From Potamolinea sp. (GTDB taxonomy: Bacteria; Cyanobacteriota; Cyanobacteriia; Cyanobacteriales; Coleofasciculaceae): a stretch of DNA of 21,554 nucleotides. A program made the translations under genes and the position numbers. The notes under the pieces are model-generated. The model did not search any database and was not told the DNA's origin. It saw only the letters and a list, made by a program, of their open reading frames with translations. The first letter of the stretch is position 1; the number at the start of each line of letters is the position of its first letter. The stretch spans positions 67,511 to 89,064 of the forward strand of contig JAYFMV010000019.1 of assembly GCA_042408245.1 (NCBI GenBank), written 5' to 3'. Positions 1 through 21,554 of the stretch are shown one piece after another.

Positions 1-381
1 ATCTGGCAAACTTCTTGATGAAGCTGGTAATAAGTCAGAGTTCGTGTATCACCGTTTTCTCCTTCCCAAATCAGAGCAGCTTTATGTTTTCGCTCGTTAG
101 TGAGATGTCTGTCGAGACAGTTATAAGAAATATTGATTTTTCCGCCCACAAACCACTTAGCGAAGGGTGGTTGCCAGTCTAGTACCGTATCCCACTTCTG
201 AAACCAGTGTAGTTCCTGCTCTGCCAACTGTGCCCAAAAGGCTTGCGGGTCAGCTTTTGCTTCGTCGTAGAGGCCGTTGATACTCCTCTAAGCTTTTGAT
301 GTGAGCATCGCGGGAAAATTCTGCGGAGGGCGGGAATTTGCGTTTTTCTCGCAGAATGGATTCGATAGCTGGTTCTGGCAT
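1..381 (-). pseudogene. acs: acetyl-CoA synthetase, 5' part (runs off the window start), with an apparent +1 frameshift near nt 273
   Basis: The reverse strand translates from the ATG at 381-379 as [36 protein letters not shown] and then hits a stop. One frame over, translation continues as [90 protein letters not shown]. This matches the characteristic Acs N-terminus, including the [10 protein letters not shown] motif. The two halves rejoin if the single base at about plus-strand nt 273 is removed. Confidence 0.6.
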
Positions 382-454
382 CTTTGAGAATGACTTATAA
401 ATTAAGTCTGTCTTAGCTCAGCCATTGATGAGTTGCCAAATTTAGGTATGAAAT

Positions 455-1762
455 TCAAAGTCGGGGTTCTGACATGGGCCAATTACTGGTAGGAGGAAAA
501 GATTGCTCGGTGTGCAAAATCGACGAACCGGGCTCACTAGGTTTGTTGACCCGAAGCGCCAAGCCAAATCCAGCACCTGCAGATGCAGCGATCGCACCAG
601 TCATCAGCAATGCTTGTAGTGGTAGTAAGGCTTTGTTCGTTTTACGTTTTGTAGATGCGGTGTTCTGGGACTTACCCTTAATATTTAGTTTAGTTAATAA
701 CGTATTGACAAAAGCAGTTTTATACGAATCTTTGGATTTTTCCGTCGCTAATTGAGTAGTTTTACCTTTTTTTGTTGTCTGCTTGACTGATATCTGAGCT
801 TTGGTTTTGGCTACTGAAAGCTCTTGAAGAGCAGGAGTATGCTTGACTCTTTCCTTATACCTGGGAAACAGGGATAGCCAAGCTTCTAAAGTTTGGGGAC
901 GTTTGCGAGCCGAGATTTCTAGCCCGCGCGAAATTGCCTGTTTAACAACTAAGCTAATGGATTGTTCTAAGTTTGGCGGAAAAAGTGTCTCTAAGCTATT
1001 TTCTGAGGATTGTTTGCTAACATTTGTAGGCTTCTTTAACTGTATCTCTTGTCCCTGTGCGTTAACGGACTCGCTTACAGCAAGCTTTGCTTGGCGGTGA
1101 CGAACTGGCGCCGGCTCAGGTGCATTTCCTGTTAGCAAACAGTAGAGAGTTGCTGAAGCGGCGTAAATATCTGTAGCCCGTGAGTGCTTCCCGCTAGGAT
1201 AATACTGTTCCAACGGTGCATACCCAGCACACATTAGACTGGCATGAGATTGCCTCACTCCTGCTGTAAACTCACAGGTAATACCAAACTCACATAGCAC
1301 CACAGAGTCAGTGTCTTGACGCAGAATAATGTTTTTGGGTCTGACATTGCGGTGTAGCAAACCAGCGTTATGAAGTACGAGCAAGGCGCTGCCAATTTGA
1401 CGAATATACTTAATTGCTTGATGCTCTGGCAATACCTCAATTTGAATTACTTCAGCCAGACTGTACCCCGGAATATATTCCATCACGATGTAGGGGCGTC
1501 CGCTATCTTCAAAATAGTCTAGTACCTGAACTAGATGCGGATGCTTACAGCAACTCAAGCGTTGTCCCAGATCTAGAAATTGTTGCTTAAAGTGCTCAAA
1601 ACTCGAATGTTGGCACAGATTTTCGCTGAGAGTTTTGATGACGACCGTTTGACCTGACTCGGTATGGGTTGCTTGATATGTGATACCAAACATCCCTTTG
1701 CCCAACTGAGTGTCAAGAACGTAGTTGCCGTTATTTAAGGCTGTTTTCGTCATCAAATTCAT
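455..1762 (-). CDS. Ser/Thr protein kinase-like protein, predicted pseudokinase (HRD changed to HRN, DFG changed to EFG), with a K/T/S-rich linker and a C-terminal transmembrane anchor
   Basis: The N-terminal 270 aa have a Hanks-type kinase fold: glycine loop LGKGMFGITY, VAIK-type lysine in VVIKTL, and an APE-like motif GYAPLE. The catalytic loop reads LHRNVRPKNIIL where HRDLKPEN is expected, and the Mg-binding motif is EFG, not DFG. A low-complexity K/T/S-rich region follows. One hydrophobic helix (ALLPLQALLMTGAIAASAGAGFGLALRV) sits about 30 aa before the C-terminus. Confidence 0.8.
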   Translation of the reverse strand: MNLMTKTALNNGNYVLDTQLGKGMFGITYQATHTESGQTVVIKTLSENLCQHSSFEHFKQQFLDLGQRLSCCKHPHLVQVLDYFEDSGRPYIVMEYIPGYSLAEVIQIEVLPEHQAIKYIRQIGSALLVLHNAGLLHRNVRPKNIILRQDTDSVVLCEFGITCEFTAGVRQSHASLMCAGYAPLEQYYPSGKHSRATDIYAASATLYCLLTGNAPEPAPVRHRQAKLAVSESVNAQGQEIQLKKPTNVSKQSSENSLETLFPPNLEQSISLVVKQAISRGLEISARKRPQTLEAWLSLFPRYKERVKHTPALQELSVAKTKAQISVKQTTKKGKTTQLATEKSKDSYKTAFVNTLLTKLNIKGKSQNTASTKRKTNKALLPLQALLMTGAIAASAGAGFGLALRVNKPSEPGSSILHTEQSFPPTSNWPMSEPRL

Positions 1763-1857
1763 AAAAATTTACTTACCAGTTGCTTGCCTTATGCTACCTC
1801 TTAAGGGTTTCAGGTTAAAAGTTGCCGGTTAAAAATTTCAACCGAATCGTGAGAATC

Positions 1858-1916
1858 CCCTTCCTCCGCGTAGCAGGGAGGGGAGGGAGAGCGGAGCGGC
1901 GGAAGTAGGGAGCCGC
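1858..1916. repeat. GC-rich hairpin cluster immediately 3' of isrB; candidate right-end structure of the element
   Basis: CCTCC gcgtagcag GGAGG and GGCGG aagtagggag CCGCC stem-loops. Poly-purine GGGAGGGGAGGGAG tract. Shares the 11-mer GAAGTAGGGAG with the hairpin at 3255-3281. Confidence 0.4.
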
Positions 1917-1921
1917 CCAAG

Positions 1922-3070
1922 TCAGCAGAATTTGACATAAGAGAGTAGCCTCGTTGAGCACTTAACAAGCTGAACTTTAGATACAGAAAATTGACCAATC
2001 CTGTGCCAGTTGATGTCATAAACAGAAACATTTTTTGTCTTAGCTGAATTGGTATAACCACCAATCCAGCCAGTATAAGACTGCCCCGCCTTTGAGGCGA
2101 TAGCGAAGCGCTGCTGCAAGCAGATCACCTTGTCTCCAGAACGCAACCCAAAAGGTGTAACGGTTCCACCCTTGCGTTTGCGGTGTTCTAGATGAGTGGG
2201 AGAGCCTTTAACTGGATTCTCGAAGTGCAATTGACGACGATACAACTGTGGTCTAGCTATGATGACAAACGGACATTTGGTTATCTCGATTTCCCCTAGC
2301 CAATGACCCCCACGAGCATTGTTACTTATCCAGTTTTGCCACTTAATGAAGTGGCTAGCAGCTAGAGTAAGACCATCGTGCGAGTGTGTTTCAGGAGTGG
2401 GATTAGCTTTATTGGTTTTATCTTTCGCCAACCCCAACCACTGCCGAAGATTGGAAGTTTGCCAACCTAATTGAGTGCTAGTTGGTTTAATTTCAGATAA
2501 CCACTCCACCATGATTTTCTGCCCAACCATTGCAGGTGAAAAGCTTTTACTACCCCGTGCTTCTATCCGCTCATAAATAATCTGAGATATGGGATAGAGC
2601 TTAAGTAGTTCTTTGACTACTCTTAACTCCATCTGTTTGTTCGCTCGGATACTGGGAACAAGCTTTCTTTGTCTGCGGTTGTCGAATCGCTTCTGACGAT
2701 GACAGCGTTGATTGTAGGGGAGTTTGCGATTAATTCTCCGTCCACGTCTGGCTCTTCGTAGTATCCGTCTTGTTGTCATCTTTTTGGTGACAGATTTAAA
2801 CGGTAACTGAAGATGAGCTTTGAATAGAGTTGCTTTTGTACTCTGTAGGCCAATGCCAGTAAAAAGTTTTCCTGGGTCGATACCAAGGGCAATGTCTTGG
2901 GTTTCTCTACCAGATGGCTCAGACAATAAACGGACTCCGTAAACCTCCAAATCATTGCGAACAGCAAGGGCTTTTCCTAATTTGATCCAGCGTCTAGCGC
3001 GACTGCTTTTGGTCGGCATGGCTGGAGTTCCGTCAGGATTTTGAACTGAAACTCTAATTGTGTTTGACAT
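1922..3070 (-). CDS. isrB: IsrB-like RNA-guided nickase homolog (IscB family lacking the HNH insertion), RuvC-like nuclease
   Basis: N-terminal PLMP-type motif (RVSVQNPDGTPAMPTKSSRARRWIKLGKALAV). RuvC-I motif ALGIDPG. Arginine-rich RRXRR bridge helix (RRILRRARRGRRINRKLPYNQRCHRQKRFDNRRQRK). RuvC-II motif around IIYERIEARG. RuvC-III-like HSHDGLTLAASH. There is no Cys/His HNH module between RuvC-II and RuvC-III. Length is about 380 aa. The ORF track extends the gene to a GTG at 3109; the ATG at 3070 (MSNTIRVSV...) is the more likely start. Confidence 0.7.
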   Translation of the reverse strand: MSNTIRVSVQNPDGTPAMPTKSSRARRWIKLGKALAVRNDLEVYGVRLLSEPSGRETQDIALGIDPGKLFTGIGLQSTKATLFKAHLQLPFKSVTKKMTTRRILRRARRGRRINRKLPYNQRCHRQKRFDNRRQRKLVPSIRANKQMELRVVKELLKLYPISQIIYERIEARGSKSFSPAMVGQKIMVEWLSEIKPTSTQLGWQTSNLRQWLGLAKDKTNKANPTPETHSHDGLTLAASHFIKWQNWISNNARGGHWLGEIEITKCPFVIIARPQLYRRQLHFENPVKGSPTHLEHRKRKGGTVTPFGLRSGDKVICLQQRFAIASKAGQSYTGWIGGYTNSAKTKNVSVYDINWHRIGQFSVSKVQLVKCSTRLLSYVKFC

Positions 3071-3300
3071 GGAGATAATCCTGTAAAACAGTTGTATGTT
3101 CCTTCCCACAATTCAGCTAGGATGTCCTTTCTACAAGCACTCTTAAACAAAGAGTTTGAACATAGTCCAATGAGAGGGAAACGAGCGGAAGTTCGTGCCT
3201 AACTAAATCTCATGTGGTAGACAAGAGTTACCCTTGAAAGTTGTTTCTTTCAAGCCCCTCCCTCAACGAAGTAGGGAGGGGTTCTTGACCTCTCAGCCTT
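3071..3300 (-). ncRNA. Candidate omega-RNA of the IsrB element, inferred by position only
   Basis: In IscB/IsrB systems the omega-RNA lies immediately upstream of the nuclease ORF and overlaps its 5' end, with the guide at the far upstream end. This 180-230 nt non-coding stretch carries two consecutive perfect hairpins on the isrB strand: CTTGAAAG-ttgttt-CTTTCAAG at 3233-3254 and CCCCTCCCT-caacgaagt-AGGGAGGGG at 3255-3281. No covariance model could be run. Confidence 0.3.
3233..3281. repeat. Two tandem perfect stem-loops (8 bp and 9 bp stems) at the isrB-proximal end; candidate left-end TnpA-recognition or omega-RNA structure
   Basis: cttgaaag ttgttt ctttcaag at 3233-3254. cccctccct caacgaagt agggagggg at 3255-3281. 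Confidence 0.6.
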
Positions 3301-6115
3301 TGAGTGGATAATTCTCTGCCAGAAAAGCTTCAGCATCAGCTTGATCATCAATCAACCCATCCAGCGTAGCCGCTAACAAAGCATCCAAGATTTGTCTGTA
3401 TTGGGGGCCAGGTTTATAACCCAACTGCTTAAGATCATTACCATTAAGCGGTAATTGAACATCCGTCAAAATACTGAAATATTCCCAAATCTTACGTCTT
3501 ACTGCTCTGGGACTCTTCACTGCGAGCAAAATCAAGGTGGATAACTTGTACTGACGCAGCAAGCGGACAATTTCACTCTTGAGCCCAGAAACTGAGAGAA
3601 ACTCTACCACTGACTCTTGTATTTGAGCTAATTGCTGGAGGCGCTCAATACTGTCCGATGGTAGCTGAAGATTTGTGGCCACCTTAGCACGTTCTTCAGG
3701 AGCGAGATAAGCAATTAATACTTCCAGCCGGATTTGCCAGTGTTCCAGAGTTTGCTCAGGGTCAAACCGTCGCAGCCAACGGTCAACTAAACGTACTTGC
3801 CACCATAGCTTTTCATCTAGCTTAAGAGTGAAATGGAGACAACGCAGCGCTCCCAAAGACGCCAGTAACTGCAAAGCTTTTTCCCAGTAAGGAGCCTGTA
3901 AAATATGTTTAAGTTCGGCTTTGAGTCTGGTTTGTAGTGCTGGTGCTTTAGCATTTGCCTTCATTGAGCGCTCGTAGACTCCACTTTCAAGCGCATAGCG
4001 GATATAAGCTTCGGTTTGAGGTTCAATTTGAAATCCCAAACGTACCGCAAAGCGCACAGCACGATAAATCCGGGTTGGGTCTTCGATAAAACTGTTAGCG
4101 TGGAGTACCCGAATTTGACGCGATCGCAAATCCAACAACCCCCCAAAAAAATCCATCAGAGGAAACGCCCAACCAAGGTCAGAAGTTAGTCGGACAGCCA
4201 AAGCATTAATGGTAAAATCTCGTCGATAAAGGTCTTGACGAATCGAACTGGCTTCAACTTCAGGATTAGCCGCAGGGTAGGGATAAAATTCTGTTCGTGC
4301 GGTGGCAATATCTATCCAGAGAGAGCCAAGAATGGGGTCATTGTGCCACAACAAGGCAGCAGTTTGAAAAGCCCCGTGAACGTCTAGACGGACGTTTGGG
4401 TAAATTTTCTGTAGCGCTTGGGCCAGTATTACTCCAGCACCAGTGTCTGCTGAACGATGAAAGCCATCTACTACCAAGTCAATATCTTTTAGAAAGACGT
4501 TATCAGAGCCTTCAACCAGCAATAAGTCTCTTACGGCTCCTCCTACCAAGTAAAGATGCCAGCCCCGTTCCTTGGCTTCCTGGGCGGCTTTGCTAAGCAA
4601 TTCTTTAAGGGGAGGAACCAAACGCTCCCGAAGATTCCGGATTGCTTCCCTAGAGATTGGAGGGGTGGAATCGGGACTGGGGATAGGACAAGAATCGAAT
4701 TGGGTCTCCTGTTGATGCAGTTGTCGCAACACGTCGGTGCGAGTCACAATTCCGACTAATTGCCCATTCTCTAAAACTGGTAGACGCCCAATATCGTATG
4801 TCACCATCAGCCACTGAAGATCTGGTAGAGGTGTCTGAGGAGTAATTGTTTTTAGATTTTTGGTCATGTAGCCTTTGACCGGCGCATGACCAAAACCGTG
4901 ATGTAGGGCTAAATCAATATCTCGTCGCGAGATAACTCCTACAAGTTGGTCGTTTTCGTCTACTACCGAAAGTCCTGAATGACCATACCGCAGCAATATT
5001 CTCTGTGCTTCGCTAATCGTGGTTTGGGGACGAATTGTGCGTACTGGTGAAGACATGAGTTCCCGTGCGGTTAAAGGTTGGGGAATTTGCTCTTTGAGTT
5101 GGTTAACTAGCTGTTCAAGGATTTGTGTGGGATTAACATCTCGGAGTCTCACTGCTGCTGCTTGGGAATGTCCCCCACCACCTAGGGGTTGCAGTAATTC
5201 GTTTAAATTTGTCCCTTCAATACGCGATCGCCCAATCACTGTCAAAAGTGACCCTGTTACCCTCTGAGAAATATTAGACACATTCTCCCGTGCTCCCCCA
5301 TCTCCCCTATCTCCCCCATCTCTCCCATCTCCCCCATCTCCCCCATCTCCCCCATCTCTCCCATCTCCCCCATACTCAGCGGCCAACAGCAGTGCATCAC
5401 TCTCAGTTAACTCAAGCAGTCGTGTCGCCAAACTGGATAACCCTGGTACGTAGTCATGGGTTTTGAGGATTACCCAGGAAACGGTGTAGCCTAAGTGAGT
5501 TTGTGACTGCAAGTTATGTAAGGCTTCGGTCAAAAGTTTTTGTAAGCGAGGAGACAGTCCAGGGTCAACGTATTCGGAGATTTGCCGCACGTTTGCTCCC
5601 TGTAGCATCAACCAAGCTAAAGCAGCAGCGTCTCTTGGTGTCGTCTGGTCAAAGGTCAGTGAACCTGTATCAACATGAATACCCAAGGCCATCACTGTTG
5701 CTTCTGCGATGGTCAAGGAGATTTCGCTTTGCTGCAACTGCTCAACAATTATGGTAGTTGTCGCTCCTACGGGTTCAATGTGAGTATGTGTAGCGGGAAT
5801 ATCTGTATGAATATCTAGGTGATGGTCGTAGATTTCAATTGAGGTTAACTGAGGTAAGTCTAACCACTGGGCTGCTTTTCCCAGGCGATCGCGCGATGAA
5901 GTATCTACTACAATCAGAGACTGAATCTGTTGGGAATTGACAGAGCGGCGTTCAATCAGCGCATACTCATCTCGATGCAATGCCAAAAAATCTCGAACAG
6001 CAGGATGAGCGCCACCAGTGAGAACTAATTTAGCTCCTGGTTTTAGGCACGTCAGCCCCACCGCTGCTCCCAAGGCGTCAAAGTCAGCCGTTGTATGACA
6101 CAAAATCAGATCCAT
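3293..6115 (-). CDS. Multidomain RNA-end enzyme: NrnA-like DHH/DHHA1 phosphoesterase, two CBS domains, and a class II nucleotidyltransferase (CCA-adding / poly(A) polymerase family)
   Basis: DHH motifs [15 protein letters not shown] and IEIYDHH. DHHA1 motif GGGH ([13 protein letters not shown]). A tandem CBS pair follows ([20 protein letters not shown]...[20 protein letters not shown]). The nucleotidyltransferase head carries [17 protein letters not shown] and [11 protein letters not shown] low-complexity [26 protein letters not shown] segment lies between DHH and DHHA1. Confidence 0.85.
5296..5373. repeat. In-frame tandem repeat of the 9-bp unit CCATCTCCC, about 8.5 copies with point variants, inside the DHH-nucleotidyltransferase gene
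   Basis: Direct reading gives ccatctccc ctatctccc ccatctctc ccatctccc ccatctccc ccatctccc ccatctctc ccatctccc. On the coding strand this encodes the (G-G-D/G-R-D)n linker. Because the unit length is a multiple of 3, copy-number changes preserve the reading frame. Confidence 0.9.
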
Positions 6116-6229
6116 CGTTCAAGCTTTGAGTACTTTTACCAACTGTAAGGAATCTGTAAGTCTGCGCTACGCACAGGAAAAAGGTTGTAGGAATACCGCT
6201 TTTCAGGCAGCAGCCTTTAACCATGAAGC

Positions 6230-7684
6230 TCACCCCACCTTTTTAGAGGTGGGGGTGTCTATGCTAAGAAAGGGACTGTTGAGGTTCCACAAATCACAAA
6301 GACAAGCCCAGCTTCTAGGCAAGCGTCCAGAATTTTTACTGGGGCGCTTCTCGTAGTCCTTTCGGCTATCGAGTTTAAGCCAACCTCTCGCGGCGATATT
6401 GTAAGACCCGTTCAGGTCGCAGTTGTAACGCTTCCCGCTAGAGAAAGTAGCTAATGCGTAATTCTTATTGTCGCGTTTCACTTTGCCCGACCCATCATAA
6501 GCAAGCTTTGAGGTATAGGCAGCAATCACGGTGATTGTTTTGCCGCCTAACTCAGCCCATTTACGTTGGGTCAGATCAACGATTAGGCTTTTGAGCCAAC
6601 CATGAAACCGTTGCTTCAGGTTAGATCGTTTCCTGCCTCCCTTTGGCTTCCAGCCTTTGAGATCCTCAAACACAATTGCGTCTGCACGCTCTGTCTGAGC
6701 AATCTGGGTAATGCGTTTAGAAACGGTATGCCCCATCTGTTGATTGATATTGCGACACTTGCGATAGGTGTTTTTGCAGAATCCTAACCCTAGTTTTCCG
6801 CCTTTCCCCATCGTCTTCTTAGCCCGTATCGAAACTGATTTCAGTCGCTTGTCGCGGCGGTCTATGTCTCTTCCAGGATGAATAAATTCACGATGGATTA
6901 CAGTACCGTCACGGCTCACCACTGAAACAGTAGCAGTCGTATTAATTCCTAAATCAACCGCCACAACCACGCCAGCCCCTTTCACCTTCTCAGGGTGGCA
7001 CTCAAAGGGAACCGACAAATGGCAAAATTTGTCGTTCACGATCAGCGAGGGTGATTTGATTTGATTGGTCGAAATCTTATGCCGTTCACGCCACGAAGCG
7101 ATAGGCATGGCGCTCCAAATCCAATCGGTTCCGGTAAACACTTTAATTTCGACTTGCTCGAATCCATGCAGCTTGAAACATTGCCCTTTGTACAGAGCAG
7201 GATAACAACCCGCACTACTATTGAGAATTGGGGGTTTTGCATCTCTACGGTTCCGACTTTGCCCAGACTGCCAATCCCGGTATCGAGTCATGTAGCTACT
7301 CACCTGTCCTGCTGCAAACATGATTGCAGCGCGGCGTAAATAGCTAGGGAACTTGTGAAACGCTCGGTTAATTTGAGGGTATTTCGGATGAGGATTCTTT
7401 GCGGTTCCATGTACCAATCTTTCGACGGCAGGAACGATATTATCACCGCTTAGATTCCCCAAATCAACCCAGTGGGTACAGATCACCGTCACCAAGAACC
7501 GACATAAACGGCGGTATTCCTGCACAGTGTTAAGCAGATATTGTCTCTGCTCACTGCTTGGGGCAATGCGCCACTTGTCGGTTCTGATAGCGCGAGCGGT
7601 AGCGACGTAGGAGCGTCTGGTTTTAGGTGCTGTTTTTTGTCCCATAGTATTTATAGTGTAGCGCATAGAGTAAAACCATGACAA
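6230..7684 (-). CDS. tnpB: TnpB-family RuvC-like protein (IS605 OrfB). The zinc-finger cysteines are absent. The start codon is uncertain: TTG at 7684, or ATG at 7666 or 7645.
   Basis: RuvC-I motif VVAVDLGINTTATV. RuvC-II motif AIVFEDLKG. YTS motif (AAYTSKLAY). RuvC-III motif CDLNGSYNIAARG. Where the two CxxC pairs are expected, the sequence reads LAYDGSG...FSSGKRYNCD. Divergently coupled to tnpA. Confidence 0.7.
   Translation of the reverse strand: MSWFYSMRYTINTMGQKTAPKTRRSYVATARAIRTDKWRIAPSSEQRQYLLNTVQEYRRLCRFLVTVICTHWVDLGNLSGDNIVPAVERLVHGTAKNPHPKYPQINRAFHKFPSYLRRAAIMFAAGQVSSYMTRYRDWQSGQSRNRRDAKPPILNSSAGCYPALYKGQCFKLHGFEQVEIKVFTGTDWIWSAMPIASWRERHKISTNQIKSPSLIVNDKFCHLSVPFECHPEKVKGAGVVVAVDLGINTTATVSVVSRDGTVIHREFIHPGRDIDRRDKRLKSVSIRAKKTMGKGGKLGLGFCKNTYRKCRNINQQMGHTVSKRITQIAQTERADAIVFEDLKGWKPKGGRKRSNLKQRFHGWLKSLIVDLTQRKWAELGGKTITVIAAYTSKLAYDGSGKVKRDNKNYALATFSSGKRYNCDLNGSYNIAARGWLKLDSRKDYEKRPSKNSGRLPRSWACLCDLWNLNSPFLSIDTPTSKKVG
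6231..6257. repeat. Subterminal hairpin at the tnpB-proximal end (right end) of the IS605-type element
   Basis: caCCCCACCT ttttag AGGTGGGGgtg. It overlaps the last codons of tnpB (...TPTSKKVG*) and is the same motif as at 8115-8138. Confidence 0.65.
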
Positions 7685-8097
7685 GAAGCTTAAGAGCTTT
7701 TGCTCACAGCTATTGCAGTATTCAGATTCATATGGTGTTTGTTACAAAGTATCGTCACCCCGTCTTGACTGAGCAGATAGAGTCTGACATCATCCAACTG
7801 TGTCGAGGGATCTGCGAAAAAAACCGTTCTTACCTCGTAGAAGCAAAAGCAGATTTAGAGATGAAAGACCATATCCATTTGTTAATAGACTTTGCGCCTG
7901 ATGTCTCTGTGTCGAAGCTGGCTAACACAATGAAGACCGTTACCAGTCGTGAGATTCGGAAGCGTTTTGCAACTGAACTGAAACCTTATTACTGGAAACC
8001 TGTTTTTTGGAAGCGCGGCTATTGTGCTGTTTCTGGGGGTGGCGCAACGCTTGAGGTTATTAAGTCCTATATCCAATCTCAGGGTAAGGACGACTAG
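7678..8097 (+). CDS. tnpA: IS200/IS605-family Y1 (HUH) transposase TnpA
   Basis: 139 aa. IHMVFVTKYRHPVL. HUH motif HIHLLI. C-terminal catalytic tyrosine context WKRGYCAVSGGG...IKSYIQSQ. The size and motif order match IS200 TnpA. Confidence 0.85.
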   Translation: MTRSLRAFAHSYCSIQIHMVFVTKYRHPVLTEQIESDIIQLCRGICEKNRSYLVEAKADLEMKDHIHLLIDFAPDVSVSKLANTMKTVTSREIRKRFATELKPYYWKPVFWKRGYCAVSGGGATLEVIKSYIQSQGKDD

Positions 8098-8114
8098 ATC
8101 CGGTGTTCGGCTAA

Positions 8115-8138
8115 CCCCCACCTGTTCCGAGGTGGGGG
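8115..8138. repeat. Subterminal hairpin at the tnpA-proximal end (left end) of the IS605-type element
   Basis: CCCCCACCT gttccg AGGTGGGGG, a perfect 9-bp stem. Same motif and orientation as at 6231-6257. Confidence 0.65.
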
Positions 8139-8307
8139 AGTGCGCCTCACTTGAAGTTCAACAAAGCTGGCCTGTAACAGACTTGGTAATTTCAGCAAAA
8201 GCGGGTCAAATTTTGGTAGCGTACTAAACAGGAAAGATTTAATATCAGCCCCGAATTGGGCTGAATATTTTCTATCGATTTTTACGCTTGTCTTGGGAGA
8301 ATAGTAA

Positions 8308-8496
8308 ATGACCATCATATTTCAAATAGCGCTCGCGGCTCTGGTTGCCTTGTCATTCGTCATGGTTGTCGGTGTCCCCGTCGCCTACGCATCCCCTCAA
8401 AACTGGTCTCAATCGAAAAATTTGATTTTCTTGGGTTCTGGGGTTTGGGCTGCTCTTGTCATTCTAGTTGGCGTCTTGAATTTTTTGGTGGTTTAG
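8308..8496 (+). CDS. psbZ: Photosystem II reaction-centre protein Z
   Basis: 62 aa: [62 protein letters not shown]. Two transmembrane helices and the conserved [10 protein letters not shown] / LIFLGSG core. An SD-like GGGAGA sits 9 nt upstream. Confidence 0.9.
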
Positions 8497-8509
8497 AGTG
8501 ACTACTCCT

Positions 8510-8536
8510 GCACTAAATGCTTAGGCATTATAGTGC
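8510..8536. repeat. Near-perfect palindrome centred on the stop codon of the solo tnpB, 14 nt after the psbZ stop
   Basis: GCACTAAATGC ttag GCATTaTAGTGC. Candidate right-end or omega-RNA 3' hairpin of the solo tnpB element, or the psbZ 3' stem-loop, or both. Confidence 0.5.
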
Positions 8537-9786
8537 AGGCTTCCCAGATCGCTATTGGATATTGCTGCCCTACGCCACTTATCTAGGCTCATCACCCCCG
8601 ACAGCCCGACATGAGTGCCAATTTCTTTCCCCCAAAGTCCTTGGGTACTCAGTTGCTCATAACCTCGGTTACAGATTTCCTGTGCCGAGACTACATCTCT
8701 ATCAGCTTCGTAACCACATTCTGGGCAACTATGCCATCGCTCTTTCAGTTCTTTCCTGACTTCAATGCGGCAATTTGGACAAGTCTGAGACGTTCCTTTG
8801 TGGTTGACCTCGGCAACATATACACCTCGCTGTTTACCCACATAAGAAAGGATAGTTCTGAACTGTCCAAAGGCTGCATCAATGGTGTGCTTACCTAAAA
8901 AGCCCTTTGCCATGATTCGGAAATCGATATCTTCCACGAAGATGGTATCAGCCATGTCACACAATTTGTGAGCCAATTTGAACTGATAGTCTTTACGTTT
9001 GAAGGCAATGTGGTTATGTTGACGCTCTACCTTGAGCCTAACTTTCTCATAGTTTTTAGAGCGCTTCTTCTTTTTCGACAGTCTGCGTTGTAGCACTTTC
9101 AGCCGACGATGCTCTGTGGCAAAGAATTTACGCCCTGGCTCAATGAATCCTTCACTGGTCGCTAGATAATTATTCAACCCAACATCCACCCCAATCAAGT
9201 GTCCGTGAGGCATGGGAGCGGGGATAGAGAGATCAGAATGAATGCTGATTACAGCAAACCAGCCCATTGCTTTTTTGAGTATCCTGACTTGTTTGACTAC
9301 AAACCCTTCTGGGATTGGTCGATGCAAGTTGATTTGAACTTTCCCCAGTTTGGGTAACTTGATTTGCCACCCTGTAATTGGATTAGTGGAAAACTGAGGA
9401 AAAAGTATCGACTTCCAGAGTCCATACTTCTTGAATCTCGGAAATCCATAACCCCTTTTCTGGAAAAAGTCCCAGGAATCATGCAATCTTCTAATCGTTG
9501 TTTGCAACACCTGAGAAGGCACTGCTGCTAGTCGCGGAAAGTCCTTTTTAGCTTTGGGGAGATTGTTTTGCTGCTGATGGTATCCAGGAAAAGGATAGTC
9601 AGCACTCATGATGTACTCTGACTCCAAACTACAGCTATCTATTGGACACTTCCTAGAAGCAATCCAGTCCTTTAGTTCCCTGAGTGCATAGTTATACGCA
9701 TGACGACAAGTTTCAAGCCATTCGTTCAGTAACTCGACTTGCTGCTCATCGGGTATTAGGCGGTAGGTGTAGTTGAGAGTTATCAT
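8521..9786 (-). CDS. tnpB: Canonical TnpB (IS605 OrfB / IS1341-like) RNA-guided nuclease family protein. Solo, with no tnpA.
   Basis: N-terminus YRLIPDEQQVELLNEWLETCRHAYNYAL. RuvC-I motif LIGVDVGLNNYLATS. RuvC-II motif TIFVEDIDF. Intact zinc finger TSQTCPNC...WHSCPECG. RuvC-III motif ADRDVVSAQEICNRG. Confidence 0.85.
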   Translation of the reverse strand: MITLNYTYRLIPDEQQVELLNEWLETCRHAYNYALRELKDWIASRKCPIDSCSLESEYIMSADYPFPGYHQQQNNLPKAKKDFPRLAAVPSQVLQTTIRRLHDSWDFFQKRGYGFPRFKKYGLWKSILFPQFSTNPITGWQIKLPKLGKVQINLHRPIPEGFVVKQVRILKKAMGWFAVISIHSDLSIPAPMPHGHLIGVDVGLNNYLATSEGFIEPGRKFFATEHRRLKVLQRRLSKKKKRSKNYEKVRLKVERQHNHIAFKRKDYQFKLAHKLCDMADTIFVEDIDFRIMAKGFLGKHTIDAAFGQFRTILSYVGKQRGVYVAEVNHKGTSQTCPNCRIEVRKELKERWHSCPECGYEADRDVVSAQEICNRGYEQLSTQGLWGKEIGTHVGLSGVMSLDKWRRAAISNSDLGSLHYNA

Positions 9787-9857
9787 GGTTTAATCTTACC
9801 ACTACTAGCAACAATGGTAAATGCTAATTTTACCGGGATTGACCGGATAAAATTAGC

Positions 9858-9954
9858 TTGGGGGGTGGCTGTATCCCACCGCTAAAATATCAAAAGCAAC
9901 GACTTCTTCGTTTTGAATCGCCCTGATTTATAGCGGGGGACTTATCCACCCCCC
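9858..9954. repeat. Palindromic MITE-like element with an 11-bp perfect terminal inverted repeat (TTGGGGGGTGG / CCACCCCCCAA), extended imperfectly to about 25 bp
   Basis: ttggggggtggctgtatcccaccgct ...47 nt... agcgggggacttatccaccccccaa. The centre contains its own small hairpin AACGA-cttct-TCGTT. It lies 70 nt upstream of the solo tnpB start and could be the left end of that element. Confidence 0.5.
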
Positions 9955-10028
9955 AAACCCCCCATTAAGTTAAAAGGGTAATCGGCACCAAAGTTTTTAA
10001 CTTTGCCTGCTTTCGGTACGGAGTCAAC

Positions 10029-10120
10029 CAACAAGCTTAAGGATTGCAACCGCTCAATCCAGTATTCAATAAGTTGGTTGACTGTTTTTTCCAACTTATG
10101 CGTAATCCTTAAGCTTGTTG
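10029..10120. repeat. 17-bp perfect inverted repeat (CAACAAGCTTAAGGATT / AATCCTTAAGCTTGTTG) flanking a 58-nt core that contains the hairpin GTTGG-ttgactgtttttt-CCAAC
   Basis: Direct reading of the sequence. No ORF. Sits in the long spacer between tnpB and ribH. Confidence 0.55.
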
Positions 10121-10573
10121 TATCGAGGTTCGGAAAGCTCAACAAAAATTGATTTTTCCTGCATAAATGCATCCAGAATAATAGTGATATATTATATGCT
10201 ATATTACTCACTGGTCGTTGACCTGCCTGACCGACTAAAGGGCTCTTGAAGTACTAGCGATAGATCAGGGAAAAAACCTCCCCATTTGATAGTCATTGCC
10301 CAAGTCCAAGGGATGTTGTACCAATGAAAATCAAACTGCCTTTGGAAGGAGGGCGGCTGCCAGGGTAACATCATGGGGTGTTGCAGGAGTTCGGGTCACA
10401 GTGCGTGCCTCAAACCTCCGGAGGACGAGTCAGACTCAAAGCTGATTTAGTTCGGAATTCCTAGCAAGAGGAATCCCTAACAGAGCATCGACCTGTGAAA
10501 CTGGAAGCTCCCGCTATAACGGTGCGACCTTGAGCGGTGAGTGCTTCAATATTAACAATTTCACACGACAGAC

Positions 10574-11179
10574 ATGGCAGTTTTCGAGGGCAACTTTACT
10601 TCATCAACACCTCTGCGGTTTGCGATCGTCATCGGTCGCTTTAATGACTTAGTGACGGACAAACTTTTAGCAGGGTGTCAAGATTGCTTGAAGCGCCACG
10701 GTGTTGATGTTAATCCCCACGGCACTCAAGTTGACTATATTTGGGTGCCTGGTAGTTTTGAGGTGCCGATGCTGGCTCGCCAAGCAGCGCTCAGCCGTCG
10801 TTATGATGCTGTGATTTGCCTTGGTGCCGTCATCCGAGGTCAAACACCTCATTTTGATTATGTCGCTGCTGAAGTCTCCAAGGGGATCGCAGCGGTTGGC
10901 ATGGAAACTGGCGTGCCAGTAATTTTTGGTATTGTGACAACGGATACCATGCAGCAAGCTCTGGAACGTGCGGGCATCAAGAGTAATAAGGGTTGGGAGT
11001 ATGCTATTAATGCCTTAGAAATGGCAAGTTTAATGCAGCAGTTTAAGGGCAACCGAGCAGCCTCAGCTTACAATGCCTATGAAACTGGTGCCGTGACTAC
11101 CCAAGCTCTGCCAATTCCCGCGAATCGGACGCTGGTTTCAGAGTCAACGGTTGAACATACAGAGGCTACTAATTCTTGA
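10574..11179 (+). CDS. ribH: 6,7-dimethyl-8-ribityllumazine synthase, with a C-terminal extension of about 40 aa
   Basis: MAVFEGNF...[19 protein letters not shown], then VPGSFEVP and the rest of the lumazine-synthase core. An extra Ala/Thr-rich tail follows the conserved domain. Confidence 0.9.
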
Positions 11180-11265
11180 TTCCCTCAAAGGACACTCATC
11201 AACGGATATTTTTGTCAACTGTTGATTGACGCCTGTACCATTAGCTGAAAACTTGCAAACAACAG

Positions 11266-11306
11266 TTGACAAATTTTTAGAGTTCTGAGAGTATAGATAT
11301 TAATGC
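11266..11306 (+). promoter_or_regulatory. Possible sigma70-type promoter for tRNA-Gly: TTGACA at 11266-11271 with AT-rich -10 candidates (TATAGA / TATTAAT) ahead of the tRNA 5' end
   Basis: The consensus -35 hexamer is clear. The spacing to the best -10 candidates is 18-25 nt, so the exact -10 box is ambiguous. Confidence 0.25.
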
Positions 11307-11312
11307 AGTGAT

Positions 11313-11384
11313 GCGGGTATAGCTCAGTGGTAGAGCGTCACCTTGCCAAGGTGAATGTCGCGCGTTCGAATCGCGTTACCCGCT
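11313..11384 (+). tRNA. tRNA-Gly (anticodon GCC)
   Basis: A cloverleaf was folded by hand. Acceptor stem GCGGGTA/TACCCGC. D arm GCTC-AGTGGTA-GAGC. Anticodon stem TCACC/GGTGA with loop TTGCCAA. T arm GCGCG-TTCGAAT-CGCGT. Discriminator T. No encoded CCA. Confidence 0.9.
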
Positions 11385-11590
11385 TAAGTAACATAAAAAT
11401 ACCAGTTTTACCCAGACGAAAACCGCTGTAATCAAGCAAACAGCGAGCTTGAGTTTGAGGAAATGCCGAACAGAGATTGGTGAAGATCAAGGAAAGCGCT
11501 AATATATAAAAAAATGGGCGCTTACTGTACATCGCCAAAAACGGGGTCTGGGACGCTGCTCCCGCCGTAAGGCTTTTCCATCACACTAGC

Positions 11591-12076
11591 GTGAGTGACA
11601 AACCTTACGACGTATGTTTTGTAGATAATCTTTGCTTGAAGTATTTTGTTCATGAAATAGCGCTTGTGCCATCTCAGAAAACTCAGAAAATTGACTTAAA
11701 TACTGAGTACCCCTGTCCTTGTAGGCGTCGGGGAGCTTTAGTACCGATTACACTGACAGAAGCATTTGGCTGCAATCGCTGTCAGCAAATTTTCGTTGTC
11801 GAAGAAAGTGGGTATGTGATTGAGCAACTGTCCACAAGCTACCCCTACAAAAAAGCTTGGCGTTGGACAGGCCATCGGTGGAGTACGGCAAATTCTAGTC
11901 TTGGAGAAAGTTATCTTCCCATAGCGCTGGGAATTGTCTTCGTGCTGCTGATTTTCTGGCTACCGTTGGCCCTGCGCTCTCCCACAGGACTAAGCAACAT
12001 TATTCTCTGGACATTGCTGGCCGTGCTGCTAGCTTTGCTCCCAGCGTTAATGGTCTGGCTAACTTACCGACGTTAG
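11591..12076 (+). CDS. Hypothetical protein with an N-terminal zinc-ribbon-like region (CPC...CNRC) and two C-terminal transmembrane helices
   Basis: 161-aa ORF ending 7 nt before the proA-like start. EYPCPCRRRG...FGCNRCQQIF. Hydrophobic segments LPIALGIVFVLLIFWLPLAL and IILWTLLAVLLALLPALMVWL. Confidence 0.5.
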   Translation: MSDKPYDVCFVDNLCLKYFVHEIALVPSQKTQKIDLNTEYPCPCRRRGALVPITLTEAFGCNRCQQIFVVEESGYVIEQLSTSYPYKKAWRWTGHRWSTANSSLGESYLPIALGIVFVLLIFWLPLALRSPTGLSNIILWTLLAVLLALLPALMVWLTYRR

Positions 12077-12082
12077 CAGAAT

Positions 12083-13351
12083 ATGGAAATCGACGCTTGT
12101 AGCTTTGCGCTTAACCCGACTGATGCTGTGAGTCGTGCTTATCAGGCTTCTCTGGCTCTAGCAACTACCAACGGAATAGACCGCTCTCGTGGCGTCCAAG
12201 CGATGGCGCAGGCGCTGCAAAAATCCTTTGATGATATTTTGGAGGCCAACACCCTAGATTTAGAAGCAAGCCGAGAAATGGCTGTGCCAGAGCTAGTTTG
12301 GGAGTGGCTAAAGCTGACACCAGAGCGCCTTCAAACCACCATCCAGATCTTACAAAGAATTGGCGAATTATCAGATCCGATCCGGCGGGTGATGAACGCC
12401 TCTTATCAACTTGAACACTCTCAGACTTACGCTCAATTGATGCCACTGGGAGTAATTGCTTTAATTTATGAGGCATTTCCAGAGTTGGGGGCGATCGCTG
12501 CTGGTTTTTGTATCAAGACTGGCAATAGCCTAATTCTCAGAGGAGGTAGCGAAGCCAGTCAATCTAACCAGGTAATTGCCAAAGCCTTACAAACTGCACT
12601 CGATGAAGCTGGTTTGCCAGTGGGATGCTTGGAACTATTGCCATCAGAACAGGGTACTTCGATTCGAGATTTAGTCACTCAAGATCGATATCTAAGTCTG
12701 GTTATTCCCTATGGACGACCAACGCTAGTCCAGCAGGTGACGCAGCAAGCAACGGCACCCATTTTGAGGTCGGCAATGGGCAACTGTTACCTTTACTGGT
12801 CTGGCACTGGTAGTTTGGGAATGGTAACTTCGGTGATTTTAGACAGTCACGCTAGCGAACCAGACCCCGTGAATGCGATTGAAAAAATTCTCATCAGTCG
12901 CTTGTCAAAGCCTTCTTCCTTGGTAATTTTGTGGAAAAGCCTCAAGGAAAAAGGCTTTAAACTTAGAGGCGATGCTGAGCTAGTGGCTGAATTTCCCGAA
13001 TATTTGACCTTGGCTACAGATGCTGAGTGGAACCAACCTTATCTTGATAAGATTGTGGCTTTTAAAGTAGTAGACACTCTCGAAGAGGCGATCGCCTGGA
13101 TGAACCACTACAGTAGCGGTCATGCTGATTGCATTGTCACCGAGTCTTACCAAGAAAGTCGCCAGTTTGCTTTAGGTGTCGATAGCGCTTCAGTTTACAT
13201 TAATTCCTCGCCGCGATTTTCACGCAACCCAAAACGGGGAGATGCAGTTTTTCTGGGGATGTGTAATCAGAAAGGATATCGTCGGGGGATGATTAGCCTT
13301 GAGACGCTAACGACACTCAAACAGGTTGTGCAGGGAAATGGAAAATATTAA
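12083..13351 (+). CDS. Gamma-glutamyl phosphate reductase (ProA) family protein; probable non-catalytic paralog with Val in place of the nucleophilic Cys
   Basis: Collinear with ProA along the whole length: PLGVIALIYEA, KTGNSLILRGG, GNCYLY (ProA GVCHIY), HADCIV (ProA HSDAIL), VDSASVYINSSPRF and LETLTTLK. At the TCNAxETLLV active-site motif the protein reads DPVNAIEKILI: P, N, E and LL[IV] are conserved but Cys is replaced by Val. Confidence 0.75.
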   Translation: MEIDACSFALNPTDAVSRAYQASLALATTNGIDRSRGVQAMAQALQKSFDDILEANTLDLEASREMAVPELVWEWLKLTPERLQTTIQILQRIGELSDPIRRVMNASYQLEHSQTYAQLMPLGVIALIYEAFPELGAIAAGFCIKTGNSLILRGGSEASQSNQVIAKALQTALDEAGLPVGCLELLPSEQGTSIRDLVTQDRYLSLVIPYGRPTLVQQVTQQATAPILRSAMGNCYLYWSGTGSLGMVTSVILDSHASEPDPVNAIEKILISRLSKPSSLVILWKSLKEKGFKLRGDAELVAEFPEYLTLATDAEWNQPYLDKIVAFKVVDTLEEAIAWMNHYSSGHADCIVTESYQESRQFALGVDSASVYINSSPRFSRNPKRGDAVFLGMCNQKGYRRGMISLETLTTLKQVVQGNGKY

Positions 13352-13591
13352 TTAGTTATTGGTTCTTGATTGTGTAGGCTATATTTTGCCAAAATCATGA
13401 TTTAACTCAGAGCATCCCCATCTGATTATAGCTAAAATTAGTGTAAAAAAATAGACACAAAATAGCCCATCTCTGAAAAGACGTATTTGCGTTCAATAAA
13501 TGAATTCATTCTCAATAATCTTGAGAATACCCCCCTTTTATTGAGAAAATTCTAGTTATACAAAAATTTACGCGGTTTTTACAAAAGTTTG

Positions 13592-13629
13592 CAAAAAACA
13601 GGACAGGGGGGAACCCTGTCCTGCAAAAA
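13592..13629 (-). terminator. Intrinsic terminator for the minus-strand small ORF
   Basis: 10-bp GC-rich stem CAGGACAGGG / CCCTGTCCTG with a GGGAA loop. On the minus strand the stem is followed immediately by TTTTTTG. Confidence 0.45.
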
Positions 13630-13728
13630 CAACTAATAAGATCATGTCCAACTGCATCGGTATTATCAGCTCAGACAGCAGGAGCCTCACCCCATAATCG
13701 CTTCGATTTGGTGTGAGAGGAATGCGAG

Positions 13729-13899
13729 TCAAAGGAAGGGGTTCAATACCCCTTTCTTTGACATTTTCTTGGCTAGAGTTCGCAGGTAATCTCTAAACAC
13801 GTCATTCTGGGTTCTGGCGGTCATCTCGCAGTATTGTCGCCACACTTCTTTTTCTTCCGGGGTGAGGCGAAAGTTAACATTTTCGGTAAGTTTTGCCAT
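13729..13899 (-). CDS. Small ribbon-helix-helix (CopG/Arc-like) DNA-binding protein, 56 aa; below the ORF-track length cutoff
   Basis: Translates as MAKLTENVNFRLTPEEKEVWRQYCEMTARTQNDVFRDYLRTLAKKMSKKGVLNPFL. The beta-strand (VNFRLT) plus two helices match the RHH signature. ATG at 13899, stop at 13729-13731. The start lies 35 nt from the divergent tnpB-like start. The terminator sits about 100 nt downstream. Confidence 0.5.
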   Translation of the reverse strand: MAKLTENVNFRLTPEEKEVWRQYCEMTARTQNDVFRDYLRTLAKKMSKKGVLNPFL

Positions 13900-13933
13900 T
13901 ACTTTGTATTTGATATTCCATTACAATAGTGAC

Positions 13934-15298
13934 ATGAAATACACTTACCAGTACAAGGCGCTTCCCACAACCGAACAGAAGCTAGAGTTGAATCTCTGGC
14001 GGCGAACCTGCCAGTACTGGTATAATCGCCAACTCGGAGATCGCGTTATGTGGTGGGACTCAAACCGCACACCTGTTGACGCTTGCCCACTGGTGGCGAC
14101 GCTGCCAGAACTTCGTGACCAACCCAACTACTACAGCCAGAAAAAGTATCTACCAGGACTCAAGAAAGAACCTGTATTAGTGGAGTGGTCTGGGGAAAAG
14201 TTAGACTTATCAAGAGTTCCAGCAAACACGTTACAGGAAGTCTGTAAACGAGTTGACTTGGCCTTCCAACGATTTACCGCAGGTGATACAAGCGGAAACC
14301 GAAGCGGCAGACCCCGCTTCAAGTCACAATCTCGCTATCGTTCATTTGTGATTGAAGGCGCCTCTTTGGATCTATACTCTTGCTCAATTGGCGGCAAGTT
14401 CCTGTACATTAAGGTGCCAAAGATTGGTGTCGTCAAAATTCGTTCTCATCGGCATTTGCCTGATGGTGCAGTTCTCAAGCAATTGCAGTTCATCAAGAAC
14501 AATGATGGCTGGTTCGTTAATCTTCGGTTGGAAGATCCAACTGTTCCCATTTGCACCAATGACATCATTCCCACTTGGGAAAACTCGCTGGGCATGGACG
14601 CTGTGCTGCATGAAGAAGATTACCTAGCAACCAGTGAGAATACCAAGCTTCCCTCCCTGAAGGTGTTGAGGAAAAGCCAGCACAAACTAACTCACGTTTC
14701 CTCAAAAAAGAACGCCCGAAAGCGCGGCTCTAAGGCACGTCGAAAGCTGGCGAAAAGAGAGGGCAAACTGCATCAAAAGATTGCCAGACATCGTAAAAAT
14801 TTCCACTACAAAACCGCCCATAAATTGTTGAGAACGGGCAAGAAAGTTTTCTTCCATGAAGACCTCAACCTAAAAGGTCTGTCAAGGCGCAACGCCCCCA
14901 AACAAGACGAAACTGGGGCATACATACCGAATGGACAGTCTGCCAAGTCGGGACTCAATATGAGTTGGTCTGATGCTGCCTTCGGTCAATTCTTTCAAAT
15001 CCTCGGTCACATAGCTGGAAAAGCTGGAGCCGTAGTGATACCGAAGAATCCCGCTTATACCTCCCAACTCCTTGCTTATCGAGATGAAGTGATCTTCATC
15101 GACTGTGGCATTCGCCAGTATTGGGATGAGCTAGAAAATCTCTGGGTTGATCGTGACGTTAATGCTGCGATCAATGTTCTGAGAGTGGGGCTGGACGTGT
15201 TCCCCACTATAAAACGCCGTAAAGGTGGAATAGTAATAGTCGGTTCTATCACTAAAGATACCTCCAAGGAAGTTCTACGCATTCTCCGGAGTGCTTGA
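13934..15298 (+). CDS. tnpB: TnpB-family RuvC-like protein (IS605 OrfB) with the zinc finger degenerated
   Basis: N-terminus MKYTYQYKALPTTEQKLELNLWRRTCQYWYNRQLGDR. RuvC-I motif SLGMDAVL. RuvC-II motif KVFFHEDLNLKG. YTSQ motif. RuvC-III motif DRDVNAAINVL. The CxxC...CxxC pairs are replaced by LAYRDE...FIDCGIRQ. The ORF-track start at 13862 is a GTG extension that overlaps the divergent RHH ORF; the ATG at 13934 is in frame and fits the family N-terminus. Confidence 0.75.
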   Translation: MKYTYQYKALPTTEQKLELNLWRRTCQYWYNRQLGDRVMWWDSNRTPVDACPLVATLPELRDQPNYYSQKKYLPGLKKEPVLVEWSGEKLDLSRVPANTLQEVCKRVDLAFQRFTAGDTSGNRSGRPRFKSQSRYRSFVIEGASLDLYSCSIGGKFLYIKVPKIGVVKIRSHRHLPDGAVLKQLQFIKNNDGWFVNLRLEDPTVPICTNDIIPTWENSLGMDAVLHEEDYLATSENTKLPSLKVLRKSQHKLTHVSSKKNARKRGSKARRKLAKREGKLHQKIARHRKNFHYKTAHKLLRTGKKVFFHEDLNLKGLSRRNAPKQDETGAYIPNGQSAKSGLNMSWSDAAFGQFFQILGHIAGKAGAVVIPKNPAYTSQLLAYRDEVIFIDCGIRQYWDELENLWVDRDVNAAINVLRVGLDVFPTIKRRKGGIVIVGSITKDTSKEVLRILRSA

Positions 15299-15302
15299 GA
15301 AG

Positions 15303-15335
15303 CCTACACCAACCTGATTACAGGTATGGTGTAGG
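15303..15335. repeat. Perfect 9-bp stem hairpin with a palindromic loop, 5 nt after the tnpB-like stop; candidate right-end or omega-RNA structure
   Basis: CCTACACCA acctgattacaggta TGGTGTAGG. The loop is itself palindromic (ACCTG/CAGGT). Confidence 0.5.
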
Positions 15336-15435
15336 AGCGTCACGAAAGGTAATTGGTAGTTAAGTTGTACTCATCAGCCATTACTTATTACCCATTACCC
15401 ACTCTTCAACAACGAAGCCAAAGGACTTAATATAA

Positions 15436-16251
15436 CTATTCTTTGCCTACCAGTTTAACCTTCTGTGCCAGACCAAACATTTGGAGGAACTGAATAGTCA
15501 TCCAAGTCATATCAATTTCCCACCATTTCATACCGTGACGAGCGGAATATTGGTAAGCGTGATGATTGTTGTGCCAGCCTTCACCGTAGGTAACCAAAGC
15601 CACCCACCAGCAGTTTTTTGAGCAGTCATTAGACTCAAAAGTACGATAGCCAAATTTGTGAGTAGCACTGTTAACAAACCAAGTGCAGTGAAACACAAAA
15701 ATTAGCCGAACAAAAATTCCCCAAACAACAAAAGACCAGCCGCCTAAAGCATAAAGCAACAGTCCCAAGACAGTTTGGAGAGGAATAAAATATTTATCTA
15801 AAAACTGATAGACCGGATCTTCAGCAATGTCTTTCGTAAAGCGAGGAACTTCGTCTTTGGCCGGAGTCTGATAAAACATCCAGCCCATGTGACTCCACCA
15901 AAAGCCCTTATTGGAGTCATGAGGATCGAGGCCGGAGTCGGAGTGTAAATGATGGATGCGGTGTAGCCCAACCCAATCAATTACTCCTCCTTGACAGGAA
16001 AGGGTGCCACAGAAAACTAGGAAATATTCCAGCCACTTGGGGGTCTGAAAACTACGGTGAGTCACCAAGCGATGCCATCCCAAGGTGATACCCAAGCCAC
16101 CTGTTACCCAGTGGAGGAAAAGCGCTAAGCCCACTGCTGTCCAGCTAAAGTTGCCGGGGAGCAAAGCAAAAAGCGCTGCGATGTGAATTAGGGCCATGTA
16201 GATAATGATGACCCAATCCAAGCGGAGATTATTTGAGGTGGCAATTGTCAT
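15436..16251 (-). CDS. desC: Acyl-lipid delta-9 fatty-acid desaturase
   Basis: 271 aa with the three histidine boxes HRLVTHRSF, HRIHHLHSD and HNNHHAYQY. Four predicted transmembrane segments. Typical cyanobacterial DesC layout. Confidence 0.9.
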   Translation of the reverse strand: MTIATSNNLRLDWVIIIYMALIHIAALFALLPGNFSWTAVGLALFLHWVTGGLGITLGWHRLVTHRSFQTPKWLEYFLVFCGTLSCQGGVIDWVGLHRIHHLHSDSGLDPHDSNKGFWWSHMGWMFYQTPAKDEVPRFTKDIAEDPVYQFLDKYFIPLQTVLGLLLYALGGWSFVVWGIFVRLIFVFHCTWFVNSATHKFGYRTFESNDCSKNCWWVALVTYGEGWHNNHHAYQYSARHGMKWWEIDMTWMTIQFLQMFGLAQKVKLVGKE

Positions 16252-16420
16252 GAACTAACCTTCAATGCGAAAATACCTCGTGCCAGTTTATCGGAATTTT
16301 GAGGCTGGAATTACAGAGCTACTATTGGTTTTGACTGAGACCAACGCTAACTTCTATAGGGAAGCAGAGACTCTCTAATTTTAACAACTATTAACATTCT
16401 TTAACAGAATCTAACTCTTA

Positions 16421-17650
16421 ATGAATAGCTCAGAACATCTACAAGCCGCAGAAAAATCACTATCCCAGATTTTTTCCGGAATTGATACCAAAGTCAAGCA
16501 AAATCTTTCAAAAGTACTGAAGGCGTTTCGCCGACACCGGGTTGGCGTTCATCACTTTGCTGGTGTCAGCGGTTACGGCCACGATGATTTGGGGCGTCAG
16601 ACCTTGGATCAAGTGTTTGCTGAAGTGATGGATGCCGAAGCTGCTGCTGTCCGAGTACAGTTTGTTTCGGGAACTCATGCGATCGCCTGTTGCCTATTTG
16701 GGGTGCTGCGTCCCGGTGACGAAATGCTAGCGGTTGCGGGGGCTCCTTACGACACCCTAGAAGAAGTCATTGGTTTACGAGGTCAAAATCAAGGCTCTTT
16801 AGCAGATTTTGGCATTAATTACCAGCAGTTAGCTTTAACTAGGGAAGGCACAGTAGATTGGCAAGCCTTGGGACAAGCCATAGGCGATCGCACCCGTTTG
16901 GTATTGATTCAGCGCTCCTGTGGCTATTCCTGGCGAGAAAGCCTTTCCATTACCGATATTGAAAAAATTGTTCAGCTAGTCAAGCAACAAAATCCCGACA
17001 CTATCTGTTTTGTCGATAACTGTTACGGCGAATTTATCGAAGACCGAGAACCACCAGCAGTAGGTGCTGACCTAATCGCTGGTTCCCTAATCAAAAATCC
17101 TGGGGGTACAATCGTCACCGCTGGCGGTTATGTAGCTGGTCGGGCTGATTTAGTAGAAGCAGCTAGTTGCCGTCTCACAGCCCCTGGAATTGGCAGTTCT
17201 GGTGGTGCTACCTTCGAGCAGAATCGGCTGTTGTTTCAAGGGTTGTTTCTTGCGCCACAAATGGTGGGAGAAGCGCTCAAAGGCAATCACTTAACTGCAT
17301 ATGTATTCCAGCAGTTGGGTTATCCTGTTAAACCTGAGCCGATGGCGCCGCGTCGCGATGTCATTCAAGCAATCCAGTTTGGTTCCCCAGAGAAGCTAAT
17401 TGCCTTTTGTCGAGCAATTCAGCAAAACTCGCCCATCGGTTCTTATCTCGATCCGGTCCCAGCAGAAATGCCTGGTTATGAGAGTCTGTTGGTCATGGCC
17501 GGAGGTACCTTTATTGACGGTAGCACCTCCGAATTTTCAGCAGATGGGCCTCTACGGGAACCATATGTGGCATTTTGTCAAGGGGGTACACACTGGACTC
17601 ATGTAGCGATCGCCCTTGAAGCTGCGATCGAAGCAGTTGGTCTAGCCTAA
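16421..17650 (+). CDS. PLP-dependent enzyme of the aluminium-resistance / YnbB family (Cys/Met-metabolism PLP fold)
   Basis: 409 aa. Gly-rich motifs (GVSGYGHDD, AGAPYDT) and the overall pattern recall the YnbB family, members of which often sit upstream of acpP-fabF in cyanobacteria. Assigned from memory of the family, not from a search. Confidence 0.55.
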   Translation: MNSSEHLQAAEKSLSQIFSGIDTKVKQNLSKVLKAFRRHRVGVHHFAGVSGYGHDDLGRQTLDQVFAEVMDAEAAAVRVQFVSGTHAIACCLFGVLRPGDEMLAVAGAPYDTLEEVIGLRGQNQGSLADFGINYQQLALTREGTVDWQALGQAIGDRTRLVLIQRSCGYSWRESLSITDIEKIVQLVKQQNPDTICFVDNCYGEFIEDREPPAVGADLIAGSLIKNPGGTIVTAGGYVAGRADLVEAASCRLTAPGIGSSGGATFEQNRLLFQGLFLAPQMVGEALKGNHLTAYVFQQLGYPVKPEPMAPRRDVIQAIQFGSPEKLIAFCRAIQQNSPIGSYLDPVPAEMPGYESLLVMAGGTFIDGSTSEFSADGPLREPYVAFCQGGTHWTHVAIALEAAIEAVGLA

Positions 17651-17856
17651 GAGATGGGCTGGCGAGCAAGAAAAGCCCAGTAAATACTGGCAAGAAAACT
17701 CAGGACTTAGGACTGAACACTCAGCATTCAGAAGTGCCAGTTTCAGAAGCGGCCAGAAGATATTTTTGATGATACCTCTTTCCGATAAGATGAAAAAATG
17801 CTTAAAAACAGCTAAGACTGCTACAAAAATTTGAGCAACTAGATTGAGGGAAATTT

Positions 17857-18108
17857 ATGAACCAAGAGATTTTCGACAAAGTTAAGAAAATAGTTGTGGA
17901 GCAACTGGAAATTGAAGATCCTAATACGGTAAAGCCTGAAGCTAGCTTTGCCGATGATCTACAGGCAGACTCCCTGGATACAGTAGAACTGGTGATGGCC
18001 TTGGAAGAAGAATTTGATATCGAAATTCCTGACGAAGCGGCGGAACAGATTACCACCGTCCAAGCGGCTGTAGACTATATCAGTAAAAAAGTAGAAACTC
18101 CTGCTTAA
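17857..18108 (+). CDS. acpP: Acyl carrier protein
   Basis: 83 aa. The phosphopantetheine site sits in [31 protein letters not shown]-like GAGGGA sits 8 nt upstream. Confidence 0.95.
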
Positions 18109-18174
18109 AAAAAGCCCCGGTCTTGTTCCGGAAGTTCTGCGTTCTGGGTGTGTAAGCCCTGTTGTACTGCCATC

Positions 18175-19431
18175 ATGACAAAATTTGAACAAAAACGAGT
18201 TGTTGTTACAGGTCTCGGCGCGATCACACCGATAGGCAACACTCTAGCTGAGTATTGGGAAGGGTTATTGAGCGGGCGCAACGGTATTGGTCCGATTACC
18301 TTGTTTGACCCATCCAAACACGATTGCCGCTTTGCTGGTGAGGTTAAAGGCTTTGACCCCCACAAATACATGGAGCGTAAGGAAGCAAAGCGTATGGATC
18401 GCTTTGCCCAATTTGGGGTATCAGCAAGCAAGCAGGCTCTAGCTGATGCGCAGTTTGTGATCAATGACCTGAACGCAGAACAGGTAGGCGTAATCATTGG
18501 TACTGGTATCGGTGGACTGAAAGTATTAGAAGACCAGCAAGAAATCTACTTAAATCGTGGTCCAGATCGCTGTAGTCCGTTTATGATTCCGATGATGATT
18601 GCCAACATGGCAGCAGGTCTAACGGCGATTCATACGGGTGCAAAGGGGCCAAATAACTGTACTGTTACTGCTTGTGCTGCGGGTTCTAATGCGATCGGCG
18701 ATGCTTTTCGCTTGGTACAGCGAGGCTATGCTCAGGCAATGATTTGTGGAGGGACAGAAGCCGCTGTTACACCCCTATCTTTGGCTGGTTTTGCAGCTTG
18801 TAAGGCGCTTTCCACTCGCAATGATGACCCACTCCATGCTAGCCGTCCCTTTGACCTGAATCGCGATGGCTTTGTCATGGGCGAAGGTGCTGGGATTTTG
18901 CTCTTGGAAGAATTGGAACATGCCCTCAGTCGTGATGCCAAGATTTATGCCGAAATTGTCGGTTACGGTATGACCTGCGATGCCTATCACATTACCTCAC
19001 CTGTTCCAGGTGGAGAAGGTGCTGCCAGGGCAATACAATTGGCGATGAAAGATGCTGGGATTACTCCAGATCAGGTGAGCTATATCAATGCCCACGGTAC
19101 CAGTACTCCGGCCAACGACTCGACGGAAACGGCAGCTATTAAAAAAGCTTTAGGTGAGCATGCTTACAAGTTAGCAGTTAGCTCTACTAAATCAATGACC
19201 GGTCATCTCTTGGGGGGTTCTGGTGGTATTGAAGCAGTCGCAACTGTAATGGCCGTGGCAAACGATAAAGTACTACCGACAATTAATTTGGTAAACCCAG
19301 ACCCCGCTTGCGATTTGGATTACGTGCCTAACAACAGCCGTGATCAGACTGTAGAAGTAGCGCTGTCAAATTCTTTTGGGTTCGGCGGTCACAATGTCAC
19401 GCTAGCATTCAAGAAATACAGGCAGGCTTAA
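18175..19431 (+). CDS. fabF: 3-oxoacyl-ACP synthase II (KAS II)
   Basis: [21 protein letters not shown]. Active-site Cys in [18 protein letters not shown] and NSFGFGGHN motifs. The ATG at 18175 is preferred over the GTG extension at 18148 given by the ORF track. Confidence 0.9.
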
Positions 19432-19464
19432 GTGACTTACCACTGCTGAAATCAGAGGCATAAA

Positions 19465-19497
19465 GGATGAAAGTTTTTCATACTTCATCCTTATTTT
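19465..19497 (+). terminator. Possible intrinsic terminator after fabF
   Basis: GGATGAA ...12-nt loop... TTCATCC followed by TTATTTTC. The stem is AT-rich, so this is a weak call. Confidence 0.35.
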
Positions 19498-19637
19498 CAC
19501 ATTGCCAAAGCTTGCCCATCGATCCCCATCGTGGGATGATGGGTGATAGCCTTGGAGTGACCGAGAGCCATTGAGTTTTAACTCACACAAAGTCTTGCGT
19601 TCAACCTTAATTCACGCTTAATCATTAAACAGAAATC

Positions 19638-21554
19638 ATGGCCGTTGCAACCCAATCTCTAGAAGAACTGTGCATTAACTCCATCCGCTTTCTGGCAATT
19701 GATGCTGTAGAAAAGGCGAAATCAGGTCACCCCGGACTGCCAATGGGTGCTGCGCCGATGGCGTTCGTGCTGTGGGATAAGTTTATGCGGTTTAACCCCA
19801 AAAATCCCAAATGGTTTAACCGCGATCGCTTCGTCCTATCGGCTGGACACGGCTCAATGCTACAGTATGCCCTGCTTTATCTTACGGGCTACGATAGCGT
19901 GACGATAGAAGACATCAAGCAGTTCCGTCAGTGGGAATCCAAAACCCCTGGACACCCAGAAAACTTTATGACTGCGGGTGTAGAAGTGACGACAGGCCCA
20001 CTAGGCCAAGGAATTGCCAACGGTGTTGGTTTGGCAATGGCAGAAGCACATCTGGCCGCTAAGTTCAACAAGCCTGATGCCAAGATTGTTGACCATTACA
20101 CCTATGTGATTTTAGGTGACGGTTGTAACATGGAAGGCGTTTCCGGTGAAGCTTGTTCTTTTGCAGGACACTTGGGATTGGGTAAGCTGATTGCCCTCTA
20201 CGACGATAACCATATCTCCATTGACGGTTCTACTGATGTATCCTTCACTGAAGATGTCAGCAAGCGCTTTGAAGCTTATGGTTGGCACGTCCTACATGTC
20301 GAAAACGGTAACACTGACTTAGAGGCGATCGCCAAGGCGATCGAAGAAGCCAAAGCTGTCACCGACAAGCCGACCATGATTAAGGTCACCACCCTCATCG
20401 GTTATGGTTCCCCCAACAAACAAAACACCGCTGGTATTCACGGTGCTGCATTGGGTACCGACGAAGTGAAACTCACCCGCGATAACCTGGGTTGGGAATA
20501 TGAGCCTTTTGTAGTTCCTCAAGATGCTCTCAACCACATGGGTAAAGCAGTTGAGCGCGGCGCTAGCTACGAATCTGAGTGGAATAAGACATTTGCCGAC
20601 TACAAAGCTAAATATGCCCAAGAAGCCGCTGTATTTGAACGTTTACTGAGCGGTCAACTACCCGACGGTTGGGACAAGGTACTACCTTCCTACACCGCTG
20701 AAGATAAAGCTCTTCCTACTCGCAAACACTCAGAAACTTGCCTCAACAAACTTGCAGCAGTTTTACCTGAGTTGATTGGTGGTTCCGCTGACTTGACTCA
20801 TTCTAACTTGACAGAAATCAAGGGTGAAGGCGACTTCCAAAAAGGACATTACCAAAACCGCAACGTCCACTTTGGTGTGCGGGAACATGGTATGGGCGCC
20901 ATTTGTAACGGTATGTCGCTGCACGGTTCGGGATTAATTCCCTACGGTGCGACTTTCCTGATCTTCACAGATTATATGCGTGCCGCCATCCGCTTGTCTG
21001 CCCTGTCTCAAGTTGGCGCGATTTGGGTGATGACCCACGACTCGATTGGACAAGGGGAAGATGGCCCCACCCACCAACCAGTGGAAACTCTGGCTTCTCT
21101 GCGAGCTATCCCTAACTTATCAGTATTTCGCCCCGCTGACGGTACTGAATGTTCTGGTGCTTACAAAGTGGCGATTGAAAGAGCGAAGCAACATGCTCCT
21201 AGCTTATTGGCTTTCTCTCGTCAAAATCTCCCCAGTTTAGCTGGTACTTCGATGGAAGGTGTGGCTAAGGGAGCATACGCAGTCGTAGATTGTCAAGGGA
21301 CACCTGACATCATCCTGATTGGTACTGGTTCAGAATTGAACCTCTGCGTCAGCGCAGCCGAGAAACTGACTAGCGAAGGGAAGAAGGTTCGCGTAGTTTC
21401 AATGCCGGCTTGGGATTTGTTTGAAGCACAAGATGCGGCTTATAAAGAGTCTATCTTGCCGAAAGCTGTTACTAAGCGTTTGGCTGTAGAAGCTGCTGTT
21501 AGCTTTGGCTGGCATAAGTATGTAGGCAATGAAGGCGATACTGTTTGTATCGAC
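19638..21554 (+). CDS. tkt: Transketolase, N-terminal 639 codons; the 3' end lies beyond the window
   Basis: The open frame from the ATG at 19638 to the window end has no stop; it is absent from the ORF track for that reason. [46 protein letters not shown]. Thiamine-diphosphate motif [23 protein letters not shown]...[16 protein letters not shown]. Confidence 0.9.

Follow-up and report, generated by a model that had tools for sequence, protein, structure and literature searches.

Our analysis of a 21,554-nt stretch of Potamolinea sp. DNA (here, the window) indicates that the gene at positions 455 to 1762 of the minus strand probably encodes a noncatalytic, membrane-tethered Hanks-type pseudokinase that would act as a scaffold or switch. 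Its kinase-like domain carries three active-site substitutions, with the αC glutamate replaced by Leu65, the HRD aspartate by Asn139, and the DFG aspartate by Glu158. The new point here is that, as judged from sequence comparison, the C-terminal transmembrane (TM) helix and the tail that follows it are better conserved, and under stronger constraint, than any other part of the protein.

The gene is complete in the list of open reading frames, with 435 codons and a TGA stop. Its product matches the Pfam Pkinase profile (PF00069) over residues 14 to 253 (E = 1.2e-34; 120.4 bits against a gathering cutoff of 31.7 bits), which identifies it by profile as a genuine Hanks-type kinase homolog; no further Pfam domain was found in the protein. 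A look-up of the exact sequence returned no record; 523 homologs were found at E ≤ 1e-10, and the closest canonical cyanobacterial Ser/Thr kinases (STKs) among the matches listed share 41 to 45% identity with it. Based on Pfam, AlphaFold2, and Foldseek, the kinase-like domain spans residues 14 to 300 (positions 863 to 1723, minus strand, as are all positions given for this gene). The AlphaFold2 model has a pLDDT of >90 over most of residues 10 to 300, and the best Foldseek matches in the PDB are PpkA, PknA, PknE, and PknB (probability 1.0; TM-score normalized to the target, 0.71 to 0.80). The domain is thus predicted to adopt the bilobal fold of bacterial STKs.

A K/T/S-rich juxtamembrane linker follows at residues 301 to 378 (629 to 862). 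The first-pass annotation of this sequence had described it as long and disordered, which agrees with both its composition (17 K and 13 T in the 79 residues counted, 300 to 378) and its AlphaFold2 pLDDT of <50 for residues 305 to 379. Among orthologs, the linker is hypervariable in length and sequence, with a mean column conservation of 0.37. Beyond it lies a single TM helix, LLPLQALLMTGAIAASAGAGFGLAL (residues 379 to 403; 554 to 628), delimited by hydropathy and conservation. This is the one hydrophobic segment in the protein, with the best 19-residue Kyte-Doolittle window at residues 385 to 403 (mean, 1.69), and it carries small residues four apart (A392/G396/G400). Six K/R residues on its N-terminal side versus two on its C-terminal side fit an N-in/C-out orientation. 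The protein ends in a putative extracytoplasmic tail, RVNKPSEPGSSILHTEQSFPPTSNWPMSEPRL (residues 404 to 435; 458 to 553), which is marked out by its invariant residues and low dN/dS, and for which AlphaFold2 confidence is low (pLDDT, <50). Hydropathy and the K/R flanks therefore uphold the earlier description of one C-terminal TM helix with a short tail outside the cytoplasm. The tail is not an incidental appendage. Nor is the topology unusual, as had been claimed: no other architecture is as common among bacterial STKs as an N-terminal cytoplasmic kinase followed by a linker and a C-terminal TM segment, which 25 of 42 families have (10.1101/2025.01.12.632604).

Active-site columns were assigned from phmmer alignments to PknE (2h34) and StkP, together with the Pfam profile. 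In these alignments, His137-Arg138-Asn139 (1346 to 1354) falls on HRD, placing Asn139 (codon AAT, 1346 to 1348) at the catalytic-base aspartate, and Glu158-Phe159-Gly160 (1283 to 1291) falls on DFG, placing Glu158 (codon GAG, 1289 to 1291) at the Mg-binding aspartate. Both assignments are as first read from the sequence. The accompanying statement that every kinase subdomain is present holds for the Gly-rich GxGxxG loop (GKGMFG, residues 21 to 26; 1685 to 1702), which is intact, for the β3 lysine (Lys43, in VVIKT; 1634 to 1636), and for the APE-like motif that closes the activation segment (APLE, residues 182 to 185; 1208 to 1219), but fails for the αC glutamate. In a gapless alignment, at the point where canonical cyanobacterial STKs read KFQDEA and StkP reads RFQREA, the Potamolinea protein has Leu65 (1568 to 1570) in the glutamate column. 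The Lys-Glu salt bridge would therefore be lost, and the canonical catalytic-site residues that are missing number three, not two. The catalytic-loop metal ligand Asn144 (1331 to 1333) is kept, as are Asp198 and Arg288. In sequence terms, a pseudokinase is a kinase homolog that lacks at least one of three residues, namely the β3 Lys, HRD Asp, and DFG Asp; with Asn139 and Glu158 in the latter two columns and Lys43 present, the protein is one by this definition, in line with the first-pass reading.

These features were followed across a family of 121 sequences, with orthologs from filamentous cyanobacteria and with independent changes counted on a neighbor-joining tree. The DFG column holds E in 118 sequences, G in 2, and D in 1, and the αC glutamate column is hydrophobic (L/I/F/M) in 111. 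The HRD aspartate has changed five times independently, to N in 10 sequences and to A in 1. The HRN state, with about four origins, is found in the small four-member clade of the Potamolinea protein and recurs independently in other branches; each of the other three members of the clade has lost one ATP-loop glycine, and all three glycines of GxGxxG are present in only 18/121 sequences. The catalytic-loop asparagine is kept in 116 of the 121 and was lost five times. Lysine occupies the β3 column in 107 sequences, and the 14 with arginine form a single clade. Retention exceeds that of an average column for the HRD Asp (91% of the EFG family), the catalytic-loop Asn (96%), and the β3 Lys (88%), so most members may keep nucleotide binding or weak activity. 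Glu185 of APLE is invariant in alignment A1, and about 30 residues of the kinase-like domain are invariant across 44 diverse family members. Among the matches listed in a profile search of genome contigs, there were no close orthologs, only distant relatives (L002, L013, and L003 to L012), which we used as outgroups.

As an estimate of selection, dN/dS is 0.23 to 0.33 (about 0.25) for the kinase-like domain, 0.2 to 0.6 for the linker, and 0.02 to 0.05 for the TM helix and tail, the strongest constraint in the protein; adjacent housekeeping genes range from 0.07 to 0.13. Within the HRN clade, the four sequences lie a dS of ~0.5 to 0.6 apart. Conservation in orthologs had been suggested at the outset as a way to tell a selected pseudokinase from recent decay, and the retention of HRN in 4/4 clade members and of EFG throughout nearly the entire family, at a dN/dS well below 1, favors selection. 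The gene is thus under purifying selection as a conserved pseudokinase, not one in decay.

One possibility is that the protein is a low-activity or atypical kinase, in which Glu158 positions the metal, the role of Asp139 falls to a different residue or to substrate-assisted catalysis, and the protein itself or a specific substrate is weakly phosphorylated. We consider this unlikely, although it accounts for the presence of Lys43, Asn144, an intact GxGxxG, the APE glutamate, and Asp198 in the Potamolinea protein, and for the HRD aspartate in most of the EFG family. It also has precedent, since some pseudokinases defined by sequence are weakly active (HER3, JAK2 JH2, CASK, and KSR2; PMC4718504). 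Against it, L65, N139, and E158 are substituted together here, and in twitchin kinase a single DFG D-to-E change (D147E) was enough to abolish measurable phosphotransfer (PMC4042850). The ATP-loop glycines are disappearing in the closest relatives, catalytic residues have been lost repeatedly across the group, and in some lineages the entire domain is missing.

This last point emerged from the C terminus. An exhaustive phmmer search of representative proteins with the 61-aa C-terminal region gave 107 matches, including stand-alone small proteins, while a word-indexed search with the same region gave only 3 fragments. Five of the 107 (P0150, P0180, P0203, P0215, and P0228) were rejected as spurious; they match only the Gly/Ala-rich TM part, over several repeats, and have no tail. 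The module comprises the TM helix and a tail of ~30 aa, with the motif GxGFGLALRxNxPxxPGSxxxHTEQSFPPxxxWP. Its invariant positions in alignment A1 are T388, A392, G396, G398, F399, G400, and A402 in the helix, where mean conservation is 0.82, and R404, G412, Q420, F422, P423, and P429 in the tail. A hidden Markov model of the module had 287 matches among the sequences compiled for the analysis. As the group is defined here, its members have a C-terminal TM segment with GxGFGLALR followed by PGSxxxHTEQSFPPxxxWP, and the Potamolinea protein has both. The complete set of β3 K, HRD D, catalytic-loop N, and DFG D survives in only 23 of 68 full-length carriers, just 4 of which have the αC glutamate too. 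Relatives of Leptolyngbya or Kovacikia, and Coleofasciculus, are among the carriers. The module marks a wider cyanobacterial group, and in two-thirds of the kinase domains of that group a catalytic residue is missing.

Seventeen module proteins stand alone, at 66 to 106 aa with no kinase domain. Two of their loci were checked: P0160 (L087) adjoins the gene cluster that lies downstream of orthologs, and P0144 (L089/L090) adjoins the conserved upstream neighbor, and no kinase remnant was detectable at either. In some cyanobacterial lineages, then, the module is all that this locus encodes. This raises the question as to whether the kinase-like domain is vestigial, with all function residing in the module and the N-terminal 300 residues carried as tolerated ballast. 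Such a reading draws on the module-only proteins at the same locus and on the module being the most constrained region, yet we regard it as quite improbable, given a domain dN/dS that is far under neutrality, a confidently predicted fold, and the ~30 residues that are invariant among diverse family members.

We would place still less weight on the domain being a repurposed enzyme that uses the kinase fold for other chemistry, for example AMPylation, glutamylation, or the phosphorylation of small molecules (cf. SelO, SidJ, and POMK; for a review of bacterial precedents, see PMC12599244). In the model, the fold is preserved, with what may be a nucleotide pocket, and the strict conservation of glutamate at the DFG position (118/121) suggests selection for that particular residue; however, no new catalytic motif specific to the family stands out, residues around the pocket differ between clades, and an essential enzymatic role is hard to square with positional orthologs that have lost the whole domain. 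The weakest alternative, recent inactivation on the way to a pseudogene or a sequencing error in two codons, could appeal to AAT and GAG each being one nucleotide from an Asp codon, to surroundings rich in IS200/IS605 and HNH insertions with a frameshift in the adjacent gene, and to a domain dN/dS 2 to 3 times that of neighboring genes, but it is highly improbable and already contradicted by the conservation data, namely a 435-aa frame that is intact as in orthologs, an HRN common to four sequences at a dS of ~0.5 to 0.6, the near-universal EFG, and a dN/dS of ~0.25 for the domain and ≤0.05 for the TM helix and tail.

The genomic neighborhood of the gene is conserved in part. Upstream lies a gene for a 940-aa nucleotidyltransferase of the DHH-CBS-poly(A) polymerase type (3293 to 6115, minus strand; Pfam, synteny), and the same gene is found directly upstream of orthologs in L001, L082, L083, L084, L002, and L089/L090. 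The position typical of the module group is thus retained in the window, although the two genes are split by an RRXRR-family (HNH-type) gene (1922 to 3109, minus strand; Pfam RRXRR, 2.3e-42), an insertion that is missing at this position in orthologous loci (as compared with L001, L082, and L083). On the other side, orthologs lie upstream of genes for DUF6825, an SpkI-like ABC1 kinase, and a PphA-like PP2C, a trio that follows in L001, L082, L083, L085, L087, L091, and L013. We refer to DUF6825 as PG18-like, its equation with PG18/sll1769 being one of gene order only; a literature search for DUF6825 gave no papers. The linkage to this trio is absent in the Potamolinea window, where the 5′ part of a frameshift-split acetyl-CoA-synthetase-like gene (1 to 382, minus strand; three-frame translation, Pfam ACAS_N, 7e-24) takes its place. 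The active paralog that the first-pass annotation proposed to look for nearby did not turn up, as there is no active Hanks paralog within the window. A promoter and terminator scan of positions 1 to 3400 found sites no more numerous than in shuffled sequence.

As a noncatalytic, membrane-tethered pseudokinase, the protein would lack canonical phosphotransfer but might still bind nucleotide in a one-cation mode like that of HER3 or JAK JH2, with Lys43 pairing with Glu158 and Asn144 holding the metal. The TM-plus-tail module could dock to a membrane partner or oligomerize via the small-residue face of its helix, and the cytoplasmic kinase-like domain could act as an allosteric partner, as a platform for binding, or as a decoy that active kinases or phosphatases take for their substrate. 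The original suggestion of a scaffold or decoy, and not an enzyme, is plausible. In related genomes, the linked genes for DUF6825 (PG18-like), SpkI-like ABC1, and PphA-like PP2C encode candidate partners.

One genomic position thus presents a graded series, from a near-canonical kinase of the L002 type (DYG, HLD) to EFG, which occurs with HRD in Coleofasciculus chthonoplastes PCC 7420 (P0103), to EFG with HRN as in Potamolinea, and finally to the anchor alone. Such a series suggests that the indispensable part is the TM helix with its outer tail of ~30 residues. The tail offers a concrete entry point, both to its partner and to what the dead domain contributes, and the conserved linkage to PG18, SpkI, and PphA homologs suggests where partners may be found. 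PG18, SpkI, and PphA, the PII phosphatase, belong to thylakoid lipid-droplet biology and nitrogen-carbon signaling; to our knowledge, the PII kinase is still unidentified. In a broader scheme, which we offer as a long shot, the module would be the functional core of a membrane system genetically tied to the DUF6825/SpkI-ABC1K7-like/PphA-like trio, with the Hanks domain as regulatory input. Intact orthologs would then be the PphA counter-kinase, and with that candidates for the PII kinase or for regulating cyanoglobule proteins. Forms with EFG and HRN would be noncatalytic, tethering the phosphatase or its substrates to the membrane as scaffolds or decoys, and module-only proteins would be the end point. 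Were the protein an ordinary low-activity kinase, the finding would shrink to a sequence curiosity. We know of only recent catalogues of bacterial pseudokinases, and of hardly any member with a known function.

Among known systems, the best sequence and structure matches are the receptor kinases PknB, PknA, PknE, PpkA, and StkP, which share the N-terminal cytoplasmic kinase, juxtamembrane linker, and single TM helix. These canonical STKs differ in keeping the αC Glu, HRD Asp, and DFG Asp, and they usually carry a folded extracellular sensor (PASTA) where the Potamolinea protein has a tail of only ~30 residues. Membership in the PknB/PASTA receptor kinases (NF033483) was rejected at 126.9 bits against a cutoff of 450, with no PASTA domain. 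All NCBIfam matches, including one defense-system kinase model, fell far under their equivalog cutoffs, consistent with generic kinase-domain similarity only.

Other cyanobacterial Hanks-type proteins without an HRD Asp, compared here by literature description only, are SpkE (Slr1443 of Synechocystis sp. PCC 6803) and the single STKs of marine picocyanobacteria, deviant kinases in which other conserved residues are also missing (PMC2176072; PMC11863333). SpkE activity is disputed, with none reported by Kamei et al. and some by Zorina et al. (PMC2176072; PMC11863333), and SpkE is classed as "cbSTKI-other," outside the TM subfamily (PMC2176072). The bSTK-atlas pseudokinases (ActPs2, ActPs3/MviN, GLW, and CP1) and YukC/EssB are likewise bacterial Hanks folds with degraded motifs; ActPs2, ActPs3, and GLW also have a TM region C-terminal of the domain, and YukC acts as a monotopic scaffold at the membrane (PMC12599244). 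By their descriptions, none of these atlas families has EFG or the conserved TM-plus-HTEQSFPP tail. The ActPs1-3 families are actinobacterial and differ in a β3 Lys substitution, DFG deletion, or large indels, and in GLW that tripeptide replaces HRD (PMC12599244). Two assignments were considered and rejected. ActPs2 (β3 Lys to Arg, HRD to HRN, DFG deleted, large insertions) shares only HRN with our protein, which has Lys43, an undeleted EFG, no large insertions, and cyanobacterial relatives. CP1, found in cyanobacteria and proteobacteria and the only atlas family reported in the former, is without TM segments and is fused to the ATPase COG3899 (PMC12599244), while the Potamolinea protein has a C-terminal TM helix and no extra domain.

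Vertebrate titin kinase, a homolog of twitchin kinase, also has a conserved EFG instead of DFG; it is inactive (PMC4042850) and serves as a scaffold (PMC4042850; PMC12862963). This CaMK-like domain sits within a giant muscle protein, has an autoinhibitory tail but no membrane anchor, and keeps the HRD Asp; apart from the kinase fold, it is unrelated to the Potamolinea protein. Finally, HER3/ErbB3, and likewise the JAK JH2 domains, appear comparable as functional analogies only, not as family members. HER3 is also without the αC Glu, has its HRD Asp changed to Asn, keeps the β3 Lys and catalytic-loop Asn, and is tethered to the membrane by a single TM helix, although its DFG Asp is kept where the Potamolinea protein has Glu. 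It binds ATP with one cation, its β3 Lys pairs with the DFG Asp, and it acts allosterically (PMC4718504).

The kinase-like gene lies at positions 455-1762 on the minus strand (435 codons), and its product carries a Hanks fold with three substituted active-site residues. Residues 14-253 match Pfam Pkinase (E=1.2e-34; score 120 bits, gathering threshold 31.7), and the database holds more than 500 homologs at E<=1e-10. In phmmer alignments to the solved bacterial kinases PknE (2h34) and StkP, H137-R138-N139 falls on HRD and E158-F159-G160 on DFG, which places N139 (codon AAT) and E158 (codon GAG) in the two aspartate columns, as the first-pass annotation had read them. That annotation had also listed all structural kinase subdomains as present. 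The Gly-rich loop (GKGMFG), beta3 Lys43 and APLE are indeed kept, as are catalytic-loop Asn144, Asp198 and Arg288, but the alphaC Glu is not: its column holds Leu65. Here the nearest canonical cyanobacterial kinases (KFQDEA) and StkP (RFQREA) align without gaps, which fixes the register, and the active site is thus changed at three canonical positions, not two.

An AlphaFold2 model built from 44 family sequences shows a confident kinase fold (pLDDT >90 for most of residues 10-300), whose top Foldseek PDB matches are the bacterial receptor kinases PpkA, PknA, PknE and PknB. The model bears out the proposed disordered linker (residues 305-379) followed by a helix (379-394), and the only hydrophobic window of transmembrane (TM) grade spans residues 385-403. 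Six Lys/Arg residues flank this segment on its N-terminal side and two on its C-terminal side, matching expectation for an N-in/C-out orientation. [quoted passage not shown]

We aligned the protein with its 120 best homologs (n=121; homologs 43-93% identical). All named homologs are cyanobacterial, mostly from the filamentous genera Coleofasciculus, Microcoleus, Moorena and Symploca, with Waterburya also represented. The DFG column is Glu in 118 sequences, Gly in 2 and Asp in 1, and the alphaC-Glu column is Leu, Ile, Phe or Met in 111. The HRD aspartate is Asp in 110, Asn in 10 and Ala in 1; the catalytic-loop Asn is substituted in 5 sequences, and the beta3 Lys is Arg in a single 14-member clade. 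On a neighbour-joining tree of the 121 sequences, Fitch parsimony counts five separate losses for the HRD aspartate and another five for the catalytic-loop Asn. One of the HRD losses falls in the four-member HRN clade, which comprises the Potamolinea protein and its closest homologs P0001-P0003 (72-93% identical). Taken together, the column counts and parsimony show that EFG and a hydrophobic residue in the alphaC column are fixed across the family and that HRN is a later, repeatedly occurring step. All three GxGxxG glycines are intact in just 18 of 121 members; each of P0001-P0003 is missing one, and the Potamolinea loop is intact.

Conservation in orthologs had been proposed as the means to tell a selected pseudokinase from recent decay, and both the near-fixed Glu and the substitution rates favor the former. 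Within the HRN clade (Nei-Gojobori; synonymous divergence up to ~0.6), dN/dS is 0.23-0.33 in the kinase-like domain, 0.2-0.6 in the linker and 0.02-0.05 in the TM helix and tail combined, against 0.07-0.13 for neighbouring housekeeping genes. These values indicate that the gene is maintained by selection, with constraint relaxed 2-3-fold in the kinase-like domain relative to the neighbouring genes, and tighter in the C-terminus than in those genes.

The alignment of 44 sequences shows the same pattern: the linker is hypervariable, and the last ~55 residues are conserved to the level of the kinase core (mean column conservation: TM helix 0.82, tail 0.75, kinase domain 0.68). The consensus of this module is LxALLMTGAIAASAGxGFGFALRxNxPxxPGSTILHTEQSFPPRSNWPxSEPxL, with T388, A392, G396, G398, F399, G400, A402, R404, G412, Q420, F422, P423 and P429 invariant. 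No Pfam model covers the region.

Searched exhaustively with phmmer, 1.84 billion representatives yielded 107 proteins matching the 61-residue C-terminus (E<=1e-3), 5 of which were discarded as spurious; the census is one of cluster representatives and metagenome contigs. Sixty-eight carriers are full-length kinase-like proteins, whose catalytic columns vary strikingly. By alignment to the family HMM, on which some assignments in very divergent carriers hinge, their DFG column is D in 34, N in 15, G in 10 and E in 8, and their HRD aspartate column is D in 37, N in 20 and other residues in 11. The beta3 Lys is absent from 15. Only 23 of the 68 have Lys, Asp, Asn and Asp together, and only 4 of those 23 also have the alphaC Glu. 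The module-bearing Hanks domains are a pseudokinase-rich cyanobacterial set. In longer carriers the sequence after the tail is Pro/Ala/Ser-rich low complexity only, with no additional Pfam domain. A further 17 proteins (66-106 aa) consist of the module alone, with a Met start and a short N-terminus before the TM helix and tail. In P0133 (216 aa), the module is N-terminal (residues 8-59), with no preceding kinase domain, and Arg-rich repeats in tandem (ERPVRRRRRVAFDES, repeated) come after it.

The genomic setting of the family is also conserved. The loci of a 93%-identical ortholog (L001), Coleofasciculus chthonoplastes PCC 7420 (L082) and Microcoleus sp. FACHB-SPT15 (L083) share one gene order, Aldedh <- hyp <- RibH <- Ycf9, then DHH-CBS-PolyA_pol -> kinase-like gene -> DUF6825 -> ABC1 (UbiB kinase, ~585 aa) -> PP2C (~245 aa). 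The downstream trio lies at 11457-14453 in L001, 9897-13045 in L082 and 9562-12583 in L083. It is kept by another HRN-clade member (L085, 5175-8174) and by P0255, a distant module-bearing member with HQN and DFG from Kovacikia minuta (L091, 8663-11963), and is found in a further locus, L013, at ~12523-16075. A basal member that keeps the aspartates (LVDYGL, HLD) has the same tail and sits behind DHH-CBS-PolyA_pol (L002). Elsewhere, stand-alone module proteins fill the slot: P0160 (80 aa; L087, 5001-5243) is directly upstream of DUF6825-ABC1-PP2C, and P0144 (72 aa; L089 and L090, 5001-5219) is directly downstream of CBS-PolyA_pol, whose stop overlaps the P0144 start. Neither protein is covered by a Pfam family, and tblastn found no kinase-domain remnant at either locus. 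Among positional orthologs, then, catalytic residues have been lost repeatedly, and in some lineages the whole domain is gone.

The PP2C of the trio has a close homolog in a crystallised phosphatase of the PphA type (2J82; 289 bits, E=2e-85). The order of the three genes matches a documented Synechocystis run: sll1769 (encoding the cyanoglobule protein SynPG18), sll1770 (SpkI/ABC1K7) and pphA, with the equivalence of DUF6825 and PG18 inferred from that order; no PII kinase has been identified to date (PMC12223511; PMC11863333; PMC6685665). Within 8-10 kb of the orthologs, L001 encodes a 2024-aa Pkinase-AAA_16-GAF-HisKA-HATPase-REC protein of CP1-like architecture (1-1570, minus strand), and L082 a Pkinase-pentapeptide-repeat protein (16339-17230, minus strand). 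Neither gene type was found in the window, nor was any further Pkinase-domain ORF within its 21.5 kb.

The window retains only the upstream half of the orthologous order. A 395-aa RRXRR/HNH-type gene (1922-3109, minus strand) lies between DHH-CBS-PolyA_pol and the pseudokinase gene. As these are 84-184 nt apart in orthologous loci, it resembles a mobile insertion and may have separated a formerly co-transcribed pair. Downstream, the place of DUF6825 is taken by an acetyl-CoA-synthetase-like gene, of which the window holds the 5' part (1-382, minus strand; Pfam ACAS_N, E=7e-24). Its frame shifts near position 275, with homology resuming in another frame ("...NCLDRH"), which may reflect a pseudogene, a slippery site or an error in sequencing. 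The window also holds an IS200/IS605-type TnpA (Y1 transposase, 7678-8097, plus strand) abutting a TnpB-like ORF (6230-7684, minus strand), and further TnpB/Cas12f-like ORFs at 8521-9786 (minus) and 13862-15298 (plus); no such elements occur at the corresponding positions of L082 and L083. Inside DHH-CBS-PolyA_pol, nine copies of a 9-nt tandem repeat (5293-5373; plus-strand consensus CTCCCCCAT) encode a Gly/Asp-rich insert, accounting for its 940 aa versus 926-930 aa in orthologs. Between ribH and the aldehyde-dehydrogenase-like gene is a small ORF with no Pfam match (11591-12076, plus strand), ~88% identical over 113 aa to its L083 homolog (3058-3465, minus strand), which has paired-Cys motifs at its N-terminus (CPC...CNRC).

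How might such a protein function? Canonical kinase activity is probably lacking. For one of the substitutions there is direct experimental precedent: changing the DFG Asp to Glu was enough by itself to remove measurable activity from C. elegans twitchin kinase, and the EFG-bearing titin kinase is an inactive scaffold (PMC4042850). HER3 and JAK JH2, which like the Potamolinea protein lack the alphaC Glu and have HRN for HRD, bind ATP with one cation, which their catalytic-loop Asn and DFG acid hold in place, and the beta3 Lys is bonded to that acid (PMC4718504). By analogy, Lys43, Asn144 and Glu158 could bind nucleotide; the Gly loop is decaying in the closest relatives, a hint that even such binding is not strictly needed. 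Along the TM helix, small residues recur at every fourth position (A392/G396/G400); with the invariant tail, they suggest a specific helix-helix or periplasmic/lumenal contact. We favor, as a reasonably probable explanation overall, a membrane-docked, non-catalytic signalling subunit. Its anchor would supply the partner contact and its dead kinase domain a regulated cytoplasmic binding surface, perhaps by partnering allosterically or by serving as a decoy substrate for active Ser/Thr kinases and for the PP2C that related genomes encode nearby.

Seven bacterial pseudokinase families have been named, and neither EFG nor this tail features in any of their descriptions (PMC12599244). The actinobacterial ActPs2 resembles the Potamolinea protein in its HRD Asp-to-Asn change and C-terminal TM helix but differs in its beta3 Lys-to-Arg change, deleted DFG and large insertions, and CP1, the sole pseudokinase family reported from cyanobacteria, is unlike it in being cytosolic and fused to COG3899 (PMC12599244). 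A handful of cyanobacterial Ser/Thr kinases were noted as deviant in a survey from 2007, among them SpkE/Slr1443, whose activity is disputed (PMC2176072; PMC11863333). Judged against the literature searched and Pfam, four things appear new: a TM-plus-HTEQSFPP module that is conserved, its attachment to a set of cyanobacterial Hanks domains rich in pseudokinases, its occurrence on its own at the same locus, and its linkage to the DUF6825/SpkI-like/PphA-like trio.

Follow-up and report, generated by a model that had tools for sequence, protein, structure and literature searches.

Cyanobacterial IsrB proteins, together with their omega-RNAs and their NTG(A) target-adjacent motif (TAM), have been published and biochemically tested (PMC9581776). 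The closest described systems to the locus reported here are the IsrB OMEGA systems CwIsrB (Crocosphaera watsonii) and DsIsrB (Dolichospermum sp.), both with group B2 omega-RNAs, and DtIsrB (Altae-Tran et al., 2021; PMC9581776). The TAM of DtIsrB and CwIsrB is TTGA/NTG(A) (PMC9581776), the DtIsrB omega-RNA holds its guide 5' of the scaffold (PMC9581776), and the SL1/SL2 region of the RNA doubles as a transposon end (Hirano et al., 2022; PMC9581776). Two further groups serve for comparison, namely IscB/ISC elements with their HEARO RNA (Kapitonov, 2016; RF02033; Meers et al., 2023), for which a tendency to lie in the orientation of the upstream gene was published in 2023, and the TnpA-TnpB elements of the IS605/IS608 type. 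The family, its mechanism and its cyanobacterial orthologues have all been published, and the element described below is a further member; it adds little in concept, work of 2021-2022 having already described and tested IsrB, its omega-RNA, the TTGA TAM and the orthologues from cyanobacteria.

Within a 21,554-nt stretch of Potamolinea sp. DNA (contig JAYFMV010000019.1; hereafter, the window), the minus-strand interval 1842-3289 is very probably a non-autonomous IS200/IS605-type OMEGA element, predicted from its sequence to comprise an omega-RNA and IsrB, an RNA-guided nickase that lacks HNH. An earlier note on this DNA had placed an element of about 1.4 kb at 1855-3300; the size holds (1448 nt), while both ends have moved, to 1842 and 3289, on the evidence of a second copy and of empty sites. 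Homology with the second copy (L081), which is ~98% identical and lies in a different genomic context, spans 3290/3289 to 1838. Two empty orthologous loci (L082 and L083) read ...CCACTCAAAAGCTGAAAG|TTGAAATTTT, with ...GCTGA(A/G)AG joined directly to TTGAAATTTT, and the insertion was therefore scarless, with ...GGCTGAGAG on one side and TTGA on the other; the junctions are ambiguous by 1 nt (G). Since the occupied site, the empty site and a second copy can all be compared, this is a clean example from nature: the ends are fixed to the nucleotide, and guide and TAM can be read without experiment. The element begins 3 nt past the TGA stop (3293-3295) of a co-oriented DHH-CBS-PolyA_pol (nucleotidyltransferase) gene, within the 1-10 nt first proposed. 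Its features are those of an IS200/IS605-type insertion: it is scarless, lies beside a short motif without target duplication and carries subterminal hairpins on one strand. Scarless insertion is shared with IscB/ISC elements, which are likewise non-autonomous and of IS200/IS605 type, and one-strand subterminal hairpins, insertion 3' of a short motif and the lack of a target duplication are shared with IS605/IS608. As first described, no tnpA is found inside the element. The presence of the L081 copy at another locus, with different flanking context, supports mobility, and comparison with the empty sites indicates that the element arrived recently when set against strains that share 95% amino-acid identity.

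The TTGA motif at 1838-1841 (minus strand) is host DNA outside the element. It occurs once in each of the empty sites L082 and L083, directly after the guide-matching sequence, and genomic comparison showed that it follows the element in nearly all family loci, where it is preceded by the conserved end motif GGGGAnTCCCGCGAAnnnG; in copies within one genome, the sequences diverge immediately past TTGA. As read from genomes, this TTGA is the known IsrB NTGA-type TAM, in agreement with the published flank. On the opposite side, the predicted 20-nt guide ATCCACTCAAAGGCTGAGAG lies at 3290-3309 (minus strand), covering the last five codons, the TGA stop and GAG of the DHH-CBS-PolyA_pol gene; its length is taken from DtIsrB, the omega-RNA of which holds the guide at the corresponding position. 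That the guide would be drawn from the 3' end of this gene, as had been suggested, is upheld by reconstruction of the empty site. In IscB/ISC elements, too, the flank upstream of the ORF supplies the guide, and the TAM is at the opposite flank. The guide RNA of IS605/IS608 also comes from flanking DNA, but there the RNA lies 3' of the ORF, whereas it lies 5' in the IsrB element, and the IsrB TAM is 3' of the target.

The isrB coding sequence occupies 1922-3070 (minus strand, 382 aa). The ORF of 395 aa reported originally is present, opening at an upstream GTG (1922-3109), but family alignment and a conserved upstream AGGA place the true start at the ATG at 3070 (MSNTIRV...). Assignment to the IsrB/IscB family is borne out by the best scores obtained, which were to Pfam RRXRR (E = 2.3e-42) and, using phmmer against PDB, to DtIsrB (8DMB, E = 3.5e-35), aligned full length over residues 4-373. 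As in published IsrB, the protein has a PLMP motif, RuvC-I, bridge helix, RuvC-II, RuvC-III and a TAM-interacting domain, and the motifs PAMPTK (PLMP), GIDPG, RRARRGRR, YERIE and ETHSHD occur in the expected order. PLMP is represented by GTPAMPTK at residues 14-21, which aligns with DtIsrB GRPLMPT and in which M18, P19, T20 and K21 do not vary across the family. Also invariant are the RuvC catalytic residues D65 (GIDPG), E167 (YE) and H229/D232 (ETHSHD), the arginine-rich bridge helix RRILRRARRGRRINR, and R357/Q360, which align to the TAM readers R323/Q326 of DtIsrB and are conserved as in other IsrB systems. The sequence is that of a full-length IsrB in which the RuvC and TAM-reading residues are intact. 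Identity to DtIsrB is about 35% over the alignment, as a rough estimate. An insertion of ~25 aa after RuvC-III sets the protein apart from DtIsrB and probably corresponds to the beta-hairpin that has been reported in CwIsrB and DsIsrB. An AlphaFold2 model from a 21-sequence alignment had a mean pLDDT of 46, too low for the model to be of use. The search returned 1778 homologues; those listed for which the source names an organism are cyanobacterial, and dN/dS against 85%-identical relatives is 0.05-0.06.

Directly 5' of isrB, at 3071-3289 (minus strand), lies the omega-RNA scaffold, the start of which coincides with the element boundary. An omega-RNA had been proposed in a 180-nt stretch upstream of the ORF; a conserved, covarying RNA is present there, and the stretch measures 219 nt rather than 180. 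The scaffold comprises S1, SL1, SL2, S2, S3, S4, SL4, SL5, SL6, SL7 and two pseudoknots, with no SL3, an inventory that matches published IsrB omega-RNAs, including the SL2-SL5 and SL4-linker pseudoknots of group B and the lack of SL3 in subgroup B2. Using nhmmer with the window sequence as query, it was found upstream of isrB in 70 of 80 cyanobacterial loci, and with the family profile as query in nearly all 80; a second copy in locus L055 is a candidate stand-alone omega-RNA. The scaffold always begins GTCAA (GUCAA in the published RNAs, which also lie directly 5' of the ORF), while the 5' flanks (20 nt) are unrelated among 30 aligned loci. The RNAalifold consensus has 50 pairs, 41 of them with compensatory changes; when S1 and both pseudoknots are included, 49/65 pairs change on both sides, and 94.3% of cells pair, compared with 72% for shuffles and 32-50% for slid controls. 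The single-sequence fold of the upstream region gave an uninformative z = -1.8.

The two hairpins noticed at the outset, at 3255-3281 and 3233-3254, are real, covary and correspond to SL1 and SL2. SL1 (CCCCTCCCT-ACTTCGTTG-AGGGAGGGG, minus strand) belongs to the guide-adaptor region and is also the subterminal transposon-end hairpin; 8 of the 9 pairs in its stem covary, and it is in register with the SL1 base of the DtIsrB omega-RNA. SL2 (CTTGAAAG-AAACAA-CTTTCAAG, minus strand) has a covarying stem, and its loop ACAA forms pseudoknot 1 with the SL5 loop TTGT (columns 89-92 with 203-206; 95.8% paired), in which three of four pairs change on both sides (CCAG:CTGG, ACAA:TTGT, TCAG:CTGA). SL4, at 3166-3190 (minus strand), has a conserved loop TTTCCCT that forms pseudoknot 2 with AAGGAAC at 3094-3107. 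The DtIsrB scaffold opens cGUCAACCACCCC, and when its published dot-bracket structure was projected onto the family through a MAFFT alignment, five helices fell in register (S1, the SL1 base, S4, SL4 and part of S3); the remaining helices slip by 1-2 columns, and their equivalence to DtIsrB is one of order and topology. Both the 5' sequence and the architecture thus agree with the published DtIsrB omega-RNA, as the check for a structured RNA had called for. The present scaffold differs from that of DtIsrB in length (219 nt vs 262 nt), in its shorter SL1 and in lacking SL3 and SL8. Rfam gave no relevant match, whether the whole window and 13 family loci were searched at gathering score or 1700-3700 at E<=10, the scans returning chance-level H19_3 and Gl_U2 matches alone; the RNA is therefore identified by comparative analysis together with one published sequence and structure.

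The present copy carries several mild lesions, and its current activity is therefore uncertain. An in-frame 24-nt insertion at 2102-2125 (minus strand), which occurs once in the window, is absent from L081 and from 120/120 homologues and adds eight residues (ICLQQRFA), private to this copy relative to published IsrB, to the C-terminal TAM-interacting domain, ~35 residues upstream of the TAM-reading R357/Q360. Residue 371 is C in this copy and R in 116/120 homologues. In the RNA, SL4 pair 168:183 (C.T) and pseudoknot pair 175:259 (C.A) are broken in the window alone among 30 sequences, and ~6 differences from L081 cluster within 15 nt of SL4. One may accordingly ask whether this is a genuine IsrB element that has become a decaying, non-functional relic, its lesions having inactivated the nuclease-RNA complex though the ORF stayed open. 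The dN/dS of 0.40 against the nearest copy (L081) points the same way, but it derives from just 19 differences, too few for reliability. Against decay, the ORF is intact and every catalytic and TAM-reading residue is kept, 49/50 RNAalifold pairs are retained, a family HMM built without the window sequence scores the window at 189.7 bits, within the family range, and the element itself was inserted recently on the scale of strains at 95% amino-acid identity. We consider such a relic possible, though on balance doubtful.

Against the reading as an IsrB element stand also the lack of an internal tnpA and the promoter scan, which found no sigma-70-like minus-strand site upstream of the omega-RNA. 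In its favour, upstream ORFs are co-oriented in a ratio of 29:8, a bias that the element appears to share with IscB/ISC, as it may a dependence on TnpA in trans. Drawing on published work (Altae-Tran 2021; Hirano 2022; Meers 2023), we propose that transcription from the host gene would enter the element and yield an omega-RNA whose 5' ~20 nt (ATCCACTCAAAGGCTGAGAG) serve as guide. IsrB with this RNA would recognise the guide-matching sequence only where TTGA comes next, an arrangement expected only in the unoccupied or excised site, the occupied site having GTCA after the guide sequence. IsrB would then nick the non-target strand, and recombination with an element-bearing sister chromosome could restore or spread the element. 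Excision and insertion would need Y1 TnpA in trans; this enzyme would place the element 3' of TCAA as read on the plus strand of the window, the transposon top strand.

That the host gene is flanked by an IS605 element on one side and IsrB on the other was recognised early and stands: an IS605-type pair of Y1 TnpA (7678-8097) and TnpB (6230-7684) lies on the far side of the DHH-CBS-PolyA_pol gene, TnpA being 4.4 kb from the IsrB element. The two elements differ in nuclease lineage, IsrB being of the Cas9-ancestor and TnpB of the Cas12-ancestor line. The IS605 element extends over about 6160-8150 in the window; the intergenic sequences of L082 and L083 have diverged too far to give its exact junctions. 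Hairpins of a similar C-rich/G-rich style occur there at 6233-6256 and 8114-8137, and TTCAA is found 12 nt ahead of its own end hairpin. A fuller account, which we put forward tentatively and regard as rather unlikely in its entirety, is that of a still-active, recently inserted IsrB element whose omega-RNA would be made solely by read-through from the host gene and which could move only with the help of the Y1 TnpA of this neighbouring IS605. A composite transposon, in which the two flanking elements would move the host gene, was rejected because the active strands appear to be opposite, the top strand of the IsrB element being plus and that of IS605 being taken as minus; the latter assignment is the tnpB sense strand, and both strands and conclusion follow from the known layout of the IS605 family.

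Hairpins of this kind elsewhere in the window, including those at 6233-6256 and 8114-8137, could also suggest that the GC-rich hairpins around isrB belong to the host, as repeats or terminators (REP-like) beside an RRXRR-domain gene, and form no part of a mobile element or guide RNA. The 3' non-coding end of the element (1842-1921, minus strand, terminating in ...GATTCGG) contains hairpins at 1896-1917 and 1857-1883. The latter (CCCCTCCCT...GGAGGAAGGGG) and the 5' hairpin (CCCCTCCCT...AGGGAGGGG) lie on one strand and are alike, the two scoring a mean of 15.6 within an element and 11.6 against the hairpins of other elements. End hairpins of similar flavour, as first described, are thus real, and they recur at other copies of the element. 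Contrary to what host repeats would predict, they accompany the gene, at ~98% identity, to another locus, are missing from the empty sites, and keep their position and covary in at least 30 loci from many genera. The copy elsewhere and the empty sites refute the host-repeat reading, which we hold to be very improbable.

The order of IscB-family motifs and the absence of HNH, both claimed from the start, were confirmed, no Pfam HNH match being found at E<=0.01. In contrast to IscB/ISC, the protein would on this basis be a nickase and not a double-strand nuclease. IscB PDB chains align with the N-terminal third alone (residues ~9-141), and 1700-3700 was not matched by the HEARO covariance model (RF02033), or by any other Rfam family, at E<=10. 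That the protein is instead an IscB whose HNH is cryptic or degenerate, cutting both strands, is refuted at the sequence level and hardly credible, since its one point of favour, a partial match to NCBIfam guided_IscB (NF040563 equivalog), is confined to residues 9-169 (profile positions 3-156 of 314) and falls short of the curated full-length cutoff (89 vs 175 bits), while the ~60 residues between RuvC-II (E167) and RuvC-III (H229) hold neither a CxxC nor an HNH motif and the alignment with DtIsrB runs end to end.

These findings bear on annotation, in that the "RRXRR domain-containing protein" becomes IsrB and the 219-nt "intergenic" stretch becomes omega-RNA. They also reveal a large clade of cyanobacterial omega-RNAs that goes undetected by Rfam 15, for which the present alignment and structure could seed a covariance model. 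If the tentative account of an active element moved by its neighbour is true, one TnpA would serve two elements, of Cas12-ancestor and Cas9-ancestor lineage respectively, on either side of one host gene in a polyploid cyanobacterium, and the locus would offer a natural setting for testing whether nicking alone is enough to retain a transposon.

The earlier note had described a 395-aa ORF with IscB-family motifs in order, from PLMP to RuvC-III, and without an HNH insertion. An ORF of this length with a GTG start is present on the minus strand (1922-3109), but the starts of 20 aligned homologues all fall at or near a Met at 3070 (MSNTIRV...), with conserved AGGATTATCTCC just before it, and we therefore assign isrB to 1922-3070 (minus strand, 382 aa). 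The motifs were found in the expected order: PAMPTK (the PLMP motif), GIDPG, RRILRRARRGRRINR, YE(R)IE and ETHSHD. The sole Pfam match is RRXRR (2.3e-42), and the single full-length match in a phmmer search of the PDB is the IsrB of 8DMB (DtIsrB; E=3.5e-35, residues 4-373), while all IscB chains cover only approximately residues 9-141 (PLMP, RuvC-I and bridge helix) and a short second stretch to RuvC-II near 167. The NCBIfam IscB equivalog aligns with residues 9-169 only (89 bits, cutoff 175), and the approximately 60 residues separating RuvC-II (E167) from RuvC-III (H229/D232) contain no CxxC or HNH motif, in agreement with the HNH-less assignment. Invariant in the family alignment are D65, E167, H229 and D232, as well as R357 and Q360, whose DtIsrB counterparts, R323 and Q326, are the demonstrated readers of G and A in the TTGA target-adjacent motif (TAM). 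A large-database search yielded 1778 homologues; among the matches listed, these are cyanobacterial wherever the source names an organism.

Two strong hairpins, SL1 (3255-3281) and SL2 (3233-3254), lie 5' of isrB on the minus strand. Rfam gave no match in the isrB upstream region even at E<=10, and none in 13 related loci. For comparison, 80 cyanobacterial loci were fetched with the IsrB protein; the window's upstream region precedes isrB in 70 of them (nhmmer, single-sequence query), and in nearly all when a profile is used. Conservation begins at an invariant GTCAA (3289-3285), and the 20 nt preceding it show no relation among loci. RNAalifold predicted 50 pairs, 41 of them with compensatory changes. 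This model was extended by a closing helix, S1 (GTCAAG paired with CTTGTC), and by two pseudoknots, one between the SL2 and SL5 loops and one between the SL4 loop (TTTCCCT) and AAGGGA. In the extended model, 94.3% of cells pair, versus 72% in column shuffles and 32-50% with slid partners, and both-sided changes occur at 49 of 65 pairs. The element order is the same as in the published DtIsrB omega-RNA, whose scaffold starts with cGUCAACCACCCC; when it is aligned to the family, its S1, SL1 base, S4 and SL4 stay in register (84-98% paired), and the other helices are shifted out of it. Omega-RNAs of "group B" are defined by the pseudoknots SL2-SL5 and SL4-linker, and SL3 is missing in the window's family, a trait also published for the CwIsrB and DsIsrB RNAs of cyanobacteria (subgroup B2). 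Comparison with RNA models, which the earlier note had proposed, thus drew a blank in Rfam but recovered a covarying, DtIsrB-like structure, in which the "two consecutive perfect hairpins" correspond to SL1 and SL2. Both belong to the guide-adaptor region, which also matters for IS200/IS605 transposition (Hirano et al., 2022). One related locus, L055, has a second omega-RNA-like sequence (2924-3159, minus strand of the locus; 98.5 bits to the family profile). It lies on the opposite strand to the isrB-linked copy, approximately 650 nt upstream of it, with no adjoining isrB homologue reported, and may represent either the remnant of an element or an omega-RNA on its own.

The element lies between genes for a DHH-CBS-PolyA_pol protein (upstream, 3293-6115) and a Ser/Thr kinase (downstream, 455-1762). 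The closest protein homologue, P0001, comes from a metagenome contig, L081, where its genomic neighbours are different (acetyltransferase and CobU genes). Between window positions 3290/3289 and 1838, end hairpins included, the DNA of the two copies is approximately 98% identical, and it is unrelated outside. In two loci with DHH orthologues (L082 and L083; 95% and 89% protein identity), the kinase gene follows 83 nt on and the element is absent. The L082 empty site reads ...TATCCACTCAAAAGCTGAAAG joined to TTGAAATTTTTTAACC; the window reads ...TATCCACTCAAAGGCTGAGAG followed by GTCAAGAACCCC at the left junction and ...GATTCGG followed by TTGAAATTTTTAACC at the right. These junctions, together with the limits of the L081 copy, indicate an element of 1448 nt at 1842-3289 (with a 1-nt G ambiguity), a scarless insertion and a TTGA (1838-1841) belonging to the host. 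A compact element between two host genes was therefore correctly recognized, but its ends are 1842 and 3289 instead of 1855 and 3300. Family-wide, elements terminate in ...GGGGAnTCCCGCGAAnnnG and then TTGA, directly past which same-genome copies diverge; experiments established TTGA as the TAM of DtIsrB, and work on CwIsrB used the same TAM. The predicted guide, ATCCACTCAAAGGCTGAGAG (3309-3290, minus strand), comprises the DHH gene's last five codons, its stop codon and three more bases, as anticipated from the position of the element. Because the guide sequence in the occupied site runs into GTCA, not NTGA, the element would spare itself.

In approximately 11 of 30 co-oriented family loci, the upstream stop-to-stop ORF ends at most 6 nt from GTCAA or enters the element; since TTGA includes TGA, the insertion point may in some cases coincide precisely with the stop codon of the host gene. 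The element's first 27 nt, read in frame, finish with TGA. Within the DHH gene, a 9-nt tandem repeat (5275-5382; nine overlapping family members, CTCCCCCAT-like) specifies a low-complexity linker of the GDGGDGRDG type, which is probably where the length variation of DHH orthologues (919-966 aa) is located.

Two further hairpins (1896-1917 and 1857-1883, minus strand) lie 3' of isrB. As first noticed, the hairpins of the two ends look alike when read on the isrB strand (CCCCTCCCT..AGGGAGGGG at the 5' end, CCCCTCCCT..GGAGGAAGGGG at the 3' end), and in relatives both vary together (CCCCACCCT with CCCCATCCT in L003, CCCCCACCT with CCCCCACCT in L055). Across 40 loci, the mean local score of a locus's SL1 was 15.6 against its own 3' end and 11.6 against those of other loci, with the own end ranked first in 10, a modest trend that is confounded by phylogeny. 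Read on the plus strand, the element has the same geometry as IS200/IS605 (TCAA, 15 nt, hairpin ... hairpin, 8 nt, end). In the closest relatives, L001-L003 (e.g. L003 4794-4960), the 3' end hairpin loop holds an extra 40-90 nt, GTTCATTCTCGCCTGACGG...GCTGCGAAAATCCGCC, missing in the window and L081, which may be a nested small insertion.

An IS605-type element (6159-8150, ends approximate) lies just upstream of the DHH gene, which is thus flanked by the two elements as the earlier note had it. It contains a Y1 TnpA (7678-8097, plus strand; 1.1e-35) and a divergent TnpB-like ORF (6230-7684, minus strand; Pfam OrfB_IS605 26.7 bits, under the family's 30.5-bit cutoff); in L083, which lacks it, the sequences from its two sides are directly joined. 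Its hairpins, CCCCCACC..GGTGGGGG (8114-8137 and 6233-6256), are similar to those of the isrB element, and a TTCAA 12 nt ahead of the first resembles the TCAA-plus-hairpin geometry. On these resemblances, its TnpA is a candidate trans-mobiliser of the isrB element. Two further TnpB-family ORFs (8521-9786, minus strand, and 13862-15298, plus strand; Pfam OrfB_IS605 and Cas12f1-like_TNB) bring the OMEGA nuclease genes in the 21.5-kb window to four. The window also contains a tRNA gene (11313-11384; Rfam 71.8 bits; anticodon loop UUGCCAA, i.e. GCC, Gly) and scattered HIP1 sites (GCGATCGC), which fit a cyanobacterial origin.

A dead relic would be the reading favored by lesions private to this copy. 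A 24-nt in-frame insertion (2102-2125; minus-strand sequence ATCTGCTTGCAGCAGCGCTTCGCT, partly palindromic) occurs in no other isrB copy and has no second copy within the window. At columns at least 95% conserved among 120 homologues, this 8-aa insertion and R371C are the copy's only departures. Among 30 sequences, the window alone breaks a pair in SL4 and another in a pseudoknot, inside an SL4 patch (3166-3190) with approximately six substitutions or indels in 15 nt relative to L081. The comparison with L081 gives 8 synonymous and 11 non-synonymous differences. The IsrB family as a whole is under strong purifying selection (dN/dS approximately 0.05-0.06 versus 85%-identical relatives). Against the relic reading, the RNA of this copy retains 49 of the 50 RNAalifold pairs and reaches 189.7 bits with a profile from which the window was left out, within the family range. 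Weighing these, we rate a recent, possibly still active copy above a dead relic.

The following mechanism draws on Altae-Tran 2021, Hirano 2022 and Meers 2023. With the guide located beyond the element's end and no promoter-like site found on the omega-RNA strand, the omega-RNA would most simply be made by transcription leaving the co-oriented host gene. In 29 of the clade's 37 informative loci, the closest long ORF upstream has the same orientation (downstream ORF, 22 of 31), and the upstream bias was already reported for IscB (Meers et al., 2023). IsrB and omega-RNA would nick the guide-plus-TTGA site, that is, an empty or newly excised site, and the nick would favor recombinational re-installation of the element from the sister chromosome; movement would require TnpA in trans.

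Taken together, these findings confirm the isrB observation and support its interpretation as an IsrB OMEGA element, of an already well-described kind. In the empty sites, the DHH and kinase genes are co-oriented with 83 nt between them and may form an operon; the insertion leaves them 1.53 kb apart (1763-1841 and 3290-3295 flanking the element), a separation with a possible polar effect on the kinase gene.

Follow-up and report, generated by a model that had tools for sequence, protein, structure and literature searches.

Two of the three TnpB proteins encoded in a window from a cyanobacterial MAG (Potamolinea sp.) lack the zinc finger of the small target-nucleic-acid-binding (TNB) insert and are, with a probability of about 0.8, functional transposon-encoded TnpB RNA-guided nucleases, each carried in its own IS200/IS605 element. 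Their zinc-ligand cysteines would have been lost long ago, leaving a metal-free TNB. The window, that is, the whole stretch of 21,554 nucleotides that was analysed, contains three unrelated tnpB-like ORFs at the positions given by the initial annotation. The three TnpB lineages recognised there, here called A, B and C, are distinct. B is the zinc-finger-bearing member.

8498..9786, minus strand: right part of element B (canonical tnpB-B plus right end; covers the right end only)
8521-9786, minus strand: tnpB-B, 421 aa, with CPNC...CPEC

TnpB-B scores 273 bits on the NCBIfam guided_TnpB model. Its catalytic residues are D201, E285 and D364, and its zinc ligands are C336, C339, C354 and C357, confirming the textbook zinc finger ascribed to this solo TnpB. 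The right end of B is composed of GAAGCC-hairpin-GGAGTAGTCAC and stops at 8498, an architecture that matches the right end of family C.

TnpB-A is encoded as follows.

6230..7645, minus strand: tnpB-A, for a TnpB without zinc finger (PF27142 'Aq_aa04' family); 471 aa if read from the ATG at 7645
6953-6955 (D231), 6665-6667 (E327) and 6416-6418 (D410), minus strand: catalytic residues of TnpB-A, 471-aa numbering

A TTG at 7684 would yield the 484 aa first assigned to this ORF, but the homologues begin at the ATG at 7645, and 471 aa is more likely; in 484-aa numbering the triad is D244, E340 and D423. The protein falls under the curated cut-offs of all NCBIfam TnpB/Cas12 models, with 66 bits on guided_TnpB (E 3e-18; cut-off 100) and 59 bits on the Cas12f2 model. 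Its homologues were already annotated as PF27142 and weakly as OrfB_IS605. The AF2 model has a pLDDT of 74.6 (about 50-70 in the TNB segment) and a disordered C-terminal tail. The top Foldseek matches are AsCas12f (E 3e-13), Cas12g and the ISFba1/ISDra2 TnpBs, and the predicted fold appears closest to AsCas12f, OsCas12f, Cas12g and ISFba1 TnpB. In a profile alignment to the solved TnpB 9nzp and OsCas12f, ...TSKLAYDGSG... of TnpB-A lies opposite TSQTCCKCG, and ...TFSSGKRYNCD... lies opposite ECKLCGNKMNAD; thus, all four cysteines are replaced. RuvC-III reads N(C/A)DLN and is of the 'derived' NADxN type, as in the 'derived' TnpB/Cas12f-like clade. A CRISPR array was looked for and none is present, which separates A from Cas12f-like systems, as does its location within an IS605 element whose tnpA is divergent. 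Unlike Cas12f and TnpB, A has DGSG...GK.Y in place of the TNB zinc finger.

TnpB-C is encoded as follows.

13934..15298, plus strand: tnpB-C, zinc-finger-less, of the 'typical' DRDxN type; starts at the ATG at 13934 and encodes 454 aa
14597-14599 (D222), 14858-14860 (E309) and 15155-15157 (D408), plus strand: catalytic residues of TnpB-C, from the family alignment

At 454 aa rather than the 455 aa originally given, TnpB-C scores 158.5 bits on guided_TnpB, over the cut-off of 100; its AF2 model has a pLDDT of only 45. Its RuvC-III reads DRDVN and its Zn-free TNB segment is YTSQLLAYRDEVIFIDCGIRQYWDELENLWVDRD. An hhalign comparison matches C to B with 99.9% probability and 32% identity, placing CPNC opposite L-A-Y plus a gap and CPEC within a gap. 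C shares with ISDra2 TnpB and the 'typical' IS200/IS605 TnpBs (DRDxN clade, Altae-Tran et al. 2023) the domain order, including an N-terminal HTH_OrfB_IS605, the D-E-D triad and DRDxNAA motif, a Y1 TnpA partner (in its related copies), hairpins at both element ends, and an ωRNA that overlaps tnpB at its 3' end. It differs in an insert of ~20 residues after RuvC-II, also evident in the alignment to B, and in an aromatic/charged segment, YRDE..F.D..IR.YWD, where ISDra2 TnpB has its CCCC finger (C331, C334, C351, C354). In the window copy, an Arc-like RHH gene also replaces tnpA.

The claims that the zinc cysteines are gone from A and C and that the RuvC triads are intact both stand: 4/4 ligands are truly absent in each protein, and the D-E-D assignments are correct in the family alignments and, for A, in the profile alignment. 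CxxC pairs were sought in the family alignments and found in none of the close homologues of A (121/121 without) or of C (121/121 without). In the A superfamily (PF27142 'Aq_aa04'), 0 of 93 full-length 50%-identity cluster representatives have such a pair, and the zinc motif is absent in all 38 readable C-family genomic copies (53-84% identity). With this absence across both families, chance mutation of the window copies is not the explanation. The replacement motifs are strongly conserved, A(F/Y)DGSG.V.R...F..GK.Y in the A superfamily and YRDE..F.D..IR.YWD in the C family. As judged from these alignments, the zinc-finger loss is family-wide and not decay.

Both genes are under purifying selection. 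The dN/dS is 0.07-0.10 for tnpB-A and 0.06-0.10 for tnpB-C over the whole proteins, and it is similarly low in the TNB segment where dS is estimable. Some genomes do hold fragments and truncated copies (L039, L056, L061-L073), as would be expected if the cysteine-less genes were decaying relics without protein function. That reading is exceedingly improbable given these dN/dS values, full-length intact ORFs at most loci, >100 invariant columns at 66-93% identity and the 1,758 representative clusters of the A superfamily; selection and conservation effectively refute it.

Similarity between A and C beyond the shared fold is not detectable. Since A has a 'derived' NADxN RuvC-III and C a 'typical' DRDxN one, the two losses are independent and old. 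The initial annotation had proposed that the loss was convergent or ancient in two subfamilies, and the N(C/A)DLN motif and Cas12f-like fold of A, set against the DRDVN motif of C and its 32% identity to the zinc-finger-bearing B, agree with this.

Zinc might instead still be bound through other ligands at a relocated or non-canonical site, though this seems quite unlikely. The cyanobacterial subfamily of A has nearly invariant C160, C169, C229, C303, C310, H361 and a C-terminal C461-x-C463 (484-aa numbering), and in the wider superfamily a cysteine occurs at the A412 position in 58/93 representatives and before the catalytic Asp in 43/93. However, the subfamily cysteines are not conserved over the 93 superfamily representatives, and the window protein has Ala at 412. 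In A, the C-terminal tail is modelled as disordered and its coding sequence overlaps the ωRNA, so that what is conserved there may be the nucleotide sequence. The TNB of the C family has at most 1-2 scattered cysteines. A metal-free TNB in both proteins is the reading that we prefer.

Both genes lie within mobile elements. Element A has the following features.

6224..8155, minus strand: element A, a complete IS605-type IS (right end, tnpB, divergent tnpA, left end), from blastn limits and flanks
7678..8097, plus strand: tnpA, for a Y1 (HUH) transposase of 139 aa; divergent from tnpB-A, 32 bp between the two genes
8114..8161, minus strand: left end, with subterminal hairpin and candidate TAM
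8156-8161, minus strand: candidate TAM, TTGAAC, in 12/13 left-end flanks (TTGAAG in the remaining one; upstream sequence unrelated)
6224..6403, minus strand: predicted ωRNA scaffold, nearly all within the 3' end of tnpB-A
6208..6223, minus strand: putative 16-nt guide of the ωRNA, the flank directly 3' of the right end, by analogy with the known TnpB mechanism

Similarity to five independent relatives in blastn ends at 6223/6224 and at about 8162, and the left boundary comes after the conserved TTGAAC. Every A-family copy terminates in GAGCTTCA and continues into differing flanks, 44 of them distinct. The left-end hairpin (8114-8141) has 85% identity to the right-end hairpin (6233-6258) in a repeat search. 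The tnpA product matches Pfam Y1_Tnp (E 1e-35) and NCBIfam transpos_IS200 (125.8 bits), and the divergent arrangement recurs in relatives L074-76 and L087/88. Because tnpA is intact, element A is potentially autonomous. The RNA ends in a covarying hairpin, CACCCCCACCTC-loop-GGTGGGGTG, which overlaps the tnpB-A stop codon; RNAalifold on 27 A-family members gives 40 pairs, with compensatory changes in 17. The guide-position sequence is unrelated from copy to copy. Many metagenome contigs of this family break within the element.

Element C is organised differently.

13672..15343, plus strand: element C, non-autonomous IS605-type (left end, small RHH/Arc-like gene, tnpB, right end), no tnpA
13666..13671, plus strand: candidate TAM, TCAGCT, in 13/15 aligned left-end flanks (the remaining two read TGAGCT and TTAGCT; upstream unrelated)
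13729..13899, minus strand: RHH (Arc-like) ORF, 56 aa, divergent from tnpB-C, in the place held by tnpA in related copies
15144..15343, plus strand: predicted ωRNA scaffold, 4 helices, among them a stem with a UUCG/UCCG tetraloop and, at the terminus, the hairpin CCTACACC...GGTGTAGG
15344..15359, plus strand: putative 16-nt guide of the ωRNA

Similarity to 70 loci in blastn begins at about 13663-13666 and ends at about 15343-15346. The left end carries the hairpin CCTCACCCC...GGTGTGAGG. All C-family right ends read GTCAC or GTTCAC, and the sequence beyond is unrelated; after GTCAC it differs in all of 49 copies examined. In the predicted ωRNA, 87.5% of cells are paired, versus 36-46% in slid controls, compensatory changes occur in 22/31 pairs, and 0/500 shuffles match the observed score. 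A divergent Y1 tnpA is present in 27 C-family loci and an intact RHH ORF of 43-77 aa in 24, with weak Pfam matches to RHH_1, NikA-like and DUF6290. Arc repressors of IS605 promoters have been described (bioRxiv 10.64898/2026.09.24.754181). The Arc-containing IS605 elements of Moon et al. (bioRxiv 2026) resemble C in arrangement: a small RHH gene within the IS adjoins a divergent promoter region with tnpB. In those systems arc usually lies alongside tnpA, whereas in the window copy and 23 relatives the RHH gene takes the place of tnpA. Element C would require TnpA in trans, and its Arc-like gene may encode a repressor.

C-family relatives show recent multicopy spread. Scytonema sp. HK-05 has four 2,028-bp copies that are 99.9% identical, and copy L029 interrupts a short-chain dehydrogenase gene. 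The A and C families each occupy >40 different insertion sites. Transposition itself does not need TnpB, so multicopy spread is no proof of nuclease activity.

The suggestion that A and C are domesticated and non-transposing is not supported: both families are multicopy at many unrelated sites, with IS ends, a TnpA partner and a structured 3' RNA ending at the right end. The homologs are mobile, the opposite of single-copy loci with conserved neighbours. TldR-like regulators or similar derivatives could be imagined for element C, which lacks tnpA and has a DNA-binding RHH gene, or for A-family copies that stand solo in tight intergenic spaces (e.g., L085/86), but this is very unlikely for either family. 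The catalytic triad is invariant, and TldRs, as described by Wiegand et al. in 2024, reportedly have inactivated RuvC sites. IS ends and TAM-like hexamers occur in both, insertions are spread over dozens of unrelated sites, and some identical copies are recent. The genes around A and C copies are not conserved, and no orthologous single-copy locus with conserved synteny across genera was seen among the loci compared.

By analogy with characterised TnpBs, the A and C nucleases would act in four steps. Transcription of each element would run through the 3' end of tnpB. The ωRNA would comprise the structured 3' part, ending exactly at the right end, plus about 16 nt of flank. TnpB-ωRNA would then recognise the TAM and the flank rejoined once TnpA excises the element. 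The intact RuvC D-E-D centre would cut this rejoined site, and recombination with the sister copy would restore the element. The TNB insert between RuvC-II and RuvC-III, without its four cysteines, would be held together without metal. Cas12a and Cas12b are CRISPR effectors of far greater size, in which the REC and Nuc domains are expanded. The equivalent insert in their Nuc domains has no zinc site and these nucleases are active; therefore, RuvC-mediated cleavage in the superfamily does not depend on zinc.

A zinc-free TNB could also alter nucleic-acid handling, making A and C functionally distinct variants. Possible changes include another cleavage pattern, collateral ssDNA cleavage that is lost or gained, a different dependence on DNA unwinding, or redox- and metal-independent stability fitting oxygenic cyanobacteria. 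The strong conservation of the replacement motifs suggests that an alternative structure has been selected, the C family has its ~20-residue insert, and lineage-specific zinc-finger roles such as stabilisation or ion-dependent modulation have been proposed (PMC10691335). Nevertheless, this is unlikely: ends, TAM, ωRNA and TnpA are the same as in zinc-finger-bearing TnpBs, and the right-end architecture is common to B, with the finger, and C, without it. Sequence data cannot tell functional change from neutral structural replacement.

In the ISDra2 structure, the TNB is far from the heteroduplex (PMC10097598), and the zinc finger is reported to be dispensable across whole TnpB branches (PMC10691335). 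Branches without it, such as RIIIr-4, show the same clade-wide loss and are predicted to be still active (Altae-Tran et al., PNAS 2023, SI Fig. S3C,D). In RIIIr-4, which is RHH/MazE-linked and occurs in archaea and viruses, RuvC-III is also rearranged (Asp to His), whereas A and C retain the canonical Asp. The finding is therefore mostly ordinary: A and C represent large, conserved cyanobacterial families of mobile elements that would carry their own guide RNAs, and loss of the C4 zinc finger has already been reported for some large TnpB branches (Altae-Tran et al., PNAS 2023).

The window has a cyanobacterial gene content that includes ribH, proA, a fatty-acid desaturase gene, fabF, and psbZ. 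Three TnpB-like ORFs are found between 6.2 and 15.3 kb. They are referred to as tnpB-A, tnpB-B, and tnpB-C (proteins A, B, and C), and the IS200/IS605-type insertion sequences that carry them as elements A, B, and C. These genes and their immediate neighbors are as follows.

6230-7684, minus strand: tnpB-A; 471 aa from the ATG at 7645, where homologues begin
7678-8097, plus strand: Y1 transposase gene (tnpA), divergent from tnpB-A (Pfam Y1_Tnp, E 1e-35)
8308-8496, plus strand: psbZ (Ycf9), between elements A and B (Pfam E 5e-31)
8521-9786, minus strand: tnpB-B, 421 aa
13934-15298, plus strand: tnpB-C, 454 aa; its product shows 100% identity to a protein from a Potamolinea sp. MAG

An Rfam scan of the window returned one tRNA and no other match. 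Another OMEGA-type gene, the fourth within 21.5 kb, is located at 1922-3109 on the minus strand. Its product, an IscB-like protein of 395 aa, begins with an N-terminus of the RRXRR/PLMP type (Pfam RRXRR, E 2e-42). The NCBIfam guided_IscB model gives this protein 89 bits, against a cut-off of 175. Because an HNH match is absent, the protein is IsrB-like. Rfam gave no HEARO/ωRNA near this gene, even at E<=1. A 940-aa CBS/polyA-polymerase-like gene contains nine copies of a 9-nt tandem repeat (CTCCCCCAT) at 5293-5373, which encode a low-complexity GDGGDGRDG stretch.

The CCCC zinc finger is usual in TnpB proteins but is not universal (PMC10691335). It is seated in the target-nucleic-acid-binding (TNB) insert between RuvC-II and RuvC-III. 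In the window, only B possesses it, with C336, C339, C354, and C357 as zinc ligands; it is absent from A, from C, and from every A or C relative examined. B aligns end to end with ISDra2 TnpB. On the NCBIfam guided_TnpB model (NF040570, cut-off of 100 bits), B and C score 273 and 158.5 bits, while A scores 66.1 bits and is below the cut-off. A is also below the cut-off of the Cas12f2 model (59 bits), and a single-sequence phmmer search of A against the PDB gave marginal matches only. The identity of A as a TnpB is instead supported by its fold and by a profile match to a solved TnpB, 9nzp. A Foldseek search with the AlphaFold2 model of A (pLDDT 74.6) placed AsCas12f at the top (E 3e-13), followed by Cas12g, ISFba1 TnpB, and ISDra2 TnpB. 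The A-family profile aligns to both 9nzp and OsCas12f, with VAVDLG, IVFE(D/N)L, and N(C/A)DLN falling on the catalytic motifs.

The catalytic triads are D231/E327/D410 in A, D201/E285/D364 in B, and D222/E309/D408 in C. By hhalign, C matches B with a probability of 99.9% and 32% identity, and the three catalytic residues of C fall on the triad of B. In the same alignment, L-A-Y and a gap lie opposite CPNC, and a gap lies opposite CPEC. For the A family, TS-KLAYD-GSG lies opposite TSQTCCKCG of the solved structures, and TFSSGKRYN-D lies opposite ECKLCGNKMNAD. These profile alignments therefore indicate that the triads of A and C are correctly assigned and that all four zinc ligands are gone from both. 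The initial annotation had described A and C as zinc-finger-less proteins that keep the RuvC D-E-D residues, and profile-profile alignment bears this out: the triads match those of solved TnpB/Cas12f proteins and of B, the ligands are replaced or gapped, and no set of four is recovered at the TNB. Between the A family and B, hhalign gave a weak match (38%), and between the A and C families it found nothing; the two share nothing detectable beyond the fold.

The absence of the zinc finger is a family trait and not decay. A and C each have about 2,000 or more homologues, nearly all of which are cyanobacterial. For each family, 121 sequences (66-93% identity) were aligned. The D-E-D triad is invariant or nearly so, and the RuvC-III Asp is retained in 120/121 A-family and 118/121 C-family sequences. 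No Cys or His column is present at the zinc-finger positions of these alignments, save one partly conserved Cys in the C family. All 38 C-family genomic copies with a readable motif, down to 53% identity, carry PAYTSQLL(S/A)YRDE..F.D..IR.YWD....VDRD.NA in this region. Pairwise dN/dS is 0.06-0.10 for both A and C, and is likewise low in the zinc-free segment wherever dS is estimable.

A belongs to a superfamily already in Pfam as PF27142 'Aq_aa04', whose members are named 'TnpB-related' by NCBI. When the A-family profile was run against 1.84 billion representatives, 1,758 clusters were found, 235 of them at E<=1e-30. Among the best 150 sequences, 93 were full length. None of these 93 has two CxxC motifs, 89 retain D-E-D, and all share TS..A(F/Y)DGSG.V.R...F..GK.Y.(C/A)DLNA.YNI. 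The other Cys residues conserved in the cyanobacterial A subfamily show no conservation in this wider set, and a zinc site relocated across the whole A family is therefore unlikely.

The RuvC-III motif is of the NADxN type in A and of the DRDxN type in C, the signatures of the 'derived' and 'typical' major TnpB clades, respectively (Altae-Tran et al. 2023, PMC10691335). The two losses are thus independent and old, in agreement with the earlier suggestion of an ancient or convergent loss in two subfamilies. The same 2023 study already noted clade-level zinc-finger loss in TnpB and described a zinc-finger-less branch, RIIIr-4, in which the catalytic RuvC-III Asp is replaced by His (PMC10691335). 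A and C keep this Asp and therefore are not RIIIr-4. The right ends of B (8498-8545) and C (15298-15343) are alike (GAAGCC, a hairpin, and GGAG-N-GTCAC), though the proteins are just 32% identical. This common architecture suggests that B and C may come from a single IS lineage, inside which the zinc finger would have been lost.

Elements A and C were delimited by their ends. The candidate TAM is the hexamer flanking the left end, and the guide is the 16 nt adjacent to the right end.

6224-8155: element A; the right end is just 7 bp beyond the tnpB-A stop codon
6208-6223, minus strand: inferred guide of A, 16 nt adjoining the right end
13672-15343: element C, delimited by comparison of ends, with the candidate TAM TCAGCT at 13666-13671
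13729-13899, minus strand: RHH ORF of element C, 56 aa, divergent from tnpB-C across a 34-bp spacer and in the place of tnpA
15344-15359, plus strand: inferred guide of C, 16 nt adjoining the right end

The A family was surveyed by exact-protein look-ups and a metagenome scan. All copies have the right end GAGCTTCA, which is followed by 44 different 3' flanks, and TTGAAC is conserved at the left boundary as the candidate TAM. The left-end and right-end hairpins of element A are 85% alike. Several relatives have a divergent tnpA 31-32 bp upstream of tnpB; some copies are solo. Many metagenome contigs break within the element, suggesting that it is multicopy in those populations. At loci L104-L149 (Ga0209207, Ga0116211, and OGCL01), ~20 contigs have one end inside the final 100-900 nt of an A-family element. 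Their right ends are nearly identical and their flanks differ, which implies a high-copy, recently active element in those communities. A- and C-family genes are also found in MAGs labeled Aeromonas, Shewanella, and Chloroflexaceae (P0031, P0054, L020, and L042). These contigs are short and otherwise cyanobacterial-like, and the genes are probably the result of binning contamination rather than horizontal transfer.

A genome scan with C yielded 73 loci. Four copies from Scytonema sp. HK-05 show 99.9% identity across 2,028 bp. Each contains tnpB and a divergent 137-aa Y1 tnpA, and one of them (L029) splits a short-chain dehydrogenase gene. In total, 27 C-family loci have tnpA at the divergent position. 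The right end, GAAGCC-hairpin-GAG..GT(T)CAC, is found in 49 copies, and the sequence beyond it is unrelated every time. On the left side, the hexamer TCAGCT (CTAGCT in the HK-05 group) is followed by the left-end hairpin, and the upstream sequence differs throughout.

The RHH ORF is intact in 24 C-family loci as a 43-77 aa product with three sequence variants (relatives L001-L003, L006, L008-L012, L015-L019, L036, L046, L062, L063, L068-L070, L072, and L073). All three variants fit (V/I)N(F/I)R(L/V)...Y C...R..(T/S/N)(D/E)(V/L)...(F/Y/L)(I/L)R.L, and the 56-aa ORF has weak Pfam support as an RHH protein. Arc repressors of IS605 promoters were described in a September 2026 preprint (bioRxiv 10.64898/2026.09.24.754181). 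The ORF of element C is probably a counterpart of these repressors. The described Arc usually accompanies tnpA, whereas the ORF of element C stands instead of it.

Upstream of tnpB-B, a perfect 17-nt inverted repeat (10029-10045, CAACAAGCTTAAGGATT; 10104-10120, AATCCTTAAGCTTGTTG) surrounds short, disrupted ORFs. The possibility of a frameshifted RHH gene at this location (9942-10164) was considered and rejected, as a virtual fusion of the frames gave no RHH match. The right end of element B (...GGAGTAGTCAC) terminates at 8498, 2 bp beyond the psbZ stop codon, which would place the predicted ωRNA guide of B antisense to the psbZ 3' end.

The ωRNA is a structured RNA from the 3' end of tnpB. The 3'-terminal 200 nt of C-family elements are predicted to form four helices, one of which is capped by a UUCG/UCCG tetraloop. 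In this structure, 87.5% of sequence-by-pair cells are paired, compared to 36-46% when the partners are slid. Compensatory changes occur in 22 of the 31 pairs, and the covariation score was reached by 0/500 shuffles. For A-family elements, the 3'-terminal 180 nt yield 40 predicted pairs, 17 with compensatory changes, and the terminal hairpin covaries. Both structures fall almost wholly within the 3' part of the tnpB coding sequence and terminate where the element does, an arrangement found in known ωRNAs, which overlap the tnpB 3' end and finish at the right end. Identical short insertions are present in the ωRNA region of distantly related C-family copies (alignment A3): GTTCGCGCAGCGTCTCCCCTTGGGAG in L036:4237-4436 and L059:4239-4438, and GGCTGCGCCACGCTGCGCGAA in L002:4233-4432 and L006:4230-4429. 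These look like small secondary repeat-element insertions.

The A and C families have the hallmarks of TnpB elements: IS end hairpins, a TAM-like flank, a Y1 TnpA partner, and multiple insertion sites. The initial annotation had raised a domesticated, non-transposing role for such proteins. The four HK-05 copies and the differing flanks of 49 C-family and 44 A-family ends do not support this. No conservation of gene neighborhood was found among A- and C-family loci. Unlike TldRs and other domesticated, nuclease-dead TnpBs, which have an inactivated RuvC site and would be single-copy genes beside conserved host genes, both families are multicopy, have intact triads, and occupy neighborhoods that differ among loci. 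They also differ from Cas12f and other type V CRISPR effectors, as no CRISPR array was found in the window by repeat search and none was apparent among the called genes around relatives. Apart from zinc-finger loss, elements A and C display standard IS200/IS605 biology and do not form a new category. If A and C act as characterised TnpBs do, the TnpB-ωRNA complex would cut the TAM-plus-flank site that remains once TnpA excises the element, and recombination would then restore the element.

The zinc-free TNB of A and C is probably a structural replacement. In the AlphaFold2 model of A, this segment is composed of three short beta-strands with a pLDDT of just ~50-70; the model of C, from a 56-sequence alignment, had a pLDDT of 45 and was unusable. 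The structure of ISDra2 TnpB shows the TNB as a CCCC module of 33 residues at a long distance from the heteroduplex (PMC10097598), a position consistent with tolerance of TNB remodelling. It is improbable, in our estimation, that the two zinc-free modules (DGSG...GK.Y in Aq_aa04 and YRDE..F.D..IR.YWD in the cyanobacterial family of the typical clade) are adaptive, whether by freeing the nuclease of oxygenic phototrophs from zinc supply and from sensitivity to thiol oxidation, or by altering substrate loading or collateral cleavage. If they were, these proteins would represent compact TnpB scaffolds that are metal-independent by nature and biochemically distinct.

These findings serve mainly to clarify that mobile, active-looking TnpBs can do without the zinc finger, which is not one of their defining requirements. 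The A and C families are two independent, large, and strongly constrained examples of its replacement. As compact scaffolds poor in cysteine, they come with predicted TAMs (TTGAAC for A and TCAGCT for C) and defined ωRNA boundaries, and are natural test cases for the contribution of the TNB zinc finger, be it to stability, to metal or redox sensitivity, or to substrate loading.

Follow-up and report, generated by a model that had tools for sequence, protein, structure and literature searches.

A strain-polymorphic solo tnpB element inserted one base past psbZ, with a predicted guide matching the element-free allele

Why does a solo tnpB gene end right beside the 3' end of a photosystem II gene, and does its position there serve any purpose for the host? 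In the window analyzed here (the whole stretch of 21,554 nucleotides), psbZ and tnpB converge and are separated by only 24 nt (8497-8520), and a near-perfect palindrome, GCACTAAATGC-ttag-GCATTATAGTGC, spans positions 8510-8536, on the stop codon of tnpB. A preliminary description of this DNA, whose coordinates for both genes and for the palindrome, as well as the 24-nt spacing, all proved correct, proposed that the insertion had replaced or supplied the 3' stem-loop of psbZ and that the omega-RNA of the element might carry a guide directed against this gene. Having compared the locus with element-free alleles and with related tnpB loci, we assign a probability of roughly 0.87 to the following reading: the segment 8498-9969 is a recently inserted, non-autonomous, IS1341-like element of the IS200/IS605 family, the palindrome is the right-end hairpin of that element, and the guide homes on the empty allele. 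The features discussed below are collected in Table 1.

Table 1. Features of the psbZ-tnpB locus, in coordinates of the window
Feature	Position	Strand	Remarks
psbZ (ycf9)	8308-8496	+	62-aa ORF; Pfam Ycf9/PsbZ match, E 5.3e-31
Predicted omega-RNA guide TCTAAACCACCAAAAAATTC, 16-20 nt	8497 down to ~8478	-	sequence immediately 3' of the mapped right end
Complete non-autonomous IS200/IS605-type element (solo tnpB)	8498-9969	-	1,472 bp; no target duplication
Right-end terminal motif GGAGTAGTCAC (transposon-encoded motif)	8498-8508	-	motif of the same form in 77/80 relatives
Predicted omega-RNA scaffold (at least)	8498-8637	-	overlaps tnpB 3' coding region; helices 8610-8574, 8558-8543, 8539-8507
Right-end subterminal imperfect hairpin (the palindrome; helix 3, terminal stem-loop of the predicted omega-RNA scaffold)	8507-8539	-	
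tnpB ORF	8521-9786	-	421 aa; RuvC triad D201/E285/D364; zinc-finger CPNC (from residue 336), CPEC (from residue 354)
Left-end region, including the 5' untranslated part	9787-9969	-	conserved left-end motifs in relatives
TAM TTTAA on the tnpB strand (TTAAA on +)	9970-9974	-	directly 5' of the left end; inferred from the junctions
Native psbZ-downstream long hairpin, then U-run	10021-10090	+	likely original psbZ terminator

Judged by its motifs and alignment, TnpB is a full-length protein with an intact catalytic triad and an intact zinc finger. Its alignment with ISDra2 TnpB (PDB 8bf8/8exa) covers residues 7-371 and has an E value of 1.8e-25. The Pfam domains HTH_OrfB_IS605, OrfB_IS605 and Cas12f1-like_TNB were all detected, and the score against the NCBIfam model guided_TnpB (RNA-guided endonuclease TnpB) is 273 bits, at a cut-off of 100. 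Residues D201, E285 and D364 fall opposite D191, the glutamate of the GTEHL motif and D361 of ISDra2, respectively, the latter two being what we take to be the catalytic residues E278 and D361 of that protein. D191 is an active-site residue of the RuvC domain of ISDra2 TnpB (PMC8612924). No sign of inactivation or truncation was found in the alignment or the motifs, and an exact-sequence look-up of the TnpB protein returned no match.

The boundaries of the element follow from alleles that lack it. An exact look-up of the PsbZ protein, the identical product of which is encoded on 17 contigs, led to ten loci for comparison (L001-L010), which come from metagenomes and one MAG. On nine of these contigs (L001-L009), psbZ is followed directly by ribH, without tnpB. 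The PsbZ protein is the same in filled and empty alleles, and the flanks of the empty alleles are 96-99% identical to the window, or 97-99% beside the junctions. At the junction, the empty alleles read ...GGTGGTTTAGA|TTAAAAGGG... (over a longer stretch, ...GGTGGTTTAGA|TTAAAAGGGTAATCGG...), and the window reads TTTAGA(8497)|GTGACT...ATTAAG(9969)|TTAAAAGGG (over a longer stretch, TTTAGA(8497)|GTGACTACTCC...CCCCATTAAG(9969)|TTAAAAGGG). The blastn alignments of the empty alleles break exactly at 8497/9970, and the filled and empty sequences can be parsed in a single way, TTTAA|element|TCTAAACC, that is, as an insertion of 8498-9969 without duplication. On the tnpB strand, the order is the flank ...CCCTTTTAA, the left end CTTAATGGGGGG..., tnpB, the right end ...GGAGTAGTCAC, and the flank TCTAAACCACCAAAAAATTC... 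The last base of the element is 8498, a single nucleotide separates it from psbZ, and the TTTAA insertion motif is located two bases past the stop codon of psbZ. The tenth locus, L010, has a filled junction identical to that of the window, and its contig breaks within the palindrome.

Near-identical strains differ in whether they carry the solo tnpB element. Loci L001-L007 contain neither this element nor a tnpA element that lies upstream of psbZ, L008 and L009 contain the upstream tnpA element only, and both elements are present in L010 and in the window. Such a distribution of filled and empty sites fits recent mobility of the solo tnpB element.

Related tnpB loci place the right end at the same base. 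A scan of one genome per species yielded 221 relatives, of which 80, nearly all cyanobacterial, were kept; the closest among the 80 kept of 221 are at best 86% identical. Shortly past the ORF, 77 of these 80 loci contain the right-end motif GGAG(G)A(T)GTCAC, after which conservation stops abruptly: the information content is 2.0 bits at -1 and the last five bases, which are fixed by the regular-expression anchor, and about 0.05 bits at each of the next 24 positions, a collapse that is independent of the anchor. Equally independent of the anchor are the blastn end points, given that alignments with the right-end region of the window as the query stop at the relatives' equivalent of 8498. The flank beyond the right end is random in 76 distinct sequences. 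The preliminary description had allowed for a right end well inside 8536, which would have removed the psbZ-proximal sequence from the omega-RNA; the empty-site comparison and the family alignment put the end at 8498 instead. There is no tnpA inside the element, and none within 1.5 kb of tnpB in any of the 80 relatives; the solo tnpB family is therefore non-autonomous, and linkage between tnpB and tnpA (0/80 loci) was discarded. Two of the 80, on short contigs assigned to a Rubrobacter MAG (L034) and a Hyphomicrobiales MAG (L070), are close relatives with 74-78% amino acid identity; their presence in non-cyanobacterial MAGs probably reflects mis-binning or contamination rather than horizontal transfer.

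The palindrome on the tnpB stop codon is real, and it is longer than originally described. It extends by three more pairs to 8507-8539 (CCTGCACTAAATGC / GCATTATAGTGCAGG), for a total of 14 pairs with one bulged base, and its TTAG loop (8521-8524) holds the complement of the TAA stop codon of tnpB (8521-8523). Owing to the bulge, it escaped a gap-free inverted-repeat finder. On both strands, the minimum free energy (MFE) fold and the centroid fold alike contain the hairpin (z = -3.4 on the plus strand and -3.1 on the minus strand, where 1 and 2 of 200 shuffles, respectively, folded as well), and an MFE of -27.9 kcal/mol was obtained for the 81-nt fold that surrounds it. RNAalifold, applied to a 61-sequence alignment of the last 140 nt of relatives, gave a consensus of three helices, the third of which is the palindrome. 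In this helix, 9 of the 11 pairs show compensatory changes on both sides, with as many as 33 sequences contributing to a pair, and 95.4% of the cells across the 61 relatives are paired. For the whole consensus of 30 pairs, the corresponding value is 96.5%, as opposed to 33-45% after displacement of the partners by one to three columns; shuffling lowered the covariation score from 0.466 to 0.187, and none of 500 shuffles reached the former value. Helix 1 includes invariant G-U pairs, and the structure is therefore on the tnpB-sense strand. The structured region overlaps the 3' end of tnpB, and its conservation ends at -1, where the variable flank begins. No omega-RNA family of Rfam was matched at the gathering threshold, nor at E <= 10 over 8400-8800. 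Since the same hairpin is found at the same distance from the end in relatives that reside in unrelated contexts, it belongs to the transposon, and by this comparison the palindrome is a conserved family feature that was not shaped by psbZ. The covariation would fit a role in DNA, as a transposase site, and a role in RNA, as part of a scaffold, alike.

The best-surviving alternative takes the palindrome mainly as a 3'-end element of the host transcript, namely, a bidirectional terminator or a stabilizing stem-loop that was supplied in place of the native psbZ terminator. In the window, a stable hairpin indeed begins 11 nt past the psbZ stop codon, and stem-loops without U-runs can stabilize the 3' ends of transcripts. 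The native structure has been moved away as well: in the empty allele L001 (4243-4312), a long hairpin with a trailing UUUUUU starts 54 nt downstream of the stop codon of psbZ, and the same structure folds there as well as in the window, where it is shifted 1,472 bp away from psbZ. This native hairpin and its U-run are nevertheless intact, so the stem-loop of psbZ was displaced and not, as had been proposed, replaced. The hairpin that now lies next to psbZ is the element's own; no U-run follows the stem on either strand, the plus strand continuing with CUUCCCAGAU and the minus strand with AGUAGUCACU, and a terminator scan of both strands did not call the palindrome. An intrinsic (Rho-independent) terminator was rejected on these grounds. 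The recurrence of the hairpin in relatives at unrelated sites implies that any function at the end of the psbZ transcript is a side effect at best, and we consider this alternative unlikely.

The left end of the element mirrors the right end. Its hairpin has arms at 9931-9945 and 9873-9885, which carry the AAGTCCCCCGCTATAA motif; a further hairpin in the left-end part occupies 9823-9857, and the repeat finder listed inverted repeat I2 in this part. The left-end hairpin (AAGTCCCnCGCT...AGCGnnGGGA) and the right-end hairpin (GAAGCCCnCnCT...GGGAGGATGTCAC), the latter located 9 nt from the element end and containing one bulged base, have the same architecture: they have AAG(T/C)CCC...GGGA in common, and the relatives show conservation and covariation of both. 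Paired subterminal imperfect palindromes are the sites recognized by Y1 transposases in IS200/IS605 elements (PMC10055086), and by analogy, the shared architecture is as expected of paired Y1 transposase sites. Between the TAM and the left-end hairpin, a G-run (GGGGnTTTGGGG, 9949-9963) is conserved in the family, being found also in L012, L013, L018, L040, L043 and others; its possible roles are those of a transposase DNA guide, a promoter element or a purely structural feature.

The sequence that abuts the left end is consistent across the family, too. Among the 51 relatives with a recognizable left-end motif, 41 have TTAA followed by C, 12-39 nt upstream of that motif, and two of the exceptions have TTTAA followed by T. 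A T occupies position -5 in 27 of 40 relatives, upstream of which the sequence is random. The TAM published for ISAam1 TnpB is also TTTAA (PMC12908284).

The spacer between psbZ and ribH holds further features. Directly upstream of ribH in L001, positions 4333-4380 (+) comprise TTAAC, 12 nt and AAGTCCCCCGCTATAA...GAGCGGTGAG, a stretch that mimics the left-end architecture of the solo tnpB family and includes 16 nt identical to positions 9928-9943 (-) of the window; its homologue in the window is 10503-10545 (GGAAGCTCCCGCTATAACGG...). By its sequence, this stretch is possibly a remnant left end or a derivative reduced to the palindrome. The same spacer contains an indel of about 390 bp (10113-10502 in the window), which is present in the window, L002 and L008 and absent from L001. 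A tRNA gene lies downstream of ribH, at 11313-11384 (+) (Rfam tRNA, 71.8 bits).

A second IS200/IS605 element is located just upstream of psbZ, at 6223-8156, as an exact 1,934-bp insertion relative to L001 and L002 (GCCTTTAACC|...|TTCAACAAAG), so that psbZ is sandwiched between two unrelated TnpB-type elements. It encodes a Y1 tnpA (7678-8097, +) and a divergent 484-aa TnpB-like ORF (6230-7684, -), which scores only 66 bits against the NCBIfam guided_TnpB model (cut-off 100) and whose stop is 7 nt away from the end of the element. Its end hairpins, CCCCCACCTC...GGTGGGGG (~8125-8147 and 6236-6260), are unlike the end hairpins of the solo tnpB element, and its flank motifs are different, too; the neighboring tnpA thus cannot be claimed as the cognate transposase.

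How, then, would a solo tnpB element at this site operate? TnpB processes the omega-RNA out of its own mRNA (PMC10278001), and about 16 nt of flanking DNA become its guide (PMC8612924). The resulting complex cuts the donor joint, in which the TAM abuts the right-end flank, and recombination with a filled copy restores the element (PMC10055086); in the case of ISAam1, one strand is cut about 16 nt away from the TAM and the other just past the spacer (PMC12908284). The element at psbZ integrated 3' of TTTAA, two bases past the stop codon of this gene. By analogy, we propose that, as single-stranded DNA, its right-end hairpin would be the kind of structure that is recognized by a Y1 transposase supplied in trans; as RNA, it would close the omega-RNA scaffold as its last stem, the scaffold being processed from the tnpB transcript's 3' part. 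A guide of 16-20 nt would then follow the scaffold, from 8497 downward, in antisense to a single intergenic base and to the stop codon and final 5-6 codons of psbZ.

The suggestion that the omega-RNA guide corresponds to the antisense of the psbZ 3' end is borne out by the mapped right end, which designates 8497-8478 as the predicted guide, and this is so because the element ends one base past psbZ. The predicted guide matches the 19 terminal nucleotides of the psbZ coding sequence, stop codon included, with perfect complementarity, and the 40 nt of the psbZ-side flank that contain its target are 100% identical in all empty alleles. To call it a guide against a photosystem II gene is to misread how it works, since cleavage is licensed only beside a TTTAA TAM, which the empty allele offers: TTTAA followed by the guide target (CCCTTTTAA|TCTAAACC...) matches that allele and not the occupied locus, where GTCAC precedes the target in place of the TAM, so that the occupied locus would not be cut. 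The TnpB/omega-RNA complex would recognize TTTAA plus the guide sequence, a combination confined to the element-free allele (CCCTTTTAA|TCTAAACCACC...); by analogy with ISAam1, empty alleles would be cut in the final codons of psbZ, after which the element would be put back by recombination with a filled copy, which amounts to homing or retention. The complementarity of the guide to the end of psbZ and the displaced native hairpin and U-run would both be by-products of the landing site.

A less favored possibility is that the guide, or a longer read-through RNA from tnpB, acts as a cis-antisense RNA on the psbZ mRNA and modulates the expression of PsbZ and photosystem II. Apart from the perfect complementarity to the 19 terminal nucleotides of the coding sequence, this possibility draws on the terminator scan, which found no terminator-like site on the minus strand from 8497 to 8308, such that read-through could occur. 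TnpB, however, has been characterized as a TAM-dependent DNA nuclease (PMC8612924), and the insertion, polymorphic as it is among near-identical strains, is not a fixed arrangement. Furthermore, psbZ was found within 1.5 kb of tnpB in none of the 80 relatives, and the overlap of other copies with ORF ends fits chance landing; a recurrent tnpB-psbZ association (0/80 loci) was rejected. Five other copies have their end no more than 16 nt from the stop of a convergent ORF of 60 aa or longer (these are ORFs, not confirmed genes), and it is therefore not rare in the family for a guide to overlap an ORF end of this kind. At L065, L055/L077, L081 and L079, the element ends 11-16 nt from the stop of the convergent ORF, and the predicted guides overlap the ORF ends. 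The AT-rich TTTAA target may favor sites just past stop codons. Altogether, we hold antisense control of psbZ by these RNAs to be very unlikely.

Domestication of tnpB into a nuclease-dead, TldR-like RNA-guided repressor of the psbZ 3' region, for which only the juxtaposition to a host gene and the guide complementarity speak, can be dismissed given the full-length protein with an intact RuvC triad and zinc finger, the intact transposon ends and TAM junction, the polymorphic presence of the element, the lack of any fixed host-gene association (psbZ at 0/80 loci) and the absence of a TAM from the occupied locus.

It is likewise improbable that the insertion alters psbZ expression by any of these routes, whether through pairing of the guide or read-through RNA with the psbZ mRNA or through displacement of the terminator, with psbZ transcripts then running antisense into tnpB. 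Were this the case, strains would differ in a photosystem II subunit in a transposon-dependent, polymorphic manner, and tnpB would be damped reciprocally. A regulatory role at psbZ is unsupported. The complete lack of psbZ neighborhoods among the 80 relatives, the five other convergent copies, the intact triad, the displaced native hairpin and the TAM-limited guide jointly argue for incidental insertion over a recruited regulator.

The locus thus holds an ordinary, unnamed, population-polymorphic TnpB element of textbook build, and its apparent guide against psbZ is a consequence of insertion one base past the gene. Its value lies in a clean natural pair of filled and empty sites in closely related uncultured cyanobacteria, with base-exact boundaries, an inferred TTTAA TAM, a scaffold backed by covariation and a predicted target that falls within the 3'-terminal part of a photosystem gene. 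Homing by TnpB in polyploid cyanobacteria could be studied at this locus, and so could any effects of such insertions on convergent host genes.

The element combines the hallmarks of known solo tnpB members of the IS200/IS605 family: a split RuvC D-E-D triad with a zinc finger, insertion at a TAM without target duplication or terminal inverted repeats, and subterminal palindromes at both ends on the same strand. A conserved structured region with three covarying helices in the last 140 nt stops at the right end and gives way to a variable flank, as in omega-RNAs. [quoted passage not shown] Unlike ISDra2, which has its own tnpA, the element described here is a solo element; the TAM is TTTAA rather than TTGAT, and the omega-RNA is unrelated to that of ISDra2 at the level of Rfam, where no match was obtained. 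ISAam1 comes from the cyanobacterium Acaryochloris marina, and its TnpB, at about 369 aa, is shorter than the 421-aa protein encoded here. Compared by published description, the TAM of ISAam1 TnpB, 5'-TTTAA (PMC12908284), is the same as the motif at this locus and across the family. The non-autonomous ISGst elements of Geobacillus stearothermophilus (PMC10055086) share the solo tnpB, the overlapping omega-RNA (predicted in the present case) and the subterminal palindromic ends; they are mobilized in trans by TnpA encoded elsewhere, their donor joint equals the target, and they are retained by cut-and-copy (PMC10055086). They differ in phylum, end sequences and TAM. The sotRNAs of IS1341-type tnpB genes in Halobacterium (cited in PMC10055086) are non-coding RNAs that overlap solo tnpB genes in the sense orientation and derive from their 3' part, like the omega-RNA predicted here; they are archaeal and experimentally detected, whereas ours is a prediction. 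By analogy with these systems, the element at psbZ probably works as a non-autonomous IS200/IS605 tnpB element with an omega-RNA, ISDra2, ISAam1 and the solo ISGst elements being its closest analogues.

What the first reader, a model, noticed from the sequence alone, without database searches (positions are those of the whole stretch)
13592..13940. Unannotated 56-aa ribbon-helix-helix gene divergently paired, 35 nt apart, with a zinc-finger-less tnpB-like gene
The ORF is below the 60-aa cutoff. It has a clean RHH signature (beta-strand VNFRLT, helix PEEKEVWRQYCEMTA, turn, helix VFRDYLRTL) and its own strong terminator downstream (10-bp GC stem plus T6). Its start codon overlaps the spurious GTG extension of the tnpB-like ORF, so the two genes share a compact divergent promoter region, the typical arrangement for an RHH autoregulator controlling its neighbour. 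An RHH repressor coupled to a TnpB-like nuclease is not a standard IS605 arrangement. It could be a regulated or domesticated RNA-guided module, or an addiction-like pair.
Basis: partly seen in the sequence, partly recalled or inferred. Interest (0 to 1): 0.6.

Follow-up and report, generated by a model that had tools for sequence, protein, structure and literature searches.

The report
Arc-like repressor gene inside TnpB transposon

Summary
Window 13729-13899 (-) is a 56-aa protein-coding gene under strong purifying selection (dN/dS about 0.02-0.15). The predicted fold is ribbon-helix-helix (RHH). It lies 34 nt from the ATG (13934) of an intact TnpB that keeps the D-E-D catalytic residues and has lost its zinc finger.

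In 17 of 19 cyanobacterial genome loci found with the RHH, a tnpB (some copies decayed) sits divergently at exactly the same 34-nt distance. This holds even where the TnpBs share only 35-42% identity.

The pair is not a domesticated module. It is the cargo of a discrete 1,678-bp IS200/IS605-type element (13666-15343) with covarying subterminal hairpins at both ends. Copies about 99% identical occur at unrelated sites in other genomes. In the window it is inserted between desC and proA, which are 164 nt apart in a syntenic relative.

The spacer carries an inverted repeat, TTGTA-N13-TACAA. Its right arm is a TACAAT -10 box 6 nt before the tnpB ATG.

The best reading is an Arc-like repressor of the transposon's divergent promoter. 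This was noted by Zedaveinyte et al. (2024) and shown experimentally by Moon et al. (bioRxiv, Sept 2026). Verdict: a new member of a known kind, of moderate-to-low interest.

The parts
13666..15343 (+). Whole mobile unit: a non-autonomous IS200/IS605-family element (1,678 bp) carrying arc (RHH) and tnpB
   Evidence: Homology to related loci starts sharply at TCAGCT (13666) and ends at ...GGAGCGTCAC (15343), and the flanks are unrelated. Copies about 99% identical sit at different sites in other genomes. A syntenic relative has desC and proA 164 nt apart with no element.
13666..13727 (+). Left end: 20-nt terminal segment, then imperfect hairpin A (13686-13717) with a bulged base, then the conserved GAGAGGAATGCG segment
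   Evidence: Conserved in 23 distinct related sequences, with many compensatory changes in hairpin A. It folds as ssDNA with z = -6.55. The same left-end block is found in relatives with other RHH variants or no RHH.
13728..13762 (+). Hairpin B: 14-bp stem and a 7-nt T-loop-like loop (TTCAATA), followed by ATTTTCTT. It overlaps the last 11 codons and the stop of the RHH gene.
   Evidence: Terminator-like on the + strand. Across 16 relatives there are 205 Watson-Crick pairs, 10 G.T wobbles on the + strand and 0 A.C pairs, plus compensatory changes.
13729..13899 (-). arc-like RHH gene, 56 aa. Beta-strand residues N7, N9 and R11 are predicted to face the DNA.
13900..13933 (.). 34-nt divergent control region. 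Inverted repeat TTGTA (13904-13908) / TACAA (13922-13926). TACAAT -10-like box at 13922-13927, 6 nt before the tnpB ATG.
   Evidence: The spacer length is invariant in all pairs. An inverted repeat is present in all 20 distinct spacers, with covarying arm extensions. TGTA and TACAAT are the invariant positions. The pattern occurs once in the window against 0.03 expected.
13934..15298 (+). tnpB, 454 aa. RuvC D222/E309/D408 are intact and the C4 zinc finger is lost.
   Evidence: NCBIfam guided_TnpB 158.7 bits; Pfam OrfB_IS605 and TNB; alignment to ISDra2 TnpB; clade alignment.
15194..15343 (+). Omega-RNA-like structured 3' region and right end. Closing helix GACGT (15194-15198) / GCGTC (15337-15341). 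Covarying hairpin 15279-15294 inside the coding region. Right-end hairpin 15303-15335, then AGCGTCAC.
   Evidence: RNAalifold on 9 clade-1 sequences gives compensatory pairs, for example GCATTC/GAGTGC to GTATTC/GAATAC to ACACTC/GGGTGT. The boundary is sharp, with unrelated flanks.
13598..13624 (-). Intrinsic-terminator-like hairpin plus T6. It is NOT part of the element and lies in host flank.
   Evidence: It lies left of the element boundary and has no counterpart in related loci. Assigning it to desC is an inference.

Best explanation
The ORF encodes an Arc-like ribbon-helix-helix protein. It is carried, together with tnpB, inside a non-autonomous IS200/IS605-family insertion sequence (13666-15343).

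Proposed mechanism:
- The protein dimerises through its N-terminal beta-strand.
- It binds the inverted repeat TTGTA-N13-TACAA in the 34-bp spacer, probably as two or more dimers.
- The right arm of the repeat is the TACAAT -10 box that sits 6 nt before the tnpB ATG, so tnpB is probably translated from a leaderless or near-leaderless mRNA.
- Binding therefore shuts off tnpB transcription and probably the protein's own. This keeps the RNA-guided nuclease low while the element sits in the genome.
- TnpB itself looks functional (intact D-E-D, structured 3' omega-RNA-like region ending at the right end).
- The element would be mobilised by a Y1 TnpA supplied in trans.

Shown here: gene reality, RHH fold, obligate pairing and fixed spacing, element boundaries and mobility, operator-like repeat overlapping the -10 box.

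Inferred: DNA binding, repression, leaderless start, source of TnpA.
For: Coding and fold. Family members reached at E 1e-13 to 1e-19 carry Pfam RHH_1 and 'CopG family' names.

Pairing:
- 17 of 19 genome loci plus metagenome loci have tnpB at exactly 34 nt. This spans two TnpB clades only 35-42% identical.
- More distant RHH relatives are also divergent from tnpB. TnpBs 67-83% identical carry other RHH subfamilies in the same position.

Element.

Operator and promoter.

TnpB integrity and omega-RNA-like structure.

Precedent:
- Moon et al. 2026 (10.64898/2026.09.24.754181) show by ChIP-seq and reporters that IS605 Arc binds oppositely oriented motifs over the divergent promoter and represses tnpB, including in arc+tnpB-only elements.
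- Ziemann et al. 2023 (PMC9938897) show repressors divergent from cas12k in cyanobacteria, with both genes leaderless.
- The RHH profile aligns end to end with CAST Arc_1 (hhalign E 7e-5, probability 62%).
Against: - There are no binding or expression data for this protein.
- The window protein does not reach any Pfam or NCBIfam RHH cut-off on its own. A profile search against PDB sequences finds no RHH. Foldseek E-values are not significant.
- The arc promoter could not be located. The TACAAN box on its strand is only 1-3 nt from the start codon, too close for a normal -10.
- The 18-bp centre-to-centre spacing of the repeat arms is unusual for a dimer-of-dimers RHH operator.
- No cognate TnpA was found. 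The TnpA in the window (7678-8097) belongs to an element with different end hairpins.
Confidence: 0.65

Rival explanations
1. Toxin-antitoxin-like or anti-nuclease pair. The RHH protein neutralises TnpB by protein-protein contact (and may also autoregulate), as proposed for archaeal RHH/MazE-TnpB.
For: Altae-Tran et al. 2023 (PMC10691335) propose this for an archaeal clade. The top structural neighbours of the model are RHH antitoxins such as AtaR, TacA, CopA_SO and ParD. There are weak DUF6290 hits.
Against: - The genes are divergent, not an antitoxin-first operon.
- The protein is 56 aa with only about 8 residues after helix 2. That tail is constrained at the nucleotide level by hairpin B, where Leu and Ser interchange, so there is no toxin-binding extension.
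- TnpB has a canonical rather than rearranged catalytic site.
- The unit is a mobile IS with 1-2 copies per genome.
Confidence: 0.1
2. Transposition accessory or architectural factor. The RHH binds the element to modulate excision or integration by a trans-acting TnpA, or to modulate omega-RNA biogenesis, rather than acting mainly as a promoter repressor.
For: - The gene occupies the position that tnpA has in IS605-type relatives (L056, L083, L104).
- Its 3' end is physically interleaved with left-end hairpin B.
- Zedaveinyte et al. list regulation of transposition or RNA biogenesis as possibilities.
Against: - The only conserved repeat found lies in the promoter spacer. The TTGTA-N13-TACAA pattern occurs nowhere else in the window.
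- RHH proteins bind dsDNA, whereas TnpA works on ssDNA hairpins.
- The left-end block is the same in relatives that lack an RHH.
Confidence: 0.1
3. The RHH has been co-opted as a host regulator that outlives the nuclease, with targets elsewhere in the genome.
For: Intact RHH ORFs persist next to decayed or deleted tnpB in L002-L009, L013, L020, L022, L023 and L026.
Against: - A 168-nt gene is an eight-fold smaller mutational target than tnpB, so its survival is expected by chance.
- These copies still lie within the IS remnant and keep the same spacer.
- The window copy has an intact tnpB and intact ends.
Confidence: 0.07
4. Chance ORF: not a gene.
For: It is below common length cut-offs and was not called in the only public assembly of this locus.
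Against: dN/dS is 0.02-0.15 with saturated synonymous sites. The length of 56 aa is conserved across genera. The protein family has 234 members, some annotated as CopG/RHH.
Confidence: 0.01

Closest known systems
Arc-like RHH repressors of IS605-family transposons (Zedaveinyte et al. 2024 Science / bioRxiv 10.1101/2023.11.20.567912; Moon, Zedaveinyte, Wiegand & Sternberg, bioRxiv 10.64898/2026.09.24.754181)
   Same: - A small RHH protein encoded inside the IS and divergent from tnpB.
- An intergenic bidirectional control region with oppositely oriented motifs over promoter elements.
- arc+tnpB-only elements exist.
- The gene is often missed by annotation.
- N-x-N-x-(T/R) pattern of DNA-facing beta-strand residues.
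   Different: - The host is a cyanobacterium rather than Clostridia.
- No tnpA in cis.
- A very short, length-invariant 34-nt spacer with the -10 box 6 nt from the tnpB ATG.
- The 3' end of the gene overlaps a covarying left-end hairpin.
- Sequence homology to their Arc clade was not tested here.
Arc_1 / Arc_2 / CvkR regulators divergent from cas12k in cyanobacterial type V-K CASTs (Ziemann et al. 2023, PMC9938897)
   Same: - Cyanobacterial.
- A small RHH (53-72 aa) upstream of, and in reverse orientation to, a TnpB-derived effector.
- Leaderless geometry was shown there for cvkR and cas12k.
- The RHH profile aligns to Arc_1 over 45 columns (hhalign E 7e-5).
   Different: - Here the partner is a catalytically intact TnpB in an IS605-type element, not a nuclease-dead Cas12k in a Tn7-like CAST.
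- No similarity to Arc_2.
- The hhalign probability is only 62%.
Archaeal RHH/MazE-TnpB modules (Altae-Tran et al. 2023, PMC10691335)
   Same: A small RHH gene is stably linked to a predicted-active TnpB.
   Different: Those are archaeal, co-directional (RHH upstream of tnpB), non-mobile, have a rearranged catalytic site and are interpreted as toxin-antitoxin systems. This one is bacterial, divergent, mobile and has a canonical D-E-D site.
Canonical IS200/IS605 elements (IS608, ISDra2) and TnpB-only IS1341-type derivatives
   Same: - Subterminal imperfect hairpins about 20 nt from the left end and 8-10 nt from the right end, with no terminal inverted repeats.
- tnpB with a structured 3' RNA region ending at the right end.
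- Relatives at about 60% TnpB identity carry a divergent Y1 tnpA.
   Different: - tnpA is replaced by the RHH gene.
- An extra long hairpin B lies at the left end.
- TnpB lacks the zinc finger, a loss known in some TnpB branches (Altae-Tran 2023).

Membership tests
Ribbon-helix-helix (MetJ/Arc/CopG) superfamily | Beta-alpha-alpha topology of about 45 residues, with alternating polar and hydrophobic residues in the N-terminal strand | tested here: met
   AF2 model: extended N-terminus, H14-26, H31-48. Strand N7-V8-N9-F10-R11-L12-T13.
Ribbon-helix-helix (MetJ/Arc/CopG) superfamily | Structural similarity to solved RHH proteins | tested here: met
Ribbon-helix-helix (MetJ/Arc/CopG) superfamily | Passes a curated RHH sequence model (Pfam RHH_1 or related) | tested here: inconclusive
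   The window protein is below cut-off (NikA-like 15.8 and DUF6290 14.7 against 27). Profile-linked relatives (E 1e-13 to 1e-19) carry PF01402 and CopG names.
Ribbon-helix-helix (MetJ/Arc/CopG) superfamily | Dimerisation and sequence-specific dsDNA binding through the paired beta-strands | not testable with these tools
   Needs EMSA, ChIP or a structure.
IS605-family Arc (Moon et al. 2026) | RHH gene lies within the boundaries of an IS605-family element and next to tnpB | tested here: met
   Element 13666-15343 encloses both genes. The pairing is conserved.
IS605-family Arc (Moon et al. 2026) | Oppositely oriented binding motifs overlapping promoter elements in the divergent spacer | tested here: met
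   The inverted repeat TTGTA/TACAA is present in all 20 distinct spacers, and its right arm is the TACAAT box. This is sequence evidence only.
IS605-family Arc (Moon et al. 2026) | Sequence homology to the Arc clade (WP_094548610.1, WP_003367503.1) | not tested
IS605-family Arc (Moon et al. 2026) | Represses transcription from the tnpB promoter | not testable with these tools
   Needs a reporter assay or RNA measurement.
IS200/IS605-family insertion sequence | Subterminal imperfect hairpins at both ends, no terminal inverted repeats, discrete boundaries | tested here: met
   The left-end and right-end hairpin feet are similar (AGCCTCAC...GTGAGAGG versus AGCCTACAC...GTGTAGGAG).
IS200/IS605-family insertion sequence | Evidence of mobility | tested here: met
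   Copies 98.5-99.4% identical over about 1,570 bp have unrelated flanks in Microcoleus, Tychonema and Scytonema. The element is an insertion relative to a syntenic locus.
IS200/IS605-family insertion sequence | Y1 (HUH) TnpA transposase | tested here: not met
   There is none inside the element, so it is non-autonomous. Relatives at about 60% TnpB identity have a divergent Y1 tnpA. The window's TnpA (7678-8097) flanks different hairpins.
IS200/IS605-family insertion sequence | Insertion 3' of a fixed short target (TAM) without target duplication | tested here: inconclusive
   The flanks show no direct repeat. The -1 base is mostly T, and the TAM may lie within the conserved TCAG. No empty site close enough to align was found.
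RNA-guided TnpB nuclease | RuvC D-E-D triad, WED/REC architecture, family model score | tested here: met
   guided_TnpB 158.7 bits against a cut-off of 100. D222, E309 and D408 are invariant and align to ISDra2 D191/E278/D361; the ISDra2 residue numbers are from memory.
RNA-guided TnpB nuclease | C4 zinc finger between RuvC-II and RuvC-III | tested here: not met
   Lost in the window clade and kept in the sister clade. The loss is known in some TnpB branches, so this does not exclude membership.
RNA-guided TnpB nuclease | Omega-RNA encoded at the 3' end and reaching the right end | tested here: inconclusive
   A covarying structure is predicted at 15194-15343. There is no Rfam match and no transcript data.
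TldR (nuclease-dead TnpB repressors) | Inactivated RuvC site; immobile; guide targets a host promoter | tested here: not met
   The triad is intact and the element is mobile.
Type II toxin-antitoxin (RHH antitoxin) | Antitoxin-toxin operon; antitoxin with a C-terminal toxin-binding region | tested here: not met
   The genes are divergent. Only about 8 residues follow helix 2.

The most novel reading that the evidence does not exclude
[quoted passage not shown] What would be shared is the RHH lineage and a divergent, leaderless promoter layout. In addition, the interleaving of the arc 3' end with a tRNA-T-arm-like left-end hairpin, which is selected on the tnpB strand, may couple arc expression to transcriptional insulation or to TnpA access at the left end. 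Such a regulatory layer has not been described for IS605 Arc.
Probability: 0.2. Interest if true: 0.55.

Novelty: new member of a known kind. Interest (0 to 1): 0.33.

Why it matters
- It adds a well-delimited cyanobacterial lineage to the newly recognised class of Arc-regulated IS605 elements. The lineage comprises two TnpB clades, one without a zinc finger.
- It gives precise element ends, a candidate operator and a probable leaderless tnpB promoter, all directly testable by EMSA and reporters.
- Compact TnpBs with a natural off-switch are of practical interest for genome-editing tools.
- The possible link to the Arc_1 regulators of Cas12k CASTs bears on how transposon regulators were inherited when TnpB became Cas12k.
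- For annotation, it shows that a conserved regulator below 60 aa is systematically missed next to tnpB.

Tried and rejected
- Rfam at gathering threshold on the window, at E<=5 on 13500-15500, and on eight relatives gave nothing relevant. In particular there is no group I intron or known omega-RNA family.
- A profile search of the RHH alignment against PDB sequences gave only spurious hits.
- Empty-site search: the exact-protein look-up of desC returned only the same genome (L029). The closest desC homologues are 84% identical or less, and the syntenic intergenic DNA is not alignable. The exact TAM and the ownership of the terminator therefore remain inferences.
- I asked whether the 638-aa neighbour of the RHH in L006 is a novel effector. 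It is an Hsp70-like host gene next to a tnpB remnant.
- I asked whether the window's own TnpA (7678-8097) could mobilise the element. Its element has CCCCACCT/AGGTGGGG hairpins unlike those of the RHH element, so this is unlikely.
- I considered the conserved left-end block as an omega-RNA on the RHH strand with its guide in the flank. This was rejected because the wobble pairs show hairpin B is selected on the tnpB strand, the block is shared by RHH-less relatives, and a conventional structured 3' region exists.
- I could not place a credible -10/-35 pair for arc.
- There is no similarity to CAST Arc_2.
Full report
**1. The observation.**

- A 56-aa ORF on the minus strand, 13729-13899.
- A tnpB-like gene whose conserved start is the ATG at 13934. 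The listed ORF from GTG 13862 is a spurious extension across the small gene's start.
- A 34-nt spacer, 13900-13933.
- A G+C-rich hairpin followed by T6 on the minus strand at 13624-13598.

TnpB is confirmed by NCBIfam guided_TnpB (158.7 bits, cut-off 100) and by Pfam OrfB_IS605 and TNB. Aligned with ISDra2 TnpB, the RuvC aspartate, glutamate and aspartate are present. The four zinc-finger cysteines are replaced by L, R, D and E.

**2. The small ORF is a real gene.**

- A search of 5.8 billion proteins gave 30 homologues at 72-95% identity. Nearly all are exactly 56 aa and all come from cyanobacteria.
- Nei-Gojobori estimates between nine orthologues give dN/dS of 0.02-0.15, with synonymous sites close to saturation.
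- An AlphaFold2 model (pLDDT 77) shows an unpaired N-terminal segment followed by helices 14-26 and 31-48. This is what an RHH monomer should look like.
- The window protein does not reach any curated RHH threshold on its own.
- A profile that includes two sister subfamilies retrieves 234 proteins. Many of these carry Pfam RHH_1 and the NCBI name 'ribbon-helix-helix protein, CopG family'.
- The only public contig holding this DNA has no gene call at this position.

**3. The pairing with tnpB is conserved.**

I scanned one genome per species with the RHH alignment. This returned 19 loci in Scytonema, Symploca, Caldora, Microcoleus, Microseira, Tychonema, Leptolyngbyaceae and others.
- In 17 of them a tnpB lies divergently with its start exactly 34 nt from the RHH start.
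- These fall into two TnpB clades only 35-42% identical to each other, while the RHH stays 66-73% identical.
- Metagenome contigs show the same arrangement.
- More distant RHH relatives that pass RHH_1 weakly are also divergent from tnpB.

I then searched in the other direction with a TnpB alignment.
- TnpBs 67-83% identical to the window's often carry a different subfamily of the same RHH family in the same position. Others carry none.
- The clade at about 60% identity mostly lacks an RHH. In some cases it has a divergent Y1 tnpA in that position.

The RHH is therefore a recurrent accessory gene of this group of elements, and an exchangeable one. It occupies the tnpA slot of IS605-type elements.

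**4. The pair is the cargo of a mobile element.**

- Similarity to every related locus begins at TCAGCT (13666) and ends at ...GTGTAGGAGCGTCAC (15343). The flanks are unrelated.
- The left end carries an imperfect hairpin (13686-13717) 20 nt from the terminus. It has a bulged base and abundant compensatory changes.
- The right end carries a hairpin (15303-15335) 8 nt from the terminus, or 10 nt in the sister clade.
- The feet of the two hairpins resemble each other.
- The left end folds as single-stranded DNA with z = -6.55.

This is the geometry of IS200/IS605 ends. That comparison rests on my knowledge of IS608 and was not re-derived here.

- Copies 98.5-99.4% identical over about 1,570 bp sit at unrelated sites in different Microcoleus, Tychonema and Scytonema genomes.
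- In a relative whose desC is 83% identical, the gene order metC-like, desC, proA, ribH and ycf9 is the same as in the window. There, desC and proA are 164 nt apart, against 2,084 nt here.

The unit is thus an insertion and not a domesticated host module.

It is oriented to terminate desC, and it would lie about 130 nt from the desC stop if the element were removed. That assignment is an inference, because the intergenic DNA of the relative is not alignable.

**5. The control region.**

- Twenty distinct versions of the spacer all contain an inverted repeat with a TGTA/TACA core. Its right arm is the box TACAAT.
- The arm extensions covary: TTGTAAC/GTTACAA, TGTACT/AGTACA and TGTAAA/TTTACA.
- In the twelve clade-1 spacers the invariant positions are T13900, TGTA (13905-13908) and TACAAT (13922-13927).
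- The exact pattern TTGTA-N13-TACAA occurs once in the window, against 0.03 expected.
- TACAAT ends 6 nt before the tnpB ATG, and no Shine-Dalgarno sequence intervenes. This is the geometry of a leaderless mRNA.

In Anabaena, leaderless expression was shown for cas12k and its divergent repressor cvkR (PMC9938897). Here it is an inference.

I could not locate a satisfactory promoter for the RHH gene. The TACAAN box on its strand is only 1-3 nt from the start codon.

**6. Mechanism and literature.**

- Zedaveinyte et al. (10.1101/2023.11.20.567912) first reported Arc-like RHH ORFs in TnpB-bearing elements.
- Moon et al. (10.64898/2026.09.24.754181) show by ChIP-seq, reporters and mutagenesis that IS605-encoded Arc binds oppositely oriented motifs over the divergent promoter and represses tnpB. 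This includes elements that encode only arc and tnpB.
- Ziemann et al. found Arc_1 and Arc_2 RHH genes divergent from cas12k in cyanobacterial CASTs.
- The present family aligns end to end with Arc_1 (hhalign E 7e-5, probability 62%) but not with Arc_2.

The best-supported reading is that this gene is an Arc-like repressor of the element's own promoter region.

The toxin-antitoxin reading proposed for archaeal RHH/MazE-TnpB (PMC10691335) fits poorly. The genes are divergent and the protein has no C-terminal extension. TnpB also has a canonical catalytic site, and the unit is mobile.

**7. TnpB and its RNA.**

- The window clade has lost the zinc finger, while the sister clade keeps CxxC...CxC. 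Such loss is known in some TnpB branches.
- The last 150 nt up to the right end (15194-15343) are predicted to form a closed multi-hairpin structure. It has compensatory changes even inside the coding region, as expected for an omega-RNA scaffold whose guide would be the right flank.
- No Rfam family matches.

**8. An unexplained detail.**

The last 11 codons of the RHH gene overlap a 14-bp hairpin (13728-13762).
- It has compensatory changes, 10 G.T wobbles on the tnpB strand and none on the RHH strand.
- Its loop is always TTCRAYR closed by a G-C pair, like a tRNA T-loop.
- The loop purine toggles Leu and Ser in the protein tail, which suggests the constraint acts on the nucleic acid.
- On the plus strand it is followed by ATTTTCTT and scores as a terminator.

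It may insulate the element from transcription reading in from outside. IS200 offers a precedent, which I cite from memory. This is not settled.

**9. Verdict.**

The regulatory interpretation is broadly right, but the arrangement is already known and the module is a transposon, not a domesticated or addiction system. This is a new member of a known kind. Some lineage-specific features deserve a test: the fixed 34-nt spacer, the probable leaderless tnpB, the zinc-finger-less TnpB, and the overlap with the left-end hairpin.

Noticed in passing
window 13728-13762 (+): A 14-bp hairpin with a T-loop-like loop (TTCRAYR) overlaps the C-terminal codons of the RHH gene. It covaries, has wobble pairs only on the tnpB strand, and is terminator-like on that strand. 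Its function is unknown.
   Followed up: partly
window 15194-15343 (+): A predicted omega-RNA-like structure at the 3' end of tnpB, with compensatory changes inside the coding region and a long-range closing helix GACGU/GCGUC. It matches no Rfam family.
   Followed up: partly
window 6230-8097: A separate autonomous IS605-type element. It has a 484-aa TnpB-like gene (-) whose start overlaps a divergent Y1 tnpA (7678-8097, PF01797 123 bits). Its end hairpins are CCCCACCT/AGGTGGGG, unlike those of the RHH element.
   Followed up: partly
window 8498-9786 (-): A third TnpB (421 aa, zinc finger intact, 29% identical to the RHH-linked one). Its right-end hairpin GAAGCCTGCACTA...TAGTGCAGGAGTAGTCAC closely resembles that of the RHH element. 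A TAAGAT box lies 6 nt before its ATG. There is no RHH gene upstream, and about 790 nt up to ribH are unassigned.
   Followed up: partly
window 1922-3109 (-): A 395-aa protein with a strong RRXRR domain hit (PF14239, 145 bits), possibly an IscB/HNH-type OMEGA nuclease. The window is therefore dense in RNA-guided-nuclease genes.
   Followed up: no
window 13352-15435 versus L112 4317-4480: The synteny metC-like, desC, proA, ribH, ycf9 is conserved in a relative whose desC-proA spacer is 164 nt. The window has three IS insertions in this neighbourhood. The minus-strand terminator at 13598-13624 probably belonged to desC.
   Followed up: partly
L002-L009, L013, L020, L022, L023, L026: The RHH ORF stays intact next to a truncated, interrupted or deleted tnpB in about a third of distinct loci. 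In L006 only a tnpB remnant is left, beside an Hsp70-like host gene.
   Followed up: partly
L031, L037, L053, L098 (variant 2); L040, L041 (variant 3); L061, L106: Closely related TnpBs carry other RHH subfamilies in the same divergent position. Each has its own direct or inverted repeats next to a TATAAT/TACAAT box 6 nt before the tnpB ATG. This suggests swapping of repressor and operator.
   Followed up: partly
L030, L035, L039 (left end to tnpB distance 577-814 nt): Relatives with the same left-end block but no RHH ORF have several hundred extra non-coding bases between the left end and tnpB. No Rfam hit, and it is not a group I intron.
   Followed up: partly
window TnpB residues about 319-345 (14888-14968): An insertion of about 20 residues (RRNAPKQDETGAYIPNGQSAKSGLN) after RuvC-II is conserved in both RHH-linked TnpB clades. 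It is absent from the window's other TnpB and from ISDra2.
   Followed up: no
L112 4400-4480: Tandem heptamers (GGGCATG and TCATTCG repeats) fill the desC-proA spacer of the syntenic relative.
   Followed up: no
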